Assembly: GCA_965237415.1 (NCBI GenBank)
Contig: CBDEFM010000002.1
Location: 2,080,001 to 2,144,000, forward strand
Length of the DNA: 64,000 bases
Direction of reading: 5' to 3'
Source of the DNA: Alphaproteobacteria bacterium
GTDB lineage: Bacteria; Pseudomonadota; Alphaproteobacteria; UBA828
In this document: piece after piece, positions 1 to 64,000 of the stretch
Layout: every line of letters starts with the position of its first letter
Position numbering within the stretch: the stretch's first letter is position 1
Program-made: the position numbers and the translations under genes
The notes under the pieces: generated by a model
Told to the model about the DNA's origin: nothing
Databases searched by the model: none
Seen by the model: only the letters and a program-made list of their open reading frames with translations

Positions 1-135
1 GGCGCGGCGCGTCAGGCCCTGCAGCACCGCTGGTGCGCCGGCGATTACCGCGCCGGCCGCCGCACCCTTGATGAGGTTGCGCCGTGTCAGCGGAAAGTAG
101 AGGTGCTTGCTGTGCTTACCCTTGCGCTCGTTCAT
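1..135 (-). CDS. Tat-exported protein, N-terminus only (runs off the window edge)
   Basis: Reverse strand reads MNERKGKHSKHLYFPLTRRNLIKGAAAGAVIAGAPAVLQGLTRAA: twin-arginine motif plus hydrophobic stretch, with a GGAGAGG RBS upstream. Confidence 0.7.
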   Translation of the reverse strand, partial: MNERKGKHSKHLYFPLTRRNLIKGAAAGAVIAGAPAVLQGLTRRA

Positions 136-339
136 CGTGTCCTCTCCCTGCAGGCGTCAACGGTCGTATGGGCACGGCCCCGCGCCAGCGGCGATGCGAG
201 GCTCCGCATGCGCGAGCATGGTGACCGGTTTGAGCACGCCGAACAAGCCCGCGGCCGTTCGCCCGCATGTCTCGCCGCCGTCGCGGTCCGGTTCCGCCGC
301 CCACCTCGGCCCGAACTTAATTTTCGTGCGGGATCCGCC

Positions 340-373
340 GGGATTAAGTGGGATTAAGTGGGATAAGTGGGAT
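340..373. repeat. ~10-bp tandem repeat GGGATTAAGT, 3 copies plus a partial
   Basis: gggattaagt gggattaagt gggataagt gggat in an intergenic region. Confidence 0.8.
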
Positions 374-595
374 CCCATAGGACAGGGTCCCGCTCGCCCG
401 AAGGGTCGTGCGCGCGGGATGTCGCCCGCGCCTGAAGGGTCGCGGGCCCGGAATGCAGGGTCGCGCACGCCCGCGCATTTGACCCGCTCGTCCTCGTGCT
501 GCATGGCGCGGATACGCGCGCGGGAGCATGATCGGCACATCCCGCGATCCTGGCACGGCAGCCGCGCACCTTGCACCGCACCAGGGTCCGGGGGG

Positions 596-994
596 TCAGT
601 GGTCGAAGTGGTAGACGATCTGGTCGAAGCGGTCGCGGGGGAAGGAGAATACGAAGACCAGCGGCTCCGCGCCGGTGCAGCGGACGGTGTGCCGGGCATC
701 GGGCGGGATGTAGACCGCGCTGCCCGGCCCCAGCGCCCGCGTGCGGCCCTCGATTTCCATCTCGCCCTGGCCGCTCACGATATAATAGGTCTCCGCCGGC
801 TCGTGATGATGGCGCATGAGCGCCGCGCCGGGCGCGATTTCGGCGATCCCGGTGACGAGCCCCTCGCTCTCCGTCCGCTCGCCGGCGACCAGCAGCTTCC
901 AGCGAATCCCTGTGCCGGTCGCGAGGTTGGCCTCTTCTCCGCCTTCCCAATCGAGGTCGGCCTGATCGACGACGGCAGGTCTCGGCGCGCTCAT
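596..994 (-). CDS. cupin-domain protein, DMSP lyase DddK/DddW-like
   Basis: IRWKLL...GIAEIAPG...HHHEPAETY...VYIPPDARH...FPRDRF: cupin metal motifs, layout like the small cupin DMSP lyases. Confidence 0.7.
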   Translation of the reverse strand: MSAPRPAVVDQADLDWEGGEEANLATGTGIRWKLLVAGERTESEGLVTGIAEIAPGAALMRHHHEPAETYYIVSGQGEMEIEGRTRALGPGSAVYIPPDARHTVRCTGAEPLVFVFSFPRDRFDQIVYHFDH

Positions 995-1049
995 CGTCTC
1001 CTCCCTCTGGGCCAGGCCTCGATCGCGAGGCGGTGCTCGTCTCGCATCG

Positions 1050-2006
1050 TCAACCGATACTGTTGCACGGGTTTTCGGGCGGCTCGCCGGCCAGCACGCG
1101 CACGACCTCCTCCGCGCCGCGCCGCCTGAGCTCAGCCAGCGAGGCGTCGGAGGAGAAGGCCACGTGCGGCGTCGCGATCACGTCCGCCCGGGCCACGAGA
1201 GCGGCGGGCGGGTTCGGCTCGCCCTCCACCACATCGAGGCCGGCGCCCGCGAGACGGCCGGCATCGAGGGCGGCAATCAGCGCATCGTTGTCGACCACCG
1301 GGCCCCGGCTCACGTTGATGAGGAAGGCGCCCGGCTTGAGCTGAGCGAGGAAGGCCGCGTCCACCAGATGATGCGTCTCGTCGGTGAGCGGCAGGTGGAC
1401 GATGACGATGTCGGCCTCGGCAGCCAGCCGGTCGAGCCCGACCATGCGTGCCGGCACGGTCTCCGGCACCTCGGCGATGTCGTGGCCGAGGACGGTCATG
1501 CCGAGGGCCGCGAGCTTGCGTGCGGTGCAGCGCCCGATCCGCCCGAGCCCGAGGATGCCGGCGGTCAGCGTTGCGCCGCGGCGGAGCCGAGCGCCGGAGG
1601 GGTCCCATTGGCCGGCCTTCACCGCACGGTCGAAGTGCGCGATGCCGCGGAACCAGGCAAACGCCAGGGCCACCGCGTGATCCGAGACCTCCTCGACGCA
1701 ATAGTCCGGCACATTGGCGACCCAGGCGCCCCGCGCCGTCGCCGCCTCCATGGCGATATTGTCGAGCCCCACCCCCAGCCGCTGCACGATCTTGAGCGCG
1801 GAGGGCGCGCGGATCGCTTCGGCCGAGATATCCGCCCAGCAGGTGAGAATCGCGACGGGGTCGTGCTCCGCGACCATGGCCTCCACCGCCGCCGCCGGGC
1901 TCGGCTCCGAAGGGCCCGTGACCAGCCTGTGGCCGGCGCCCTCGATCACGCCGCGCTCGATGGTGACATCCGACCAGGCGAAGTCGGTCTGGAGTACGGT
2001 CGCCAT
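1050..2006 (-). CDS. D-isomer-specific 2-hydroxyacid dehydrogenase (CtBP-like)
   Basis: GVGLDNI, NVPDYCVEEVSDH, GLGRIG, NVSRGPVV, TPHVAF motifs. Confidence 0.9.
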   Translation of the reverse strand: MATVLQTDFAWSDVTIERGVIEGAGHRLVTGPSEPSPAAAVEAMVAEHDPVAILTCWADISAEAIRAPSALKIVQRLGVGLDNIAMEAATARGAWVANVPDYCVEEVSDHAVALAFAWFRGIAHFDRAVKAGQWDPSGARLRRGATLTAGILGLGRIGRCTARKLAALGMTVLGHDIAEVPETVPARMVGLDRLAAEADIVIVHLPLTDETHHLVDAAFLAQLKPGAFLINVSRGPVVDNDALIAALDAGRLAGAGLDVVEGEPNPPAALVARADVIATPHVAFSSDASLAELRRRGAEEVVRVLAGEPPENPCNSIG

Positions 2007-2067
2007 GGGTCACTCTCCCTCGTGGCGCGGATCGAGCACCGCCATCCCGCTCACGGAAGCCGATCCG

Positions 2068-3297
2068 TCAGAGGGCGTTCTTGCAGAACCTGCCCTCCTT
2101 CATGATGACCGGGATGTGGCGCCCCTGCTCCTGCAGGAGCCCGAGGTCGCCGAGGGGGTCGCCGTCCACCACCAGGATGTCCGCCACCGCGCCCGGCGCG
2201 ATCGTGCCAAGCTCGCCCGAGCGCTGGATCAGCGCCGCGTTGATCGAGGTCGCCGACCGCAGCACGTCGACCGGCGCCAGCACCTCGCTCCGGATCAGGA
2301 ACTCCTGGCTCTGCCGGTCCTGAAGCGACCCGAGCAGATCGGTGCCGAAGCCCATCGGCACGCCGGCGGCCTGGCAAATCTCGAGAGAGCGCAGCCCATC
2401 CTCGCCGAGGCCCTGGAGCTTGTCGGCATAGATTTTGGGCAGCCCTATTTCGGCCCCGGACTCGATCATGGCGAAGAGCGTCACCAGCGTCGGTACGACG
2501 AAGGCCCCGGCCGCCGCCGCCGCCTCCGCCGCCTCGGCGTCGATCAGGGTGCCGTGCTCGATCGAGCGCACGCCGAGCTCCGCGCAGCGACGCACCGCGT
2601 TTGCCGTGTGCGCGTGCGCCATCACATAGGTGCGCCGGGTCGCGGCCTCCTCCACGCCGACCCGGATCTCCTCGTCGGAATACTGATCCATCCAAAGGGG
2701 ATCGGTCGGCGAGAGCACGCCGCCCGAAACCATCATCTTGATCTGGTGGGCACCCTTGCGCAGCTCCTCCCGCGCCGCCCGGCGGACCGCATCGACCCCG
2801 TCTGCGACCTGCGTGATCGGCCCGTGGTAGGCGGCGCAGCCGCAGGGCTCGAAGCGGGTCTGGCTGCGCATGTCGCCGTGGCCGCCGGTCTGGCTCAGCC
2901 CGCGGCCTGCGAACAGGATCCGGGGGCCCGCGATCAGGCCGCGCTCCACCGCCATCGCGAGGCCGAGATCGGCGCCGCCCGCGTCGCGCACCGTGGTGAA
3001 CCCGCGCCTGAGCGCACCCTCCAGACTGTGCCGCGCGTGCTGGTAGAGCAGCGACGCCGGCATGTCTTCGATCGACTGAACGTCGATCTCGACGAGCAGG
3101 GCGTGAAAGTGGGCATCGATCAGGCCCGGCATCAGGGTGCGGCCGGCGCAGGCCACGCGCTCTGCATCGGCCGGTGCCCGGACCGTGCCGTCGGCGACCT
3201 CCTCGATCCGGCCGTCCTCCACCACCACCGTCGCGTTCTCGCGCGGCTCGGCCGAGACCCCGTCGAAGACCCTGCATCCCTCGAAGACGATCGTCAC
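2068..3297 (-). CDS. metal-dependent amidohydrolase (Xaa-Pro dipeptidase-like)
   Basis: MPGLIDAHFH, GFTTVRDAGG, SQTGGHGD, SIEHG, FGTD motifs. Confidence 0.9.
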   Translation of the reverse strand: MTIVFEGCRVFDGVSAEPRENATVVVEDGRIEEVADGTVRAPADAERVACAGRTLMPGLIDAHFHALLVEIDVQSIEDMPASLLYQHARHSLEGALRRGFTTVRDAGGADLGLAMAVERGLIAGPRILFAGRGLSQTGGHGDMRSQTRFEPCGCAAYHGPITQVADGVDAVRRAAREELRKGAHQIKMMVSGGVLSPTDPLWMDQYSDEEIRVGVEEAATRRTYVMAHAHTANAVRRCAELGVRSIEHGTLIDAEAAEAAAAAGAFVVPTLVTLFAMIESGAEIGLPKIYADKLQGLGEDGLRSLEICQAAGVPMGFGTDLLGSLQDRQSQEFLIRSEVLAPVDVLRSATSINAALIQRSGELGTIAPGAVADILVVDGDPLGDLGLLQEQGRHIPVIMKEGRFCKNAL

Positions 3298-3325
3298 GAT
3301 GCTGCTCCCTTATCCGACCCGCCGA

Positions 3326-5086
3326 CTACCACGCGAGCCCGTAGGCCGGCCGCCGCGGGTCCGCTCCGCCCGAAATCGTGCACCGAGCGATATCCTGAAC
3401 CAGCACGCACATCGCGCCCGCCGGCCAGGCCCACTCCGGCCACCAGTCGACCCCGTGCCCCCACGCGGCGAGCGCCTCGCCTGCGGCCTCGGGAATTCGC
3501 GCCTCCAGCATCAGCTTGTTGGGATGGTACTCGTGCGGCTCGAAAGAGTTGGGGAAGCTCATGGTGGCGAAGCGCGGTGCCTCGACGGCAGCCTGCGGGT
3601 TCATGCCGTAGGTCACGATGTTCACGAAGGTCTGGAGCATCGCCTGGATCTGGACGTCGCCGCCCGGCGTGCCGAAGGGCATGACGAAGGCGCCGTCCTT
3701 GATCGCAAGCGCCGGGTTGGGCGTGAGCCGCGGCCGCTTGCCGGGGGCGACGCTCGACGCGTGCCGAGGGTCGGCCCAGGATTGCGCGCCGCGCGAGGAG
3801 ACGCAGAGCCCGGTGCCGGGGATCACCGGCGTGTCGAAGGAGATATCGCTCGGCGTCGCCGAGAAGACGTTGCCTTCGCTGTCGATGGCGCAGACGTAGG
3901 AGGTATCGTGCGCGGCCTCGACCGGCCCTGCCGCTGCCGCAGCCCGCGAAGGGGCGTCCTGCGCAAGGCCGCCCGTGGGGTCGCCCGCCGTCGGCATCTC
4001 GGGCCAGGCCTCGCCCGGCCGGATGAGGGAGCGGCGGCTGGCGATGTAGTCGTCCGAGAGCAGCGCCGCCGTCGGCACGTCGACGAAGCGGGGGTCGCCG
4101 ATCCAGCGTTCGCGGTCCGCGAAAGCCAGCTTCAGCGCCTCTACCATCATGTGCAGCGCGTCCGGGCTGTTGTGGCCCATCGCCGCCAGCGCCTTCAGGT
4201 CGAGCAGGCGGAGCGCCTGGAGCAGCGCCGGCCCCTGGCACCAGGGGCCGCAGGCATAGACGTCGATGCCCTCGATCGTGACCCGCTCGGGCGGCTCCAC
4301 CGCCACCCTGAAGGAGGCGAGGTCGTCGGCCGTGAGCAGGCCGCCGTTCTCGCGATGGTATTGGACGATGGCCGCGGCGATATCGCCCCGGTAGAAGGCG
4401 GCGCGGGCGGCGGCGAGGCCCGCGGCGCGGCCGCCACCGGCGGCGCGCTCCTCATCCGCCATGTACTGGAGGGAGCGCCCGAGGTCGGCCTGCACGAAGA
4501 CATCGCCGACGGCGGGCGGGCGGCCGCCCGGCAGATAGATCGCCGCGTTGGACGGCCAGCGGGCGTAGTTCTCGACCTTATTCGCGATCACGCTCGCCAT
4601 CAGCGGGTACATGACGAAGCCGTCGCGCGCGAGCCTGATCGAGGCCTCGGCCACCTCGCCGAAGGTCATCGTTCCGTGGCGTTCGAGCGCGGTGATCCAG
4701 GCGTCGGGTGCGGCCGGCGCGACGGTGCGCAGCAGGCCCACCGGGATGTGCCCGTCGTGCTCGCGTTGGAAGAGTTCGGGCGTCATCGCGCTGGGCCAGG
4801 TGCCGAGGCCGCTGATGGTCTCCACCTGCCCCGTCTTCGCGCTGTAGAGGATGATCGGGGCGACGCCTGCGACATTGACCAGATCGCTGTGCACGATGCC
4901 CAAAGCGATGCCTGCGGCCACGCCCGCGTCGATGGCGTTGCCGCCTGCCTCCAGGATCGCGAAGCCCGCCTCCGCTGCCAGGTAGTGCCCGGCGACGATC
5001 GCGTGTCGATGGCCGCGGATCACCGGCCTGAGCGCGTCGATCGCCTCGGGGTCGAACGCCGCGTATTCGCTTCGGCGTCTGATCAT
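3326..5086 (-). CDS. ggt: gamma-glutamyltransferase family protein
   Basis: GGNAIDAGVA, HDTSYV (autocleavage Thr), PGKRPRLT, FGTPGGDVQ, GGADPRR; start taken at MIRRRSE. Confidence 0.9.
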   Translation of the reverse strand: MIRRRSEYAAFDPEAIDALRPVIRGHRHAIVAGHYLAAEAGFAILEAGGNAIDAGVAAGIALGIVHSDLVNVAGVAPIILYSAKTGQVETISGLGTWPSAMTPELFQREHDGHIPVGLLRTVAPAAPDAWITALERHGTMTFGEVAEASIRLARDGFVMYPLMASVIANKVENYARWPSNAAIYLPGGRPPAVGDVFVQADLGRSLQYMADEERAAGGGRAAGLAAARAAFYRGDIAAAIVQYHRENGGLLTADDLASFRVAVEPPERVTIEGIDVYACGPWCQGPALLQALRLLDLKALAAMGHNSPDALHMMVEALKLAFADRERWIGDPRFVDVPTAALLSDDYIASRRSLIRPGEAWPEMPTAGDPTGGLAQDAPSRAAAAAGPVEAAHDTSYVCAIDSEGNVFSATPSDISFDTPVIPGTGLCVSSRGAQSWADPRHASSVAPGKRPRLTPNPALAIKDGAFVMPFGTPGGDVQIQAMLQTFVNIVTYGMNPQAAVEAPRFATMSFPNSFEPHEYHPNKLMLEARIPEAAGEALAAWGHGVDWWPEWAWPAGAMCVLVQDIARCTISGGADPRRPAYGLAW

Positions 5087-5088
5087 GG

Positions 5089-6351
5089 CTACTCCTGGTT
5101 GGCGAGATCGACGAGACAGGCGGCGAGCGTCCGGGCGCCGGCGGCGAGGTCGGCCGGCGTCGCGTTCTCCGCCTCGTTGTGGCTGAGGCCCCGCTCGCAG
5201 GGCACGAAGATCATGCCGGTGGGGCAAAGATGATTGATGTGGCCTGCATCGTGGCCTGCGCCGGAGGGCAGGCGCATGACCGGGTGGCCCAGGCTCTCGG
5301 CGTAGCGCTCCACCATGTCGATCAGGGTGGGGTCGAACACGAGGGGCGCAATCTCCATGATGGGCCTGACCGTAACCCCGCAGCCTCTCGCGTTTGCCTC
5401 GCAGGTGGCCGCGATCTGAGAACCGATGCGGTCGATCACTGCCGGGTCGGGATGGCGGAAGTCGATGGTGAAGAACACGCGGCTCGGCACCGTGGCGGGC
5501 GAGCCGGGGTGGCACTCGAAGCGGCCCACGGTGAAGCGCACCGTGTCGCTTTCGTCGGCCATCAGCTCCTCAAGCGCGTGGACCATGGACACCGCCGCCT
5601 TGAGAGCATCCCTGCGCACCCTGAGCGGGGTGGTTCCCGCGTGCGCCTCAGCGCCGCTCACCTCAACGCCGAACCAGTAGATGCCCTGGATCCCCGTCAC
5701 GGCGCCGATGGTCAGGCCTTCGTTCTCCAGCCGCGGCCCCTGCTCGATATGCGCCTCGACGTAGGCCGCGAAGGGATGCCCGAAGGGGCGATGCGGCAGT
5801 CCTGGCGTAGACGCAAGGGTCTCGGCGAGCGCTTCTTCTAGAGTCACGCCCTGGCGGTCCTCGATGCCGAGCTGATCCTCCAGCCTGAGCACGCCGGCGA
5901 ACACCGCAGAGCCCATGGCGCCCGGCTGAAAGCGCCCGCCCTCCTCATTGGTCCAGGCGACGAGATCGATGGGCCGCTCGGTCTCGACGCCGGCGCGTGC
6001 GATGGCCTCCAGTGCTTCGAAGCCGCCGACCACGCCGTAGGCACCGTCGAACCTGCCGCCGCGCGGCTGGCTGTCGAGATGGCTCCCTGTCACCACGGGC
6101 GCGGCATCGGCCTGCTGGCCGGGGAGGCGGACGTAGAGGTTCGCGATGCCGTCGGTGGCGACCTCGAATCCCAGATCCCCCGCCCACTCCACCATCAGCC
6201 TGCGGGCGGCCCTGTCCTCGTCCGAGAGTGCAGCGCGGTTGACGCCGCCGCGCTCGGTCGCGCCAAACTCCGCCATCGCCATATGGCGGGACCAGAGCCT
6301 CGCCTCGTCCACAGCCGCTGCGGCCGCGAGCGCCTCAGCCTTCGCGTCCAT
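5089..6351 (-). CDS. M20 Zn-dependent hydrolase (allantoate amidohydrolase / N-carbamoyl-amino-acid hydrolase family)
   Basis: GSHLDSQPRGGRFDGAYGV, NEEGGRF, EAHIEQGP, SGAGHDA, SHNEAE; start at MDAKAE. Confidence 0.9.
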   Translation of the reverse strand: MDAKAEALAAAAAVDEARLWSRHMAMAEFGATERGGVNRAALSDEDRAARRLMVEWAGDLGFEVATDGIANLYVRLPGQQADAAPVVTGSHLDSQPRGGRFDGAYGVVGGFEALEAIARAGVETERPIDLVAWTNEEGGRFQPGAMGSAVFAGVLRLEDQLGIEDRQGVTLEEALAETLASTPGLPHRPFGHPFAAYVEAHIEQGPRLENEGLTIGAVTGIQGIYWFGVEVSGAEAHAGTTPLRVRRDALKAAVSMVHALEELMADESDTVRFTVGRFECHPGSPATVPSRVFFTIDFRHPDPAVIDRIGSQIAATCEANARGCGVTVRPIMEIAPLVFDPTLIDMVERYAESLGHPVMRLPSGAGHDAGHINHLCPTGMIFVPCERGLSHNEAENATPADLAAGARTLAACLVDLANQE

Positions 6352-6518
6352 CGTCAACCTCCTGGCGCTCACCGTAAAACACCGCGCAGTGCAAGCAAAG
6401 CTGGCGTAGCGGCAAATTGGGGCCCAAGCGAGCGGAGCGAGCGCCCGGCGCTTGAGGGAAATGAGTAAGTGGAGGAGAGGGCCGGGGTGAGGTGGGGGGA
6501 TGCTCTTTTCTCGCTTGC

Positions 6519-7184
6519 TCACCCTCGCTTGCGGCAGATCGTGAGGCCGTCGCCCACCGGCAGCATGGCGATCGTCACCCGCTCGTCACCGTGGATCTTC
6601 CTGTTCAGGGCATCGACGACGGGGGTGTTCTCGCTCCAGCGTTTGCGCTCGGCGATCTGGCCCATGTGGAAGGTGTTGTCGATCAGAATCAGGCCGCCGG
6701 AGCGCACCAGCGCGAGGCAGTGCTCGTAGTAGATGTCGTAGCCCGACTTGTCGGCGTCGATGAAGGCGAAATCGTAGTGCCCGTCGAGGCCTTCTCTGCG
6801 GAGCGCCGCAAGGCTCTCCCTGGCGTCTCCCAGACGCAGTTCGATCCGCTCGGCGAGCCCCGCCTCCGCCCAGTAGCGCTGTGCGATCCCGGTATAGTCC
6901 GCGTCGATGTCGAGCGCCGTGAGCCTGCCGTCTGCGCCCATCGCCTGTGCCACCACGAGGGCGCTGTAGCCGGTGAAGACGCCGACCTCAAGCGCACGTC
7001 TGGCCCCGATCAGCTCCACCAGCAGCGCCATCAGCGCGCCTTGCTCGGGCGAAATCTGCATCAGCCCCATCTCGTGGCGCGCGGTCTCCTCGCGCAGGCG
7101 GCGCATGACCGCGCTCTCGCGCACGCCGTGAGCCTGAAGATAGTCGTGCAGCGCGTGTGTGAGCGCGGTCGGGCGGCTGGACAT
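6519..7184 (-). CDS. SAM-dependent O-methyltransferase (caffeoyl-CoA OMT-like)
   Basis: MQISPEQG, LEVGVFTGYSAL, FDFAFIDADK-like segment, IDN motif. Confidence 0.9.
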   Translation of the reverse strand: MSSRPTALTHALHDYLQAHGVRESAVMRRLREETARHEMGLMQISPEQGALMALLVELIGARRALEVGVFTGYSALVVAQAMGADGRLTALDIDADYTGIAQRYWAEAGLAERIELRLGDARESLAALRREGLDGHYDFAFIDADKSGYDIYYEHCLALVRSGGLILIDNTFHMGQIAERKRWSENTPVVDALNRKIHGDERVTIAMLPVGDGLTICRKRG

Positions 7185-7265
7185 GACGTTCCCTGCGGGT
7201 CTTCTGCGGGCGAGGTAGGGGCGCCGGTCATAGCACGGGGCAGCGCCGCCGGCGATGGATCGAGG

Positions 7266-8264
7266 CTACCGCGCGGCGCGCCAGACGAGGCCCAGCACCT
7301 CGATCAAGTCGAGGGTGCGTGCGACGTAGTGATCGCGCACGGTGAAGCGGCTATCCCCCTGGCCTGTCAACTCGCGCTCGAGGCAGTCGATCAGGCGCCT
7401 GAGGCGGCGGTGGTGAAGGCCGAGCCGGCGCTGGATTGGATCGGAGACCACGCCGGAGAACGCGCCGATCACCGCGCCTGCCGCCAGGAGGCCGCCGGTG
7501 AGCCCGATGGAGAGCGCGGCCGGTGCCGCTGCCGGGAAGACGCCGTACCAGAGCGCCCCCGCCCCGCTGCCGAGGGGGAAGCCCGCGATCGCCGCATTCT
7601 GCACCAGCACCTGGGCTGTCGCCGGGCCGAGCGACATCATGCCGGGCGTAAACTTCTTGAAAGCGAACGCGCCGACACCGGCGCTCACCGCCGCATTGGT
7701 AAGGTCCGCAGCCGCGACCCGCGTCCCCTCATAGGCGCTCGCCGCACCGGCGAGCCAGGCGCGGAAGGCCTCCTGCTCTGCGGGCGAGCGCAGCTCGTCT
7801 CCGCTGCCCGCTGCGATGCGGGGGTCGCGCAGGATCTCCTCGGCCAGCGCATCGCGCTCCGACATGCGCTCGCCCTGTCGGATCGGGAGCTCCAGCAGCT
7901 CGGTGAAGAGGCGCCACTCGAGCTCCCGCGCGACGTCGGTCTGGAGGAAATAGCGCCGGCTGTCGAGCCAGTCTGCGGCCGGCGCGAATCCCGCGCGTCG
8001 CGCCAGACCGGCGCTCACCCGCGCTGCGAGATGTGGCGCTGACAGGGCAAGATTGGCCGGCGAGCGCACGAGGTCCCAGCCGAGCGCCCGGCGGTGGAGT
8101 CGGAGCGTGCCGGGCAGCGAGAACGTGCGGTCCACGAAGTCGTCGATCTTGGCCCGCCGCGCGTCGCAGTAGCGCGCCGCGGCCTCGTCCACGATCAGGC
8201 GCGCCGCCGCATCGCCTCCCTCGCCCTCGGGCGCGGCGGCAGCGTCGGCGGGGATATCGCTCAT
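7266..8264 (-). CDS. conserved hypothetical membrane-associated protein
   Basis: 332-aa ORF with host-like composition, co-oriented with neighbours, hydrophobic C-terminal half. Confidence 0.7.
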   Translation of the reverse strand: MSDIPADAAAAPEGEGGDAAARLIVDEAAARYCDARRAKIDDFVDRTFSLPGTLRLHRRALGWDLVRSPANLALSAPHLAARVSAGLARRAGFAPAADWLDSRRYFLQTDVARELEWRLFTELLELPIRQGERMSERDALAEEILRDPRIAAGSGDELRSPAEQEAFRAWLAGAASAYEGTRVAAADLTNAAVSAGVGAFAFKKFTPGMMSLGPATAQVLVQNAAIAGFPLGSGAGALWYGVFPAAAPAALSIGLTGGLLAAGAVIGAFSGVVSDPIQRRLGLHHRRLRRLIDCLERELTGQGDSRFTVRDHYVARTLDLIEVLGLVWRAAR

Positions 8265-8269
8265 GGGAC

Positions 8270-9661
8270 CTATGTGGCGCCCACTCCCGCGTCGTCAAGG
8301 CAAGGCGCTCGGCGGAGGTGCCAGTCGGTCGCCTGCTGATAGGCGTGACCGACCCTGAACAGCAGCGGCTCCGCCCCCCAGGCGGCCTCCAGCATCATAC
8401 CGATGGGCAGACCGTCCGAGGAGAAGCCGCAAGGGACCGAAAGACCCGGTATCGATGCCAGCGCGCCGCTGTAGGTGAAGCGCGTCGCATCCTGGGTGGC
8501 GCGGTGAAGGCTGCGATCGTCGGCGATGGACGCCGCCGGCCGGGGCGTGGTCGGCGCGAGCAGGACATCCACGGTCTCGAAGACCTGCGCGAGCGCCCGC
8601 CGCCACGCCTCGCGCCCGCGCATGGCCTCGGCATAGTCCACCGCGCTGAACTCGCGGCCCATGATCATGCGCTCGTAGACCGCCTCGGAGAGCGCGCCGG
8701 GGCCGGCGTCGAGCCGCTCCTTGTGGTAGGCGCAGGCATCGGCGTAGGCCATGATCGTGGTCCAGCGCTGGGCGGTCTCGGCGCCCGGCAGCGTGACATC
8801 CACCAGATGGGCGCCGAGGGATTCGAGGGTGCCGGCGCCGGCCCGGACCGCGGCCTCGACCTCGGCGTCGACGCTCTCGAAGAAGAAGTTGCGCGCGAGC
8901 CCGATACGCACGCCCTCGATCCCGTCGTCCAGCCGGGGCAGGAAGTTGTCGAGGGGCAGATCGCGCGAGACCGGATCGAGCGGGTCGTAGGCGGCGAGCG
9001 CGGCGAAGAGGCGCGCGACATCCGCCACGGAGCGCGCCATCGGGCCGACGGTGTCGTGCGCGACGCTGACCGGTGTGATGCCGCGGATCGAGATGCGCCC
9101 ATGCGTGGGGCGCAAGCCCGCGATACCCGTCATCGAGGCCGGTATCCGCACCGAGCCGCCGGTATCGGTGCCAAGCGCGGCGTCGGCCATCTCGGCCGCG
9201 ACGGTGGCGCCGGAGCCGCCGCTGGAGCCCCCGGGAATGCGCTCCGGGTTCCACGGATTGCGGCACTGGCCGAACACCGGGTTGGTCGAGACCACACCCC
9301 AGGCGAGCTCCTGCATGTTGGCCTTGCCGATCAGTACCGCGCCCTGGGCCTTCAACCGCCCGACCACGGGAGCGTCGCGGTTGGGGATGTGGTCGGCGAG
9401 GTAGGCGGCGCCGCTGGTGGTGCGCACGCCTGCCGTCTCGATGTTGTCCTTGAGCGCGATGGGCATGCCGTGCAGGAGGCCGAGCCAGCGCCCCTCGGCG
9501 GCCGCCCGGTCGCAGGCATCGGCCTCTGCCCGCGCCCGCTCCGCCGTGGTCGTCGCCATGGCGTTGAGCACGGGATCGAGCTGCTCGATCCGCGCGAGGC
9601 AGCGCTCGACCGCCGCCCGTGCAGCGCCGGGCAGAGGCCGGTCGGGCACCCCTCCGCTCAT
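8270..9661 (-). CDS. amidase signature family protein
   Basis: LHGMPIALKDN, GGSSGGS, GTDTGGSVRIPA. Confidence 0.9.
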   Translation of the reverse strand: MSGGVPDRPLPGAARAAVERCLARIEQLDPVLNAMATTTAERARAEADACDRAAAEGRWLGLLHGMPIALKDNIETAGVRTTSGAAYLADHIPNRDAPVVGRLKAQGAVLIGKANMQELAWGVVSTNPVFGQCRNPWNPERIPGGSSGGSGATVAAEMADAALGTDTGGSVRIPASMTGIAGLRPTHGRISIRGITPVSVAHDTVGPMARSVADVARLFAALAAYDPLDPVSRDLPLDNFLPRLDDGIEGVRIGLARNFFFESVDAEVEAAVRAGAGTLESLGAHLVDVTLPGAETAQRWTTIMAYADACAYHKERLDAGPGALSEAVYERMIMGREFSAVDYAEAMRGREAWRRALAQVFETVDVLLAPTTPRPAASIADDRSLHRATQDATRFTYSGALASIPGLSVPCGFSSDGLPIGMMLEAAWGAEPLLFRVGHAYQQATDWHLRRAPCLDDAGVGAT

Positions 9662-9944
9662 GCCCTGGCGCGCCCTACTAGCCCGCATTTCTCACCATGG
9701 TCATGGTCTGCGCGTCGCTGTCCGGCCGACAGAGCAGGAAAGGCGCGCAGCGCGATGCGGTGCATCGGGCAAGAGCCTTGACGCACTCTGTCGGCCGGAC
9801 AGCGACGCCCTTCGGGTCGCGCCCAGGCGCCCGCCCGCGGCGTCGCGGGCCTCAACCGTAGCTTCAGCTACGCTTTTCGGCCCGCTCCTGGCGGATCGAA
9901 CGCCTGGGCGCGACGCAGGCCGTGACCCTGGTGAGAAATACGGG

Positions 9945-10976
9945 CTAATCGCCATAGATTGCGATGCTGCGGATGGCGTAGTCGCCGCCGCCATTGACCA
10001 GCGACACGCCGCCGAACGGATCCTCCAAGGCGCTGCTCTTCACCCGGATAAGCTCGGAGCCATCGACCGTCGCGGTCATCGTCCCGTCGCTCTCGCGCAC
10101 GAGAGCGACCGTGTGGCTTTGGCCGTCCTCGAGGGTCAGCGCGTCCTCGTACTCGCCGATCACCTCCGCGCTGCGCCGGCCGAAGCGCGAGAGCAGCAGT
10201 CCGGGATCGTCGCCGGGCAGGTAGGAGAGGCGATAGCCCGCGGCACCGGCTCTGCCCTGAAACAGGTCGATCTCGAATTGCGCGTCCTTGTGCACCATGC
10301 CCGACATGATCTCCAATTCTAGGGCGAAGGCGTTGGGAATTTCGGCCTCCAGGACGATTTCCGCAGGCTCAGGGCCGGCTGGCCCTGTGTCCTCCTTCGT
10401 CTCCTCGCCGCCGCCGCCCAGAAGGTCGCCGAGCTTCTTCCCGCCGCCCAGCAGGTCGCTGAGCTTCTTCTCGCCGCTCAACAGGTCGCCGACGGTGTCC
10501 TTGCCCTTGTCGAACAGCTCACCGGCGTCGTCGAGAAGCTCTTCCTTGGTACCCAGGATGGTATCGAGGGAGAGTCTCAATGTCTCCGTCTCGGCTCCGC
10601 TCAGCGGAATCGTCGTGCGCAGGCCGAGCCTGCGGTCGACCGAGAAGTCGCCGCTCACCACCTCCCAGCGCGGATCGTCCGTGTAGTCGCCGTCGGAAAA
10701 ATCATCGCGGATCAGGGCCTCGCGCGGCGCGGCATCGGCGACGTGGGCCGCGATCTTTTCGCGCAGGTCCTGGAGGAAGCGCGGATCTGCCGCTCGCGCG
10801 TTCTCGGCCTCGTCGATCAGCGCCTCGAGCTCCCGCGCGAGCGCCTCAAGCGCGGCGTCGCCCTCCGCCTCGGCGCCGTCCGAACGCCATTCGGAATAGC
10901 GCGACCCGTCGTCGGCGGCGGCCGGCGCGGCCAGTGCACCGGCGAGAAGGATGGGGACGAGGAGCCTCTGCAGCAT
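9945..10976 (-). CDS. secreted hypothetical protein with beta-rich C-terminus
   Basis: Signal peptide MLQRLLVPILLAGALAAPAAA; DDFSDGD motif; short internal KKLxDLLGG repeats. Confidence 0.7.
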   Translation of the reverse strand: MLQRLLVPILLAGALAAPAAADDGSRYSEWRSDGAEAEGDAALEALARELEALIDEAENARAADPRFLQDLREKIAAHVADAAPREALIRDDFSDGDYTDDPRWEVVSGDFSVDRRLGLRTTIPLSGAETETLRLSLDTILGTKEELLDDAGELFDKGKDTVGDLLSGEKKLSDLLGGGKKLGDLLGGGGEETKEDTGPAGPEPAEIVLEAEIPNAFALELEIMSGMVHKDAQFEIDLFQGRAGAAGYRLSYLPGDDPGLLLSRFGRRSAEVIGEYEDALTLEDGQSHTVALVRESDGTMTATVDGSELIRVKSSALEDPFGGVSLVNGGGDYAIRSIAIYGD

Positions 10977-11153
10977 GGCACGCCTCCAGTCTGGTTGCAT
11001 CGCCTCGATCGCCTGTGATCTAGGCGGAATTTTCGATATTGTCGAGCGGCGGCGATTCCACCCGCCCCAAAATGACGCAATTCATCGGTCATCGTGCTTT
11101 ATACGCTGCCATGGATGGCGTTATAGTTCGGGTGACAGCACGGGAGGCGTCAA

Positions 11154-12071
11154 ATGAAAATATTCAAGGGAACCAAGGTCTCTGCGACCGGGCTTCGCCT
11201 CGCAGCGGTCGTAGGGCTGGCGGCGCTGCTCGGCGCGTGCCACGGCATGGAACTCGAAGGCGTCCAGGGACTCGATCCCCAGGGCTCGGAATTCAACACG
11301 CAGCTTTATGCGGGCTATATCGAGTTGTCGTCGAACGAGCGCGCGGAATACGACTTCCGGGATTCCGACGTCTTCGCGATGAAGGCGGCCGTCGCGGCCA
11401 GGGGCGACGACGTGAGGCCAAGTGCCGTCGAAGATCGCCGGGTCGCGGCGGACAAGGTGGAGGAGCTCTCGAAGGCGAGAGCCAGACTCATGGCGATGCT
11501 GTATGGGGGCGGCAAGAACAAGGCGCCGGTCTCCGCCGCTCGCGCCCAGATCAGCTTCGATTGCTGGATGCAGGAGCAGGAGGAGGGCCATCAGCCAGGC
11601 GACATCGCGGATTGCCGCAACGCCTTCTACGGCTCGGTGGTCGCCGCCGAGGTGGCGATGCGGCCTGCGCCGCCGCCTGCGCCGGAGCCCGCGCCCGCGC
11701 CCGCGCCCGCGCCAGAACCGGAGCCCAGCTACGTGACCTACTACGTGGTGTTCTTCGAGTTCGACAGCTCGGAGCTCTCGAACGCCGCGAAGCAGACGCT
11801 GAACGAGGCTGCGGCAACAGCGCTGGAGATGAGGCCCTACAAAGTCCTCATCCGCGGTCATACCGACCGTGCCGGCCCGGATGCGTACAATCTCAAGCTT
11901 TCGGAGACGCGCGCGCTCTCGGTGGCGAGCTATCTCATCGAGAACGGTGCCGGCCGCTTCGTGATCCACGCGGAGGGCTTGGGCGAGTCGGAGCCGATCG
12001 CGAAGACCAGCGACAATGTGCGTGACGGCCGCAACCGGCGGTCCGAGATCTCGTTGATCGAAGCCGAATAG
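11154..12071 (+). CDS. OmpA-family lipoprotein
   Basis: Lipobox LLGAC, Pro/Ala linker, FEFDSSEL...GHTDRAG...YNLKLSETRA...NRR. Confidence 0.9.
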   Translation: MKIFKGTKVSATGLRLAAVVGLAALLGACHGMELEGVQGLDPQGSEFNTQLYAGYIELSSNERAEYDFRDSDVFAMKAAVAARGDDVRPSAVEDRRVAADKVEELSKARARLMAMLYGGGKNKAPVSAARAQISFDCWMQEQEEGHQPGDIADCRNAFYGSVVAAEVAMRPAPPPAPEPAPAPAPAPEPEPSYVTYYVVFFEFDSSELSNAAKQTLNEAAATALEMRPYKVLIRGHTDRAGPDAYNLKLSETRALSVASYLIENGAGRFVIHAEGLGESEPIAKTSDNVRDGRNRRSEISLIEAE

Positions 12072-12086
12072 GGAGCGGCAGGCTCT

Positions 12087-13142
12087 CTATTCGTCGTAGT
12101 GGTAGGTGCGGGCGACCATTCGTTCGGAGTGGTCGCCCGCCTTTATCGGCTCGTAGCGCCAGGGGTTGCCCGGGCCGACGCAGCCTGGGACCGCCTCGAC
12201 CTCCACCTCGTAATCGACACCGAAGAACTGCACGAGCGAGTAGCGCTTGCTGCCTGAGGTGTTGATGACCCGGTGCATGGTCGAAACGAACGTGTCGTTG
12301 GTCCATTGCTGCATGAGATCGCCGAGATTGACGGCGAAGCTGCCCTCCACCGGCGGCAGGATGAGCCACTCGCCGTCCCGGCTCAGCATCTGCAGCCCTT
12401 CCCGGTCCTGCCAGACGGTGGTGAAGCACTCGTAGTCGGTGTGCGCGCCGAGCCCGATGTGAGCGATGTCGAGGGGCTCCGGCTGCGGCTCGTAGTAGCA
12501 GACGCGAAGCCGGGCCAGCGGCTTGGTGTACTTGGAGGTGAAATACCCCTCCTCAAGATCCAGCGCGTACTCGAAGGCGCGGAAGAGCTGGCGGCCGAGC
12601 TCCAGCTGGCAATCGAAATAGGTGCCGAGCGCCCAGCGGAAGTCGGCAGGCTCCGCCGGCCAGTTGTTGGGGCCGTAGAAGCGAATGCCACGCGCATGGT
12701 CGGGATCGTCCGCCGGCAGGTCATGCGCCATCTCGATGGCCTCCGAGATATCGCTGGAGCCTTCGAGGCTGTGGTCGGCCGTAATCCCGCCCGACGGCAC
12801 ATAGCCCCTGTGATTGGGCCAGTCGAGGTAATGGTTGCGCATCTTCTGCGCGACCGGGAGCGCGAAGAAGCGCTGCATGGCAGCCTGCGCGCGCGCGATC
12901 ACCGCCTGCGGGAACTGATGGTTGACGATGTAGAAGAAGCCGGGGCCCGCGCAGGCTGCGTGGACCGCCCGCGCCATGGTCTTGCGCTCGGCCAGGCTCG
13001 GCGAATAGAGCGCACCGAAGTCGACGATCGGCACCTCGGCGGCAGAGGCGCGCCGCACCGCCGGCGCGTGCATGCCCTCCCTGACTTGAAACGGTGTTCC
13101 TGTGACCATCGCGGGTCCCCCGTCGCCCCTCATTGCTGGCAT
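12087..13142 (-). CDS. isopenicillin N synthase-family 2OG-Fe(II) oxygenase
   Basis: PGFFYIVNH, AHTDY (HxD), NLGDLMQQWTND, STMHRV, RYS; exact start uncertain. Confidence 0.85.
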   Translation of the reverse strand: MPAMRGDGGPAMVTGTPFQVREGMHAPAVRRASAAEVPIVDFGALYSPSLAERKTMARAVHAACAGPGFFYIVNHQFPQAVIARAQAAMQRFFALPVAQKMRNHYLDWPNHRGYVPSGGITADHSLEGSSDISEAIEMAHDLPADDPDHARGIRFYGPNNWPAEPADFRWALGTYFDCQLELGRQLFRAFEYALDLEEGYFTSKYTKPLARLRVCYYEPQPEPLDIAHIGLGAHTDYECFTTVWQDREGLQMLSRDGEWLILPPVEGSFAVNLGDLMQQWTNDTFVSTMHRVINTSGSKRYSLVQFFGVDYEVEVEAVPGCVGPGNPWRYEPIKAGDHSERMVARTYHYDE

Positions 13143-13265
13143 GATAGCGCGAACCGGCTCATCGTGACGGCGAGCCTATAGCGCAATTCGCCTGTCGATT
13201 CCCCATCTGCCGGCCGATCGCGCAGGCCGTCGGCTCACACCTCCATGCAGCATCGTAGGGAGACG

Positions 13266-14090
13266 ATGATGGAGACTTCTCTTCACGGCCGCCGCGCCCT
13301 TATTACCGGGGCGGCGAGCGGCATCGGCGCCGCCATCGCCGAGGCCTTCGCGCGCGAGGGCGCGCACGTGGCGGTCCATGCGCGCAGCGAAGAGCGCGCC
13401 CGGTCGACAGTCGATGCGATCGAGGCGGCGGGAGGCCGGGCCTTTGCCGCCGTCGCCGACCTCCGCGATCGCGCCGCCATCGCGCGGATGTGCGAGGCCG
13501 CCATCGAGCGGCTCGGCGGCCTCGACATCCTGGTCAGCAACGCCGGGGTCTTCATCCGCAAGCCGGTGGCCGAGATGGACCTCGCGAGCTGGGACGGCAT
13601 GGTCGAGACCAACCTCACCGCCCCCTATCTCGCGACTCAGGCCGCGCTGCCGGCACTCCGGGCGTCGGGCGTGGGCGCGTCCGTCATCTTCGTCTCCTCC
13701 ATCGCCGCCGGCGCCCATTCCGCCGGCTGGGGCACCTACGCGATGACCAAGAACGGGCTCAACGCCTTCATGCGCTGCCTCGCGGACGAAGTCGGCGGCG
13801 ACGGTGTCCGCGTCAATTCCATCAGCCCCGGCTGGGTCGAGACCAAGATGGCGCAGGACGCCCACCGCGGCCTCGCCGCCGATCTCGGCATCGGCTACGG
13901 AGACCACTACGCGGCAAACATGCGCGCCAACATGCTTGGCGTGCTGGTGACCACCGACTCCATTGCCGACATGGCGGTGTTCCTCGCGAGCGAGCGCGGC
14001 CGTCACATCACGGCCCAGGAGCTCGCGGTCTGCGGCGGCTGTCTCCCCGGCAGCAGCGCGAATCCGGCGGAGGCCGAGGCGGCCGAATAG
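13266..14090 (+). CDS. short-chain dehydrogenase/reductase
   Basis: TGAASGIG, SNAG, YAMTK, RVNSISPG. Confidence 0.9.
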   Translation: MMETSLHGRRALITGAASGIGAAIAEAFAREGAHVAVHARSEERARSTVDAIEAAGGRAFAAVADLRDRAAIARMCEAAIERLGGLDILVSNAGVFIRKPVAEMDLASWDGMVETNLTAPYLATQAALPALRASGVGASVIFVSSIAAGAHSAGWGTYAMTKNGLNAFMRCLADEVGGDGVRVNSISPGWVETKMAQDAHRGLAADLGIGYGDHYAANMRANMLGVLVTTDSIADMAVFLASERGRHITAQELAVCGGCLPGSSANPAEAEAAE

Positions 14091-14236
14091 GCGCAGCCAG
14101 GGTGCCTCCGTGCGGGTACCGTGCGCATCTGTTGGACCGAAAAAGGTGCATCGGCTATGAGGGGCAGAGCGAAAGGGACACACACCCGCTCCGGACGTGA
14201 ACGCTCCAACGGTCCGGCACGGCAAGGGAGAAACAG

Positions 14237-14881
14237 ATGGAAATTATCGCTGATCCGATCACCGTGAACTGTCGCAAGGTCCTCGCGGGCCTCAAGCTGA
14301 TCGGGGCGGACTACACGCTAACCAAGGTCGACTACTTCAAGGGCGAGCAGAAGAGCCCGGAAGTCGTGGCAATCAATCCGAACGCCGCGATCCCGGTGCT
14401 CCGCGACGGCGATCTGGTCCTCTGGGAGTCGAACGCGATCCTGCAGTACGCCGCCGACCAGGCGGGCAATGCGAGCGCCTATCCCACCGACCTGAAGACC
14501 AGGGCCGACGTGAACCGCTGGCTCCTGTGGGAATGCGGCACCTGGTTCCCGACCTGCTACGTCCATTTGGTCGAGAACTGCGTCAAGCCGCTTCTGGGCG
14601 CCGAGACGGACCAGTCGGTGCTCGACGGTGAGGCGCCGAATTTCCACAAGCTGGCCGGCATCCTCGATGCGCGCCTGGGCGAGAGCGCCTTCCTCTGCGG
14701 CGACGATCCGACCATCGCCGACGTGGCGGTGGCGGCGCCGATGCACCTCCATGCCTGGGCCAAGTTGCCGCTGGAGAACCACGCCAACGTCGTGCGCTGG
14801 ATATCGGAGGGGATTGAGACGACGCCCTGGTGGAAAGCCACGCATGTCGGCGAGGGCTTCACGGCGTCCGAGGCAGCCTGA
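14237..14881 (+). CDS. glutathione S-transferase
   Basis: INPNAAIPVLRDGDLVLWESNAILQY; PTIADV. Confidence 0.9.
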   Translation: MEIIADPITVNCRKVLAGLKLIGADYTLTKVDYFKGEQKSPEVVAINPNAAIPVLRDGDLVLWESNAILQYAADQAGNASAYPTDLKTRADVNRWLLWECGTWFPTCYVHLVENCVKPLLGAETDQSVLDGEAPNFHKLAGILDARLGESAFLCGDDPTIADVAVAAPMHLHAWAKLPLENHANVVRWISEGIETTPWWKATHVGEGFTASEAA

Positions 14882-15076
14882 GCCTGCTGATCGGCCATTC
14901 CGATCGGGAAGGAACCGTCGACCATTGGCGGCGTGCGCGCGGCCTCGAACGAATCCGTCGGTGACGGTCGGCCGGTAACGCTCCCGTAGCCCCCTATCGA
15001 GGCGGGGTCTGGGCCTGCCCATCCTCTCCGACGACACGGCCCTTCCGCACGGGGTACGAGCAAGACGGAGGCATGG

Positions 15077-15844
15077 GTGACCGACAGAGACCTTTCGGGG
15101 CGGGTCGCTCTGGTGACCGGCGGCTCGCGGGGTATCGGCCGCGCGATCTGCCGGCGGCTCGCGAAGGCGGGCGCATGGGTGGCCATCAACCACTCGTCGA
15201 GCGACGCGGCCGCGGCGGAAACGTTGGCCGAGATCGGGGCCGATGGCGGTGAGGGCGGCGTCTACAGGGCCGATGTCTCGTCGTTCGAGGCCACCGATGC
15301 GATGTTCCGAAACATCGAGACCGACCGGGGCCCCGTCGATCTCCTGGTCACCAACGCCGGAATCGCCTCGTTTCGCGACGACGTCGACATGCCCGTCGAC
15401 CTCTGGCGGCGCATCCTGTCGGTGAACCTGGACGGCACGTTTCACTGCGTGTGGCGCGCCAAGGCGGGCATGCTGGCCCAGGGCGACGGGCGGATCGTCT
15501 GCATCTCCTCGATCAACGGTCTGGCGCCGAGCACGATGCGACCGGACAGGCTGATCGCCTACGGCACGTCGAAATCCGCCATCATCGGGTTCTCGCGCAA
15601 CTGCGCTACCGCGTTCGGTCCCGCGATCCGCGTCAACTGCGTCGCGCCGGGTCTGATCGACACGGATATGACAAGCGGAATGAGCGACGAAATGCGCGAG
15701 CGCATCATCGCGAGCACACCCGCAGGCCGGGCGGGTACGCCGGATGACATCGCCGAACTCACCTACTTCCTGCTCAGCGACGCGGCAGGCTTCATCACGG
15801 GCCAGACCTACGTTGCGTCCGGCGGCCTCGTCACACTGCCCTGA
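15077..15844 (+). CDS. short-chain dehydrogenase/reductase (FabG-like)
   Basis: TGGSRGIG, TNAG, YGTSK, RVNCVAPGLIDT. Confidence 0.9.
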   Translation: MTDRDLSGRVALVTGGSRGIGRAICRRLAKAGAWVAINHSSSDAAAAETLAEIGADGGEGGVYRADVSSFEATDAMFRNIETDRGPVDLLVTNAGIASFRDDVDMPVDLWRRILSVNLDGTFHCVWRAKAGMLAQGDGRIVCISSINGLAPSTMRPDRLIAYGTSKSAIIGFSRNCATAFGPAIRVNCVAPGLIDTDMTSGMSDEMRERIIASTPAGRAGTPDDIAELTYFLLSDAAGFITGQTYVASGGLVTLP

Positions 15845-15894
15845 CGCGCTTGGGAGACTTCGAAGACAAGCAATTTGGCGCCCGTCTCGACGCG

Positions 15895-15944
15895 TTCTCC
15901 CTCTCCTCGCCTGAAGGGAGGAGAGGGCCGGGGAGAGGAGGAGG
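15895..15944. repeat. short palindromic intergenic repeat (CCCTCTCC...GGAGAGGG) between convergent genes, possible terminator
   Basis: ttctccctctcctcgcctgaagggaggagagggccggggagagg; a related half copy ggaggagagggccggggtgagg lies at ~6471-6492. Confidence 0.5.
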
Positions 15945-17435
15945 CTACTTGTCGATGTCGCCCATGCACATGTACTTGACCTCCATGAACTCATCGAGGC
16001 CGTAGTGTGAGCCTTCGCGGCCGATACCGGATTGCTTCATGCCCCCGAAGGGCGCCACCTCGGTGGAGATGATCCCGGTGTTGATGCCGACGATGCCGTA
16101 TTCGAGCTGCTCCGCCACCCGCCAGATGCGCCCGATGTCGCGGCTGTAGAAGTAGGCGGCGAGGCCGAACTCGGTATCGTTGGCGAGCTGCACCGCCTCG
16201 TCGTCGGTCTCGAAGCGGAAGAGCGGCGCGAGCGGGCCGAAGGTCTCCTCGCGGGCGACCTTCATCTGAGTGTTCACGTTGGCGATGACGGTGGGCTCGA
16301 AGAAATTGCCGCCAAGCGGGTGGCGCTTGCCGCCCTGGATCACCGTCGCCCCCTTGTCGACCGCGTCCTGGATATGCTCCTCGACCTTGGCGACGGCGGC
16401 TTCGTCGATCAGCGGCCCCTGCTGGGTCTCGCCTTCGAGGCCGGGGCCGACGACCAGCTTGGACGAGGCCTCGGCGAGCCGCTCGGCAAAGGTGTCGTAG
16501 ACGCCGCCCTGCACCAGGAAGCGGTTGGCGCAGACGCAGGTCTGGCCCGTGTTGCGGTACTTGGACGCGATGGCGCCGCTCACGGCGGAGTCCATATCGG
16601 CATCGTCGAAGACGATGAAGGGCGCGTTGCCGCCGAGCTCCATCGAGACCTTCTTCACCGTGTGCGCGCACTGCTCGAGCAGGATCTTTCCCACCTCCGT
16701 CGAGCCGGTGAAGGAAAGCTTGCGCACGATGGGGTTGGCGGTCAGCTCGCCGCCGACATCGCCCGAGGGGCCGGTGATCACGTTGAAGACGCCGGGCGGA
16801 ATGCCGGCACGCTCGCCCAGCTCGCAGAGTGCGAGCGCGGAGAACGGCGTCGCCGTCGCCGGCCGTGCGACCACGGTGCAGCCGGCGGCGAGCGCGGGCC
16901 CCGCCTTGCGCGTGATCATGGCGTTCGGGAAGTTCCACGGCGTGATCATGGCGACGACGCCGACCGGCTCCTTGGTGACGACGATGCGCCGGTCGCTGAG
17001 GTGCGGCGGAATGACATCGCCGTAGGCGCGCTTGCCCTCCTCGGCGAACCACTCGATGAAGGAGCCGCCATAGCCGATCTCGCCCCGCGATTCCGCCATC
17101 GGCTTCCCCTGCTCGGCGGTCATGATAATGGCGAGGTCCTCCTGGTTCGCCATCATCAGGTCGTACCACTTGCGGAGGATCTGGGCGCGCTCCTTGGCGG
17201 TCTTGGCGCGCCAGGCGGGGAAGGCCCGGTTCGCCGCCTCGATCGCGGCGCGGGTCTCGGCGGCGGAGAACGCCGGCACGGTACCGATCACCTGGCCATC
17301 CGCCGGGTTCACCACGCCGGTGGTCCCGCCGGACTTCGCGTCGAGCCAGTGGCCGTCCACATAGCATTGCTGGCGGAACAGCGTCTGGTCCTGGAGGAAG
17401 ACGCCCTTCACGATCTCGGCGGCGGCAGTGCTCAT
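15945..17435 (-). CDS. gabD: NAD(P)-dependent succinate-semialdehyde dehydrogenase
   Basis: ITPWNFPNAMITRK, SFTGSTEVG, MELGGNAP, RNTGQTCVCAN, EETFGP, GIGREGS. Confidence 0.92.
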   Translation of the reverse strand: MSTAAAEIVKGVFLQDQTLFRQQCYVDGHWLDAKSGGTTGVVNPADGQVIGTVPAFSAAETRAAIEAANRAFPAWRAKTAKERAQILRKWYDLMMANQEDLAIIMTAEQGKPMAESRGEIGYGGSFIEWFAEEGKRAYGDVIPPHLSDRRIVVTKEPVGVVAMITPWNFPNAMITRKAGPALAAGCTVVARPATATPFSALALCELGERAGIPPGVFNVITGPSGDVGGELTANPIVRKLSFTGSTEVGKILLEQCAHTVKKVSMELGGNAPFIVFDDADMDSAVSGAIASKYRNTGQTCVCANRFLVQGGVYDTFAERLAEASSKLVVGPGLEGETQQGPLIDEAAVAKVEEHIQDAVDKGATVIQGGKRHPLGGNFFEPTVIANVNTQMKVAREETFGPLAPLFRFETDDEAVQLANDTEFGLAAYFYSRDIGRIWRVAEQLEYGIVGINTGIISTEVAPFGGMKQSGIGREGSHYGLDEFMEVKYMCMGDIDK

Positions 17436-17532
17436 GGTGCGGTGTCCCTTCGGTCGGCGGATGAATTGCGGAGGAGGCCGCGCAGTATCGCCGATCGGGC
17501 GCGGGACCGGCAAGGCGCCCCCTGCGTCACAG

Positions 17533-17630
17533 GCGCCCGCGACCCTGCTGGCGCGGACTCATCGGTATGCGCCCGCGACCTTTCAGGCGCGGACTCATTG
17601 GTATGCGCCCGCGACCTTTCTGGCGCGGAC
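17533..17630. repeat. 36-bp tandem repeat (~2.7 copies) containing a dispersed palindromic motif
   Basis: Units GCGCCCGCGACCYTKCWGGCGCGGACTCATYGGTAT start at 17533, 17569, 17605; the 22-bp core recurs inverted at 426-447 (1 mismatch to unit 2). Confidence 0.85.
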
Positions 17631-17652
17631 GACTGCCGTGCTAGGGTGGGCC

Positions 17653-18318
17653 ATGCGCGACTGGGGAGGGGCGCGGGGCAGGCGCCTCGCCCGCCGGGAG
17701 TTCTGTGCGGCGGGAGCGGCGGCCCTCCTCGGCCTTGCAGCCTCTCCCGGCGCGGCCGGGGCCCGGAGCTTTCTGGAAGACGCAGAGCGCCGTGTGCCGA
17801 TCCGCAACCTGTGGACGGGCGAGAGGCGCGATCTGGTCTACTGGCGCGACGGCGATTACGACCGTCATGCGCTGGACGCCTACAGCCACCTGCTGCGCGA
17901 CCGGCGCAACGGCGAGGTCGAGCCGATCTTCTACGGTGTGCTCGATCAGCTCTTCTTCCTGTGGAAGGCGCTGGGCAGACCGGCGCGGATCGACCTCGTC
18001 TCGGGCTACCGCTCGGCCGGGACGAACGCGTGGCTCAGCGCCACCACCGAGGGCGTCGCCCGCAACTCGCTGCACACGATCGGCATGGCGGTGGATATCA
18101 GGGTGCCCGGCCTCGCGACCGAGGCGGTCTGGCGCCAGGCCGTCGATCTGCGGCGGGGCGGCGTCGGCCTCTACCGGGGATCGGACTTCGTCCACCTAGA
18201 CGTGGGCCCCGTGCGAAGCTGGGTCTTTCAGGAAGGAGTACCGCCTCGTCCGCCGGCCTCACGAATGGTGGTGCTTCCGCCTCAGCGTCCCGATCATCTC
18301 CGCCGTCATGGTGGCTAG
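17653..18318 (+). CDS. YcbK/DUF882 (peptidase M15) family protein, Tat-exported
   Basis: ARREFC Tat-like signal, LLRDRR, VSGYRS, SLHTIGMAVDI, GGVGLY, FVHLDVGPVRSW. Confidence 0.85.
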   Translation: MRDWGGARGRRLARREFCAAGAAALLGLAASPGAAGARSFLEDAERRVPIRNLWTGERRDLVYWRDGDYDRHALDAYSHLLRDRRNGEVEPIFYGVLDQLFFLWKALGRPARIDLVSGYRSAGTNAWLSATTEGVARNSLHTIGMAVDIRVPGLATEAVWRQAVDLRRGGVGLYRGSDFVHLDVGPVRSWVFQEGVPPRPPASRMVVLPPQRPDHLRRHGG

Positions 18319-19215
18319 GTCGTAGCGGGGCTGCCAGCCCCACTCGGCGCGGGCGGCGCTGTCGTCCATCGAATCCGGCCAAGAATCGGCGATCGCCTGG
18401 CGCAGCGGGTCGACCTCGTAGTCGATCTCGAAGCCCGGCACATGGCGGCGGATCTCGGCAGCAAGCTCGTCCGGCGTGAAGCTCATGGCGGTCACGTTGA
18501 AGGCGTTGCGATGGCGGAGCCGGCTCGGATCGGCGTCCATCAGGTCGAGGATCGCCGTGACGGCATCGGGCATGTACATCATGTCGAGGCGGGAATCGGG
18601 GCGCAGGAAGCAGGTGTAGCGCCCCTCGCTGAGCGCCTCGTAGAAGATATGGACGGCATAGTCGGTGGTGCCGCCGCCCGGCAGCGCCACGTGCGAGATC
18701 AGCCCAGGCAGCCTGAGGCCCCGCGTGTCGAGCCCGAAGCGCGTGTGGTAGTAGTCGCCCAAGAGCTCGCCCGCGACCTTGGAGACGCCATAGATCGTGT
18801 TCGGCCGCTGGATCGTGTCCTGCGGCGTGTTCTGCAGCGGCGTGCCCGGCCCGAAGGCGCCGATGGAGCTCGGGAAGAACACCTTGCAGCCGTGGCGGCG
18901 CGCCACCTCCAGCGCATTGGCGTAGCCCCCGAGATTAAGCGCCCAGGCGTCCTCCGGCCGCTCCTCGCCGAGCACCGAGAGGAACGCCGGCATGTGGTAG
19001 ATGGTACCGATCTCGTATTTCTCCACGACTGCGGCGATGTCGCCTGGCTTGGTGCAGTCGACGATTTCGAACGGTCCGCCGTCGACAACCGTTGCCACAT
19101 CCCGCCGCCGCCAACCCGAGGCGATGACGTTGTCGGTGCCGTGGCGCTCCCTGAGCTCCGGTACCAGTTCGGCGCCGATCTGCCCGAGCGCGCCGGTGAC
19201 GAGGATCTTGCTCAT
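18259..19215 (-). CDS. L-threonine 3-dehydrogenase (SDR/epimerase type)
   Basis: ILVTGALGQIG, PSSIGAFG, YGVSKVAGEL, PGGGTTDYAV, MMYMPD. Confidence 0.85.
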   Translation of the reverse strand: MSKILVTGALGQIGAELVPELRERHGTDNVIASGWRRRDVATVVDGGPFEIVDCTKPGDIAAVVEKYEIGTIYHMPAFLSVLGEERPEDAWALNLGGYANALEVARRHGCKVFFPSSIGAFGPGTPLQNTPQDTIQRPNTIYGVSKVAGELLGDYYHTRFGLDTRGLRLPGLISHVALPGGGTTDYAVHIFYEALSEGRYTCFLRPDSRLDMMYMPDAVTAILDLMDADPSRLRHRNAFNVTAMSFTPDELAAEIRRHVPGFEIDYEVDPLRQAIADSWPDSMDDSAARAEWGWQPRYDLATMTAEMIGTLRRKHHHS

Positions 19216-19259
19216 CGGGAGAGGCTATCCCGGATTTCGCGCCACTGTCACGGCCAGCG

Positions 19260-20249
19260 TCAGGAGCTCTGCAGGCGGAAGAGCAGCAGGAGCGTGCGCT
19301 GGAAGAAGTTGAAGTTGTCGTCCGAGAGGATGTAGACGAGCGTCTCGCCGTCTTCGCCCTGCACCGCCGCCACGCCCTCGAAATTGTCCACCGTCAACGG
19401 GCGCTCGAAGCGCGCCACGAGCGCGCCCTGCAGCACGGCACCGGCTCCGATCGCGCCGGCGGGAACGCGCTCGAGACGCCCCCTGGTTCCGCCCAGCACG
19501 CTGAAATGGCGCGAAAGGACGAGCACGTCGCCGTTCGGCAGCGCCGCGGCATCCGTCGGCAGGAATTTTGGCGCGGTGCGGTAGCCCAAGGCCTCGACCC
19601 CGCCGTCGCCGATGAGCCAGCCGGCGCGCGCGCCGTCCTCCCGCTTGAGGCCCTGCGCCAGCATCAGGATGCGCCCGTCGGGAAGCTGGGTCAGCGCCTC
19701 CAGCCCTCCGTTGGCGGGGGCGCGCTTCATGGCCCTCGGTGTCTGGAAGGGTGCGGGCCGGCCCTGCAAGCCCCCCGACTCTGCCGGGTAGCGCCACACG
19801 CGGTGGCGCCGCTCGAAGCTCACGAGCCAGTCGCCGCCGGCCAAGCGCTCCAGCGCCTCGGCATCGCGCCACTCCGCCTCCACCGGCCGGCCCTCGGGGT
19901 CCCTGAGCGGCCCGAGTGCGGCATCGGCGAGCCCCACGAGGCGGCCGGCGGCGTCGCGCACGATGCGGGCGGTGAACCAGTGGCCTCGGTCGGTGACGGC
20001 GGCTAGCCGCCCATCGGCCGTGACACTGAGACCCGACAGCCCGCCGAACGCCGGCTCGTCGCTTCGAAGATCCAGCCCGCCGAGGAACTGCAGGTCGCCG
20101 ACACGGTGCCGGGCGCGGTCTGTCGGATCGAGGGCGATCTGACTCGTGGAAAGCGGGATGGAGGCGCCGAGCGCCGCGCCGGACGCGAGTGCCACCCCGC
20201 ACACGAGGACGGTAGCGACAACTGCGCGTGCCAGCGAACGGCCGCTCAT
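19260..20249 (-). CDS. secreted esterase-like-activity-of-phytase family protein
   Basis: Signal peptide, FGGLSGL, VTDRG, DAEAL, NGGLEAL, DNFEG, ILSDDNF...QRTLL; start at MSGRSL overlaps the MFS stop. Confidence 0.85.
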   Translation of the reverse strand: MSGRSLARAVVATVLVCGVALASGAALGASIPLSTSQIALDPTDRARHRVGDLQFLGGLDLRSDEPAFGGLSGLSVTADGRLAAVTDRGHWFTARIVRDAAGRLVGLADAALGPLRDPEGRPVEAEWRDAEALERLAGGDWLVSFERRHRVWRYPAESGGLQGRPAPFQTPRAMKRAPANGGLEALTQLPDGRILMLAQGLKREDGARAGWLIGDGGVEALGYRTAPKFLPTDAAALPNGDVLVLSRHFSVLGGTRGRLERVPAGAIGAGAVLQGALVARFERPLTVDNFEGVAAVQGEDGETLVYILSDDNFNFFQRTLLLLFRLQSS

Positions 20250-21463
20250 CACGCCGCAGCCGCCAGGCGCGCGAGACGCGTATCGGCCCGCCACACCCCG
20301 ATGACGACCGCGAGACCGAGGGAGGACCAGACCAGCATCGTCCACCACGCTGCCTCCCAACCGCCCAGCGCCTCGGTCACCGCGGCGAGCAGGGGCGGGC
20401 CGAGCACGGCGCCGAGCGCGGCCCCCTGCGCCACGAAACCGCCCGCCATGGCGACCTGCGCCGGGCTGGGCGCATGCGCGATGCCGCCTTCGAAGCAGAC
20501 GGCGGGCAGCGGGCCGCTGGCCAGGGCGAAGCAGAGCGCCAGAGGTAACTTGGCATCGACGGGCGTGAACGGCGCGAAGAGCGCCGCCGCGCAGACTCCC
20601 ATGCCTGCGAAGGTGATCGCCAGCAGCGGCCAACGCGCGACGCCGCGCTGGATGAGCCCGGCGCAGGCCACCGAGCCGAAGGCGGTGACGAGGACGAAGA
20701 GCGCGGTGAAGAGCGCGGCGCCGGCGAGCGAGCGCGCTTGCGTCTCGATCAGGAAGGTCGGCAGCCATGCCATCAACGCCTGCCACTCGACGGCGAAAAT
20801 CGCGAAGCTCGCGCCGAACAGCCAGGGCCCCGGCCGCGCCAGCGTCGCGCGCACGCCGGCACCGTCGAAGCTCCCGCCTCTTACCGCCGGCGCCTGCCAG
20901 CGGCCCGGCGCGGCGCCCCAGAGGAAGACGAGCACGAAGACCAGAATGAGTCCCGAATTGAGGAACCAGAGACCGCGCCAGCCAATCGGCTCCAGCAGCG
21001 CGGTCGCGATCACGAGCGAGAGCGCGATACCGACCGGCATGTAGGTGCCCCAGACTCCGAGGAGGAAGCGGCGCACACCGGCATCCGTCGCGGTGACGAG
21101 CATCTTGGGCCCGACGACCGTGAGGGTGACGAAGCCGAAGCCCTCGACGATGCGGGCCGCGAGCAGCGGCGCCCCGCTTTCCGCGAACCCTCCCGCGAGG
21201 CCGGCGAGGGCCATCGCAGCCCCGCCCACGACGACCATCCGCCTGATGCCGAGCCGGTCCACGAGCAGCCCGCCCACGACGCCGAGGACGGCGCCGATGC
21301 CGTAGAACGACGACGCGATCAGCCCGGCGATGACGCGGGACAGGTCGAGCTCGGCCTGAAGCATGGGCAGCGCCGGCGGCACCTTGCCGACCTGCATGCC
21401 GACCATGTAGCCCGCCGCGAACGCGATCGCCACGATGTCCCAGCGGGTGCGCATAAGCGCCAC
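20249..21463 (-). CDS. MFS transporter (CynX-like)
   Basis: About 12 hydrophobic segments, GLLVDRLGIRR motif A, GKVPPALP. Confidence 0.85.
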   Translation of the reverse strand: MALMRTRWDIVAIAFAAGYMVGMQVGKVPPALPMLQAELDLSRVIAGLIASSFYGIGAVLGVVGGLLVDRLGIRRMVVVGGAAMALAGLAGGFAESGAPLLAARIVEGFGFVTLTVVGPKMLVTATDAGVRRFLLGVWGTYMPVGIALSLVIATALLEPIGWRGLWFLNSGLILVFVLVFLWGAAPGRWQAPAVRGGSFDGAGVRATLARPGPWLFGASFAIFAVEWQALMAWLPTFLIETQARSLAGAALFTALFVLVTAFGSVACAGLIQRGVARWPLLAITFAGMGVCAAALFAPFTPVDAKLPLALCFALASGPLPAVCFEGGIAHAPSPAQVAMAGGFVAQGAALGAVLGPPLLAAVTEALGGWEAAWWTMLVWSSLGLAVVIGVWRADTRLARLAAAA

Positions 21464-21465
21464 GA

Positions 21466-23667
21466 TCAGCGCCGCCGGCGCGGCCTCCCGCGCCGCCCGC
21501 CGTCACGGCCCGCTGCCGCCCAGGCCTCCCCATCTACGGCGATAAGCGAGAAGGTCAGGCCGCCGGCTATGGGGTCTGCCTCTTGCAGCGACACGACCAC
21601 CGGATCGCCCAGGCAAAGCGTGCGGCCATCGACATCGAGCGTCTGGCGCCTCGCATCGAAGCGCGGCCTGTTGGCGCCGAGCGTGCGGGCGGGGACGAGC
21701 CCCTCGGCCCCGGTCTCGTCGAGGGAGACGAAGACGCCGAAGCGCGTGACGCCTGCGATACGGCCGTGGAACTCCGCGCCCAGGCGATCGGCCAGGTAGG
21801 CGGCGCAATAGCGATCCAGGGCATCGCGCTCCGCCGCCTGCGCGCGCCGCTCGGTCGAGGAGATGTGCGTGCCCACGGGCTCCAGCGCCGCCTCCTCCCC
21901 GCGCGCGGACCCACCTGGCACGAGGCCGTAGGCGTCGATCAGGGCGCGGTGCACCAGCAGATCGGCATAGCGGCGGATCGGCGAGGTGAAGTGGGCGTAG
22001 CGCACGAGGCCGAGCCCAAAGTGGCCGATGTTGCGGGGGCTGTAGGCCGCCTTCGCCTGGGCGCGCAGGATCATCAGGCTGGCGACCCCGACATCTCTGG
22101 GGTCTTCGAGCAGGGCGAGGAACCGGTTGAAGGCATCGGGACGGACGGCGCCGCCTCGCGGCAGGGCGAGCCCGCGGCCGCGGAGAAATTCGCGCAGCGT
22201 TTCGAGCTTCGCCGTGTCGGGCCGGTCGTGGACGCGGTACATGCAGGGCATGTGCTTGGCTTCGAGCGCGCTGGCCGCGGCGACATTCGCCGCGATCATC
22301 AACTCCTCGATCAGGCGGTGGCTGTCGAAGCGGCGCGCGAAGCCGATGTGCGCCACGGCGCCGTCGTCCGTGAGCGTGACGACGCGTTCCGGCAGGTCGA
22401 GATCGAGCGCGCCGCGGCGCTCCCGCGCTGCCCTGAGCGCGCCGTAGACACCGTAGAGCGCGGGGATCGTAGTCTGCACCGGCGCCTCCAGGCCATCGCC
22501 GCCCCGTTCTACTGCCTCCTGCACGCCGTCGTAGGTGAGCCGCGCGGCCGAGCGCATGAGCGCGCGTTCGAAGCGCCAATCGCGCACCGTGCCCTCCGCG
22601 TCGATTTGGAGATGTGCGGCGAGGCAGGCGCGGTCTTCGCCGGGCCTCAGCGAGCAGAGACCGGCGGAGAGCGCCTCCGGCAGCATCGGCACCACGCGGT
22701 CGGGGAAATAGGCGGAGTTGCCGCGCTCCCGCGCGGCCTTATCGAGGGCGCTGCCCGGCCGCACGAAATGGGCCACGTCGGCGATGGCGACGACCGCACA
22801 CCAGCCGCCCGGATTGTCCGGCGCGGAATCGGCCTCGGCCCAGACCGCGTCGTCGAAATCGCGGGCATCCGCGCCGTCGATGGTCACCAGGGGGAGTGCG
22901 CGCAGGTCCGATCGCCCGTCGAGACCCGGCGCCGCCATGTGCTCGGCCTCCGCCAGCGCCTCGTCGGAGAAGTCGACCGGCAGGCCGTGGCCGTGGATGG
23001 CGGCCAGACTGATCGCGCCCGGCGAGCCCGCGTCGCCCAGCCGCTCGACCACCCGGGCATCGGGCAAACCGAGGCGGCGGCCCTCGCGGGTCTCGCCCAC
23101 CACCAGCTCGCCGGAGCGGGCGCCGGCGGTCTCCTCCGCCCGCACCGCGAAATCGCGGCGCAGGCGACGGTCGGCCGGTTCGATCGTGCCGCCGCCCCGC
23201 CCGTCGGCATGGAAGACCCCGACCACCCGGCGGGGGCCCGAATCGAGCACGCGCATGGGGCGTGCCTGGTAGCCACCGTCGGGCGCCGGTCTGAGCCGCG
23301 CGAGCACGCGGTCGCCCTCCCCCGGCTCCCGCACGCCGCGGGGCGCGGGGTCGAGCGTGATCGGCGGCGGCGGACCGGGTGACTCCCACCCGGCGGGCCG
23401 GGCCGTGAGCGCGCCGTCGCTGTCGAGCCCCTCCACCACCAGTACGGTGACGGCCGGCAGCCTCCCGTCAGACCGGCGCCGCCTGCGCCGGCCTTCGAGC
23501 GCGCCTTCCGCTTCCAGCGCGCGCAGGAGCTCCGTCAGCGCGGCGCGGTCGTTGCCGCGGATGCCGAAGGCACGCGCGATCTCGCGCCTGCCGACCTTGC
23601 CCGGGCTCTCCCGGACAAAGCGCAGAACCTCATCCTTGCTTGGAAAGGGAGCCGGCTTGCTCGCCAA
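21466..23667 (-). CDS. rnr: ribonuclease R
   Basis: TIDGADARDFDDAV, AIADV, RGNSAYFP, HFGLG..YAHFTSPIRRYADL, S1 domain. Confidence 0.95.
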   Translation of the reverse strand: MASKPAPFPSKDEVLRFVRESPGKVGRREIARAFGIRGNDRAALTELLRALEAEGALEGRRRRRRSDGRLPAVTVLVVEGLDSDGALTARPAGWESPGPPPPITLDPAPRGVREPGEGDRVLARLRPAPDGGYQARPMRVLDSGPRRVVGVFHADGRGGGTIEPADRRLRRDFAVRAEETAGARSGELVVGETREGRRLGLPDARVVERLGDAGSPGAISLAAIHGHGLPVDFSDEALAEAEHMAAPGLDGRSDLRALPLVTIDGADARDFDDAVWAEADSAPDNPGGWCAVVAIADVAHFVRPGSALDKAARERGNSAYFPDRVVPMLPEALSAGLCSLRPGEDRACLAAHLQIDAEGTVRDWRFERALMRSAARLTYDGVQEAVERGGDGLEAPVQTTIPALYGVYGALRAARERRGALDLDLPERVVTLTDDGAVAHIGFARRFDSHRLIEELMIAANVAAASALEAKHMPCMYRVHDRPDTAKLETLREFLRGRGLALPRGGAVRPDAFNRFLALLEDPRDVGVASLMILRAQAKAAYSPRNIGHFGLGLVRYAHFTSPIRRYADLLVHRALIDAYGLVPGGSARGEEAALEPVGTHISSTERRAQAAERDALDRYCAAYLADRLGAEFHGRIAGVTRFGVFVSLDETGAEGLVPARTLGANRPRFDARRQTLDVDGRTLCLGDPVVVSLQEADPIAGGLTFSLIAVDGEAWAAAGRDGGRRGRPRRRR

Positions 23668-23682
23668 GACCGCCGCGCGCCG

Positions 23683-26304
23683 CTAGGGCGCGCCGCCGGT
23701 TGGCGCGTCCGCTTGCCGCCGCGAGGCGCGCTTCGCCTTCGCCCGCCCTGTCCCGCCGGCCTTGGTCGCCGCCGGCTTCCGCTTGGCTCCGGCGGTCTTC
23801 GTCTTCGCACCGCCCTTGGCCGCCTTGGCGGCGAGCAGCGCGACGGCCTCTTCGAGGGTGAACGCGTCGGCGGACGCGCCCTTGGGCAGCGAGGCGCGCA
23901 GCCGGCGATGCTGGACATAGGGTCCGTAGCGGCCGCTGCAGAGCCGCACGGACTCGCCACCCTCGGGATGAGCGCCGAGCTCGCGCAGCACGCGGGCGCC
24001 CCCCTTCTTCTCGGCGATCAGCACCACCGCCCGGTTCAGGCCCACCGTCAGCACGTTCTCGCCGCGCGGCAGCGAGCGATAGGCGCCGTCGTGCTTGACG
24101 TAGCCGCCGAAGCGGCCGATCCCGGCCGTGATCGGCTTGCCGGTCTCGGGATGAGTCCCGACCTCCCGCGGCAGTGCGAGCAGGCCGAGCGCCGTCTCAA
24201 GATCGACCAGGTCCGGCGCCAGGTCCTGAGGCAGGGAGACCCGCTTGGGCTTCTCCTTGGACGATTCCTCGACGCCGCGCTCGACATAGAGGCCATAGGG
24301 GCCGCGCTTCAACGCGACCGGCAGGCCGCTCGCCGGGTCGTTCCCGAGCGTGCGGGGCTCCGCAGCCTCGTCGCCGCCATCGGCGAGCGGGCGGGTGAAG
24401 CGGCAGTCGGGATAGTTGGCGCAGCCCACGAAGGGGCCGTAACGCCCGAGCTTGAGGCCGAGCCGTCCGTCCTCGCACGAAGGGCAGCGGCGATCCTCCC
24501 CGCCATCCTCGGCCGGGAACAGGTGCCGGCCGAGGGTCTCGTCGAGGGCATCGAGGACCTGCTTGACCCGGAGTCCCTTGGTCTCCTCCACCGCCCCGGC
24601 GAAGTCGCGCCAAAAATCGCCCAGCACCGCCCGCCAGTCGATCTCGCCGGCGGAGATGGTATCGAGCTGGCCTTCGAGCGAAGCCGTGAAGTCGTACTCG
24701 ACATAGCGGCTGAAGAAGCTCTCCAGGAACACCGTGACGATGCGCCCGCGGTCCTCCGGCACGAAGCGGCGCTTCTCCAGACGCACGTAATCGCGGTCCT
24801 GCAACACCGAGATGATGGCGGCATAGGTGGAGGGGCGGCCGATGCCGAGCTCTTCCAGCCGCCTCACGAGGCTCGCTTCTGAGAAGCGCGGCGGCGGCTC
24901 GGTCACGTGCTTGTTGGGAGTGACGCCGGCGACCGCCATCGCCTCGCCCTCTTTCACCGCCGGCAGCGCGCGCTCGTCATCCGCGCCGTCGCCGTTGTCG
25001 CGCCGGGCATCGTCCCGGCCCTCCTGATAGACGCGGAGGAACCCGTCGAAGGCGACCGTCGCGCCGGTGGCGCGCAGGCCGACGCGGCCGTCGCCGGAGG
25101 CGATGTCCACGCTCACCCGGTCGATCTCGGCGCTTGCCATCTGGCTCGCGAGCGCGCGCTTCCAGATCAGCTCGTAGAGCCGCGCCTGATCCCTGTTGAG
25201 CGCGGCCGAGAGCGAGCGCGGGTCGCGGGCCAGATCGGTGGGGCGGATCGCCTCGTGCGCCTCCTGCGCATTCTTCGCCTTGGCGCGGTAGCGGCGGGGC
25301 TTTTCCGGCACATAGGCCTGGCCGTAGCGCCGCCCGATCACGTCCCGCGCCTGGCGCAGCGCCTGCTCGGCGATTTGTACGCCGTCGGTCCGCATATAGG
25401 TGATGAGGCCCACCTGCTCGCCACCCACCGCAATACCCTCGTAGAGCTGCTGGGCCACCTGCATGGTGCGCCGCGCGGCGAATCCCAGCTTGCGCGAGGC
25501 TTCCTGCTGCAGGGTCGACGTGGTGAAGGGCGGCGCCGGATTGCGCTTGACGCGCTTCGGCTCGACGGCGGCGATGCGGTAGCGGCCGGTCTTGACGAGC
25601 GAAGCGGCCCGCTCAGCCGCTTCCTGGTCGCCGAGCGCATACTTGCCGAGCTTTTCGCCGTCGAGGGCCGCAAGCCGGGCGACCATGCGCTCGCCCCTGG
25701 GCGTGTCGAGATCGACCTCGATCGACCAGTACTCGCGCGGCTTGAAGGCCTCGATCTCGACCTCGCGCGCGCAGATCAGCCGGAGCGCGACGGACTGCAC
25801 GCGGCCCGCCGAGCGCGAGCCGGGGAGCTTACGCCACAGCACCGGCGACAGCGTGAAGCCCACCAGATAATCGAGCGCGCGGCGCGCCTTGTAGGCGTCG
25901 ATCAGATTGTCGTCGAGGTCGCGCGGCTGGGCCATGGCATCGAGCACGGCGCTCTTGGTGACCTCGGTAAAGACCACGCGTTGCACGGCGACGCCGTCCA
26001 ACAGCCCCCGGCGGCCGAGCTCGTCCCTCACATGCCAGGAGATCGCCTCGCCCTCGCGGTCGGGGTCGGTGGCGAGGAAGAGCCTATCCGCGCCCCGCAG
26101 CGCCCTGCCGATGGCGCCGATGTGCTTCTCGGCCCCGTCGGAGACGGTCCAGTCCATGGCGAAGGCATCGTCCGGCCGCACCGAGCCATCCTTGGGCAGG
26201 AGGTCGCGGACATGGCCGTAGGACGCCACGACCGTGTAGCCCGGCCCCAGGTACCTGCCGATGGTTGACGCCTTGGTAGGCGATTCGACGACGACGACGT
26301 TCAT
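23683..26304 (-). CDS. topA: DNA topoisomerase I
   Basis: VVVESPTKA, ATDPDREGEAI, SAGRVQS, GLITYMRTD, AQEAHEAIRPT, GIGRPSTY. Confidence 0.97.
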   Translation of the reverse strand: MNVVVVESPTKASTIGRYLGPGYTVVASYGHVRDLLPKDGSVRPDDAFAMDWTVSDGAEKHIGAIGRALRGADRLFLATDPDREGEAISWHVRDELGRRGLLDGVAVQRVVFTEVTKSAVLDAMAQPRDLDDNLIDAYKARRALDYLVGFTLSPVLWRKLPGSRSAGRVQSVALRLICAREVEIEAFKPREYWSIEVDLDTPRGERMVARLAALDGEKLGKYALGDQEAAERAASLVKTGRYRIAAVEPKRVKRNPAPPFTTSTLQQEASRKLGFAARRTMQVAQQLYEGIAVGGEQVGLITYMRTDGVQIAEQALRQARDVIGRRYGQAYVPEKPRRYRAKAKNAQEAHEAIRPTDLARDPRSLSAALNRDQARLYELIWKRALASQMASAEIDRVSVDIASGDGRVGLRATGATVAFDGFLRVYQEGRDDARRDNGDGADDERALPAVKEGEAMAVAGVTPNKHVTEPPPRFSEASLVRRLEELGIGRPSTYAAIISVLQDRDYVRLEKRRFVPEDRGRIVTVFLESFFSRYVEYDFTASLEGQLDTISAGEIDWRAVLGDFWRDFAGAVEETKGLRVKQVLDALDETLGRHLFPAEDGGEDRRCPSCEDGRLGLKLGRYGPFVGCANYPDCRFTRPLADGGDEAAEPRTLGNDPASGLPVALKRGPYGLYVERGVEESSKEKPKRVSLPQDLAPDLVDLETALGLLALPREVGTHPETGKPITAGIGRFGGYVKHDGAYRSLPRGENVLTVGLNRAVVLIAEKKGGARVLRELGAHPEGGESVRLCSGRYGPYVQHRRLRASLPKGASADAFTLEEAVALLAAKAAKGGAKTKTAGAKRKPAATKAGGTGRAKAKRASRRQADAPTGGAP

Positions 26305-26339
26305 TCTGAAACGATTTCCGGTAGCGCCTGTGGGCGGCG

Positions 26340-27488
26340 CTACGCCGCCGGCTGGGAGTGTGAGACGCGGTTGCCCGGATGTCTGTCCAGGCGTCCCGCC
26401 AACTCAAGCTCCAGCAAAATGGTCGCCACCATCGCGGGAGTCAACCGGCTCTGACGCACCAGAAGGTCCACCGGCACCGGGTTCGGCCCGAGCAGGGCGG
26501 CCACAGTCTCGCGGGCGTCGGCCGGCGCCTCGTCCTCCTCGGGCACGCCGAGAGCGGCGTCGGAGGGCCACTGTTGCCTGGGCTCGCCGAGCACCGGGCG
26601 GCCGCCTTCGGCCAGCGCATCGAGCACGTCATCCGCATTCTCCACCAGCGTCGCTCCTTGTCGGATCAAGCCGTTAGGGCCGCTCGCGCGGGGGTCGAGG
26701 GGCGAGCCGGGGACCGCCATCACCTCGCGGCCCTGCTCCAGCGCGAGCCGCGCCGTGATCAGCGAGCCCGAGCGCGCCGCCCCCTCGACGACCACCACGC
26801 CGCGGGAGAGGCCCGCGATGATGCGATTGCGGCGCGGGAAGTGGCGCCCCATGGGCACGGTGCCGAGCGGCGCCTCCGAGATCGCCGTGCCCTCCGCCAG
26901 CAGCCGCTCGAAGAGCGACCGGTTCTCCTTGGGATAGACCACGTCCACGCCGCCGCCCATGACCGCCACGGTGCCGGTCTCGATTGCGCCGGCATGGGCG
27001 CGGGCGTCGATGCCTCGCGCCATGCCCGAGACCACGGTGAGACCGGCCGCGCCGAGATCGGCCGCCAGACGTTCCGCGAAGTGCATCCCGTTCGCCGACG
27101 CGTTGCGCGCGCCCACCACCGCGATGGACTCGGCCAGCAGCAAATCCGCACGGCCCCGCAGGGCGATGACCGGGGGCGGGTCGGCGATGGCGGCGAGCGC
27201 CTGGGGGTAGGCGGGCTCGACCAGCGCGATCATGCGCCCGCCGAGCGCGGTCAGAGCTTCGACTTCGCGCTCTGCGGCGGCACGCGAGCAGACCTTGATG
27301 GGACGCCGCCTGCCGCCGCGGCGGGCCAGCGCCGGCAACGCATCGAGCACTGCGGCGGGCGAGCCGAACCGGTCCAACAGTGCGAAAAAGGTGATCGGGC
27401 CTACGTTCTCGCAACGGGCGAGACGCAGCCAATCGAGGCGCTCAGCCTCCGAGAGCGTGCGGCGCTCGGTGGTGTCGGCGACGTTCAT
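26340..27488 (-). CDS. dprA: DNA-processing protein DprA
   Basis: AVVGARNAS, VSGMARGID, HFPRRNRII, SGSLITA; canonical position between plsY and topA. Confidence 0.95.
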   Translation of the reverse strand: MNVADTTERRTLSEAERLDWLRLARCENVGPITFFALLDRFGSPAAVLDALPALARRGGRRRPIKVCSRAAAEREVEALTALGGRMIALVEPAYPQALAAIADPPPVIALRGRADLLLAESIAVVGARNASANGMHFAERLAADLGAAGLTVVSGMARGIDARAHAGAIETGTVAVMGGGVDVVYPKENRSLFERLLAEGTAISEAPLGTVPMGRHFPRRNRIIAGLSRGVVVVEGAARSGSLITARLALEQGREVMAVPGSPLDPRASGPNGLIRQGATLVENADDVLDALAEGGRPVLGEPRQQWPSDAALGVPEEDEAPADARETVAALLGPNPVPVDLLVRQSRLTPAMVATILLELELAGRLDRHPGNRVSHSQPAA

Positions 27489-28135
27489 TGGCCCTCCGGG
27501 GGTTCGGCCTCAGGCGCGGCCGGGGTGCTCCGGCCGATGCGGGGCTCGCGGCCCCGCGCGAGGCGCACGATGTTTCCCCCATGGCGCAGCGTGACGATGA
27601 CCGCGAGGAAGCCGGCGAGCCACGCGATCTGCGGCATGTCGAAGACGAGCGCGAACCCCGGCGCCGCACATATCGCAATCATTGCGGCGAGGGACGAATA
27701 GCGGAAGAGTCCGGCGACGGCGAGCCAGAGGCCGCAGGCGATCAAGCCCACCGGCCACGCGATCGCGAGCAGAACGCCGAGGGTCGTGGCCACGCCCTTG
27801 CCGCCCTTGAAGAGCAGCCAGATCGGCGCGATGTGGCCGACGACAACGGCGCCGGCGGCGATCACCGCCATGTCGGGGCCGAAGCGCTGGGCGATGACCA
27901 CAGCGACGGCGCCCTTGCCGCCATCGAGCAGCAGGGTGAGCGCCGCTGCCGCCTTGTTGCCGGTGCGCAGAACATTGGTGGCCCCGATATTGCCCGAGCC
28001 GATGCGGCGCAGGTCGCCGAGCTTGAAGAGGCGCGCCACGATCAGCCCCATGGGGAGCGCGCCGATCAGATAGGCGATGACCCCGCCGGCGTAGAACGGC
28101 CACGTAAAGGCGATGTTGCCGAGCGGATCGGGCAC
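27485..28135 (-). CDS. plsY: glycerol-3-phosphate acyltransferase PlsY
   Basis: DLRRIGSGNIGATNVLRTG, GHIAPIWL, KGGKGVAT; GTG start at VPDPLG inferred. Confidence 0.93.
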   Translation of the reverse strand: MPDPLGNIAFTWPFYAGGVIAYLIGALPMGLIVARLFKLGDLRRIGSGNIGATNVLRTGNKAAAALTLLLDGGKGAVAVVIAQRFGPDMAVIAAGAVVVGHIAPIWLLFKGGKGVATTLGVLLAIAWPVGLIACGLWLAVAGLFRYSSLAAMIAICAAPGFALVFDMPQIAWLAGFLAVIVTLRHGGNIVRLARGREPRIGRSTPAAPEAEPPEGQ

Positions 28136-28197
28136 CGGCGCCGCCCCCCGGCTAGTGTCCCGTCCCGGATATACGCGCCAGCAACGCTGTCCGCCCA

Positions 28198-28288
28198 CCG
28201 TCATGCCCGGACTTGTTCCGGGCATCTCGTCGCGCCGGGGGAGGCCGGGCATCCTCGTGGATGGCCGGGACAAGCCCGGCCATGACGG
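28198..28288. repeat. REP/REPIN-like inverted pair of the alphaproteobacterial GTCATG-CCGG type
   Basis: ccgtcatgcccggacttgttccgggcatc ... gatggccgggacaagcccggccatgacgg: two hairpin units in inverted orientation. Confidence 0.85.
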
Positions 28289-28334
28289 GAAAGGGAACGC
28301 TGGAAGCAGTCATGTCTGTTTCCGGGACACGACG

Positions 28335-29366
28335 CTAGGGCCGCATGATCATGCGGCCGAAGAAGTTGCGGCTCTCCATGAGCTCGTGAGCCGCAGACGC
28401 CTCGCTCAGGGAGAAGGTCTGGTGGATCACGGGCTTGAGATGGCCCTCCGCCATCAGCCGGAGCGCCTGCTCGACATGGGTCTTGGTCGAGCGCCCGCAG
28501 CCGTGCACCGAGATGTGCTTGCGGAAGAACTCGATGAAGTCGATCTCCACCCGCTCGCCGCCGTGGGCGCCGATGGTCGCGAGCCGGGCGCCGGGTGCGA
28601 GCGCATCGATGGCACCCACCAGGATCGCGCCGCCGGTCATCTCCAGCGCCGCATCGACGCCGCGGCCATCGGTGAGCCGCCGCGCCGCGTCGCCGATACC
28701 CTCGCGGGTGTAGTCGATTGCAGCGTCGGCGCCGAGGGCACGAGCCTTCTCCAGCTTCTCCTCGGAGCCCGCGGCGGCGATCACCCGTGCGCCCGCGAGC
28801 TTCGCGATCTGCACCGCGGCGGAGCCAACGCCGCCGCCCGCCGCCGTGATCAGCACCGTCTCGCCCGGGCGGAGGCCGATCTCCTCGATCAACGCCTCCC
28901 AGGCCGTCGCGAAGGGAATTTGACCGGCCACCGCATCCTCATAGGAAAGCGCGTCGGGGATGCGGACAACGTGGTCGTGGCGCACCTTTACGTACTCGGC
29001 ATAGCCGCCCCAATGGGTGACGCCCAGCACGCCGGCGTTCATGCACAGATTCTCGCGGCCGTCGCGGCAGTCGCCGCAGGCGCCACAGCTCAGCATGAAG
29101 TGGGGTGCGACCCGGTCGCCCTCGTCGAACCCCGTCACCCCGGCGCCGACGTCTGCAACGGCGCCAGCCGCGTCGACCCCCATGACGTGCGGCATGGAGC
29201 TTTCCACGCCGAAGAGACCCTTGCGCAGGTCGGTATCGCAATGGTTCACGCCGGAGGCATGGACCTTGATGAGGAGCTCGCCGGGACCCGCCGCCGGCGT
29301 CTGCACATCCTCGTAGACGAGCGTATCGAACGCCTCGCCATAGCCGTGAATCACCGCAGCCTTCAT
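28335..29366 (-). CDS. zinc-binding alcohol dehydrogenase / quinone oxidoreductase family
   Basis: GVNHCD, CGACGDC..GRENLC structural Zn site, AAGGGVG. Confidence 0.9.
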
Positions 29367-30376
29367 CGCCTCCCTCCCGCAACCCGGACCCTTGCGCGCC
29401 TCTCCGCCGGGGCAGTCATTGCTGCCACCGCCGCGGCGGCCCGATGGACGCTCGTGTGCCGGCGCGCGAGGCGGTCGAGATCGTCAGCATAGCCTCCGCC
29501 GACCACGCAGGCAGTCGGCACCCCGGCCGCGCGGCAGGTCTCGATCACGTAACGGTCGCGCCTGGCAAGCCCCTCGTCGCCGAGGGCGAGCCGGCCGAGC
29601 TTGTCCTCCCAATGGGGATCGACTCCGGCATTGTAGAACACGATGTCCGGCCGATGGCGGGCGATGAGGGTCGGCAGGTGGGTCGCGAGCACCGAGTGAT
29701 AGACCCCATCGCCGGTGCCGGGCGGGACGCCGATGTCGAGATCGCTCGTCTCCTTGGCCGGCGGATAGTTCGCCTCGCAATGGAGCGAGAAGGTGAAGGT
29801 CTCCGGCTCGCCCTGGAAGATCGCGGCGGTGCCGTCGCCCTGATGGACGTCGAGATCGACCACCAGCGCCCGCTCGATCAGCCCCTCCTGGCGCAGAACG
29901 CGGATCGCGACGGCGACATCGTTGAAGAGGCAGAAGCCCGCGCCATGATCGGCGAAGGCGTGGTGGCTGCCGCCGGCGGTGTTGCAGGCAAGCCCGTGGG
30001 CGAGCGCGAGACGGCCGGTAAGCACGGTGCCGCCGACCGCCGCACGGCCGCGCCGCACCAGTGGGGCCGAGAGCGGCAGACCGAGGCGGCGCACCGCGCG
30101 CCGGTCGAGCGCCAGCGCCAGCACCGCCTCCACATACGCGTCGTCATGGGCGAGGGTGAGCCACGCGCGGGACGCAGGCAGAGGCTCGACGAGGCTCGCC
30201 GGCGAAATCACGCCGTCCTCAAGCAGCACGTCCTTGATCCGGCCGAACTTCCCGATGGGAAAGCGATGGCCGGGCGGCAGCGGGACCGTGTAGTCCGGGT
30301 GGAAGACGACCGAAAGAGCCACAGGCGCCGTTTGCAAAGCTATAGGATGGACAGCACGTTCTCGGGCGGACGGCAT
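29363..30376 (-). CDS. histone deacetylase family protein
   Basis: [39 protein letters not shown]; true start may be GTG at 30322. Confidence 0.9.
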
Positions 30377-30415
30377 AGCCCGGATTTCTCGCCACGGTCA
30401 CGGCCTGCGTCGCGT

Positions 30416-30599
30416 TAGTGGCAGTCTGTCCCCGCGCCGCGATGTCAAGTCCAGCCTAACCGGTTGTTGCAAGGTCATATTGCACCATCTGGCCCTTCCT
30501 GCACGAACACCGACGACAGCAAGGTGTAAGCAAGCCGCAAGAGGATTGAGAATTACTCCCGCGTATCACAGGGCGCCCGGGTCATATCAATGTCCATCT
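30416..30599. repeat. 184-bp non-coding element, copy A (left island boundary)
   Basis: Gap-free alignment to 43370-43553, ~83% identity by hand count (31 mismatches). Confidence 0.8.
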
Positions 30600-30622
30600 C
30601 AGCGGGCCGGGTAGGAGAGGTC

Positions 30623-31785
30623 GTAAAGGTTCGGTCGAGCCGGTATGGGGGTGAGTGAAAGTTTCGTCGTGCGGCGATGACGGGATTCGTATCAGCGGCT
30701 GCAGGGATAGGCTCCCCTGGGTTCCTAGGGCAGCCTGTCGCGGTCGTAGCATCCGCGCCGCTGAGTGGTCTCAACACAGCCCCTTCGCGATGCCTTGTAT
30801 ACGGCGCCTGTGAAGGTTAAGGAACCAGTGCCGATCGCCCCCAGAACCAGCAACGCGACATCCCATGGCGACGAGAGTGCCGGGGCGGGGCACATGATCG
30901 AGCGGCATGACCGCAACGACCAGGAGGCGCAAGTGGTCAAGATCGGGGTGCTTATCGTCGGCTCGCTGTATTGGGACCTTGAGTCACCTCGACCGCGCTG
31001 GCGTGCCGAACGCCTTGACTGTGCGCATCAGGAGCATGTGAGGGTCCCCATCCGCTACGGACGGCGCTCAACCAAGAGGGGATATTCTTACACCATGGTT
31101 GTCTCGCCGGCGCTGGGTGCCGACGAATTGGGCACTGCGATCGCGGTCCCATACCATTCCTGCAATCTCGTTGAGGAGGCCGAAGAGCTTTGGGCGGCCG
31201 AGGACAACAGCAATAATGCGCCGACGGGCCGCATTTCGGCTGGCTTCGGCTGCGTGGCTCTTCTGGAAAACCCAGACCTTCTCCTTTCGGACGAACTGCG
31301 CAAGGCGTGGACGGGCCGTGTAGAACGAGAGGAGGACTACAAGACTCCGATACGTATGGATGGGGAAGACAGAGACGTGGTCGATCCGCGTTCCGGCTTC
31401 CTGACAATCGATTGGCCGCGGACGGTGGCCGGACCGCCACTCGGTTGGAGCGCGCTGCTTGTCACCGCGACCAGCCCCAGGGGCCCCCAGCGGTCTTCTC
31501 GCCGCCACCCCTCGCCACGGGAGATCGCCGACGCTTGGAACATTCCGGAAGACCGCGACTCGCGGTCTCGCCGAACGGTGGACTACTTCTGGAAGAACCG
31601 GGAAAACGGGATCACGACCCATCAGGACCCTGAGATCCAGGCTCAGCTCAGGCAACTGGGCCTGACGCCGTAACTGATCGGCCCGACCCCACATGTTGAT
31701 CCGAACTGACATACCCACCGGTTCGGGCAGGACACCGGATTGCGACGACTCAGGCGCCGTGATACCGGCCCCACCGAACCTTTAC
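30623..31785. mobile_element. non-autonomous IS66-type cargo cassette, copy 1 (1163 bp)
   Basis: Ends GTAAAGGTTCGGTCGAGCCGGTAT ... ATACCGGCCCCACCGAACCTTTAC; 8-bp direct repeat GAGAGGTC at 30615-30622 and 31786-31793; no transposase inside. Confidence 0.9.
30933..31673 (+). CDS. hypothetical cargo protein with N-terminal IVGSLYW motif (possibly GGCT/ChaC-like fold)
   Basis: GGAGG RBS then GTG; 246 aa; only long ORF with a good RBS in the cassette; fold is a guess from one motif. Confidence 0.6.
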   Translation: MVKIGVLIVGSLYWDLESPRPRWRAERLDCAHQEHVRVPIRYGRRSTKRGYSYTMVVSPALGADELGTAIAVPYHSCNLVEEAEELWAAEDNSNNAPTGRISAGFGCVALLENPDLLLSDELRKAWTGRVEREEDYKTPIRMDGEDRDVVDPRSGFLTIDWPRTVAGPPLGWSALLVTATSPRGPQRSSRRHPSPREIADAWNIPEDRDSRSRRTVDYFWKNRENGITTHQDPEIQAQLRQLGLTP

Positions 31786-31831
31786 GAGAGGTCGGTAAAG
31801 GTTCGGTCGGGCCGGTATGGGTCGGTGGATT

Positions 31832-32713
31832 TTACCGATTGAGGGTTCGCTTCCAATCTCTTCGCAGGGGCCGAAGCCAGATGTCCTTCCTGGGCTTGTC
31901 GTACAGCTTGTCCCGGTCGTATCGGCCGCGCCCCTTGGTCGCTCCGACATGGATCCAGCCGGAGGCTCTGTAGACGGCTCCGGTGTAGCGGGGCGTCTCG
32001 ACGAAAGTCTCGATGAGCACGGGCGTTGTGTTGTAGCGCTCGGTCCAGTCCTCGGGCAGGCGCCGGCGGATGATGGCGAGGATGTGCGAGCCCAGGTTGG
32101 GGATATTGATCCAGGGCAGGATCAGGAACCGCGGGTTATCGACCACGAGGGGGAGGTTCTTCTCGCGCAGTTGCGGCGTCCACCCGATGAAGGTGTCGCG
32201 CGGGGCGAGCTTCCAGGCGGCGGTGGAGAAGCCGAGCATGGCGACGGGCCAGCCGTTGCGGTCGTGGGCGGCGTAGCGCATCTGGGCGCCGACCAGGGTC
32301 CTGTAGCCGAGATAGTGGTAGCGGGCGATGAACTCGTTCCACAGCTTGCCCTCCCGGGTGCCGCGCACGACGGGCCGCAGGGTGAGCGGACGGACCTCGT
32401 CGAGGGTTGTCGGCGTCGGGAACAGCGGCGGTTGGGTGTGCGGTCCGAAGATGATGGGCTTGGGCCGGTTCTGCCGTCCCTGCTTCGGCGGCAGAACGAT
32501 GAGGCCGTCGCGGTGCATATCGAGCATGGTGACCCTGGCCATCATGTCCTTGAGGCCGCCGTCGGGCTTGAACCAGCCGATGCGCCGGCAGAACGCCTTC
32601 GACAGGCGATGGCGGTTCAGCGCCGGAGGGTCGGCGATCAGGGCGCGCAGCAGCGCCATCTCTTCGGCGGTGAAGTCGCGGCCGTAATAGCGGCACTCGA
32701 CGGCGCCGGTCAT
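31832..32713 (-). CDS. DUF4338 (DruA-like domain) IS passenger protein
   Basis: WNEFIARYHYLGY, GAQMRY, AWKLAPRDTFIGW, NPRFLILPW, ETFV, GAVYRASGW; ATGA overlap with the transposase stop. Confidence 0.85.
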   Translation of the reverse strand: MTGAVECRYYGRDFTAEEMALLRALIADPPALNRHRLSKAFCRRIGWFKPDGGLKDMMARVTMLDMHRDGLIVLPPKQGRQNRPKPIIFGPHTQPPLFPTPTTLDEVRPLTLRPVVRGTREGKLWNEFIARYHYLGYRTLVGAQMRYAAHDRNGWPVAMLGFSTAAWKLAPRDTFIGWTPQLREKNLPLVVDNPRFLILPWINIPNLGSHILAIIRRRLPEDWTERYNTTPVLIETFVETPRYTGAVYRASGWIHVGATKGRGRYDRDKLYDKPRKDIWLRPLRRDWKRTLNR

Positions 32714-35271
32714 CCCGGCGCCGTCAGTGCGAGCCTGTGTTCCTCGTTCATCGACCATGGCAGCCAAGGCGACAGGTCGTCCGGCGGTCGACGGCCATTC
32801 TTCGCGCATTCTTCCAGCCACGCCTCAAGCCAGCGCAGGACATCGATGCCGTTCAACGCGAGGGTGCCCACCACCGAGTACATCATGGCCGTGAACCGGG
32901 CGCCGGTCTCGCTGTCGGAGCCGAACGACAGGCGTCTTCCGATCGCTGGCCCTCTGAGCATCCTTTCGGCGAGATTGTTGTCCATCGGCGTCAGCGGGCG
33001 GTCGACGAAGACGCTCAGCCCCTCGCGATGGTTGATGAGCGAGCGCAGGGCCTTGCCCTCACGCGCCTCGTCGGGCAGGCCGGCGAGCTCCCGTTCGGCC
33101 TGCGCGAACAGGCCGTCGAGCGTCTCCTTCAGCGCGCCCTGTGCCGTGTCGAACGCCGGCGTCTGGCGCTCAAGCCCGGCGCCGTAATGCTCCAGCCGCG
33201 CCTCGTTCAGGCGGTAGATCGACGCGATCCGCTCGATCCATCCCCGGCACCATTCCGTCAGGCTGACCTGGCCGGCCGCGCACTCGATAAAATCGCGCCG
33301 TTGATGAGACCAGCAGAACGCAAGGGTCACCAGCCCCCCGCGAAGGCGAGCGAGCCGCTTGTAGGCGCTATAGCGGTCGCAGACGATGACCGTGTGGAGG
33401 AGGGCCGCCGCGAACAGCTTCTCCGCCGCTTCGGCGCTGCGCGAAGGGTCGATATGGAAGTAGACGGCATCGCTGCTGACCGAGGTCCACAGCCAGGCGC
33501 GGCTCGACCGGTCTTCCCCGCGAAGCTCTTGCACGCGCCAGCTGGTTTCGTCGGCATGGCGCAGCGCCGCCTTGTCCTGGTGCGCGAGGATCGCCCCGGC
33601 GACTGGCTCGAACAGTGGCACGAAGCGGAGCATGCTGTCGGCGAGCGTGCCGGGAGAGATCGGCAGCCCCCGGTCGGACAGCCACGCGGCGACCCGCTTG
33701 AGCGGGCGGTAGCAGGCATAGCGTTCGAACAGGACGCAGGCCCACACGCTGATTCCGTAGGGCGTGTTGCGGAACAACCGCGGCACCGGGGGCGCCGACA
33801 CTTCGATCGGCGACGACGCGCAGCCGCAGGCCCGGCGCCAGCGCGGACGGCGGATCACACGCTTGTGGGCCTTGACGTCGATCTCGACGAGCGGGGAGAT
33901 ATCGGCGCCGATCGCCGCATAGGGCTTGCCGCAACAGGAGCACACACGCGCCTCCTTCGGCGGGTTGATCTCCTCCTCGCGCTCCTCGAGCCCGGGCCGT
34001 CGGGTACGGCCATGGCCTGGGGCGCCGCGCTGCTGGCCGCGCGGGCGTCCGGAACGCGGCGTCTCCTGCTTCTCGCTCTTTCGGCCGAACAGCGCCTTCG
34101 ACAGCACCGCCCCGGTCGCGCGAAGCCTGGCAAGCTGCGCTTCCAGCGTCTGGATCCGATTCCACGACGCCTTCGCGCCCTTGCGCAGCCGGGCGTTCTC
34201 CCTGGACAGCGATTTGATCGTGGCCTTCTGGCGCCGCGATCTCCGCAATGCCCTGCGCAGGTCGGCATCCGCAATGGACAGCGACTTCGACAGCGTCTTC
34301 CTGACCGCTCGAAGCCCGGCAAGCTCGGACTCAAGCGCCTTTCTGATTGCACGAAGTTTGGCAGGCTGAACCTCCAGCGACGCTTGCCGCCTCTCCAACT
34401 TCCGCACGGTCCTGCGCAGCCGGGCGTTCTCCTTGCCGAACGACGTGATCGTGGCCTTCTGGCGCCGAGATCTCCTCAGGGCTGTACGAAGTTGAGCAGC
34501 CTCGTCGCACGACAACTTTGACAGCGTCGCCCCGGTCGCGCGAAGCTTGGTAAGCCGCGCCTTCAATTTGTCCTTTTGGGCCTCGGACACGTTCAGAGCA
34601 ACGCGCAGCCGGTAGCCCTCGCCGGACAAGGATTTCACCGCGTCCTTCTGGTCGCGCAGTCGCCTCAGTTCCGCAACAAGACGAACGATCTCGCGGTTCT
34701 GCGATCCGATCGTCTCCTTGTGGGTTTCCGCGCCCTGCAAATCCTTGCGCAACTCACGGACCTCGTACTCCAGCAACCCGGCCTTCGCCGCCCGGGCCTG
34801 CGCCACCTTCAGAGCCTTGCGCAGCTGGTTGACCTCCGTGAGCGACACAACCGGGGGCTGCCTGGCGGCCTCGATGCGGGATTCCGAAGGCCGCTGCTCA
34901 AACCGCGTCACTTCCGCCTTCGATGATTGCGCGGCCTTCACCGCGCGACGCAGTTCCTTCACCTCGACGCGGGACGCCTCCAGCTTGCCCCGACAGCTGT
35001 CGAGCTGCCACTTGAAAGAACCCGCCCGGGAACGAGCATCCACATCTGACCGGCGCAGCTCTTCACAGCGTGCTTCGGCCGCGTCCGCCCGCGCCCGTTC
35101 CCGCTCCGCACGGGCGTGCTGCCGCTCGTACAGCGAACGCCAGTCGCGCGGCTGCTGCTCCAGCACGGACGCAGGGAACGACCAACCTGCATCGTCACCA
35201 TCGGCCTGCGTCAGCGCTGCGCCAATATCTTCGTCGAGAACCGCCATGCGCTCAACGATAGCCCATGGCAA
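32710..35271 (-). CDS. IS66-family transposase with long coiled-coil N-terminus
   Basis: LFGRKSE, CSCCG zinc-finger region, HADETSW, VCDRYSAY, CWSHQRR, DNNLAERMLR, LSPWLPW. Confidence 0.92.
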   Translation of the reverse strand: MPWAIVERMAVLDEDIGAALTQADGDDAGWSFPASVLEQQPRDWRSLYERQHARAERERARADAAEARCEELRRSDVDARSRAGSFKWQLDSCRGKLEASRVEVKELRRAVKAAQSSKAEVTRFEQRPSESRIEAARQPPVVSLTEVNQLRKALKVAQARAAKAGLLEYEVRELRKDLQGAETHKETIGSQNREIVRLVAELRRLRDQKDAVKSLSGEGYRLRVALNVSEAQKDKLKARLTKLRATGATLSKLSCDEAAQLRTALRRSRRQKATITSFGKENARLRRTVRKLERRQASLEVQPAKLRAIRKALESELAGLRAVRKTLSKSLSIADADLRRALRRSRRQKATIKSLSRENARLRKGAKASWNRIQTLEAQLARLRATGAVLSKALFGRKSEKQETPRSGRPRGQQRGAPGHGRTRRPGLEEREEEINPPKEARVCSCCGKPYAAIGADISPLVEIDVKAHKRVIRRPRWRRACGCASSPIEVSAPPVPRLFRNTPYGISVWACVLFERYACYRPLKRVAAWLSDRGLPISPGTLADSMLRFVPLFEPVAGAILAHQDKAALRHADETSWRVQELRGEDRSSRAWLWTSVSSDAVYFHIDPSRSAEAAEKLFAAALLHTVIVCDRYSAYKRLARLRGGLVTLAFCWSHQRRDFIECAAGQVSLTEWCRGWIERIASIYRLNEARLEHYGAGLERQTPAFDTAQGALKETLDGLFAQAERELAGLPDEAREGKALRSLINHREGLSVFVDRPLTPMDNNLAERMLRGPAIGRRLSFGSDSETGARFTAMMYSVVGTLALNGIDVLRWLEAWLEECAKNGRRPPDDLSPWLPWSMNEEHRLALTAPG

Positions 35272-35365
35272 AACGCGTTACCAGCCCAATTTTAGAGTTC
35301 ATCCCGACATGGATGATGAGCCCAACGTCGGCCTATACCGGCCCGACCGAACCTTTACAGAGGTC

Positions 35366-36528
35366 GTAAAGGTTCGGTCGAGCCGGTATGGGGGTGAGTG
35401 AAAGTTTCGTCGTGCGGCGATGACGGGATTCGTATCAGCGGCTGCAGGGATAGGCTCCCCTGGGTTCCTAGGGCAGCCTGTCGCGGTCGTAGCATCCGCG
35501 CCGCTGAGTGGTCTCAACACAGCCCCTTCGCGATGCCTTGTATACGGCGCCTGTGAAGGTTAAGGAACCAGTGCCGATCGCCCCCAGAACCAGCAACGCG
35601 ACATCCCATGGCGACGAGAGTGCCGGGGCGGGGCACATGATCGAGCGGCATGACCGCAACGACCAGGAGGCGCAAGTGGTCAAGATCGGGGTGCTTATCG
35701 TCGGCTCGCTGTATTGGGACCTTGAGTCACCTCGACCGCGCTGGCGTGCCGAACGCCTTGACTGTGCGCATCAGGAGCATGTGAGGGTCCCCATCCGCTA
35801 CGGACGGCGCTCAACCAAGAGGGGATATTCTTACACCATGGTTGTCTCGCCGGCGCTGGGTGCCGACGAATTGGGCACTGCGATCGCGGTCCCATACCAT
35901 TCCTGCAATCTCGTTGAGGAGGCCGAAGAGCTTTGGGCGGCCGAGGACAACAGCAATAATGCGCCGACGGGCCGCATTTCGGCTGGCTTCGGCTGCGTGG
36001 CTCTTCTGGAAAACCCAGACCTTCTCCTTTCGGACGAACTGCGCAAGGCGTGGACGGGCCGTGTAGAACGAGAGGAGGACTACAAGACTCCGATACGTAT
36101 GGATGGGGAAGACAGAGACGTGGTCGATCCGCGTTCCGGCTTCCTGACAATCGATTGGCCGCGGACGGTGGCCGGACCGCCACTCGGTTGGAGCGCGCTG
36201 CTTGTCACCGCGACCAGCCCCAGGGGCCCCCAGCGGTCTTCTCGCCGCCACCCCTCGCCACGGGAGATCGCCGACGCTTGGAACATTCCGGAAGACCGCG
36301 ACTCGCGGTCTCGCCGAACGGTGGACTACTTCTGGAAGAACCGGGAAAACGGGATCACGACCCATCAGGACCCTGAGATCCAGGCTCAGCTCAGGCAACT
36401 GGGCCTGACGCCGTAACTGATCGGCCCGACCCCACATGTTGATCCGAACTGACATACCCACCGGTTCGGGCAGGACACCGGATTGCGACGACTCAGGCGC
36501 CGTGATACCGGCCCCACCGAACCTTTAC
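35366..36528. mobile_element. non-autonomous IS66-type cargo cassette, copy 2
   Basis: Repeat of 30623-31785 at offset 4743 with identical ORF translations; followed by GAGAGGTC at 36529-36536. Confidence 0.9.
35676..36416 (+). CDS. second copy of the cassette cargo protein
   Basis: Translation identical to 30933-31673. Confidence 0.6.
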   Translation: MVKIGVLIVGSLYWDLESPRPRWRAERLDCAHQEHVRVPIRYGRRSTKRGYSYTMVVSPALGADELGTAIAVPYHSCNLVEEAEELWAAEDNSNNAPTGRISAGFGCVALLENPDLLLSDELRKAWTGRVEREEDYKTPIRMDGEDRDVVDPRSGFLTIDWPRTVAGPPLGWSALLVTATSPRGPQRSSRRHPSPREIADAWNIPEDRDSRSRRTVDYFWKNRENGITTHQDPEIQAQLRQLGLTP

Positions 36529-36583
36529 GAGAGGTCGACCGTAACGCCCGCGTCGACGCGGCCTGTCACCCGACGCGCCGCGT

Positions 36584-37196
36584 TCATCGTTTCGGACGCC
36601 GTGATCCGTTCCCGTGGCTGGCGAGCGGGCCGCGCCGCCGCCGCGCCATGTTCTCCATGCCGAAACGGGCCCTCGCCTCGTCGAAGCCGATCGGATTGAA
36701 CGGCCCGCCATACCAGCGGACCATGTCCCGGTGTTCCTCGTGCGCCGGATCGAGGACCGCCTCCAGAAAGTCCATAAAGCAGTCCGCGCCGCCGACGTCC
36801 TCCGGCGCACAGCGCCGGGCCCCGTCCACGAAGGCCGGATACTCCATATCCGGATCGCCGTCGCGAACGTCCTCGACGATCACGTCGTGGCGCCAGTTGT
36901 CACCGTAGTCGTAGACGTAGACGAACCGGTCCGCGCCCCGCGCGATCGCGGTGCCCAGCCGCAGGCCCTTCGTCTTGTAGACCGGCGGCTCGTCGTCGAA
37001 CTCGCGCAACGACGGATCGCCGTAGCACCGGCCGTCGATCTCGAATTCCCAGAGGTGCGAGAATGTCCAGCCCATGGTCATCTGGATCGCCTCCTGCAAG
37101 GCCTCCAGCGTCGTAGACAGCGGCATGTCGATGCGCCGCCACATCTTCGGCTCCAGCTCCTGCAGCTCGATGCGCAGCCGCGATCCGCTCGCTCAC
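36584..37196 (-). pseudogene. plasmid pRiA4b ORF-3 family protein, frameshifted near the N-terminus
   Basis: WRRIDMP..TLEALQEAIQMTMGW..SHLWEF, YVYDYGDNWRH, CAPEDVGG; GTG start (MSERIA) and RLRIELQELEPK lie in different frames at ~37178. Confidence 0.75.
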
Positions 37197-37739
37197 CGCC
37201 CCGTTCCCTCGGCCTTCCGTTCGCCCGACAGGGCATAGGACCGGCGCCGGAACCCGTCAATCGGCACCTCTTGCGGCCTCGGATCGATGCGTGCGCGGTT
37301 GCCGCCACCGAGGCGGGCCAGCGCATCGCGGCATGTTCATGCTTGATTTGCCAGAATGCCTGCAGGCGCAAGCAGAATGCAGTCTAACCCGTTAATTGTG
37401 CAGGATTTCCCGGTAGCGGGGGCACCGGTTCCCGGCACGCTCGTCTTCGTACCGTAAGCAGCCGGATTCAACCTCACGTCCCTGCATGGTGTCCGTTGGC
37501 CTCATCACCGAAATTGAGAGCTTAACCATCGATCTCCCGACCATCATCATTGGAAACTGCGGCTTTAGAAACACCCGCCGCAAGACCAGTCACGCCGGAC
37601 GCTTACTCAGCATGCCGAGATATCGATTCCGCTGCATTCAACGGGAGTCATTCGCCGATGCCGATAAACAACGGCGCAAAAGCGGAGAGACCGACTCGCC
37701 CGCCTCCGGAATGTCGGCCTCGGTGATCGCCGGGGGTTC

Positions 37740-37950
37740 ATGCATTCGCTCCCTGAGGTCGCTGAGGGTTCAATTTGCGGCGCCTGGGTAGCACGCTGCG
37801 GTGTCCGGTGCGAGACGATGGCGCGCTTTCTCGCCGACGGCTCGCACTCCAGGGCCCGGCGCGCCTTTCGGTCGGACACCGCCCTGGCCGGCTCTACACC
37901 GACCGTCCACGCAGAATATACCAACGTTATCCGTGTCTCCCGCGTTCGGG
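37740..37950. repeat. ~210-bp diverged copy of the HU upstream leader
   Basis: Aligns with indels to 40820-41022 (shared gtagcacgct, cggtgtccgg, caccgaccgtccacgc, atccgtgtct..cgcgttcgg). Confidence 0.75.
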
Positions 37951-38006
37951 GCGGCCTTCAGTCGTCCTTACCGCAGATACGGGCGTATTCCTTTCCCGAT
38001 CAGCTC

Positions 38007-39029
38007 TCAGCCATCGGCTCGTTTGACCAGCATTTCGGCAAGCCGATCCAGCTCGTCCCCTTGATTTTCCATGATCTTGTCCGCCTCGTGCAGCAGGGCA
38101 ATGATATTAGCCCGGTGCGCGGCGTCCAGGTCGTCCAACGCATCCTCCAGACGGATATCGAAGCGGAAGTACCGCTGTTCCCGGGTGTCATCGGCGGAAT
38201 CGGGCAGCAGTTGCCGGGCATGGTAGTCCGCTGAATCAGACATGCCATCCATCATCACGGAAATAACCGGCTTGGCCCAGCCGAGCGGTCCCCAGTCTTT
38301 GGCGTCCTCGTAGGGAATTTTGCGATCGTTCATCCCGGTGCCAGCAGCACACAGGAGGATCTCGTTCATGTCGGTCCCGGAGGACAGCGCCTCCGAGAGC
38401 GCGATCATGGACGGGTTGTTCGCGAACACCCCACCGTCGACAAGCGCTCGCCGGTTGTCCTTTTCGCCTTTCCATTGCTCTTCGTCCAGAAGGAACGCCT
38501 CGAAAAAGGTCGGAGCGGCGGAGGTCGCGCGCGCAACGTGGCGGAGAAGATGGTTGCGGCCTTCCTCTCCGGCACGAGCCTTGCTGGTTTTGAACAGGTA
38601 GGGTTCGCGCTTCTCAATATCGTAGGATGTCACGATGATGTCCGGCACGGTATCCGACAGTTCCGCATCGCCCAGCATTTCATGCAGGATGCCCTCCAGT
38701 GGCGCGGCATCGTATTTTTCATCCGAAAGCCCGCCCAGGCTGGTCACCCCCTTCCAGAGAGAGCGACTGAAGATCTTGTGCCCACGCTCGGAATAGAGCT
38801 GAACCAACTCTTTTGCGGAGCACGGGCCTCCGGCTTGTCCTTTCTCCGGCCGTGCGAGGCCGGTCGCCAGGATGCCGCCGGTCGATGTGCCGACGATCAG
38901 GTCGAAGAGTTCGTGGATGCACCGTCCTGTCCGGTTTTCGAGTGCCTGCAGGACGCTGGCCGGTATCAGGCCCCGGATGCCGCCACCGTCGAGGCTCAGG
39001 ATGGTCTTGTAACCGGCTTCTTTAGCCAT
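38007..39029 (-). CDS. patatin-like phospholipase
   Basis: LSLDGGGIRG, VGTSTGG (nucleophile Ser), ATSAAPTFF, VDGGVFANNP. Confidence 0.93.
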   Translation of the reverse strand: MAKEAGYKTILSLDGGGIRGLIPASVLQALENRTGRCIHELFDLIVGTSTGGILATGLARPEKGQAGGPCSAKELVQLYSERGHKIFSRSLWKGVTSLGGLSDEKYDAAPLEGILHEMLGDAELSDTVPDIIVTSYDIEKREPYLFKTSKARAGEEGRNHLLRHVARATSAAPTFFEAFLLDEEQWKGEKDNRRALVDGGVFANNPSMIALSEALSSGTDMNEILLCAAGTGMNDRKIPYEDAKDWGPLGWAKPVISVMMDGMSDSADYHARQLLPDSADDTREQRYFRFDIRLEDALDDLDAAHRANIIALLHEADKIMENQGDELDRLAEMLVKRADG

Positions 39030-39331
39030 TGACCCTTTCCTTTTTCCGAATTACGATATGAATAGAATCAACCATAACAAGTGTTACACAACAAGTGTTA
39101 ACGGCATTCCAATCATGCTCCACGTAAGCGTCTGGGCGGTCTGGACGCGGCGGCTCAAAATGGGCCTCCTATAGCCCCTTGTCTGTTTGGGCACGGGGCG
39201 GAGGATGTACCGAGTGGAGTTCCACGCGGCAGTTCCTCTGACGGTTATCGATTACGCCGTGTCTCCCGACCCAAGGTGCGCCTCGCTATTTACAATTTCA
39301 ATGAGCGTGAGAAATAAAGGGAAAGCCAATC

Positions 39332-39532
39332 ATGAACGTGCCCATCTTAACCGTCATCGTAACTCTAAGTCTGTGTTCTCTAGCTCTTGGGGACGAGAAT
39401 CCACTGCCGGACGCTTCTGATGCTTCCAAAGCGGACAATTCCGGCACGGAGTATAAAACGCAAAGCTCTGGAACGATAGGCGATTTTTGTGACGAAAATC
39501 CGTCAGCTCCTCAGTGCCCACAGGCCCAGTAG
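39332..39532 (+). CDS. small secreted hypothetical protein
   Basis: 66 aa, signal-like N-terminus, C-terminal Cys pair, low GC. Confidence 0.4.
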   Translation: MNVPILTVIVTLSLCSLALGDENPLPDASDASKADNSGTEYKTQSSGTIGDFCDENPSAPQCPQAQ

Positions 39533-39555
39533 AAGGAAGATACAAGGGAATAATC

Positions 39556-40125
39556 ATGGCTGAACAAAATGAACAAAATGCACTTGGTAGAGTTGTACAG
39601 TGGGCAACATTGTTCGGTATTTTAATTGGTATCGCCACATTAATTTTCGCTTGGTGCGAATACAAAAGTAATCAGAATAGCGAGAGAATCAACAGAACTC
39701 TTCAGTTTTCCGAAGACTATCGCAGCGGACAATTCTTAAAAACGAGAAGGAATGTGCTTATGGTTTATCAGGATGCACGATACGATAAATCCGGCGCACG
39801 CCGCTCATGGCAAGAGAAGGTGAAGTTTATGGACGAGAGGTTAAGCGTAGGAATTGACGCCATTGACTACGGATTGACTATGGAATTTTTTGATACACTC
39901 CAGGTTTGCACAATTCAGAACATCTGTGACGAAGAATCAGCGCTCAACCTATTCTCATATGATGCGTGCTATCTCCTTAATGTATATTTTCCTTTTGTTA
40001 TAGAACGCGTGCGTAAGGATAAACTACACGCCTATGGGCTGCGGTATTTCGCTAAACGGTACATAGATGATAAAGGAGCTTCCTGCTTTGCGGAACAACA
40101 ATTACCCGACGATATAAGACTATAG
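39556..40125 (+). CDS. hypothetical protein with N-terminal membrane anchor
   Basis: Low-GC ORF with TM segment WATLFGILIGIATLIFAW followed by a helical domain. Confidence 0.65.
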   Translation: MAEQNEQNALGRVVQWATLFGILIGIATLIFAWCEYKSNQNSERINRTLQFSEDYRSGQFLKTRRNVLMVYQDARYDKSGARRSWQEKVKFMDERLSVGIDAIDYGLTMEFFDTLQVCTIQNICDEESALNLFSYDACYLLNVYFPFVIERVRKDKLHAYGLRYFAKRYIDDKGASCFAEQQLPDDIRL

Positions 40126-40544
40126 AATGTCGGTTGTGAGGTTTGTAGATAGAAAATTTTCCTCAAAATTAGTCTTCTTCCATTCTTTGTGCCTTCCGCC
40201 CGCGCCCGTGCCTTCCGTCATGCGCTTTAACTCGCCCTCATCGTCTTTCCCCAGAAAGCGACGGGTCCAAAGAAATCGATCCTCCATTGCCTGCCTCGCC
40301 ACCGTCTAGAGTCGCCATTTGGAGCCAGACATCGAAATCCTGTTGTTTCTGCTTGATTTGTCATCTCGTCGCCAATCAGACAACCGAATAGCCTCCAAGC
40401 CGTTGGCCTGCCACGGGTCCTGATAACGCCGAACGCTCAACGCCTGGACGCCCGTCTTCGTGCGGCAACCGCCCGGTTTCAACATCCAGGGCGTTGGTGG
40501 CGTCGTGTGTCCCGATCAACGTCCAATCTCCGTACTCACTACCC

Positions 40545-40823
40545 CTAACCGTCATTCACCGCGTCCCTGAGCGGCTTGCCCGCCCTGAATGACGGTGTCT
40601 TCGAGGCCGGTATGGAAAGCACCTCGCCGGTCTGCGGGTTGCGCCCGGTACGGGCTGCCCGGCTCCTGGCGGCAAAGGTTCCGAAACCCGCAAGCCGAAC
40701 TTCCTCGCCCTTCGCCAGAGCCTCGCCGATCGCTTCGAACACGCCGTCGACCGCATTCTTTGCCACGGCCTTGCTCAATCCCAGCCGATCGGCCAGACGA
40801 TCGCTGATATCCGACTTGTTCAT
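40545..40823 (-). CDS. hup: HU family DNA-binding protein
   Basis: MNKSDI..., GEEVRLAGFGTF, RTGRNPQTGE, PSFRAGKPLRDAVN. Confidence 0.92.
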   Translation of the reverse strand: MNKSDISDRLADRLGLSKAVAKNAVDGVFEAIGEALAKGEEVRLAGFGTFAARSRAARTGRNPQTGEVLSIPASKTPSFRAGKPLRDAVNDG

Positions 40824-41049
40824 GCTCCCGCTCCCTGAGCTCGCGGAGGCCCAGTTTCCCGAGCCTGAGTAGCACGCTACGGTGTCCGGCGCGAGGCGCG
40901 GTTTCTCTCCGGCGGTTCGCGCGCCAGAACCCGGCGCCACTTTCGATTCGGCACAGCCAGGCCGGCTGCACACCGACCGTCCACGCCGAATATGCCACCA
41001 TCATCCGTGTCTTCCGCGTTCGGCAATAGCGCAACCCGCGAAGCCGCCG

Positions 41050-41312
41050 TCATCCTGGCCCGAACAGCGCATGGATGTCCTCTTCCGTGAGCGTCAGCGC
41101 GCCCTGGCCCGTGCCCTCGAAAAAGGCGTCCGCCAGGGCTTACTTGCGAAGCTGCATCCGCTGAATGGCGGCCTCCACGGTATTTTCGGCGATCAGGCGA
41201 TCAACCAATACCGGCTTGTCCTGACCGCTCCGGTGCGCCCGGTCCATCGCCTGTCGTTCCACCGCCGGGTTCCACCACGGATCGTAGACGATCACGGTGC
41301 CGGCCGCGGTCA
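41050..41312 (-). pseudogene. SNF2-family helicase C-terminal fragment
   Basis: [37 protein letters not shown]; in-frame stop at 41140, then ALADAFF...EEDIHALF continues. Confidence 0.8.
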
Positions 41313-41598
41313 CCCGAGCAGACGCCGCAGCCGCCCGATCCGCTGGTTTCCGGGTCGACACCGATCGCATCTCATCCGCGCGCACCCGGTGCGGCATCAC
41401 GCCGCTGCCTTCCGCGGCCTGCAAGGCCGCCCCGCTTCAGCCGATCCGGCCCTCGCGCGATCGATCCTGCCTTGCCGGCTCATCCCTGCCGCCCTGCCGC
41501 CGAGAGCGAGAGGGGGGCCGTGACGCGAGCGGCGGGCGGACGTTCGGGGAAAGGGCGCGCCCGCCGTTCCCACCCACGGACCGGGAGGAGGCCGGACG

Positions 41599-41922
41599 AT
41601 GCGGATTGCCGGAGCCATTCATCGCAGCGCCAGGACGTATTTGATCCACGAGTTCGGCCACGGCCTTGCCGGCGACCGCTACGTCGTCGAAAGGTATCGC
41701 TCGCTCTCCGATGGGGAGATCCGACCCGTCCAGGCCCAGCAGCCGAAGACCAAGGGGCGGTGCAAGTCGCGGCGCACAATCGCGAGCGTGAGCACCGTCA
41801 AGCGGATGCGGCCCGAGCGCGACGAGATCATCGTCTGTACCGCGCTCAACCTCAAAGGATCTGGAATCCAGCTATGGGGCGTCGCCGCCACGGGCCTGTA
41901 CGCCGCCCGCAACGTGCGCTGA
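41599..41922 (+). CDS. hypothetical protein
   Basis: 107-aa ORF with a GGAGGAGG RBS, just upstream of the Cys-rich ORF. Confidence 0.45.
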   Translation: MRIAGAIHRSARTYLIHEFGHGLAGDRYVVERYRSLSDGEIRPVQAQQPKTKGRCKSRRTIASVSTVKRMRPERDEIIVCTALNLKGSGIQLWGVAATGLYAARNVR

Positions 41923-41936
41923 GCGGGGCGCCGATC

Positions 41937-42755
41937 ATGCCTGACCAGGACCCCGCGAAGGAACGGGCTGACGGTCGCCTTCGCCAGCGGCTGCGCCATG
42001 CCGAGCGCGTCGCACAGGGTTTGTGCACGCGATGCAGCAAGGCCCCACCGGAGCCCAACCGCAAGATGTGCCGCAGCTGCAGCGAGAAGCGGCGTGCCGC
42101 CGACCGAGCCCGTTGCGCCAAAGCCAGGGCGCAGGGTGTGCCCTACGGCGGTCGCGATCCGGTTCTGTGCCGCCATGCTGACCGCGCCGGGGACAGGCGC
42201 CGCCGCCGGGCGCGGCGCGACGCAGGACTCTGCACATCTTGCGGTCGTCACCCTCCCGCCGATGGCGGTTCCGTCTGCGATCCCTGCCGCGAGGCACGCC
42301 GCGCGTTCGACCGCCGGCGCTACGCGGCACGCAAGGCCGCCGGCGTCTGCGTGCGCTGCTGCCAGCCTGCATTGGGCGGCACATCTCGCTGTGGCCGGTG
42401 CTCGGCGCTCGAAACGGAACGCCCCTCATCCGAACGCAGGAGCGCCACTAGCAAGAAGCGCTACGCCAGACGGCGTGCAACCGGGGCATGTGTTGATTGC
42501 GGGGTGCATTCCGCTGGCTGGGCCCGCTGTCCGACCTGCTCGTACCGGTCCAATGTACGCGCGCCCATGCGTGACGGCCTGCCGGCCTGGCCGCCGTCCT
42601 ACACCGTGATCGAGCTGGAGACCGGGGTCGACCTCGGGTCGTTCGAGCATGAAGCCGAGGTGGCGGCCTGCCTCGCCTTTGCCGGCCTGCGGCCCGACCA
42701 GGTGGAAATCCGCTCGGATGCAAATCTCATGTCAATTGACGTGGCCACATCGTAG
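41937..42755 (+). CDS. Arg/Cys-rich protein with four CxxC...CxxC repeats
   Basis: CTRC/CRSC, CTSC/CDPC, CVRC/CGRC, CVDC/CPTC separated by basic helices; acidic C-terminal domain. Confidence 0.7.
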   Translation: MPDQDPAKERADGRLRQRLRHAERVAQGLCTRCSKAPPEPNRKMCRSCSEKRRAADRARCAKARAQGVPYGGRDPVLCRHADRAGDRRRRRARRDAGLCTSCGRHPPADGGSVCDPCREARRAFDRRRYAARKAAGVCVRCCQPALGGTSRCGRCSALETERPSSERRSATSKKRYARRRATGACVDCGVHSAGWARCPTCSYRSNVRAPMRDGLPAWPPSYTVIELETGVDLGSFEHEAEVAACLAFAGLRPDQVEIRSDANLMSIDVATS

Positions 42756-42865
42756 CCATCCCACGGGGAACAACGCGACCGGCAGGGACCCGGAAGAGCC
42801 CGCGGGCGCCGGGGGGATGATCCCGGCACCCGCGCGCCCCGCCGGCGTGGAGACAGGAGGATGCC

Positions 42866-43150
42866 TTACGACCGCGCCGGCTCGACAATGATACGACCGC
42901 GGCCCCGCCTGAGGAGATAGCCGCCGCGCGGGATCGCCAGAGTGCCCTGCTCGACCAGCGGCCATAACGTGTCCACGATCAACGCCACGCTCCCCTCCGC
43001 CTTCGTTGCTCGCCGTTGCGACGACAGCCACGCGGCGAAGGCGCGCTCGCCGACCTCGTCGCCAACACTCCTGCGCAGCGCGGTGAGCTTGCGCCGCTGC
43101 CCCTTGGTCAGCGCGCTTTCGTCGATCCTACCGCTCGATGCCTCATCCAT
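42866..43150 (-). CDS. small hypothetical protein
   Basis: 94-aa ORF (LTKGQRRKLTALRRSVGDEVG...GGYLLRRGRGRIIV). Confidence 0.55.
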   Translation of the reverse strand: MDEASSGRIDESALTKGQRRKLTALRRSVGDEVGERAFAAWLSSQRRATKAEGSVALIVDTLWPLVEQGTLAIPRGGYLLRRGRGRIIVEPARS

Positions 43151-43221
43151 GATCGCGTCCCCGCCTGGCCGACTCCAATCCGTGCCGCAATTATATATGT
43201 AGCGACGCCTCCCCGGCGGGC

Positions 43222-43368
43222 CTATCCCTCTTGCCCGGCGCCGGCTACGCCGTCGCCAATTACTTGTTTCAGGATCGGCGAGGCCCGGAACACCACGACG
43301 CGGCGCGCCGCGATCGCCGCCGCCTCGCCGGTCTTCGGGTTGCGGCCCATGCGGCGCCCTTTGTCGCG
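43222..43368 (-). pseudogene. IHF-alpha-like gene, 3' half only
   Basis: [37 protein letters not shown]...*; the codon before is TAG, at the end of the 184-bp element. Confidence 0.8.
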
Positions 43369-43369
43369 C

Positions 43370-43553
43370 TAGTGGCAGTCTATCCGCGTGTCGCGAGGTC
43401 GAGTGCAGCCTAACCAGTTGTTACAACGTCATATTGCACAAACTGGCTAGTCCTGCACCAACACCCACGACAGCAAGGTGTAAGTAAAACGCAAGAGGAT
43501 TGTAAATTACTCAGGCGTACCACAGAGCGCCCCAGTCAAATCAGTGCCCATCT
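43370..43553. repeat. 184-bp non-coding element, copy B
   Basis: Gap-free ~83% match to 30416-30599 in the same orientation. Confidence 0.8.
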
Positions 43554-43873
43554 TATGTCTCGAACGTAGTGAGCATTCCGTCGGCGGGTGGCGGAGGTGG
43601 GGGCAACCGACCGATCCTTCCGCCCTGCGTGCGCTCTCAACAACGATCCCGGCGAACCGTCACCCAGCGACGAATCGAATTGCAGCGCATGGCAGCCGTT
43701 CAGTAAGGCCGTGATTGGTCGCCGGCGAGAGAGATCGTCGCCAGGACTGGCACGGTTCGCTGTTCTTTCCGTACTCGGCCCTCATGGCCAGCACACTTGC
43801 CCAATGCGCGGTGGCAGGACGTCCGCGCGAACCGCGCGGCACAGCCAGAACTCTCACCGATCATCAGGTCTAG

Positions 43874-44152
43874 GATCGTGTCCCGTGAGGTGGTGTAGAA
43901 GCCTGGCGTCCGTTGCGGCATCCGGCGGTTGGGCCGGGACGCTCAGGCTGCCACGGCGGGCAGCTTGATGGTCGGATTGTCGCTGGTCTGAGCGATCGAT
44001 TCCAGCGTCATATATCTCCTTGAGACGGCCCACTCGTCGTTCTGCTCGAGGAGTATTGCACCGACGAGGCGGGTGATGGCGTCTTCGTTAGGGAAGATGC
44101 CGACAACGTTGGTGCGGCGCTTGATCTCGGCATGGAGGCGTTCGAGTGGGTT
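43874..44152 (-). mobile_element. IS256-family remnant (transposase C-terminus plus right end)
   Basis: NPLERLHAEIKRRTNVVGIFPNEDAITRLVGAILLEQNDEW; end sequence CTACACCACCTCACGGGACACGATC. Confidence 0.85.
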
Positions 44153-44291
44153 CATAACCGGTATGAAGATGTCGGTGCCGCTCTCTCCGTCACGGTCCTT
44201 GGGGCTGTGACGTATGGTGTGAGTTGGCCCCACCTTTTCGGACAGTTTGGCGGCTGACCTAAGGTGTATTCCGGTTTATTCCGGTTTTCGT

Positions 44292-45227
44292 TCAGGCCGC
44301 CAGAATCCCCTTGAACCGACCTTCCTGTTGCTGCTGTTGCGCCTGTGGAGATGTGGGCAAGGCGCGGAGCGGCTTGTCCATCATATCCACAGGCGTCTCG
44401 CCTCGGTAGGCCTCGGCCGGGGTTCTCTCACCCAGCGCCGAGTGCGGCCTCTCGGCGTTGTAAAAGCGGAGCCATTCGCCGATCAGGCGCCGGGCGGTGA
44501 GGCCGTCGGCGATCTCGTGCAGATAGATCGCCTTGTATTTGAGCGAGCGCCACAGCCGCTCGATGAAGATATTGTCCATGCACCGGCCCCTGCCATCCAT
44601 CGAGATCCGGATGCCGGAGGCCTGCAGGCGTCCGGTGAAGACGAAGCTGGTGAACTGGCTGCCCTGGTCGGTGTTGAAGATCTCCGGCGCGCCATGCCGG
44701 GCCAGAGCCTCGTCGAGAGCCTCAACGCAGAAGCTTGCATCCAGCGTGTTCGACAGCCGCCAGGCCAGGACGTAGCGGCTCGCCCAGTCCATGATCGCCA
44801 CCAGGTAGAGGAAGCCGCGGCTCACCGGGATGTAGGTGATGTCGGCGCACCAGACATGGTTCGCCCGTTCGATCGCCAAGCCCCTGAGCAGGTAGGGCCA
44901 GACCCGGTGCTCGGGGTGGGGCGCGCTGGTCCGTGGCGCCCGATAGACCGCCTGAAGCCCCATCAGGCGCATCAGACGACCGGCCCGGCGGCGGCCGATG
45001 TACACGCCTTCGCGGCGCAGATGACGGACCATCTGGCGGGCGCCGTAAAACGGGTACTTCAGGAACAGCTCGTCGACCCGCCGCATCAGTGCCAGCGTCT
45101 CCGCGCTCTCCCCCTTCGGCTCGTAGTAGAGCGACGAGCGCCCGATCGACAGCAGGCGGCATTGCCGGCTCAGGCTCAGCGCCGGGTGATCGCGCACCGC
45201 CAGCGCGCGGCGTTCCGACCGGCTCAT
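44292..45227 (-). CDS. IS3-family transposase OrfB (DDE)
   Basis: WCADITY, AIMDWASR, NTDQGSQFTS, DNIFIERLWRSLK, YNAERPHSAL. Confidence 0.92.
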   Translation of the reverse strand: MSRSERRALAVRDHPALSLSRQCRLLSIGRSSLYYEPKGESAETLALMRRVDELFLKYPFYGARQMVRHLRREGVYIGRRRAGRLMRLMGLQAVYRAPRTSAPHPEHRVWPYLLRGLAIERANHVWCADITYIPVSRGFLYLVAIMDWASRYVLAWRLSNTLDASFCVEALDEALARHGAPEIFNTDQGSQFTSFVFTGRLQASGIRISMDGRGRCMDNIFIERLWRSLKYKAIYLHEIADGLTARRLIGEWLRFYNAERPHSALGERTPAEAYRGETPVDMMDKPLRALPTSPQAQQQQQEGRFKGILAA

Positions 45228-45508
45228 CGACCCGATCCGCGTGACAAAATATCCCGCTCAACGATCAGCTCCCCGATCTTCGCGTGAAGATCGCGGACCT
45301 CGCCCTCATGATCCCGGGCCCGACCCTCGGCGCCCTTCGAGAACACCTCGCCAAGCCCCTCGATCGCCTGGCGCTTCCAGGCGCCCACCTGGTTCGGGTG
45401 AACCTGGTATTTCGAAGCGATCTCCTGCAGCGTCCGGTCGCCCCGAAGCGCCTCAAGCGCCACCTTCGCCTTCAGTTCCCCTGAAAACCTGCGTCGCTTG
45501 CTACTCAT
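45224..45508 (-). CDS. IS3-family transposase OrfA (HTH)
   Basis: RRRFSGELKAKVALEAL..TLQEIASKYQVHPNQV..WK; ATGA overlap with orfB. Confidence 0.9.
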   Translation of the reverse strand: MSSKRRRFSGELKAKVALEALRGDRTLQEIASKYQVHPNQVGAWKRQAIEGLGEVFSKGAEGRARDHEGEVRDLHAKIGELIVERDILSRGSGR

Positions 45509-45574
45509 CTGTATCCCTCCGTCAAGCGGTGGAATACACCTTATCGACCTGTCCGATTTTCCGGGGCCACCTCA

Positions 45575-45666
45575 GACCCGGCTGCACGAGCTCCTACCCT
45601 GGCACTGGAAGGCTGATCTCGAGCAGGCCCTCGCCGCATAGCCTGCGGCCCCCGCCGGATGCTTAC
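45575..45666 (+). mobile_element. IS66 remnant (transposase C-terminus plus right end)
   Basis: RLHELLPWHWKADLEQALAA* followed by CCGGATGCTTAC. Confidence 0.8.
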
Positions 45667-45670
45667 CACT

Positions 45671-46300
45671 CTATTGCAATGCCTGCGGATTATTCGCCAA
45701 GTATCGCCACATTACGACATCCACGACACTTCTTGGCTCACCAGTCACTCTCGAAATCTCTCTACACACCTCAAATGCGTCCTTGAAACCGAACTTTTTC
45801 GCCAACCGTGACAAGTGTCGATCAGGCTTTACAACGTCCAATCCCAAGTTTTTAGCCAAGTGCCAAGTCGTTATTGGTCCAATTTGAGGAAATTTTCGAA
45901 ACTCCGTTATAGGATCCCTTTCTATAGATTCTCTAACTGCGTCGAATCCCTCCGCATACACACGGCGCGCTATATCGAGTATAGCCGCAAGTTTCCGCTC
46001 GTTTCTAAACGCGCTCCTAGCGCAAATGCGACATATCGGGTCTGCCTCTACGATCGCCTCCGCAGACTCCCAGTCACAAAAGCATAAGGACACATATCCA
46101 AATCGCTCGCGAATGATTCTCTCACTAAATCCGGAACAAAGAACAACCCATGCCGTCTCCCTCAACAAGTCTGTCTCCGTGAAACTCGCGAACTGCAAGT
46201 TTCTCTGCCACTTTACCTCGTGCCTCCACTCTTCCCTGCTCGAATACCACGAAGCATCCGCAAAAAAAAGAAGCGCCCCCCTCAAATCAGCCTTTCTCAT
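45671..46300 (-). CDS. OGG/HhH-type N-glycosylase/DNA lyase-like protein (type IV CBASS Cap11-like)
   Basis: AWVVLCSGF, FPQIGPITTWHLAKNLG, VKPDRHL, VVDVVMW. Confidence 0.75.
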   Translation of the reverse strand: MRKADLRGALLFFADASWYSSREEWRHEVKWQRNLQFASFTETDLLRETAWVVLCSGFSERIIRERFGYVSLCFCDWESAEAIVEADPICRICARSAFRNERKLAAILDIARRVYAEGFDAVRESIERDPITEFRKFPQIGPITTWHLAKNLGLDVVKPDRHLSRLAKKFGFKDAFEVCREISRVTGEPRSVVDVVMWRYLANNPQALQ

Positions 46301-46880
46301 GTTTGCCCCTTTTGACGTTATCCTTCCACCAAAACTTCATTTTTGTCATCACTAGAGATGCTGACGGGTGAGAGTCGAGGTGCCTGCTCAGTGCGATTTT
46401 TCTCAAATGTCTGCGCTTTTGTGGCAAGAAATCTGCCTCCGAAACTGCTTCTCCAACGGCCCCCGCCAAATCGTACTGCGCCAAGACTCGCCGTATCGCC
46501 GACTCATCACGGTTGCTAGCAGTCAATATATAACCTGCTTCCCGTTTCACCGCCGCATACAGTTCGAACGTCCGTCTGTGAGCATTCGCCCTGCCCATCC
46601 AATCGACCTTCAGTTGTATGAGCGTCAGCATGAAGGTCGCGAAGCCCAATAAACCCATCCAGATCCTATCATTCATATCAAATGGCGTGAGCTGAAAGCC
46701 AATTTGTGGTTCGACAAAAGCCAACGCGACCAGCCACAGAGCTATAGCGAGCCTTGCAACGTCAAGGGTTAGTGCTCGCCGCTGATACCTGTCGCGCAAA
46801 CCCGCGTGAGCACTACAAAGCATATCTGAAACCCGCCTTACTCGCGCAAGCTCTGCATAAATATCTGCGCACTCGCTCAT
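46287..46880 (-). CDS. two-TM SLATT-like effector
   Basis: AHAGLRDRY then two hydrophobic segments, DW..RANAH; ATGA-coupled to the nucleotidyltransferase. Confidence 0.7.
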   Translation of the reverse strand: MSECADIYAELARVRRVSDMLCSAHAGLRDRYQRRALTLDVARLAIALWLVALAFVEPQIGFQLTPFDMNDRIWMGLLGFATFMLTLIQLKVDWMGRANAHRRTFELYAAVKREAGYILTASNRDESAIRRVLAQYDLAGAVGEAVSEADFLPQKRRHLRKIALSRHLDSHPSASLVMTKMKFWWKDNVKRGKHEKG

Positions 46881-47821
46881 TCATCCAATCCAAACAGCGC
46901 TCGCCACTGCGCCAAAGATCTAGCAGCAGTCGCATTTCTCATTCTTCGGGCAATTCTGCCCAACAAATGGCTCGCTGCCTTTCGTTCCGGACTCTCAGCT
47001 GCACCGAGATACCCGTCCACATGAACTGACTGTCCTGTGCTATCCCTTATGGGCCTCAATACGAACTCACGTGCCCGTTCAAAAAACTCTGGGAGCATCG
47101 CTGCAGTCGATTTCACACCACTATAGTTGCGAAATATAGAGATAGCAAGAGATTCAGTGTGATAACCACTTAATCTACGTGTCTCTGGTAGTTGACCTAT
47201 AACTGCCTTTATCAATTTAATGGTTGGCACTAGCTTGCCGCCACATTCCGCATTGCGCCGTGTAAGAGCTTCCTGAAATTTTTGTGGATCAATCAACGAC
47301 CACGAATTTCGATCTCTTGAAGAGGGAACCTGAAACTTCCCGTCCGCTGTACGCAGCGCCGGAAGTAGCTGAACTACCACACCATCACCATAGTCTAGCG
47401 TTACTGCCATTTGACCAACAGACACAGTGGCTAGTCCACGTAGCTCCTGGGACAAGATATCCCGCATCCGCACAAGCGCTTCCCTAGGTGCCTCGTTCAT
47501 TAGGCCACTCTCGTTAATCAGCAGTAACGAGTCGATGTCACTAAGCCCGTTTACGTATGTATGTTTTGCTACAGAACCACCATAAAGGTGCTCAAATGGT
47601 CCTCTTAGTGCGTCACCCAACAGTTCGCTCAGCCCATCCAGCAACTCTCGCGCGGTCTCAGTGTCGCGCGCGTTATACTGACCCAACAGCTCCCCCAACC
47701 CAACGGCCAACTCAGTGTCGAACGCCACGTCCCTTGTTTTGTCTTCTTCCTTGCGAACCTGCTCACGCAATGCCGCTGGGCTTCGGTAGACGAATGCACC
47801 ACCACTGCCGCTTCCGCCCAT
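46877..47821 (-). CDS. CD-NTase / SMODS-type nucleotidyltransferase (CBASS cyclase)
   Basis: GGSVAKHTYVNGLSDID, VQLLPA, LVPTIKLIK, LSGYHTESL; start reassigned to MGGSGSGG, 1 nt after the upstream stop, with a GGAG RBS. Confidence 0.85.
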   Translation of the reverse strand: MGGSGSGGAFVYRSPAALREQVRKEEDKTRDVAFDTELAVGLGELLGQYNARDTETARELLDGLSELLGDALRGPFEHLYGGSVAKHTYVNGLSDIDSLLLINESGLMNEAPREALVRMRDILSQELRGLATVSVGQMAVTLDYGDGVVVQLLPALRTADGKFQVPSSRDRNSWSLIDPQKFQEALTRRNAECGGKLVPTIKLIKAVIGQLPETRRLSGYHTESLAISIFRNYSGVKSTAAMLPEFFERAREFVLRPIRDSTGQSVHVDGYLGAAESPERKAASHLLGRIARRMRNATAARSLAQWRALFGLDE

Positions 47822-47822
47822 A

Positions 47823-48794
47823 TCACTCTCCAACTTCTTCCATGACGCTTTCCAGGGATTGCCGGAAAAGGTCTCGGTGATGCCCAAATACATTGGGGTC
47901 GTGATCCTGCAAGTACCGGCGCATCTCTAACTCTAGTTCTCTTATATAGTAGTAGTTATCGTTCCAACAGCGTCCATCAATTACGTGCGCCTTCGTAGTC
48001 ACACCATATTTTACTGCTCCGTAGTTGTGCTTATATACTGTGTAGCCGTCACTAAAGGCGAACCGCAACCAGGTTAACCCATCGAATATATCCGCCCCGG
48101 CCAAAAAGTATAAGGGCGTAGTAACGGTGTCAAGACTGCCAAACACGTGTATGGGTGTCTCTAAATCAACCTTGGTGAGAGCAAGACGCAGACGAGCTAT
48201 ATTTTTCATTCGATCAAGAATGGAATTGCCTACCTCCTTCTCAGTCACCCCAATAACATCGAATTCGCCTAGCTGGCGGACATGATCTATTACGCTTTGA
48301 ATCTTTAACAGTGTTTGCCCACCGGTTTCAGGCTTAAAAAGAACTTCCCTGAGACAGTCCCCCTGGGGTAGCTCCATTTGAAGCGCACGTTCAATTTGTG
48401 ACTTTACCGGCAGCCGCTCATCAGGGTGATCATAGCTTATAATCACAGTAGGCACGCCGGACCTCCACTTGGTCAACTCGCTAGCGTGCATTTCTTGTGA
48501 CCAGAGCTTAGGAATATGCTCCCTGTCGCCAAAGTCTGAGAGCTCTCGGTCCTTCGACGCCTCGTAACCCCCACTGTCCAAAAAAATGAGAGAAGGAAAA
48601 TTTAATGATGGAAGCCGCTGTTCGTAATAGAGGTCGTATGCACTAACCAAGGTAGCGCCATCAATAAGTTCAGAGCTGTATTCCACAATTTTATGAATGT
48701 CAAGGAATCCCTTACTCGAAAACGACGGGACAAGAAGGGGAGTTCTTTCAACCTCCATGTTGTGCAGCTTCAAACTGCGGCGTTGTGCTAGCAT
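47823..48794 (-). CDS. tRNA-guanine transglycosylase (TGT)-like protein (Cap10-like)
   Basis: TPLLVPSFSSKG, IFLDSGGYE, PIHVFGSLD, AGADIFDGLTW. Confidence 0.8.
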   Translation of the reverse strand: MLAQRRSLKLHNMEVERTPLLVPSFSSKGFLDIHKIVEYSSELIDGATLVSAYDLYYEQRLPSLNFPSLIFLDSGGYEASKDRELSDFGDREHIPKLWSQEMHASELTKWRSGVPTVIISYDHPDERLPVKSQIERALQMELPQGDCLREVLFKPETGGQTLLKIQSVIDHVRQLGEFDVIGVTEKEVGNSILDRMKNIARLRLALTKVDLETPIHVFGSLDTVTTPLYFLAGADIFDGLTWLRFAFSDGYTVYKHNYGAVKYGVTTKAHVIDGRCWNDNYYYIRELELEMRRYLQDHDPNVFGHHRDLFRQSLESVMEEVGE

Positions 48795-49408
48795 CCGAGC
48801 ATGCTTCGGTCATGACAAGACAGGCATGTTCCGCAAGGAGGTTCTGCTCCTGCTTCACAACTATATGTTTGGTCAATCGGAAGGTCGGAGTTGCAAAAAT
48901 AGGAGAAAATATCTGACTTCGACCACGTAACAAAAGGTGCAACAACAGTAACACGACCGTCGGTATGTTCCTTGATTACCCTATCGATGCTATCAATGAA
49001 ACTCTTGGAACAGTCATAATAGGGTGTACCAGAATGCACTCCGATGGAGAGAAGCTGAGTTCGAAAATTGTTGGAAAAGAGTGCCAGAAATAGAAACAAG
49101 GCGTTGCGCCCAAGCAGTTCCCCGGGGCCCGAGCGTGAGAGCCCGCTCACCGACAAGACACGAAATGGTATAGACAGAAACGTAGAGATTGACCTTGCTG
49201 ACCTAAGTTCAGGTCTACTCGCGGCTTGTCCGTAATCGATGAATAGGGCGTCCACAGAATAATTCTGTTGGAGCAAATAGTGCGCGCAGCAGGTTGAATC
49301 TATACCACCGCTCAGGAGGACCGTCGCTGATGCTTGTTCCTTCAAGGCGTATTCCTTCGCGCATCCCTTTGCATGTACAGTTGAAGCATTCGCTTCTGGA
49401 TCAGCCAA
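48788..49408 (-). CDS. QueC-like PP-loop protein (Cap9-like)
   Basis: VLLSGGIDS, FIDYGQ, GRNALFL, YYDC, TYSC...PCGTCLSC Zn site; start uncertain. Confidence 0.88.
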   Translation of the reverse strand: MADPEANASTVHAKGCAKEYALKEQASATVLLSGGIDSTCCAHYLLQQNYSVDALFIDYGQAASRPELRSARSISTFLSIPFRVLSVSGLSRSGPGELLGRNALFLFLALFSNNFRTQLLSIGVHSGTPYYDCSKSFIDSIDRVIKEHTDGRVTVVAPFVTWSKSDIFSYFCNSDLPIDQTYSCEAGAEPPCGTCLSCHDRSMLGC

Positions 49409-50224
49409 GCGTTGACGCTGCGGGTAGAAAAAACCCGAAGTGACGATGCTCTCCTATTAAGCTATCCAACGCTGGCGATGGGGCCCGGGCCAGATGCGCA
49501 GTGAGGTGTGATCACTCGATGTCACTGCCACGCCGAACTCGTAGTTCAGGGAGAGACTGGACTTCCGCTTCGGGCCCCCGCTCATGGGGACCTCTCAGGG
49601 TCTGTTGCGAATCTAGTGTGGCTACTACATCAAGCACGCCTCTGCCTGCAAGCTAGTATCTAGAGCACAGAGCGGCCTAGCGTCACGTGGACGGGGAGCA
49701 CGAGGAAGCGGCTCGGCAAAGGATAGCCTGGTTGTGTCCACCCGCTTCCCACACGGACCACGGCACCCACGAGCTGCTGTCAACGCAACCACGGTATCCT
49801 GCCCTGTCCGCCGCAGCCATCGCGTTCATGGTTGGAGTATTGCAACCATCTCTTCGCGCCATTTGCGGTCATCATGACTGCGCGCTCCGAGAGGATCCAC
49901 TCAACCAACTGGTGCGGCGCGGCTTTTGCCAATCTCATGCGGCGTTGCCCTGCAAATCGGAAAACTCTCGGCAAGCGCTCCGCAAGCGACGCGATTCCAA
50001 GGTGTGCGCGTCCATGACACACACGGCGGCCCACCCTGAACGCATCGACCCTACTGTTAGGTGTCAACGGCAGTGTGAACGCGCGCCAGTGCGGCAGCTG
50101 AGGTACGGGAACGACGCCCCGAGACCCATCGAATTCGGCTTGTTCGACACGGGGCTTCTCCTCCTCTCCCTCGGGCGCCCTTGCCCCGGACGACATTCCT
50201 GGCCTGGTCCCACCGGCAGATCAT

Positions 50225-50551
50225 TCAATCGCCGATGGGCGGCGAGCACGGCGCGGGGTTCATCACCATCACGTCCTGCTCCTGAATTGCGTCGAGCGCC
50301 CAGACCGAGCTGATGAAGGCCTGCCACGCGGGGTCCGCGCTCATCGCGGCCCGCTGCTTCTCGCGATCGGCGAGGCTGTCGTAGGCCCAGATCAGGACGA
50401 TCCGGTGGAGCCGGCCGATTTCGGAGACGTAAAGCCCGACGAAGCGGCCGAGGTGGCGCTTCTGGATGGGGAGGCCTTCCGCCTCGTACTTCTTGAGCCA
50501 GCCGTCCACCGTGCCGGGACGGAAGGTGTAGGTCCGGTGCTCGACGATCAT
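50225..50551 (-). CDS. NIPSNAP family protein
   Basis: IVEHRTYTFRPG, IWAYDSLADREKQRAAM..DPAW; overlaps the GMC stop. Confidence 0.88.
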   Translation of the reverse strand: MIVEHRTYTFRPGTVDGWLKKYEAEGLPIQKRHLGRFVGLYVSEIGRLHRIVLIWAYDSLADREKQRAAMSADPAWQAFISSVWALDAIQEQDVMVMNPAPCSPPIGD

Positions 50552-52206
50552 TCCTGGGTCCCTTCTGATGATGCTTGGGCTACGGCTAGCGCGAGGATGA
50601 ACTCGGCCGCCTTCTCGCCGATCATGATGGTTGGTGCGTTGGTGTTGCCGCTGACGATGACGGGCATGACCGACGCATCCGCAACCCTGAGCCCCGTGAC
50701 GCCGTGGACCGCGAGTCTCGCGTCCACCACCGCCATCGGGTCCGTGCCCATGCGGCAGGTACCGACGGGATGGAAAGTCGTCATCGCATTGACGCGCAGC
50801 CACGCGGCGAGCTCGCCGTCGCTCTTGACCGCGTCGCCGGGCGCGAGCTCGCGCCCGCGATAGGCGGCGAAGGCCGGCTGCGCGATGACGTCGCGAACCA
50901 TGCGAATGCCCGCGATCGTCGTCCGGCAATCGGCCTCGTCCTGCAGATAGTTGGGCTGGATCAGTGGCGGCGCGGCTGAATCGGCGGAGCGCAGCCCGAT
51001 CCACCCCCTGCTCGCGGGATTGATCGGGCCCACGCGCAGGCTAAAGCCGTGGGTCTCCTCGAGCGGCGGCTTCCTGAACGGCTTGGGGAAGTGCAGTTCG
51101 GCCGCATTCTCCAGCGCCGGCATGAAGTGCACCTGGACATCCGGCGCCAGCAGGTCCGGCCGGGTCTTGAGGAACGCGCCGGCCTCGTAGGGGAAGGTGG
51201 TGGCGATGCCGCGGCCGAACAGCATCCCCGCGATCACGGAGCCGATCAGCCTGTCCGCCCGCAGGTTGCGGTGGAGGGTGATCGGCTGCGTGCACGCATA
51301 GGCGATGACGCAGTCGACATGATCCTGGAGATTGCGGCCGACGCCGGGCAGGTCGTGGAGCACGGGGATGCCGTGCCGCTTCAGCTCGTCCACGGGTCCG
51401 ATCCCAGAGAGCATGAGGAGCTGGGGCGAGTTGACCGTGCCGGCACAGAGGATGACCTCGCGCTCGGCACGAATGGTCCGCGCGTCGGTTCCCTGCGCGA
51501 ACTCGACCCCCGTCGCACGGCCTCCCTCGACAACCACGCGCCGCACCAGACTCTCGGTAGCGATCGCCAGATTGCGCCGATGCCGGATCGGGCGTAGGAA
51601 GGCCGCCGAGGCGGAGCAGCGCTTGCCCCGCCTGATGGTGAAGTCGTAGCGGCCGAACCCCTGCTGCTCCGCGCCGTTGAAGTCATCGTTGACGGGATGG
51701 CCGGTCTGGCGGCCCGCCTCCACGAACGCGTCGAAGAGCGGATTGGCGCCGCGCGCGCGGCAGACGGTGAGCTCGCCCGCGCGCCCGTGATAGGCGCCGT
51801 CGCGCTCGGCATGCCCTTCGGAACGGCAAAAGGCTGGCAGCACGTCGTCGTAGGACCATCCGGCAAGGCCCATTTGCGCCCACCGGTCATAGTCGTGGCG
51901 GTTGCCGCGCACGTAGATCATGCCGTTGATGGTTGACGAGCCGCCCAGCACCTTGCCGCGCGGCCAGTAGAGCGAGCGGCCACCGAGGCTTGGCACCGGC
52001 TCGGTGTGGTAGCGCCAGTTGTAGATGCCGGAGTGGAACAGCTTGCCCATCAGCATCGGCAACCGGAACAGGGGGTTGCGGTCCTTGCCGCCGGCCTCGA
52101 CCAGCAGCACGGAGCATTCGGGATCGGCAGAGAGCCGGTTCGCGAGCACGCATCCCGCCGAGCCAGCGCCGACAATGACGTAGTCGAAGGCGCGCTCCCG
52201 CGGCAT
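50548..52206 (-). CDS. GMC-family FAD oxidoreductase (choline dehydrogenase-like)
   Basis: [52 protein letters not shown]. Confidence 0.93.
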   Translation of the reverse strand: MPRERAFDYVIVGAGSAGCVLANRLSADPECSVLLVEAGGKDRNPLFRLPMLMGKLFHSGIYNWRYHTEPVPSLGGRSLYWPRGKVLGGSSTINGMIYVRGNRHDYDRWAQMGLAGWSYDDVLPAFCRSEGHAERDGAYHGRAGELTVCRARGANPLFDAFVEAGRQTGHPVNDDFNGAEQQGFGRYDFTIRRGKRCSASAAFLRPIRHRRNLAIATESLVRRVVVEGGRATGVEFAQGTDARTIRAEREVILCAGTVNSPQLLMLSGIGPVDELKRHGIPVLHDLPGVGRNLQDHVDCVIAYACTQPITLHRNLRADRLIGSVIAGMLFGRGIATTFPYEAGAFLKTRPDLLAPDVQVHFMPALENAAELHFPKPFRKPPLEETHGFSLRVGPINPASRGWIGLRSADSAAPPLIQPNYLQDEADCRTTIAGIRMVRDVIAQPAFAAYRGRELAPGDAVKSDGELAAWLRVNAMTTFHPVGTCRMGTDPMAVVDARLAVHGVTGLRVADASVMPVIVSGNTNAPTIMIGEKAAEFILALAVAQASSEGTQE

Positions 52207-52209
52207 CGA

Positions 52210-53061
52210 CTACCAGTCCACCGCCGCGCCCATCGCCTGGAGGCGCCGGTTGCAGAGCGTGAACGGGTTCTCTTTCGCGAGGACCTCGTCGGCTTCAGCG
52301 GGGTGCGGGCGGAGGATGACGCGCCCTGCGGCGCTTGCATCCGTCTCGCCAAGGCCTGCCGCCGCGAGCGTCTCAGCCGCCGTATCGCCGAAGCCGATAA
52401 AGATGACCGGCGCGTCCTGCGCTGCGAGATGACTGAGAACCCGGACCAGCAGCGGACGCCAGAGAGGCAGGTGCCCGCGCACCTGATGCGGATCGCCCTC
52501 GCGTTGGAATCGGGTCAGCGTGAGCGAGGAGTTGAGGAGCAACACACCGGACGCCACCCACCGATCGACCAGAGCGCCGGGCGCTTCCAACTCGACCGCG
52601 CCGCCTTCAATGGCCGCGAGCGTCGCCGGCCACCGCGCGAAGCCTTCGGCGTAGTGCGCCGCGCCCGTTCGCTCCGCGACCACTAGCTGGATCACCGCGC
52701 GCACGCTGGGGGAAAACATCTTGTCCAGCTCTCGCCAGCGAGCGACGTTGCCGGCCTCGAAGGCCCGCCCTGTCGAGAACGCGGGGCACGGATAGGGGTC
52801 CTGGCCCAGGATCACGCAGCGCACATCTTCGGGCGGGAGATTGTCGAAGACGCGGAGCATGTGCGCGCCCGCCGGTGCACCCGGAAACGTCCGGCCTCGC
52901 CGGGCGGGAAATATCGGCTCCCAAGGCTCGAGTTCGAGCGTGGCGTCCACATCCTCGAAGCCCAGCGCGACATCGCCGATGAGGCGGCGCCAGGGCGCGT
53001 CTATGTCCTCGTGCCAGTCCTGAAGCGTCTCCCGAAGCGCCGGTCTCAGTTGCATCGCCAT
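52210..53061 (-). CDS. divergent uracil-DNA glycosylase family-1-like protein
   Basis: VRCVILGQDPYP, GRAF, GVLLLNSSLT, HPA, NPF..CN..L...VDW. Confidence 0.8.
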   Translation of the reverse strand: MAMQLRPALRETLQDWHEDIDAPWRRLIGDVALGFEDVDATLELEPWEPIFPARRGRTFPGAPAGAHMLRVFDNLPPEDVRCVILGQDPYPCPAFSTGRAFEAGNVARWRELDKMFSPSVRAVIQLVVAERTGAAHYAEGFARWPATLAAIEGGAVELEAPGALVDRWVASGVLLLNSSLTLTRFQREGDPHQVRGHLPLWRPLLVRVLSHLAAQDAPVIFIGFGDTAAETLAAAGLGETDASAAGRVILRPHPAEADEVLAKENPFTLCNRRLQAMGAAVDW

Positions 53062-53094
53062 GGGGTCCGCTCGCTCCCCTACATCGACATGAAC

Positions 53095-53142
53095 TGACGC
53101 GTGTGTCATGTTCCGCGTTTCGGGAACTTGACACGCGCGTCA
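53095..53142. promoter_or_regulatory. paired TGAC-N6-GTCA operator-like palindromes
   Basis: TGACGCGTGTGTCA (53095-53108) and TGACACGCGCGTCA (53129-53142), 34 bp start to start. Confidence 0.65.
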
Positions 53143-53453
53143 CGCTATTTGGCCCATATTTTCCTAACAATCATAGCGTACTCCACTTTCTACCGTTTTG
53201 CGTTGGTACGCAGTATCTCGTAAGCATGTCGTCGGCGGATTCATTGCAACGCCTGCGCTTTCCTGCGTGCTTTGGTGGCCGCAGCCTGACGATCCTTGTG
53301 GTAGGGCGAATAGGTTCCGTTGGGCCGTGGTGAGGCCCTTGATTTAGCGATTTGAGAGTTCGCTTTCAGTCCCTCCGGAGGGGCCGCAGACAGATGCCCT
53401 TGCCGGAAAACCGTCTGCAACGCAAGTCGGATGCACTGTGTACGCCGTAGTCC

Positions 53454-54737
53454 TTACTCCGCTGGGATTTCCGTTGGACATGCGTAGGTCGCGCAGGGTT
53501 TATTGTCGTGGCTCTTGCAGTAATTGACAGCCGTTGCGAAGTCGATGTCCTTGCCAAAGCACTCGTTGCTGTCAATTCTAGCCTGAGCGCAAAAAGTCAA
53601 ATCGTCTTGAGGAGAGCGATTTGTTACCCATTTTTCCTTGCAATTAGCCAGGGTCGTATCGGGGTCGGCATCCGGATTCGCCGATATGGCCTGTGTCCAG
53701 CATGCGATCTGCATGTCGACCTCTTCGTCCGTTAACAGATCGTGGGAGTCACAACTCGAGCTGGTGTCTCCGGGGCAACACTGATAGGTCGTCAAATCGG
53801 GATGGTTACCCAGTATGTAGGGAGTTGGTTTGCTCGCTCCTGGGATCGTTGCCGTACCGGTTTTCAAAACCTCCTCGCCCGTGCCGGTGATCGTGTTCCA
53901 TTCCTCACGTGCTGACGTACCCAGGACGACGACAGGAAGCGTGTGCTTGTGTGTACTCGACTCTGGGTTCGGATCAACCGTCAACGAGAGCTGCGGATTT
54001 ATGTAATAGCCACCGGTTGTCAGCGTTTTGTCATTGAAATACTTCTGGGCATCGGGCAGATTTTCGGTAGTGCCGCTTCCCGGCGCGGCGATCGGCCGAA
54101 TGTCGACTATCGTTTCATAAAGCGTAGGGTCTTCGATACCAACTGCCTTAAGAACGTTACTCCATCGATTCATAGTGAAATTGTTGAGGTAGTCTTTCTC
54201 TGTAAGAGCGTCAGTGGGAGGATAGTTCAACATCAACACCGACCGTTGCATGACCATTGGCAGGCCGAGTGGTGCAAGAAAGGCCCAAGGTTCGTCCTTG
54301 TGGGTGTTGTTCTTGTTCCAGCAGTTGTCGGTATTCATGCATTTCTCAGCGCCGACATTGGCGGAGATGAAGTTATCAACGGACTTGGGGTGCACGGTTG
54401 AATACAAAGACGCGTTTGAATCACTGGTCGCGATAGTGACAACATAGGCCGGTAGTGAGCCATCAAACTCGACTGTAACGGAGTCGAACGTGATTCCATC
54501 AAGTGTTAGAGAATTCTTGGTAAAGAGTTCAATAGACTTCTCAACGGTAATTCCTTCGTAGTACTCCTTATACGGTGCAGGTACCGAATCTTCGGTTGGA
54601 TAAGCAATGTCTGTTTCGTCAGCTAGATTATAGGTTACGCTGTCCTCTGCTCGAACCTCCTGCCAAGATGGCTGCAAATGACCAATTGCGGCAATTGAGA
54701 GAACCAGTCCGACTTTGAGAATTCGAGAGTGATACAT
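53454..54737 (-). CDS. secreted low-GC hypothetical protein with Cys-rich C-terminus
   Basis: Signal peptide, GGAGG RBS, 427 aa, many Cys in the last ~110 aa. Confidence 0.8.
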   Translation of the reverse strand: MYHSRILKVGLVLSIAAIGHLQPSWQEVRAEDSVTYNLADETDIAYPTEDSVPAPYKEYYEGITVEKSIELFTKNSLTLDGITFDSVTVEFDGSLPAYVVTIATSDSNASLYSTVHPKSVDNFISANVGAEKCMNTDNCWNKNNTHKDEPWAFLAPLGLPMVMQRSVLMLNYPPTDALTEKDYLNNFTMNRWSNVLKAVGIEDPTLYETIVDIRPIAAPGSGTTENLPDAQKYFNDKTLTTGGYYINPQLSLTVDPNPESSTHKHTLPVVVLGTSAREEWNTITGTGEEVLKTGTATIPGASKPTPYILGNHPDLTTYQCCPGDTSSSCDSHDLLTDEEVDMQIACWTQAISANPDADPDTTLANCKEKWVTNRSPQDDLTFCAQARIDSNECFGKDIDFATAVNYCKSHDNKPCATYACPTEIPAE

Positions 54738-54939
54738 AGAATGACCTCCGGTTGGTTTTCATGCCGATTTTGCGGTTCATCCGACAACTAGGCAACGACA
54801 CTTTCAAGACGGGAGAGCCGAAGAAGTTTCTGGTGACGCGGCAACTAGTGGCGAGCTTCGCACGACGCCTAGCGGACATCAAAAGGGTGCCGCAGGCGGT
54901 ATCCGCGGGCTTGGGTAACCCCGTCGCCGACGCGCAGCC

Positions 54940-55490
54940 GCACGGTGGTGGCGATGCCGCGGCCGAACAGCATCTCCGCGATCACGGAACCGATCAGCCT
55001 GTCCGCCCGCAGGTTGCGGTGGAGGGTGATCGGCTGCGTGCACGCATAGGCGATGACGCAGTCGACATGGTCCTGGAGGTTGCGTCCAACGCCGGGGAGC
55101 TCGTGGATCACCTCGATGCCGTGCCGCTTCAACTCGTCTCCGGGCCCGATTCCAGAAAGCATGAGGAGCTGGGGCGAGTTGACGGTGCCGGCACAGAGGA
55201 AGACCTCGCGCTCGGCGCGGATGGTGCGCGCGCGCCCTGGGCGCCCTCGACCCCGGTCGTGCGTCCCCCTCGACGACGACTCGCTGCACCAGGCTATCAG
55301 TGAGGATCGCCAGATCGCGCCGAGTTCGGATCGGGTCGAGGAAGGCAGTGGAGGCAGCGCAGCGCTTGCCCCGCCTGATGGTGAAGTCGTAGCAGCCGAA
55401 GCCCTGCTGCTCGGGCCCATTGAAGTCGTCGTTCACAGCCTGCCAGCCCTCAAGCGTCTGCCGCAGCGCCGTTCTCAGTTGCATAGCCAT
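54940..55490 (-). pseudogene. deleted duplicate of the UNG-like/GMC operon (fusion remnant)
   Basis: MAMQLRTALRQTLEGWQ (UNG-like start) joined directly to [14 protein letters not shown] (mid-GMC), then a frameshift; similarity to the intact GMC ends after GRGIATT. Confidence 0.85.
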
Positions 55491-55521
55491 GGCGCCGGCT
55501 TCTCCCGCCCCGTGAAAAACT

Positions 55522-55569
55522 TGACACACGCGTTAGGTTTCATGATTCTGGAACCTGACGCTAGCGTCA
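55522..55569. promoter_or_regulatory. second pair of TGAC-N6-GTCA operator-like palindromes
   Basis: TGACACACGCGTTA (55522-55535) and TGACGCTAGCGTCA (55556-55569), again 34 bp apart. Confidence 0.65.
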
Positions 55570-55740
55570 ATGTTTTTCTGGCCTGCCATGAGAGACATGA
55601 AAGGCCGCGGTCGGGATGTCGGTGAGGTGGTTACGAAACAACCAGCATTGCATCACCGCTCCCGCAGGCGGGCCGTCCCGGATCGCAGGAAGTCGCGGCG
55701 GGCCGTTCCTTCATCCGGCTTATGCATCAAGGAGGCTTCG

Positions 55741-56910
55741 ATGAGAGACACCGACAAGACGAAGAGGGCCGACCGCACTGGCCTTACCGTGAACCGGCGG
55801 ACCCTGCTGAAGGGGGGCGCTGCGGCGGCGGGCGCGGCGGCGGCGGGCTCGCTCACCATCTTCTCGCGCACGGCGCGTGCTGCCGACACACTACGGGTGC
55901 TGTGTTGGCCGGGCTATGAAGAGAAGGACGTGATCCAGGAGTTCGAGGACACGCACGGCGTCAAGGTCGAGTTCAAGATCTATATCGGCGGCGAACAGAT
56001 GCTGCAGTTCTTCAATCAGACGCCGCGCGGAACCTACGACAACGTCCTGGCGGACGCCGAGTATGTCCGTAAGCTTGCGGCTATCGATGCGATCGAGACC
56101 TACAACCCGGGCGAGGTGCCCGAACTCGCCAACTACCACCCGAAATTCAACAGCATGCACCAGGTGCAGGCGGGAGACGGGATGGTCTGGGGCACGCCGA
56201 CGCGCTTCAGCTTCTACGCCATCTCGTATAACTCGGATCACATGAGCTTCGAGGAGAGCGGCGACTGGAACTCGCTGTTCCTGCCCAAGTTCGAGGGCAA
56301 GATCGGCATCTTCGACTGGTACTTGCCGAACATGGGCAATGCGAGTCTCGCGGTTCATCCCAACAAGGAGAACCCCTACGACCTGACCGACGAACAGCTC
56401 GGCGCCGTCCGCGACTGGCTGCTGAAGCTTAGGCCCCAGGTCAACATGTTCGGCTCCGGCGCCCAGGCCATCGTGCAGGCGATGATCAACGGCGATGTCG
56501 TCGCGGGGATGATCGGCGACCTCGACATCGACCTGAAACTCGCAGGCTACACGAACATGGAATCGACCATTCCTGTACAGGGCGGCATCCGCTGGCAGGA
56601 AGTGGCCACCATGTGCAAGCAGAGCGAGAACAAGGAGCTGGCGCTGGAGTGGATCAAACACATGAGCCAGGCCCACATCCAGGCCCGGCTCGCCTACACC
56701 AAGGCGTTCAAGGCCCGCGGCCCCAACCTTAAGATCGCCGACTACTGGACGGAGGAGCAGAATCAGCTCCTGGGCTACTATCCCGATCCCAACAACCCCA
56801 GCCAGATGTGGGTGGAGACGCTGATTGACCGCAGCGTTGGCCGCGACCTTCCGGTGCAGCAGGACGAGAAGGCGTGGATCGACATCTTCAACGAGTTCAA
56901 GACGGGCTAA
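55741..56910 (+). CDS. ABC transporter substrate-binding protein (PotD/PotF-like), Tat signal
   Basis: NRRTLLKGG Tat motif, LRVLCWPGY, FEDTHGVKV. Confidence 0.88.
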   Translation: MRDTDKTKRADRTGLTVNRRTLLKGGAAAAGAAAAGSLTIFSRTARAADTLRVLCWPGYEEKDVIQEFEDTHGVKVEFKIYIGGEQMLQFFNQTPRGTYDNVLADAEYVRKLAAIDAIETYNPGEVPELANYHPKFNSMHQVQAGDGMVWGTPTRFSFYAISYNSDHMSFEESGDWNSLFLPKFEGKIGIFDWYLPNMGNASLAVHPNKENPYDLTDEQLGAVRDWLLKLRPQVNMFGSGAQAIVQAMINGDVVAGMIGDLDIDLKLAGYTNMESTIPVQGGIRWQEVATMCKQSENKELALEWIKHMSQAHIQARLAYTKAFKARGPNLKIADYWTEEQNQLLGYYPDPNNPSQMWVETLIDRSVGRDLPVQQDEKAWIDIFNEFKTG

Positions 56911-57005
56911 ATCGCCGCAGCCCGGTACATATCGAGGGGGCGGACCGCCGGCGCGACAGCGCGCCGGCGCCGCCACATGCCTGATCCTCACGAGCCTGGC
57001 CGACG

Positions 57006-58139
<1,134 letters not shown>

Positions 58140-58178
58140 GCACGGCGTACGCAACGCCTCGCTGAAGACGAGGATTTT

Positions 58179-59087
58179 GTGACCGACGGCAGCGTCATTC
58201 CCCCCTCCAACAGGAGTCCTCTCAAGCTCATCTTCCTGGCGCCGCCGATCGGGTACTACGCGATATTCTTCATCGCGCCGCTCGCGTTCCTGGTCGTGCT
58301 CGGCTTCTGGATCGTCAGGGACTATCAGATTGTCGCCGAGTTTTCGGTCATCAACTACGTCGACATATTCTCCCAGTTCTTCAGCCGCTCGCGCTTCGGT
58401 TGGGCGCTGGTTCAGTCGATCTATGTCGCGGTGACCACCAGCGTGTTCGCCGTGATCTTCTGCTACTTCCTGGCGATGGGGATCGTCTTCTGCGTGCCCG
58501 AACGCTATCAGCGGCTCTTTCTGGTGCTCGCGATACTGCCGTTCTGGAGCAGCTACATCCTCAGGCTGTTCTCATGGCAGCTGATCCTGGCGCAGAAGGG
58601 GGTGCTCAATTCCGTCCTCGGCGAACTCGGCCTCGAGGATCCCCTGATCATCACCAACACGCAGATCGGCACGCGCATTGGCCTTGTCCACTACCTGTCG
58701 CCGATTCTGGTCATCATCCTCTACGTCACGCTCATCAACGTGAACCGGAACCTGATCGAGGCGGCGCGCGAGCTCGGCGCGACGCGCCTACAGGCGTTCT
58801 GGCGCGTCATCGTGCCGCTCAGCCGGCTTGGACTGACCTTCGCCTTCGGCTTCGGGGTGATCGTCAGCTTCGGCGACGTGCTCTCGGGCCTGTTGATTGG
58901 CGGCGGGATCGGCCAGTCCTGGCTGGGCTCCTACCCGCTCTACTCCAACATGATCATGGCCGACTACAACAGCTACACGAACCTGCCCCGCACCGCCGCG
59001 CTCGCGACCGTCATGGTGATCATCATGGTGGTGATGCTGGTGGTCGCCTATCGCATGGCCGACCGGGCCCGGCACCGGATGTCGTGA
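58179..59087 (+). CDS. ABC transporter permease (PotB-like)
   Basis: Multiple TM segments, EAARELGA loop. Confidence 0.9.
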   Translation: MTDGSVIPPSNRSPLKLIFLAPPIGYYAIFFIAPLAFLVVLGFWIVRDYQIVAEFSVINYVDIFSQFFSRSRFGWALVQSIYVAVTTSVFAVIFCYFLAMGIVFCVPERYQRLFLVLAILPFWSSYILRLFSWQLILAQKGVLNSVLGELGLEDPLIITNTQIGTRIGLVHYLSPILVIILYVTLINVNRNLIEAARELGATRLQAFWRVIVPLSRLGLTFAFGFGVIVSFGDVLSGLLIGGGIGQSWLGSYPLYSNMIMADYNSYTNLPRTAALATVMVIIMVVMLVVAYRMADRARHRMS

Positions 59088-59089
59088 CC

Positions 59090-59908
59090 ATGGGCCACCT
59101 CGACGTCTATTTTCGCGAGAACGGCTACAAGCTCGCAGGCCGGGTCTATCTCTTTCTCGGCTTCATTTTCCTGCTGCTGCCGATCGCTTTCCTGATCCTC
59201 TTCTCGTTTCAGAAGAACGTCTATTCGTCGCTCCCCCTCAAAGGCTGGTCGCTGCAGTGGTACGACAAGCTGATCTACGACGGCGTCCTCTTCGACGCCC
59301 TGCTGAACAGCCTCCAGGTCTCGCCGATCGCGGCGACTGCGGCCTCGGTCCTCGGTTTCCTCGCGGCCTACGCGCTAAACCGCTTCGTCTTTCCCGGCCG
59401 CCTGCTGACGGCGACGATCCTGATCCTGCCGATCCTGATACCGCCGCTGATCCTGGGCGTCTCGATGCTGGGTCTGCTGGGCCGCATCGGTCTGCACGGC
59501 GAGCTCTACAGCATCATCATTGCGCACACGCTGCTGCTGACGGCGCCCGCCATGGCGATCATCCAGCTCAGGCTCGCGCAGATGCCGCCGGCGCTGGAGG
59601 AGGCCGCCTGGGACCTCGGCGCGAACGAGCTCCAGACCGTCTGGCGCGTGGTGCTGCCCTGGGCGCTGCCCGGCATTGCCGGCGGCTGGCTGCTGGCGTT
59701 CACCTTCTCGTTCGACGAATTCATCATCGCCTGGTTCGTGTCGGGCTTCGACCAGACGCTGCCGGTCGCCGTCTACAATGTCATGATCGCCTCGCACGAT
59801 CCCTCGCTCAACGCGATCGGGACCATCGTGTTCGGCCTGCTCCTGCTGACCCTGCTTGGCGCCGAGCTGCTGATCATTCCGTTGTTCATGAGACGCCGCA
59901 CGGCGTGA
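59090..59908 (+). CDS. ABC transporter permease (PotC-like)
   Basis: SLQWY, EEAAWDLGA, FTFSFDEF, TLPV; start at MGHLDV. Confidence 0.9.
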   Translation: MGHLDVYFRENGYKLAGRVYLFLGFIFLLLPIAFLILFSFQKNVYSSLPLKGWSLQWYDKLIYDGVLFDALLNSLQVSPIAATAASVLGFLAAYALNRFVFPGRLLTATILILPILIPPLILGVSMLGLLGRIGLHGELYSIIIAHTLLLTAPAMAIIQLRLAQMPPALEEAAWDLGANELQTVWRVVLPWALPGIAGGWLLAFTFSFDEFIIAWFVSGFDQTLPVAVYNVMIASHDPSLNAIGTIVFGLLLLTLLGAELLIIPLFMRRRTA

Positions 59909-59940
59909 CGGCGTGCGGCGGCCGACTGAAGGAGAGCGTC

Positions 59941-60456
59941 ATGGACAAGACAGACTATATGAGACGGGCGATCGATCTCGCGCGGACGAAGATGCGTGAG
60001 GGCCGCGGCCACTGGCCGTACGGCTGCCTCATCGTCAAGGACGGCGAGATTGTGGGCGAGGGCTGCAATGACATGGGCTTCTCGCTCGACCCGACAGGCC
60101 ATGGCGAGATCGTGGCGATCCGCGATGCCTGCAAACGGCTCGGCACGATGGACCTTTCGGGTTGCGAACTCTACACCAGCTGCGAGCCCTGCTCGCTCTG
60201 CTCCAGCGCGATCTGGCTGACAAACATCGCCACGGTGTATTACGGCGCTTCGCTGGAGGATTGCCGCGGACATGGCTCGGATTTCGAGCCGCTGCGAATC
60301 GACGTCGGCAAGCCAATTCACGAGCGGAGCATACCGGCCGAGCGCGTGCTCGGCGAGCAGGGGAGCGCCCTGCTCGCGGAGTGGGCCGCCCTCATTGAGA
60401 AGTCTCCGGCGATGCAGGAGGAGCGCAGCCGCCACGCGCCCATCGGCGAGCGCTAG
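59941..60456 (+). CDS. nucleoside/nucleobase deaminase (cytidine-deaminase fold, GuaD-like)
   Basis: PYGCLIVKDG, DPTGHGEIVAIR, LYTSCEPCSLC. Confidence 0.9.
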   Translation: MDKTDYMRRAIDLARTKMREGRGHWPYGCLIVKDGEIVGEGCNDMGFSLDPTGHGEIVAIRDACKRLGTMDLSGCELYTSCEPCSLCSSAIWLTNIATVYYGASLEDCRGHGSDFEPLRIDVGKPIHERSIPAERVLGEQGSALLAEWAALIEKSPAMQEERSRHAPIGER

Positions 60457-60510
60457 CCTGAATTCGGCGCGGCCGGACGAGAGCCGCGTGCGAGCGGCCG
60501 GAGGGCAATC

Positions 60511-60924
60511 ATGAGCCTCGAAGCCTTGCGCAATCTGACCGACATCGGTCTCTTCGTCTCGGACATGGAGCGCGCCCTTGCCTTCTACGGCGAGACGCTC
60601 GGTTTCGAGCTCAAGCGCCGCGACATCGGCTTCGCCGAGTTCTGCACGAACGGGGTCAGCCTCGCGCTCTGGGAGGTCTCGGACGTGACCCAGGCGCTCG
60701 AACTCGCGGAGACGCCCCGCCAGGGCCTCTCCGCCATGGTGGCGGTCCGCGTCGAGACGGCGGAAGCCGTGGATGCGCTCTACGACGCGCTGGCGGCCAA
60801 AGGCGTGACCATAGTCCAGGCGCCGACCACGCACGCCTGGAACGCGCGCACCACCTACTTCAGCGATCCGGACGGCAATCTGTGGGAGATCTATGCGTGG
60901 GTCGACGCCCCGCGAACGCTCTGA
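60511..60924 (+). CDS. VOC/glyoxalase family protein
   Basis: VSDMERALAFYGETLGF, WNARTTYFSDPDGNLWEI. Confidence 0.9.
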   Translation: MSLEALRNLTDIGLFVSDMERALAFYGETLGFELKRRDIGFAEFCTNGVSLALWEVSDVTQALELAETPRQGLSAMVAVRVETAEAVDALYDALAAKGVTIVQAPTTHAWNARTTYFSDPDGNLWEIYAWVDAPRTL

Positions 60925-61021
60925 GCCGCCGGGTCGAGGTCGAGCGCGCCCTCGCCGAGGACCCCGGCGCCTCATCGTGACGGCCGACTGACGGCTCCCT
61001 GAAACCGGGACCGAGGCGCCC

Positions 61022-61684
61022 TCACCGCCCCGAGCGAGGCGGGCCGCAGCATCCGTCCAGGATTACCCGGGTTATGGTCTCCGCCGCAGCGTCGAAGTCC
61101 CTGCGTGTGAGCCGTCGCCTCTCCAGCACGTCCGCCGCCAGCGCCCCGAAGTCCGCGTAGAACTCGGTCGCGGACCACAGCATGATGAAAAAGTGGCGGG
61201 GGTCTACCGGCGCCATCTGCCCCCGGCGGATCCATTCCTCCACCACGTGGGCGCGCTGGATGGTTACGTCGCGAATGTGCTGGCGCTGACGCCGCTCCAG
61301 AAGCTGCGCACCACGCAAGATCTCGTTGGCAAAAAGGCGCGAGTCGGCGGCATGGCGGCGGGAATACTCGAGCTTGGCACGGATATAGGCGGCGATGGCG
61401 TCGCGTGGCTCGCGCTCGGGCACAATATGCTCGAAGGCAAGATCCCAGCCCTCGATCAGCCGCTCGATCAGGGCCGTGTAGATGCTCCCCTTGGTCGGGA
61501 AGTAGTAGTAGACGTTGGCCTTGGGCAGGCCGCTCGCCTGCGCGATTTCCTTCATATGGGTGCCGTGGAAGCTCTTGTCGGCGAAGAGACCGACGGCGGC
61601 GTTTAAGATACGCTCCTTGTTCCTAGCCCGAATTCTCGGCTCCGGCCCGTCATTTCCCGCCTCTGCCCGCATCGTCTTGGTCAT
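61022..61684 (-). CDS. TetR-family regulator, RutR-like
   Basis: ILNAAVGLFA, GLPKANVYYYFPTK, YIRAKLEYSR, SRLFANEILRGA, DPRHFFIMLWSATEFYADF. Confidence 0.88.
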   Translation of the reverse strand: MTKTMRAEAGNDGPEPRIRARNKERILNAAVGLFADKSFHGTHMKEIAQASGLPKANVYYYFPTKGSIYTALIERLIEGWDLAFEHIVPEREPRDAIAAYIRAKLEYSRRHAADSRLFANEILRGAQLLERRQRQHIRDVTIQRAHVVEEWIRRGQMAPVDPRHFFIMLWSATEFYADFGALAADVLERRRLTRRDFDAAAETITRVILDGCCGPPRSGR

Positions 61685-61768
61685 GCTCTTCCCTCGCGTC
61701 GCAGGGGACTTCCTGCGTATGCCCGTAACGCATGCAGTCTAGCCGCTTGGTCTGGCCGGGTCGCGCTG

Positions 61769-61908
61769 GTGCAGTTGGCGACTCGATTGCTCGTCGAGGA
61801 AGCGCTGGAGGGTGAGAGCCGGGACGTCCTCGGCCGAGAGCACTACGAGCATGGCGCGTCGCCGGGCCAGAGCTGGCGCAACAGTGTGCCCATGGGTTGT
61901 CTGCGTAC
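61769..61908 (+). pseudogene. IS256-family transposase N-terminal fragment
   Basis: LATRLLVEEALEGESRDVLGREHYEHG..WRN, cut off by an IS3 end. Confidence 0.6.
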
Positions 61909-62045
61909 TGAGGTGGCCTCGCCTTTTCGGACAACCTGGCGGCTGAGCCAATGTGTATTCCGGTTGATTCTCAGGCCGCCAAGAATCCACTTGATGCGCT
62001 CTTCCTGTCGGTGCTGCTGCGCCTATGGAGATGTAGGCAAGCGCG
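61909..62045 (-). mobile_element. IS3-family right-end remnant related to 44220-44370
   Basis: tgaggtggcctcgccttttcggacaa...tcaggccgccaagaatcc...ctgctgcgcctatggagatgt parallels the intact copy. Confidence 0.75.
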
Positions 62046-62433
62046 ACGATGCCCGCATGAGCCTCGGATTCGAACGCCTGCGCATCGCTGTCTGCGCCGA
62101 GCTGCTCGCCCATTCCAGCTGCGCGGGTGCAGCGGGCCATTTGGATCTCTGCACAAGGGCCACGCAGCGTCAGTTTGCGCCACAGCAGCGCTTGTACTTG
62201 CGCCCGGAAGGTCCAGGCGGCGAGCCTCGCCAAACTCTCGGCTCCCGGTGCTCTCTTCCGTCGGGAGAGCCCGGCAGCCCCGCCTCGACCACCCCCTGAT
62301 GCCGCCACGCGCGTGTCCGGTGACACCGCGCCGAACCCGAACCATCCACCAGCCACCGCGCGGCCACCGCCGTCAGCCAATGACCGCCCATCTGAAGACC
62401 GCACTCGAGAACACGCACCGCTACCCCCCTCGT

Positions 62434-62467
62434 TTGACTCGCGATAACTGTTGTTATCGCGAGTCAA
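62434..62467. other. lox-like recombination site 1 (13-8-13)
   Basis: TTGACTCGCGATA-ACTGTTGT-TATCGCGAGTCAA: perfect arms, asymmetric spacer. Confidence 0.85.
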
Positions 62468-62504
62468 ACTCCGGGCCGTATTCCACGGACCTGGAGGCTT
62501 CCCC

Positions 62505-63476
62505 ATGCTTGTCGACACCCTGAACCGCCCGCCGCAGGCGAGTGGCGGCCACACTTGCCGGGACCCGTTCGACGCCTGCGCCTGCGCCGCGCGCGGGGCG
62601 CTGAGTGCCAACACCGAGCGGGCCGTGCGCTCAGACCTCGCCATCTACGCCGCCTGGTGCAGGGAACGCGGGGTGCCGGCGCTGCCCGCGAGCGCCGAGA
62701 CCATCGCCGCGTTCGTCGACGCCAGGGCGAAGCTCCGTGCCCCCGCGACGGTGCGCCGCTACGTGGCGAGCATCGCGGCTGCGCACCGGGCGCTGGGGTC
62801 GGGAAAGACGGCGAGAAGCGAGCCGGTGCGACGGGCGCTGCAGCGCATGCACCGGCGAAAGGGACGGCGTCAGGCGCAGGCCAAGGGGCTCACCGGGGCG
62901 CTGCGCCAGCGCCTTCTCGACGCCACGAGCGATGGCCTCATCGACGCGCGCAACCGCGCGCTGCTCGCCGTCGCCTACGACACGCTGCTGCGCCGCGGCG
63001 AGCTCGTCGCGCTGCAAGTGACGGATATCGTTGAGGAAGTGGACGGCGCGGCGACGGTGCTGGTGCGCCGCGCCAAGGCCGACCCCGAAGGCCGCGGCGC
63101 GACGGTGTACCTGGCGCGCGACAGCGTGGCGCTGGTGCGCGAGTGGCTGGAGCGAAGCGGGGTTATCGAAGGCAGGCTCTTCCGCTCGCTGTGCCGGGGC
63201 GCGGTCGGCAAGGGGCTCGACGCGAGCCAGGTCCCGCGCATCTTCAAGGCCATGGCCGAGCGCGCCGGATTGCCTGGCGAGGTCGTCGAGCGCATCTCCG
63301 GGCACAGCACGCGGGTCGGGGCGGCGCAGGACATGGTCGCAGGCGGCATCGGCATGGCGGCCATCCTGCACGCAGGAAGGTGGAAGACGTCGGCGATGGT
63401 CAACCGCTACGGCGAGCGGCTGCTGGCGCGGCGAAGCGGCGCCGCGCAGCTCGCCCGTCTGCAGCATCGCGAGTAG
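62505..63476 (+). CDS. Cre-like tyrosine recombinase
   Basis: RNRALLAVAYDTLLRRGEL, RAK, SGHSTRVGAAQDM, AGRW, MVNRY: all R-K-H-R-W-Y catalytic residues present; GGAGG RBS before ATG 62505. Confidence 0.93.
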   Translation: MLVDTLNRPPQASGGHTCRDPFDACACAARGALSANTERAVRSDLAIYAAWCRERGVPALPASAETIAAFVDARAKLRAPATVRRYVASIAAAHRALGSGKTARSEPVRRALQRMHRRKGRRQAQAKGLTGALRQRLLDATSDGLIDARNRALLAVAYDTLLRRGELVALQVTDIVEEVDGAATVLVRRAKADPEGRGATVYLARDSVALVREWLERSGVIEGRLFRSLCRGAVGKGLDASQVPRIFKAMAERAGLPGEVVERISGHSTRVGAAQDMVAGGIGMAAILHAGRWKTSAMVNRYGERLLARRSGAAQLARLQHRE

Positions 63477-63576
63477 GTGCGCGGTGGTGTATCATTCGGC
63501 GTATCCTCGGCTGGCGGCTGGCGCCTGCCGCCGTCCGACCGCCGCGAATCGCTCCAGAGGGCGGATTTCCCGAAAA

Positions 63577-63593
63577 TGTTATCGCGAGTCAAA
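63577..63593. other. isolated lox-like half site
   Basis: TGTTATCGCGAGTCAAA, identical to the right arm of site 1. Confidence 0.7.
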
Positions 63594-63778
63594 ATCGCCG
63601 ACCCGGCGCATGGCCGGCATCGGGCGTCGGATGCGCGGGCAACGCGCACCGCGCGCCTGGAAAGACGAAAGCTGTCTTGCAATCAACAGCTTGCAGCATG
63701 TTGCGGAACGCTCTACGGTTGCCGGGTCGCGACTGGGCGGCTTCCGGGTCGCCCGTCGAAAACGGCGAACTTGACAGT

Positions 63779-63812
63779 TTGACTCGCGATAACAACAGTT
63801 ATCGCGAGTCAA
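63779..63812. other. lox-like recombination site 2 (inverted relative to site 1)
   Basis: TTGACTCGCGATA-ACAACAGT-TATCGCGAGTCAA; spacer is the reverse complement of the site 1 spacer. Confidence 0.85.
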
Positions 63813-64000
63813 ATGCCCCCGCGGGCGCCGTGCCTCCACGGCCTGAGAATCGATCCAACCGGCTGATTTCGTGTGCGTTTCTCGACCCGGAGCGGCCGCT
63901 CCGGCCCGCGCGGCGCACGCACCGCCTCCTGCGCCTTCCCAGGAAGCCCGTCCGCCGCCGATCTGCCCTTGCAGGCACGCCCTTTCGGTCCGCGGCCCGC

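Follow-up and report, generated by a model that had tools for sequence, protein, structure and literature searches.

The closest described relative of the operon considered here is the type IV CBASS of a Rhizobiales MAG, which has the gene order Cap9-Cap10-CdnD-2TM-Cap11 and is represented by PDB 9NTN and 9NTO (Wassarman et al., bioRxiv 10.1101/2025.04.06.647259). Its published mechanism, established in E. coli, needs 7-carboxy-7-deazaguanine (CDG). Mutation has proven the cyclase residues D94/D96 and G2, the two Cap10 aspartates equivalent to D73 and D238 of the present Cap10, and Cap9 S18/S23 to be required for defence, and loss of Cap9-dependent tagging in E. coli both abolished defence and raised toxicity (10.1101/2025.04.06.647259). 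Locus L024 of our comparisons is this characterised operon, its translations being equal to the PDB alignment text.

In the 64,000-nucleotide stretch of alphaproteobacterial DNA analysed here (GCA_965237415.1 CBDEFM010000002.1:2080001-2144000, hereafter the window), the minus strand of positions 45671-49408 carries the same five genes as L024, likewise all on one strand and in an identical order, with amino acid identities of 51 % (Cap9), 52 % (Cap10), 55 % (CdnD), 40 % (2TM) and 53 % (Cap11). The locus is best read as a complete anti-phage operon of type IV CBASS with all five genes intact, horizontally acquired, which would work as its Rhizobiales homologue does (probability roughly 0.85). 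It belongs to an already characterised kind and does not represent a new system.

Organisation and foreign origin of the locus

The initial annotation had described five co-oriented, low-GC ORFs with abutting or overlapping stops and starts. The ORF listing gives five such genes, translationally coupled (Table 1), and all four junctions were confirmed letter by letter. The Cap9 TAG is overlapped by the Cap10 ATG (ATGCTAG), the Cap10 TGA lies one base from the CdnD ATG with GGAG upstream, the 2TM effector gene is placed inside the same operon by its ATGA overlap with the cyclase stop, and the 2TM and Cap11 genes overlap by 14 nt. The Cap9 start alone was corrected. The open frame reaches a TTG at 49408 (206 aa), but the family models set in only around residue 21-24 of this long ORF, and the TTG at 49345, with AAGGAA 7 nt upstream, is most likely the start codon. 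Upstream of it, no convincing ORF was present in the ORF listing and no consensus sigma-70 site was found, while a scan for sigma-70 sites and terminators returned sites no commoner than in shuffled sequence.

Table 1. Features of the operon and its immediate flanks (positions in the window)
Feature	Coordinates	Strand	Open reading frames	Remarks
Cap9, QueC-like ATP-dependent ligase	48788..49345	-	48788-49408	185 aa from TTG at 49345
Cap10, TGT-like	47823..48794	-	47823-48794	323 aa
CD-NTase, CdnD-like cyclase	46877..47821	-	46877-47893 (family start at 47821)	314 aa, N-terminus MGGSGSGG
2TM effector, probable SLATT-type domain	46287..46880	-	46287-46880	197 aa
Cap11, OGG-like HhH-GPD glycosylase homologue	45671..46300	-	45671-46300	209 aa
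Upstream non-coding stretch, presumed promoter and leader	49346..50224	-		promoter role inferred
IS3-family insertion sequence	44292..45559	-	orfA 45224-45508, orfB 44292-45227	Pfam HTH_Tnp_1 and rve/rve_3/HTH_21; end near 45559

The gene order is conserved in homologous loci: among the best 80 of 128 related loci, 45 have the order Cap9>Cap10>CdnD>2TM>Cap11 and a further eighteen the order Cap9>Cap10>CdnD>Cap11. By record title, 20 of these 80 loci are alphaproteobacterial. The alphaproteobacterial nature of the present host was borne out by its TopA, which shares 89 % identity with a protein bearing the name 'Rhodospirillales bacterium'. According to the initial annotation, type IV CBASS was at first recorded chiefly from archaea and Firmicutes; such a host is nonetheless unremarkable for this class, given the source of the characterised operon, a Rhizobiales MAG, and these twenty loci.

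The operon genes have a GC content of 0.475-0.515 and a GC3 of 0.47-0.55, against a GC3 of 0.8-0.9 in neighbouring host genes and a genome GC of 0.667. The claim of horizontal acquisition is thus upheld by composition (GC about 0.49 versus 0.667), together with the distribution of Cap10, which was found in 0/40 relatives, and an IS3 element that begins some 110 nt beyond the Cap11 stop codon. The stretch 45560-50134 is single copy, with no second one in the host genome. Flanking segments at 28335-30376 (left) and 55570-58139 (right) have orthologues in same-genus genomes, hundreds of kb apart (e.g. G005, G003, G002 and G012), and no simple empty insertion site could be defined in these same-genus genomes.

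In two sequencing runs of one study, a single 4336-base contig spans 45548-49883 with 0-2 differences. A third run contains perfect pieces at depth 2. The IS and a point near 49.85 kb are where contig ends fall. Separately, a CapV-like phospholipase at 38007-39029 prompted consideration of a second CBASS, which was rejected; the genome holds no second SMODS gene except for an 18.9-bit match.

Protein families and retained residues

All five proteins match PADLOC CBASS models over nearly their full length. The proposed family assignments (QueC, TGT, CD-NTase, 2TM and OGG-like) hold in PADLOC, Pfam/NCBIfam and PDB profile comparisons, with PADLOC HMMs matching Cap9, Cap10, Cap11 and the cyclase, and every motif named in the initial annotation could be located (SGGIDS with a Zn site, DSGGY and HVFG, GS...DID, two TM helices, and an HhH-like loop with KPDRH).

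Cap9 (PADLOC QueC PDLC00911, 1e-73; Pfam QueC, 1.5e-29; PDB 9nto_B Cap9, 3.5e-61) incorporates SGGIDS at residues 33-38 and CE(x)6CxxCxxCxD, and reaches 102 bits with the QueC equivalog model TIGR00364, short of its cut-off of 150.3. Its residues S33/D37/S38, L98, R101, Y130 and D132 correspond to S18/D22/S23, L83, R86, Y115 and D117 of the Rhizobiales Cap9, and the CDG-binding Tyr/Asp pair (Y130 and D132) is therefore kept. The five Cap9 signature motifs quoted in the accessible portion of PMC13082051 are likewise all readable in the sequence.

Cap10 is matched by the PADLOC TGT model (PDLC00913, 2.8e-121) and by PDB 9ntn_A Cap10 (4.1e-105); none of the Pfam and NCBIfam TGT models matched, so that its matches are confined to the PADLOC model, which is CBASS-specific, and to PDB Cap10. 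The motifs D73-S74-G-G-Y and IHVFG (with H216) are present, and D73, S74, D122, K154, H216 (=H226) and D238 (=D248) are kept. Five of these (D73, D122, K154, H216 and D238) are invariant in 24 relatives, with S74 nearly so.

The identification of the cyclase as a CD-NTase is sustained by a score of 262 bits against NCBIfam CBASS_cyclase_b (NF041117; cut-off 200), as well as matches to the PADLOC cyclase PDLC00790 (2.6e-111), PDB 9ntn_G CdnD (8.5e-100) and Pfam SMODS PF18144 (32.3 bits versus a cut-off of 26.5). The metal site comprises G82-S83 and D95-I-D97, where D95/D97 align to D94/D96 of the 9NTN CdnD. Its putative placement in clade D (CdnD) follows the depositors' name for that PDB chain, to which it is 55 % identical. 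The N-terminus keeps Gly2, and 5/6 positions fit M(G/S)G(G/S)GG. An N-terminal M[GS]G motif occurs on the cyclases of 65/78 related loci, MGGSGG being the modal form and the MGGSGS seen here being shared with three of the 65 motif-bearing loci.

The 2TM protein matches the PADLOC 2TM effector model (PDLC00681, 4.9e-62) and contains two hydrophobic stretches (approximately 35-64 and 72-92). It scores 25.3 bits against the SLATT model, for which the cut-off is 55, and SLATT_4 is matched by 33/35 members of its family at E<=0.01 (best 4.5e-13). The AF2 model is all-helical (pLDDT 95), and Foldseek comparison of this model against the PDB returned helical-bundle noise only (best E 0.11).

Cap11, an optional member of type IV CBASS, is also present (PADLOC OGG PDLC00910, 1.7e-79). 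It contains an HhH-like loop and K158-P-D160-R-H162, its family profile matches those of archaeal-type 8-oxoguanine glycosylases at 3.4e-4, and its AF2 model (pLDDT 97) adopts an HhH-GPD fold with best Foldseek matches to MjOgg 3KNT, TM1821 3N0U and SsOgg 3FHG (TM 0.53-0.57). With Ogg2-type glycosylase/AP lyases it has in common the HhH-GPD fold and a DRH context around the catalytic Asp, although the likeness is weak (Foldseek E 2e-3; 14-21 % identity). D160 is invariant, whereas 50/50 Cap11 sequences have V/I/A/T where the Ogg2 enzymes carry their lyase lysine, and thus AP-lyase chemistry, which uses this Schiff-base lysine, is not expected. With the catalytic Asp kept and the lyase Lys missing, Cap11 looks hydrolytic rather than lyase-type.

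Predicted mechanism and deazaguanine supply

The scheme that follows, including each biochemical step, the signal molecule, the action of the effector and the role of Cap11, is drawn by homology. Cap9 would use ATP to activate CDG and, once Met1 has been removed from the CD-NTase, would ligate it to the now free Gly2 amine, giving an NDG modification. Cap10, its TGT fold apparently remodelled for protein instead of tRNA, would bind the NDG-tagged tail in a 2:2 complex that keeps the cyclase inactive. Upon infection Cap10 would presumably pass the tag to a further target, freeing the cyclase to make a cyclic (oligo)nucleotide, to which the putative SLATT-type two-helix membrane protein may respond by damaging the membrane (abortive infection). 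Cap11 probably regulates the system negatively, by removing the base.

The initial annotation had proposed an intact system that uses deazaguanine chemistry. This stands for the genes, but it cannot be taken for granted that they function in this host, since there is no detectable route to the deazaguanine substrate. The host genome (4.75 Mb in two contigs) encodes Tgt, QueA, QueG and a Vut_1/YhhQ-type transporter, but HMM searches of it detected no QueC, QueD, QueE or QueF, the only QueC-like match being Cap9, and tblastn of the host with QueC/D/E ORFs of relatives likewise found only Cap9. Within the host family, QueD and QueE were each found in 0/24 genomes. Thus no known route would supply the host with CDG, the substrate of Cap9, and this compound would have to come from outside the cell's own metabolism. 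Both QueD and QueE matches are also missing from 13 of the other type IV CBASS genomes (best 80 of 128 loci), four of these being isolate assemblies. A QueE-like match occurs in 61/80 type IV CBASS genomes (best 80 of 128 loci), in 10/20 of those titled as alphaproteobacterial (among them five Bradyrhizobium) and in 97/301 genomes of the host's class; as these samples are not comparable and the relatives are not independent, no association between type IV CBASS and QueE is claimed. In the main text and accessible passages of the literature searched, no discussion of the CDG source in type IV CBASS hosts was found.

It is possible, at clearly less than even odds, that the operon functions with imported deazaguanine, CDG or a convertible precursor being scavenged from the surroundings via the YhhQ-type or another carrier, much as preQ1 would already be in this host. 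The retention of Tgt, QueA, QueG and Vut_1/YhhQ alongside the missing QueC/D/E/F is typical of a precursor salvager, and the CDG- and ATP-binding residues of Cap9 are invariant both in 14 loci from QueE-lacking and in 60 from QueE-holding genomes. However, no enzyme is known to turn preQ1 into CDG, and given the missing QueF even preQ0 handling is not indicated. Furthermore, CDG uptake is not described in the accessible portion of the YhhQ paper (PMC5372724), nor was it found in the literature searched.

That the locus is a genuine type IV CBASS which is inert or poised, recently transferred into a CDG-less lineage in which CdnD is never deazaguanylated and no defence results, is rather unlikely. 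This would agree with the missing Que matches in the host and its family, with the still strongly foreign composition and the presence of Cap10 in none of the 40 relatives. Deletion of Cap9 ended defence in E. coli (10.1101/2025.04.06.647259), and the system may thus not work here without a supply of CDG. However, the untagged system was more toxic in E. coli (10.1101/2025.04.06.647259), which would favour its rapid loss, and the five ORFs are intact with all required residues kept. The recurrence of the combination in 13/80 other genomes likewise suggests that it is tolerated or useful.

E. coli makes CDG, and many phages carry a FolE-QueD-QueE pathway with which they modify their own DNA against restriction. 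A decidedly improbable proposal is that, in hosts without 7-deazaguanine synthesis, type IV CBASS is gated by the supply of CDG, with Cap9 sensing a phage counter-defence metabolite. The cyclase would then stay untagged until CDG arrived, from the surroundings or from the phage FolE-QueD-QueE pathway, and Cap9 would be more than a housekeeping primer. Finally, a nucleic-acid deazaguanine modification or queuosine cluster (QueC, TGT and a glycosylase) with no defence signalling can practically be dismissed: the Pfam/NCBIfam QueC models match Cap9 and there is a DpdE-like helicase fragment at a distance of 4 kb, but Cap9 falls below the NCBIfam equivalog cut-off (102 versus 150 bits), Cap10 has no Pfam/NCBIfam TGT match, a canonical Tgt is encoded elsewhere in the genome, a CD-NTase and a membrane effector are part of the operon in overlapping frames, and no QueD/QueE genes were detected that could feed biosynthesis.

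As an annotation the operon is routine, another complete type IV CBASS at 40-55 % identity to the published one; what gives it value is its host. Should the operon work in hosts lacking QueD/QueE, the question of the deazaguanine source bears on how the defence is primed; should it not work there, such loci show metabolism setting a limit to how far a defence system can spread horizontally.

Comparison with characterised systems

The window operon keeps the residues proven by mutation in the Rhizobiales system (CdnD D95/D97 and G2; Cap10 D73 and D238; Cap9 S33 and S38), as well as the base-reading residues (Cap10 S74, D122, K154 and H216; Cap9 R101, Y130 and D132). The two operons also share a Gly-rich CdnD N-terminus with Gly2 and a Cap9 of minimal length. 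The N-termini differ in detail, reading MGGSGSGG in the window operon and MGGSGGSF in L024, and by hand mapping four residues in total differ at the published Cap10-CdnD interface, two of seven on CdnD (R15->A16 and S18->R19) and two of four on Cap10 (D42->E42 and D65->N65). Their surroundings are likewise distinct, with IS elements at the window operon and a long upstream ORF, restriction-modification-like by eye, at L024. QueD is present and QueE partially matched in the genome of L024; the window host has neither.

In type II CBASS, the E1/E2-like Cap2 primes the C-terminus of the CD-NTase. The logic has been argued to be the same, with an accessory enzyme that covalently readies the cyclase for attachment to a further target (10.1101/2025.04.06.647259), but the chemistry and the protein end differ, and the window operon has no homologues of Cap2/Cap3. 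In QatABCD, the QueC-like QatC acts on the N-terminal glycine of QatB, which has an MG... motif (accessible portion of PMC13279940). QatABCD has ATPase and TatD partners, which the window locus lacks, while the window locus has a CD-NTase. The CDG-recognition Tyr/Asp are replaced by Thr/Thr in QatC, whereas the window Cap9 keeps both.

Identity and layout of the operon genes

The five genes at 45671-49408 form a type IV CBASS operon, as the initial annotation had proposed. PADLOC models cover all five proteins nearly end to end in profile searches, and Pfam matches in the operon comprise QueC and SMODS. The nucleotidyltransferase belongs among the CD-NTases on the basis of the cyclase models, including NCBIfam CBASS_cyclase_b (262 bits; cut-off 200), and of its match to the chain named CdnD by the depositors of PDB entries 9NTN/9NTO (E 8.5e-100). 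Similarly, Cap10 and Cap9 match the chains deposited under these names (E 4.1e-105 and 3.5e-61, respectively) in the same entries, which are structures from a 'Rhizobiales' type IV CBASS (Wassarman et al., bioRxiv 10.1101/2025.04.06.647259).

The low GC content and the overlapping or abutting junctions of the five minus-strand ORFs were confirmed where they had been placed from sequence alone, and the ORF coordinates stand except for the 5' end of Cap9. Inspection of the junctions places the Cap10 ATG within the final Cap9 codons (ATGCTAG), a single base between the Cap10 TGA and the CD-NTase ATG, which has GGAG upstream, and the CD-NTase TGA and effector ATG within a shared ATGA, while the effector and Cap11 genes overlap by 14 nt. 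The operon genes have a GC content of 0.475-0.515 and a GC3 of 0.47-0.55, against a GC3 of 0.8-0.9 in adjoining host genes, a GC content of 0.65-0.70 in the flanks and a genome mean of 0.667. Cap9 probably starts not at 49408 but at a TTG at 49345, with AAGGAA 7 nt upstream, giving a 185 aa product; this start agrees with the point at which both the PDB chain and the PADLOC model start to align, and with the median length quoted for Cap9 in PMC13082051 (about 185 residues). Cap10 is filed in the protein collection as a 311-aa product (P0001, 96 % coverage). The Cap10 proteins of relatives and the PDB chain begin 12 residues before the P0001 start, at the ATG overlapping the Cap9 stop, and the deposited gene call is probably too short.

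Features of the window and of the host genome (C1 and C2 are the two host contigs; operon positions are from the ORF listing, for the CD-NTase also from the junction sequence)
Feature	Position	Strand	Match or remark
Cap9 ORF	48788-49408	-	PADLOC QueC PDLC00911, E 1e-73
Cap10	47823-48794	-	PADLOC TGT PDLC00913, E 2.8e-121
CD-NTase	ORF 46877-47893, ATG at 47821	-	PADLOC oligonucleotide cyclase PDLC00790, E 2.6e-111
2TM effector	46287-46880	-	PADLOC 2TM effector PDLC00681, E 4.9e-62
Cap11	45671-46300	-	PADLOC OGG PDLC00910, E 1.7e-79
TopA	23683-26304		89 % identical to 'Rhodospirillales bacterium' protein
302-aa ORF, two copies	30765-31673; 35508-36416	+	no Pfam or PADLOC match
DruA-like gene	31832-32821
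IS66 transposase	32710-35271
Repeated segment	36000-36537		100 % identical to 31257-31794
~210-bp repeat, two copies	37736-37949; 40818-41023		78 % identical
Patatin-like phospholipase	38007-39029	-	PADLOC CBASS phospholipase effector models (PDLC00758, 8.7e-73)
Low-GC ORF, 203 aa	39514-40125	+	one hydrophobic helix; no Pfam or PADLOC match
SNF2-helicase fragment, C-terminal, 94 aa	41140-41424	-	best match DpdE (PDLC02842, 1.1e-25)
Putative Arg- and Cys-rich ORF, 427 aa	41472-42755	+	many CxxC pairs, no family match; DNA weakly similar (64-67 %) to C1:627151-628761
NIPSNAP / GMC oxidoreductase / 299-aa gene block	50230-53150		83 % copy of C2:2690425-2693348
Low-GC ORF, 427 aa, Cys-rich	53454-54737	-	hydrophobic N-terminus; no Pfam or PADLOC match
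Truncated copy of part of that block	54944-55436		87 %; fused to start of a copy of the 299-aa gene
Tgt	C2:1260527-1261597		present, 476 bits
QueA	C2:1261627-1262625		present
QueG	C2:2481741-2482739		present
Vut_1/YhhQ transporter	C2:2895723-2896139		present

Genomic surroundings

The alphaproteobacterial origin assigned to the host is borne out by TopA. None of 40 relatives, including 20 same-genus species, carries a Cap10 match. The operon lies within a mosaic stretch of ~30.4-55.5 kb, which also contains an IS3 element adjoining Cap11, an IS256-type transposase fragment, an IS66 transposase, a DruA-like gene, an HU gene and a helicase fragment. The segment 45560-50134 has no second copy in the genome, and the NIPSNAP block lies beside the operon. 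No empty insertion site could be demonstrated, since relatives do not have the two core flanks next to each other.

Several further features occur in this stretch. The 302-aa ORF copies bracket the DruA-like gene and the IS66 transposase. The ~210-bp repeat, which flanks a segment comprising the patatin, a low-GC ORF and the HU gene, could represent either the end of an IS or a MITE-like sequence. The patatin-like protein is either an orphan CapV-like effector or a stand-alone patatin; a search of the host genome found no second SMODS/CD-NTase gene apart from an 18.9-bit match. DpdE (PADLOC model PDLC02842) belongs to the Dpd system for 7-deazaguanine modification of DNA and restriction, and the SNF2-helicase fragment may be what is left of a further defence system.

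Deazaguanine supply in the host and its relatives

The modest interest of the operon lies in a mismatch between the substrate requirement of the system and the metabolism of its host. Cap9 requires 7-carboxy-7-deazaguanine (CDG), the product of FolE, QueD and QueE (bioRxiv 10.1101/2025.04.06.647259, PMC13082051 and PMC13279940). In the host genome (4,748,686 bases in two contigs, no N, 96 % complete), no match was found for QueD (PF01242, TIGR03367), QueE (TIGR04508, TIGR04322; each model detects 9/14 control genomes) or QueF, and the only QueC match is Cap9 itself. When ORFs of a same-order relative's QueD-QueE-QueC cluster and of a same-class relative's QueD-QueE pair were used as tblastn queries, the sole host match was that of QueC to Cap9 (27 %). 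QueD and QueE are each found in 0/24 genomes of the host's family, and QueE in 5/5 genomes of the sister family; their absence is thus a trait of the family. With Tgt, QueA, QueG and a YhhQ-type transporter retained and no QueC, QueD, QueE or QueF found, the host, like its family as a whole, has the look of a preQ1 salvager.

Among the best 80 of 128 type IV CBASS loci, a QueE-like match occurs in 61/80 genomes and PTPS/QueD in 65/80; for scale, QueE-like matches occur in 97/301 genomes sampled from the host's class. Neither was matched in 13/80 genomes (those of related loci L003, L004, L008, L011, L023, L027, L030, L036, L038, L045, L049, L076 and L080), nine of them possibly incomplete MAGs and four isolate assemblies. 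Cap9 sequences of 74 of these loci were aligned with MAFFT: the residues that bind ATP and CDG do not vary among the 14 aligned loci whose genomes lack QueE, and vary little or not at all among the remaining 60. The host CBASS may be supplied by scavenged CDG, or the operon may be an inert recent arrival; priming by CDG made by an infecting phage is the least likely reading but the most interesting. No discussion of this mismatch was found in the literature searched; on this point the supplements or journal version of Wassarman et al. may bear.

Related loci and the characterised Rhizobiales operon

Cap10 has 2882 relatives at E<=0.001 (90 %-identity clusters), mainly unnamed metagenome proteins. 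When one genome per species was scanned with a profile, 128 encoding loci were found, and the five window proteins served as tblastn queries to score gene order in the best 80 of these. Cap9>Cap10>CdnD>2TM>Cap11, the full order, recurs in 45/80 loci, in agreement with the earlier assignment, and Cap9>Cap10>CdnD>Cap11 in 18/80. The 17 loci with other orders, some on short or cut contigs, include Cap9>Cap10>CdnD (7/80), Cap9>Cap10>CdnD>2TM (4/80), Cap9>Cap10 (2/80), Cap10>CdnD>2TM>Cap11 (1/80), Cap10>CdnD>2TM (1/80), a locus whose Cap11 gene lies on the opposite strand and another headed by the 2TM gene.

No 2TM homologue was detected with the window protein in 18/80 loci (L018, L031, L032, L033, L035, L037, L039, L051, L052, L061, L064, L065, L066, L069, L074, L075, L077 and L081). 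In most of these Cap11 begins within ~150 nt of the CD-NTase match, with gaps of 300-650 nt in L064, L075 and L077. Judged by sequence comparison, these systems must rely on another effector or on one located farther away. In the window effector two stretches are hydrophobic (scan windows beginning at 35-46 and 72-74), and its AF2 model is all-helical (pLDDT 95); structure search found no informative PDB neighbour for this model. NCBIfam SLATT_4 matches 33/35 effector family members, the window protein alone scoring under the cut-off.

The predicted fold of Cap11 (pLDDT 97) is closest, albeit weakly, to Ogg2-type 8-oxoguanine glycosylases (3KNT, 3N0U, 3FHG; TM 0.53-0.57, E ~2e-3), and its profile matches PDB sequences at E 3.4e-4. 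The KPDRH Asp (D160) does not vary across 50 Cap11 sequences, nor do K150, H147 and eleven other residues, whereas V, I, A or T occupies the site aligned to the Schiff-base lysine of Ogg2 in 50/50. These residues suggest a hydrolytic, non-lyase, glycosylase-like activity, which would be compatible with the proposal that Cap11 reverses base transfer (Wassarman et al., bioRxiv 10.1101/2025.04.06.647259).

The locus L024 (record title 'Rhizobiales bacterium Ga0077537') was treated as the operon of Wassarman et al., as its translations reproduce the sequence shown in the PDB alignments. Its five genes and their order are those of the window operon, with BLASTP identities of 51 % (Cap9), 52 % (Cap10), 55 % (CdnD), 40 % (2TM) and 53 % (Cap11). 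Residues were mapped by hand from printed alignments in the numbering of Wassarman et al. In CdnD, D94/D96 correspond to D95/D97 in the window and Gly2 is retained; the N-terminus reads MGGSGSGG, against the published M(G/S)G(G/S)GG. By simple pattern search, 65/78 CD-NTase loci have [GS]G[GSA] after the start, with MGGSGG occurring 38 times and MGGSGS, as in the window, three times. Cap10 D73, S74, D122 and K154 keep their numbers, and H226 and D248 correspond to H216 and D238. In Cap9 (206-aa ORF numbering), S18/D22/S23 correspond to S33/D37/S38, and L83, R86 and Y115/D117 to L98, R101 and Y130/D132. Furthermore, all five Cap9 signature motifs listed in the PMC13082051 excerpt (SGGxDS; Y/FxQ(x)5E; RN; H(x)4YxDCxxxF with PF(x)4K; CE(x)6CxxCxxCxD) can be read in the window protein. 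At the Cap10-CdnD interface, Cap10 E38 and D45 are retained, with E42 for D42 and N65 for D65, as are CdnD R23, H285, R289, R292 (K to R) and N296, while A16 and R19 stand against R15 and S18 of the model. The system is already known, its mechanism having been solved for a 40-55 % identical operon of another alphaproteobacterium.

Follow-up and report, generated by a model that had tools for sequence, protein, structure and literature searches.

The locus near the right-hand end of the window (i.e., the whole stretch of 64,000 nucleotides that was analysed, positions 2,080,001 to 2,144,000 of contig CBDEFM010000002.1 from an alphaproteobacterium) raises the question of why an intact recombinase gene of the Cre type should lie between two lox-like sites in inverted orientation. 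The answer that we favor, with moderate confidence, is that the interval 62434-63812 is a self-encoded Cre-type invertase cassette with an outward promoter, a portable switch for phase variation. The path to that answer leads from the anatomy of this one copy to its relatives in other bacteria, where the arrangement of sites, neighboring genes and a promoter-like box recurs.

A Cre-type recombinase between inverted sites

The cassette has a length of 1,379 bp and its features are collected in Table 1. The first-pass annotation had placed two perfect, inverted 34-bp sites at 62434 and 63779, with spacers that are reverse complements, and both the positions and the spacers were confirmed: sites 1 and 2 are perfect, exact reverse complements of each other, the palindrome at site 1 reaches 62432-62469 so that 38 bp are identical between the two ends of the cassette, and the asymmetry of the spacers is confined to the central 4 nt (TGTT in one, AACA in the other). 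Searching the window for the arm without mismatches gave five matches, four in the two sites and one on the minus strand between them, while 100 shuffles, in which up to two mismatches were allowed, gave a mean of 1.28 matches and in no case reached five. The match between the sites is the lone extra arm reported earlier at 63577; its presence stands, and its position needs correction, as the arm proper begins at 63580. The open reading frame as first called opens at a TTG at 62451, within site 1, but the ATG at 62505 was taken as the start since GGAGG lies 8 nt upstream of it and this start is common to the paralogues, and with this ATG the earlier statement that site 1 ends about 37 bp before the start codon holds.

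Table 1. Features of the window copy, numbered from the first letter of the window.
Feature	Position	Strand	Details
Site 1, lox-like 13-8-13	62434-62467	.	TTGACTCGCGATA-ACTGTTGT-TATCGCGAGTCAA; arm TTGACTCGCGATA, spacer ACTGTTGT
Leader of the recombinase gene, 37 nt	62468-62504	+	GGAGG at 62493-62497; length and GGAGG kept in relatives
Cre-type tyrosine recombinase gene, 323 aa, intact	62505-63476	+	Pfam domain, Cre alignment, catalytic residues, fold match
Non-coding 3' part of the invertible segment, 302 bp	63477-63778	.	Contains accessory arm and -35-like box
Accessory lone arm	63580-63592	-	186 bp before site 2
TTGACA, -35-like box	63771-63776	+	2 nt inside site 2, outward-facing
Site 2, lox-like 13-8-13	63779-63812	.	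TTGACTCGCGATA-ACAACAGT-TATCGCGAGTCAA; arms as site 1, spacer ACAACAGT
AACAGT in site 2 spacer, candidate -10	63794-63799	+	17 nt after TTGACA; putative outward split promoter

The encoded protein is a Cre-type tyrosine site-specific recombinase, nearer to Cre than to the Xer or lambda-Int types, although its identity to Cre and Dre is only about 29%. It has a Pfam Phage_integrase domain (PF00589, E 1.3e-17), and a phmmer search against the PDB aligned it with Cre over residues 28-307 (E 3.6e-22); 17 of the 18 matches in the PDB sequence search were Cre or Tre, the next being XerD at E 1e-6, and scores against the NCBIfam Xer models were far under their cut-offs. The residues R163, K191, H267, R270, W293 and Y302 fall in the columns of Cre R173, K201, H289, R292, W315 and Y324, and these six catalytic residues are invariant across 10 aligned sequences. 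The top Foldseek matches to a predicted model of moderate quality (pLDDT 67.7) were likewise all Cre or Tre (E ~1e-13, TM ~0.44). Domain, alignment, catalytic residues and fold matches thus bear out the early call of an intact Cre-type enzyme, and the remark that its arms are unlike those of loxP was also correct, the window arm and the lox arm annotated in phage P7 disagreeing at 6 of 13 positions. Ideas of a hairpin telomere or a rolling hairpin were discarded because the site center is asymmetric and the enzyme plainly Cre-like.

Little surrounds the window copy. The closest genes are, on the left, a TetR gene at a distance of 750 bp and, on the right, an ORF of 96 aa at 786 bp; an Rfam scan of 61500-64000 produced no family at E values up to 1, and a tRNA scan around the copy found none. 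The window copy, intact and with perfect sites but with no gene within about 750 bp on either side, is probably an orphan or recently rearranged copy. It is one of four intact paralogues in the genome (with C1, P3 and P4), all built in the same order of site, 37-nt leader, gene, lone arm, TTGACA and inverted site, although the arms of P3 and P4 differ from those of the window copy. Homology between the window copy and C1 (86%) spans 2142429 to 2143813, i.e., it stops at the outer edges of the sites. C1 and P4 adjoin genes for proteins of 3,066 and 2,700 aa, whereas the window copy and P3 have no giant neighbor, P3 lying beside only a 58-aa remnant of one. An empty site was not definable, because in a comparison of a 16-kb query with 20 genus relatives the stretches conserved to the left of 2140930 and to the right of 2147000 were never adjacent.

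Relatives, co-varying sites and outward-facing neighbors

The same unit, at about 1.2-1.45 kb, recurs in named MAGs of Alpha- and Gammaproteobacteria, Acidobacteriota, Gemmatimonadota and Chloroflexi, with recombinases that are 85-89% identical between Gammaproteobacteria, Vicinamibacterales and the genome studied here, and on such sequence comparisons the cassette has spread between phyla. Record titles of many of the cassette-bearing bacteria are those of sponge-associated lineages. Full flanks were available for 71 of 79 loci, and the question of whether homologues carry similar flanking palindromes has its answer in the inverted pair present in 44 of these 71; in the other 27 a detectable site pair was absent. 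Not one of the 44 pairs was in direct orientation, and the spacers were reverse-complementary in every one (exactly in 21, with at most one mismatch in 40), a result towards which the site-pair finder leans, as it picked the best pair partly by spacer complementarity, most loci nonetheless offering one candidate per side. Among loci from JGI metagenomes, site pairs were found in 2 of 80, only among relatives with at least 60% identity, and relatives below about 55-60% identity seem to lack the two-site form.

Sites and enzyme change together. Across 47 units, a count from which P4 was excluded because the coordinates of its degenerate site 2 were not fixed, there are 18 different central 6-mers and 76 distinct arms, and yet 46 of the units have central 6 bp that are exactly reverse-complementary between the two sites. 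This co-variation of arms and spacers with the recombinase upholds the view of a Cre-type enzyme with its own cognate 13-8-13 sites. That the unit could behave as a module, another early suggestion, agrees with its occurrence as a discrete module in differing contexts. What the first-pass annotation missed was the multi-copy and cross-phylum nature of the cassette, the -35-like box, the phased accessory arm and the large outward-facing gene next door.

That gene is a recurrent part of the locus. Of 36 called loci, 32 have a left neighbor on the opposite strand, which starts within 71 bp of site 1 in 18 of them, so the gene beside site 1 usually points away from the cassette. It often encodes a giant protein with fn3, SWM, Calx-beta or cadherin domains, and SRCR and sulfatase domains were also found among left neighbors. 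In relatives, the large outward genes that the cassettes directly precede encode such giant fn3/SWM/Calx-beta/cadherin proteins, a sulfatase, and MalT/LuxR-type regulators. Right-hand neighbors lie 185-1131 bp off, and 12 of 31 point inward. The large left neighbors had been considered as Tn3-type transposases, but Pfam identifies surface proteins, sulfatase and regulators. Neither a TnpT partner nor a Tn3-type transposase was found within about 8 kb of the window copy, so that the accessory partner of TnpT type that was initially feared is not present nearby, and a Tn3-family resolution system (TnpS/TnpT of the Tn4651 type, or TnpI) was rejected on the grounds that there is no partner and that there are two inverted sites, not one. 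Similarly, an insertion sequence or transposon was dismissed: no DDE or HUH transposase lies inside the unit, and no target-site duplication or shared target motif was seen at 40 junction pairs.

The box 2 nt inside site 2 recurs as well. TTGACA, with at most one mismatch, occupies this position in 34 of 47 units, as against 0-1 of 47 at three control positions, and 39 of the 47 have, 160-199 bp ahead of site 2, an accessory arm in the same orientation that matches the unit's own arms. The -10-like hexamer is looser, 38 of 47 units having A as its second base and 19 having both A2 and T6; it is weak in many units, and reads GACAGC in 8. A consensus sigma-70 scan of 62000-64000 called no promoter, at AACAGT or elsewhere, and the promoter of the recombinase gene itself was not found. 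Together, the -35-like box, the phased arm and the large outward gene at the 5' end in most relatives point to a promoter switch and not to a lone recombinase/site pair.

Inversion and the case for a promoter switch

In the proposed mechanism, the recombinase would bind the 13-bp arms of both flanking sites and exchange strands in the central 6 bp, and, since the sites are reverse-complementary, the whole segment would invert, recombinase gene included. Read outward from either site, the spacer would supply an ACAGT-type, -10-like hexamer 17 nt beyond the -35 box. A flip would therefore move the -35 box to the opposite end and aim a complete promoter at the left or the right flank, i.e., a split-promoter on/off switch. 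The lone arm, 160-199 bp inward of site 2, is probably a place where one further monomer binds and the DNA is looped; either the reaction or the promoter could be biased or regulated in this way. Promoter, looping, switching rate and the activity of the window copy are all features that we infer. In nearly all assemblies the -35 box is directed away from the tightly adjacent left gene, so a switch model must assume that OFF is the majority state.

That inverted sites lead to inversion of the segment at the spacers, as was predicted at the outset, has occurred in relatives. Loci L053 and L060 share a co-linear center of 1.94 kb (96.7%), while the flanks have changed both places and orientation (94.6% and 80.9%), with breakpoints inside the spacers such that the outer arms remain with the flanks and the inner arms with the segment. 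In L053 the neighboring gene has a GTG start 15 bp beyond site 2, directly after TTGACA-GG-site-AGGAG. As the two are diverged copies, what they document is one inversion or more in the past, as opposed to switching that is still going on, and they bear only indirectly on whether the enzyme would recombine its sites without host factors. A weaker case than L053/L060 is that of a MalT-like neighbor, which L075 and L076 have on the side of site 1 and L045 and L065 on the side of site 2, the right neighbor of L075 and the left neighbors of L045 and L065 not being co-linear. Other candidates were set aside: the inverted flanks of L093/L110 and L062/L063 reflect IS-like inserts and not module inversions, and a joint in L021 between opposite strands (7455 to 7816) is not at the spacers and comes from one contig with a short side of 31 nt. 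The L021 joint fits a relative with a shorter 3' region. Four of the 13 listed sequencing runs, none of which is recorded as RNA, were examined (X1, X2, X3 and X13), all of them as metagenome contigs; these end at the palindromes, and none spans site 1 or site 2.

Much of the survey bears also on the possibility, which we regard as unlikely, that the cassette is a mobile module without any switch function, i.e., a selfish unit with inverted recombinase sites that is moved or exchanged between loci by site-specific recombination, akin to a dif module with the recombinase on board and with neighbors that are incidental. Copies are discrete, homology stopping at the site edges between the window copy and C1 and ending within 0-8 bp at L037, L039, L043, L046, L048, L050, L057, L077 and L082; several copies occur per genome, the copies sit among IS elements and integrases, the 85-89% identity extends across phyla, and many metagenome contigs of 1.1-1.7 kb encode the recombinase protein. 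Nevertheless, homology extends 80-2,500 bp past site 2 in many loci, the junctions lack a target-site duplication or common target motif, and the unit has no obvious reaction by which to move, as integration of a circle by a Cre-type enzyme yields direct and not inverted sites. Mobility by itself also leaves unexplained the fixed TTGACA box and the presence of start codons and ribosome-binding sites at 2-71 bp on the outer side of site 1. The two readings are not exclusive, and a mobile module is compatible with a switch.

Two further explanations deprive the second site, or recombination itself, of a role, and we consider each of them highly improbable. The retention of an inverted second site in 44 of 71 full-flank relatives, with spacers that co-vary (exactly so over the central 6 bp in 46 of 47), implies selection, which is difficult to reconcile with a degenerate multimer-resolution or cyclisation system of the Cre/lox kind, left by a plasmid or prophage, in which that site is an accidental duplicate. 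It is true that Cre and Dre are phage enzymes and that, among cultured bacteria, the closest relatives are found on plasmids, where a single lox-like site precedes the start of the gene by 38 bp; inverted sites, however, cannot resolve dimers, the copies are chromosomal, and there are no phage or plasmid genes and no tRNA around the window copy. The alternative that the palindromes are chiefly operators, with the protein acting as an autorepressor or regulator at sites 1, 2 and the lone arm and recombination being rare or lost, is in keeping with the position of site 1 at 37 nt before the ATG in all copies and with the phased distance of the lone arm, which suggests looping. An operator, though, does not need its drifting central 6 bp to stay exact reverse complements, the six catalytic residues are invariant in the 10 aligned sequences, and the L053/L060 pair records an inversion with its breakpoints in the spacers. 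It is thus to the proposed self-encoded, promoter-flipping cassette that we return in comparing the locus with known systems.

Known systems and the meaning of the cassette

The cassette shares with Cre/loxP (P1/P7), Dre, Vika, Nigri, Panto and YR1-YR12 a two-domain tyrosine recombinase, the R-K-H-R-W-Y set and a 34-bp, 13-8-13 site beside the gene. P7, however, has one site, 418 bp upstream, where the cassette has two inverted sites around the gene, and, unlike Cre/lox, the cassette is chromosomal and multi-copy and has an accessory arm and a -35-like box. Plasmids of Methylobacterium/Methylorubrum (for example p1METDI, NC_012987.1) carry single-site Cre-type genes of ~49% identity, with a lox-like site, its arms of the form ..CGATA, 38 bp ahead of the start codon; these genes differ in their plasmid context and in having no inverted second site within 700 bp downstream.

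Inversion as a means of switching has long-standing precedents. In H-inversion of Salmonella (Hin/hix), the recombinase gene and an outward promoter are inside a segment bounded by inverted sites, and each flip makes or breaks the link to the adjacent gene; Hin, a serine invertase, requires Fis and an enhancer. The cassette has in common with Hin/hix a gene and an outward promoter (a candidate one in the cassette) within an invertible segment, and differs in its Cre-type tyrosine recombinase, its full lox-like sites and a candidate -10 in the crossover region. At fimS (FimB/FimE), a tyrosine recombinase flips a promoter ahead of surface-structure genes. Both fimS and the invertible promoters ("invertons") of Bacteroides resemble the cassette in their tyrosine recombinase, a promoter (in the cassette a candidate one) before surface-structure genes and the dominance of one orientation in the population, but have the recombinase outside a segment of ~0.2-0.3 kb with simple inverted repeats, whereas the cassette has its gene inside 1.2-1.45 kb and is cross-phylum. 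The dif modules of Acinetobacter plasmids have inverted sites, pdif sites being 28-bp. These modules are also discrete, bounded by tyrosine-recombinase sites and found in many contexts, but use the host XerC/XerD and carry cargo, whereas the cassette has its own Cre-type enzyme and no cargo.

A limited literature search retrieved no paper describing this cassette. Jelicic et al. 2023 (PMC10250229) report ~500 predicted recombinase/site pairs, among which this cassette family may be included, and note for active sites a G-A-T-A motif beside the spacer, a motif that is also beside the spacer of the cassette sites.

If the switch is real, it would be the first Cre-type enzyme that naturally flips a promoter cassette containing its own gene, and the recombinase best known from engineering would thereby be tied to phase variation. 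Direction may be under a built-in control, as the phased accessory arm hints, for which Cre/lox has no counterpart. With 76 distinct arms and 18 central 6-mers among the 47 units, the family is rich in natural recombinase/site pairs, which make it possible to set residues of the enzyme against bases of the site and which are candidate orthogonal tools for genome engineering. At its widest, the claim would be that of a horizontally spreading, self-contained phase-variation cassette of the Cre/lox type, with recombinase, split promoter and phased accessory arm within 1.2-1.45 kb, that toggles giant adhesin-like and other secreted proteins in at least four phyla, and whose dozens of co-varying recombinase/arm/spacer variants form a natural library of mutually orthogonal Cre-like systems; this we put forward tentatively, as a possibility that we do not yet lean towards. 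For the bacteria themselves, the cassette would represent a testable route by which uncultured symbionts may vary their giant "eukaryote-like" surface proteins, and a case of such a switch moving between phyla.

The window cassette and its recombinase

The first-pass annotation had proposed an intact Cre-like recombinase enclosed by two perfect, inverted 34-bp sites, with an extra lone arm inside, and each of these elements was confirmed in the window (Table). The arm TTGACTCGCGATA occurs there five times without a mismatch, as the four site arms and the lone arm; in shuffled windows, matches at up to two mismatches averaged 1.28, and none of 100 shuffles reached five. The ends of the unit are reverse complements of each other over 38 bp, with site asymmetry confined to the central four bases. 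Between the sites there is a single intact frame of 323 aa from an ATG at 62505, taken as the start because a GGAGG lies 8 nt upstream and the start is common to the paralogues.

Table. Sites and arms of the window cassette (window positions) and intact paralogues elsewhere in the source genome (contigs C1 and C2)
Feature	Position	Strand	Description
Site 1, before the gene	62434-62467		Perfect 34-bp site; spacer ACTGTTGT, arm TTGACTCGCGATA
Site 2, after the gene	63779-63812		Perfect 34-bp site; spacer ACAACAGT, arm TTGACTCGCGATA
Lone arm	63580-63592	minus	Same arm, 0 mismatches
Paralogue C1	C1:297366-298334		Intact, 86% identical to window protein
Paralogue P3	C2:3124877-3125758		Intact, 70% identical
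Paralogue P4	C2:3021029-3021919		Intact, 70% identical

The protein carries a Pfam Phage_integrase domain (E 1.3e-17), and in a sequence search of solved structures 17 of the 18 matches were Cre or engineered forms of it (best E 3.6e-22, residues 28-307), the remaining one being XerD (E 1e-6). All the Cre catalytic columns are occupied, by R163, K191, H267, R270, W293 and Y302, and these six residues were invariant across a 10-sequence alignment. A fold search with a moderate AlphaFold model (pLDDT 67.7) placed Cre and Tre chains first (E ~1e-13, TM ~0.44), followed by XerA, XerD, IntI, XerH and lambda Int, and the protein scored far under the cut-offs of the NCBIfam Xer models. Judged by its sequence, residues and site form, the enzyme is a Cre-type member, as had been proposed. 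Among known Cre-type enzymes, it is ~29% identical to Cre and Dre, and its arm, described at first pass as unlike that of loxP, has 6 mismatches in 13 positions to the annotated lox arm of P7. Its nearest cultured relatives, at ~49% identity, are Methylobacterium/Methylorubrum plasmid genes, where only one site is present, upstream at the spacing seen here, with no partner site downstream. A need for a TnpT-type partner, raised earlier as counting against a self-sufficient pair, was also looked for; no partner genes lie nearby, and a Tn3-type TnpS/TnpT or TnpI system was excluded by their absence near the window copy and among Pfam-scanned left neighbours.

Other features surround the unit. 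An imperfect 23-nt inverted repeat (63874-63919) lies ~60 bp outside site 2, and P3 and relatives have a perfect GC-rich 12-13-bp hairpin about 290-520 bp outside it; such hairpins could be a transcript stop for a "parked" orientation. Left of site 1 are short repeats (61909-62045 and 62064-62202) that recur at 78-88% identity at several further genomic positions and may be MITE-like or relics, and a TetR (YcdC-like) gene (61032-61760) with a second copy, 86% identical, at C2:2693356-2694084. A 96-aa ORF lies 598 bp past the window's right end (C2:2144598-2144888; 8599-8889 of L021, the extracted stretch with the window copy). It found no family in a Pfam search; the source genome has 14 or more related copies, and copies were present in 20 of 20 genus relatives searched.

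Copies, spread and conserved architecture

Searched by tblastn, the source genome (4.75 Mb, two contigs, the window being C2:2080001-2144000) yielded three intact paralogues and two recombinase fragments. The order in all four intact copies is site, 37-nt leader, gene, ~100 bp, lone arm and, after about 166-186 bp, a TTGACA-like box and the inverted site. The C1 copy has arms TTGGCTCGCGATA; P3 and P4 have arms ATTGCGCTCGATA and other spacers. Homology between the window and C1 copies spans 2142429-2143813, outer site edge to outer site edge, and IS21, IS5, integrase and HU genes are found in the surroundings of the copies. One fragment locus is a decayed copy (C2:2247122-2249631), its recombinase reduced to the last 34 codons and an IS4-like DDE transposase gene (600-aa) inserted between lone arm and site 2. 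There is also a solo remnant (C2:3838735-3838777), TTGACA-GG and then a degenerate site, without an adjoining recombinase gene.

Of 20 other genomes in the genus, 11 had matches at E ≤1e-20, and the relative G003 has the same architecture beside a ≥2,027-aa protein. A large protein collection held at least 2,738 relatives at E ≤1e-10 among 8,000 scored candidates, many of them >75% identical and many on 1.1-1.7 kb contigs. From a one-genome-per-species scan the best 79 loci of 381 relatives were retained, and by record labels, for which binning errors are possible on short contigs, these comprised 34 Gammaproteobacteria, 29 Alphaproteobacteria, 8 Gemmatimonadota, 2 Vicinamibacterales, 2 Chloroflexi, 1 Poribacteria and 3 others, several from sponge-associated lineages (e.g., Spongia_Bin9, Poribacteria, Poriferihabitaceae). 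Some Vicinamibacterales and Gemmatimonadota copies are on records of 1.8-4.7 Mb. Gammaproteobacterial and Vicinamibacterales recombinases are 85-86% identical to each other, and one gammaproteobacterial copy shares 89% identity with the window protein, above the latter's identity to its own paralogues. These protein identities are read as transfer between phyla.

That homologues might carry similar flanking palindromes was borne out. With full flanks in 71 of the 79 loci, a GATA-N8-TATC site was found upstream in 52, downstream in 47 and on both sides, as an inverted pair, in 44. Spacers were reverse-complementary in 44/44 pairs (21 exact, 40 at ≤1 mismatch, 44 at ≤2) and none of the 44 was in direct orientation, spacer complementarity being partly the pair finder's selection criterion and most loci offering one candidate per side. 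No pair was detectable in 27 of the 71, some being interrupted by IS-like inserts (L062, L063) and many being more distant relatives; a JGI metagenome set gave 2 clear pairs among 80 loci, only in relatives of at least 60% identity. The 1.29-kb insert of L062 (4189-5474) and L063 (4183-5468), two copies of one MAG, has short terminal inverted repeats, lies in the 3' non-coding part, and is oppositely oriented in the two. At L107 a perfect 34-bp inverted repeat (2742-2775 and 4200-4233), unrelated to the lox-like arms, surrounds the recombinase gene.

The 44 paired loci with the window, C1 and P3 copies (P4 omitted) made a set of 47 units, in 46 of which the central 6 bp of both sites are exact reverse complements, across 18 different central 6-mers and 76 distinct arms among 188. 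A lone arm of constant orientation, matching its own unit's arms, lies 160-199 bp before site 2 in 39, its spacing falling into two classes, near 166 and near 186 bp, about two helical turns apart. In 34 units TTGACA (≤1 mismatch; 20 exact) stands at the fixed offset of 2 nt inside site 2, against 0-1 of 47 at three control positions. The hexamer 17 nt past it is the spacer's last (TACAGT in 11, GACAGC in 8, AACAGT in 5, others), with A at position 2 in 38 and A2 and T6 jointly in 19.

Inversion, a candidate switch and its rivals

Under Cre/lox chemistry, inverted sites with matching spacers give inversion, and since the sites here are inverted and their spacers matched, the unit is most likely a Cre-type invertase cassette that encodes its own enzyme. 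L053 and L060 are contigs of a single MAG with a co-linear centre of 1.94 kb in common (96.7% identity), and the left flank of each is the reverse complement of the other's right (94.6% over 646 bp; 80.9% over 867 bp). Outer arms travel with the flanks and inner arms with the centre, placing the exchange points inside the 8-bp spacers. In L053 the start of a 657-aa gene is 15 bp past site 2, immediately after TTGACA-GG-site-AGGAG; in L060 its homologue is found on the side of site 1 and faces away from the recombinase. The two are diverged copies and so record at least one past inversion, not ongoing switching, and with inversion at the spacers seen in these relatives the earlier interpretation, of a segment flipped between its sites, is partly supported and can be taken further. 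Gene position makes a weaker case: L075 and L076 have a member of a MalT-like family (43-50% identical) on the unit's left, L045 and L065 on its right. Public runs with the window copy are metagenome contigs, broken at the palindromes.

Tandem double sites occur in L053 (2847-2927) and L060 (2692-2772), the second full site 13 bp from the first, and the inversion used the outer one; those of L084 (about 4216-4284) are 1 bp apart. L052/L088 (OZ250178.1, 546251-553610) has two divergent recombinase genes ~5.5 kb apart, and the two cassettes may bound a larger segment that can invert; in L075 the left flank matches that of L088 in reverse orientation (90% over 2.56 kb).

In the proposed switch, the -35-like box inside one end and an outward -10-like hexamer in both spacers would form a split promoter, re-aimed by inversion from one flank to the other. 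This candidate fits because the box is conserved, hexamers are in both spacers and start codons lie just outside the sites; a consensus promoter scan called no promoter at the unit. In almost every assembled unit the box faces away from the closely adjoining left gene, which would be the OFF, and majority, state. The phased distance of the lone arm suggests looping that would control the reaction or the promoter, and the switching rate in the model is presumed. That the unit is instead purely selfish and mobile, in the manner of dif modules, we consider unlikely: this would account for its discrete copies and spread across phyla, but leaves the fixed TTGACA box and abutting start codons unexplained. 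No reaction of the Cre type is apparent that would place a unit between inverted sites, and target duplication was not seen at the unit junctions. A decayed resolution system is contradicted by an inverted pair kept under selection, and a role of the sites as operators only by the invariant catalytic residues and the inversion on record in L053/L060.

Known systems and neighbouring genes

In Hin/hix, recombinase and promoter are both within the invertible segment, a logic similar to that of the unit. The switch logic of fimS and the Bacteroides invertons is also similar, and the module-like spread of the unit is like that of dif modules. Literature searched on the theme of Cre-type switches gave no description of a Cre-type gene that lies between inverted sites of its own and acts as a switch. 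Jelicic et al. 2023 (PMC10250229) predicted ~500 Cre-type recombinase/palindrome pairs and validated eight; the main text gives neither organisms nor sites by name, and a member of this cassette family may figure among the predicted pairs.

Neighbours were called by a composition-based ORF heuristic at 44 loci. A left neighbour was called in 36, 32 of them antiparallel to the recombinase gene, and in 18 its longest frame starts ≤71 bp from site 1, too close for it to have its own promoter in between. Right neighbours lie 185-1131 bp away (19 of 31 outward, 12 inward) and include a TonB receptor, an S8 peptidase, a hybrid kinase, and LysR and MalT-like regulators. Among 10 left neighbours scanned with Pfam, five had fn3, SWM_repeat, cadherin-like, Calx-beta or He_PIG domains, one was a sulfatase and four were without a family; two more were a LuxR/MalT-type regulator and a cadherin/SWM/Calx-beta/SRCR protein. 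In the source genome, C1 and P4 adjoin giants of 3,066 aa and 2,700 aa, respectively, in which fn3, SWM and Calx-beta domains occur, and at P3 a 58-aa remnant of such a giant gene is still present. The giants have domain types in common and are not co-linear in sequence, and therefore the cassette sits before different genes. The window copy, with no giant surface-protein gene or remnant beside it, is intact but looks orphaned; the strongest biology lies with its relatives, including the C1 and P4 copies that adjoin giant surface-protein genes.
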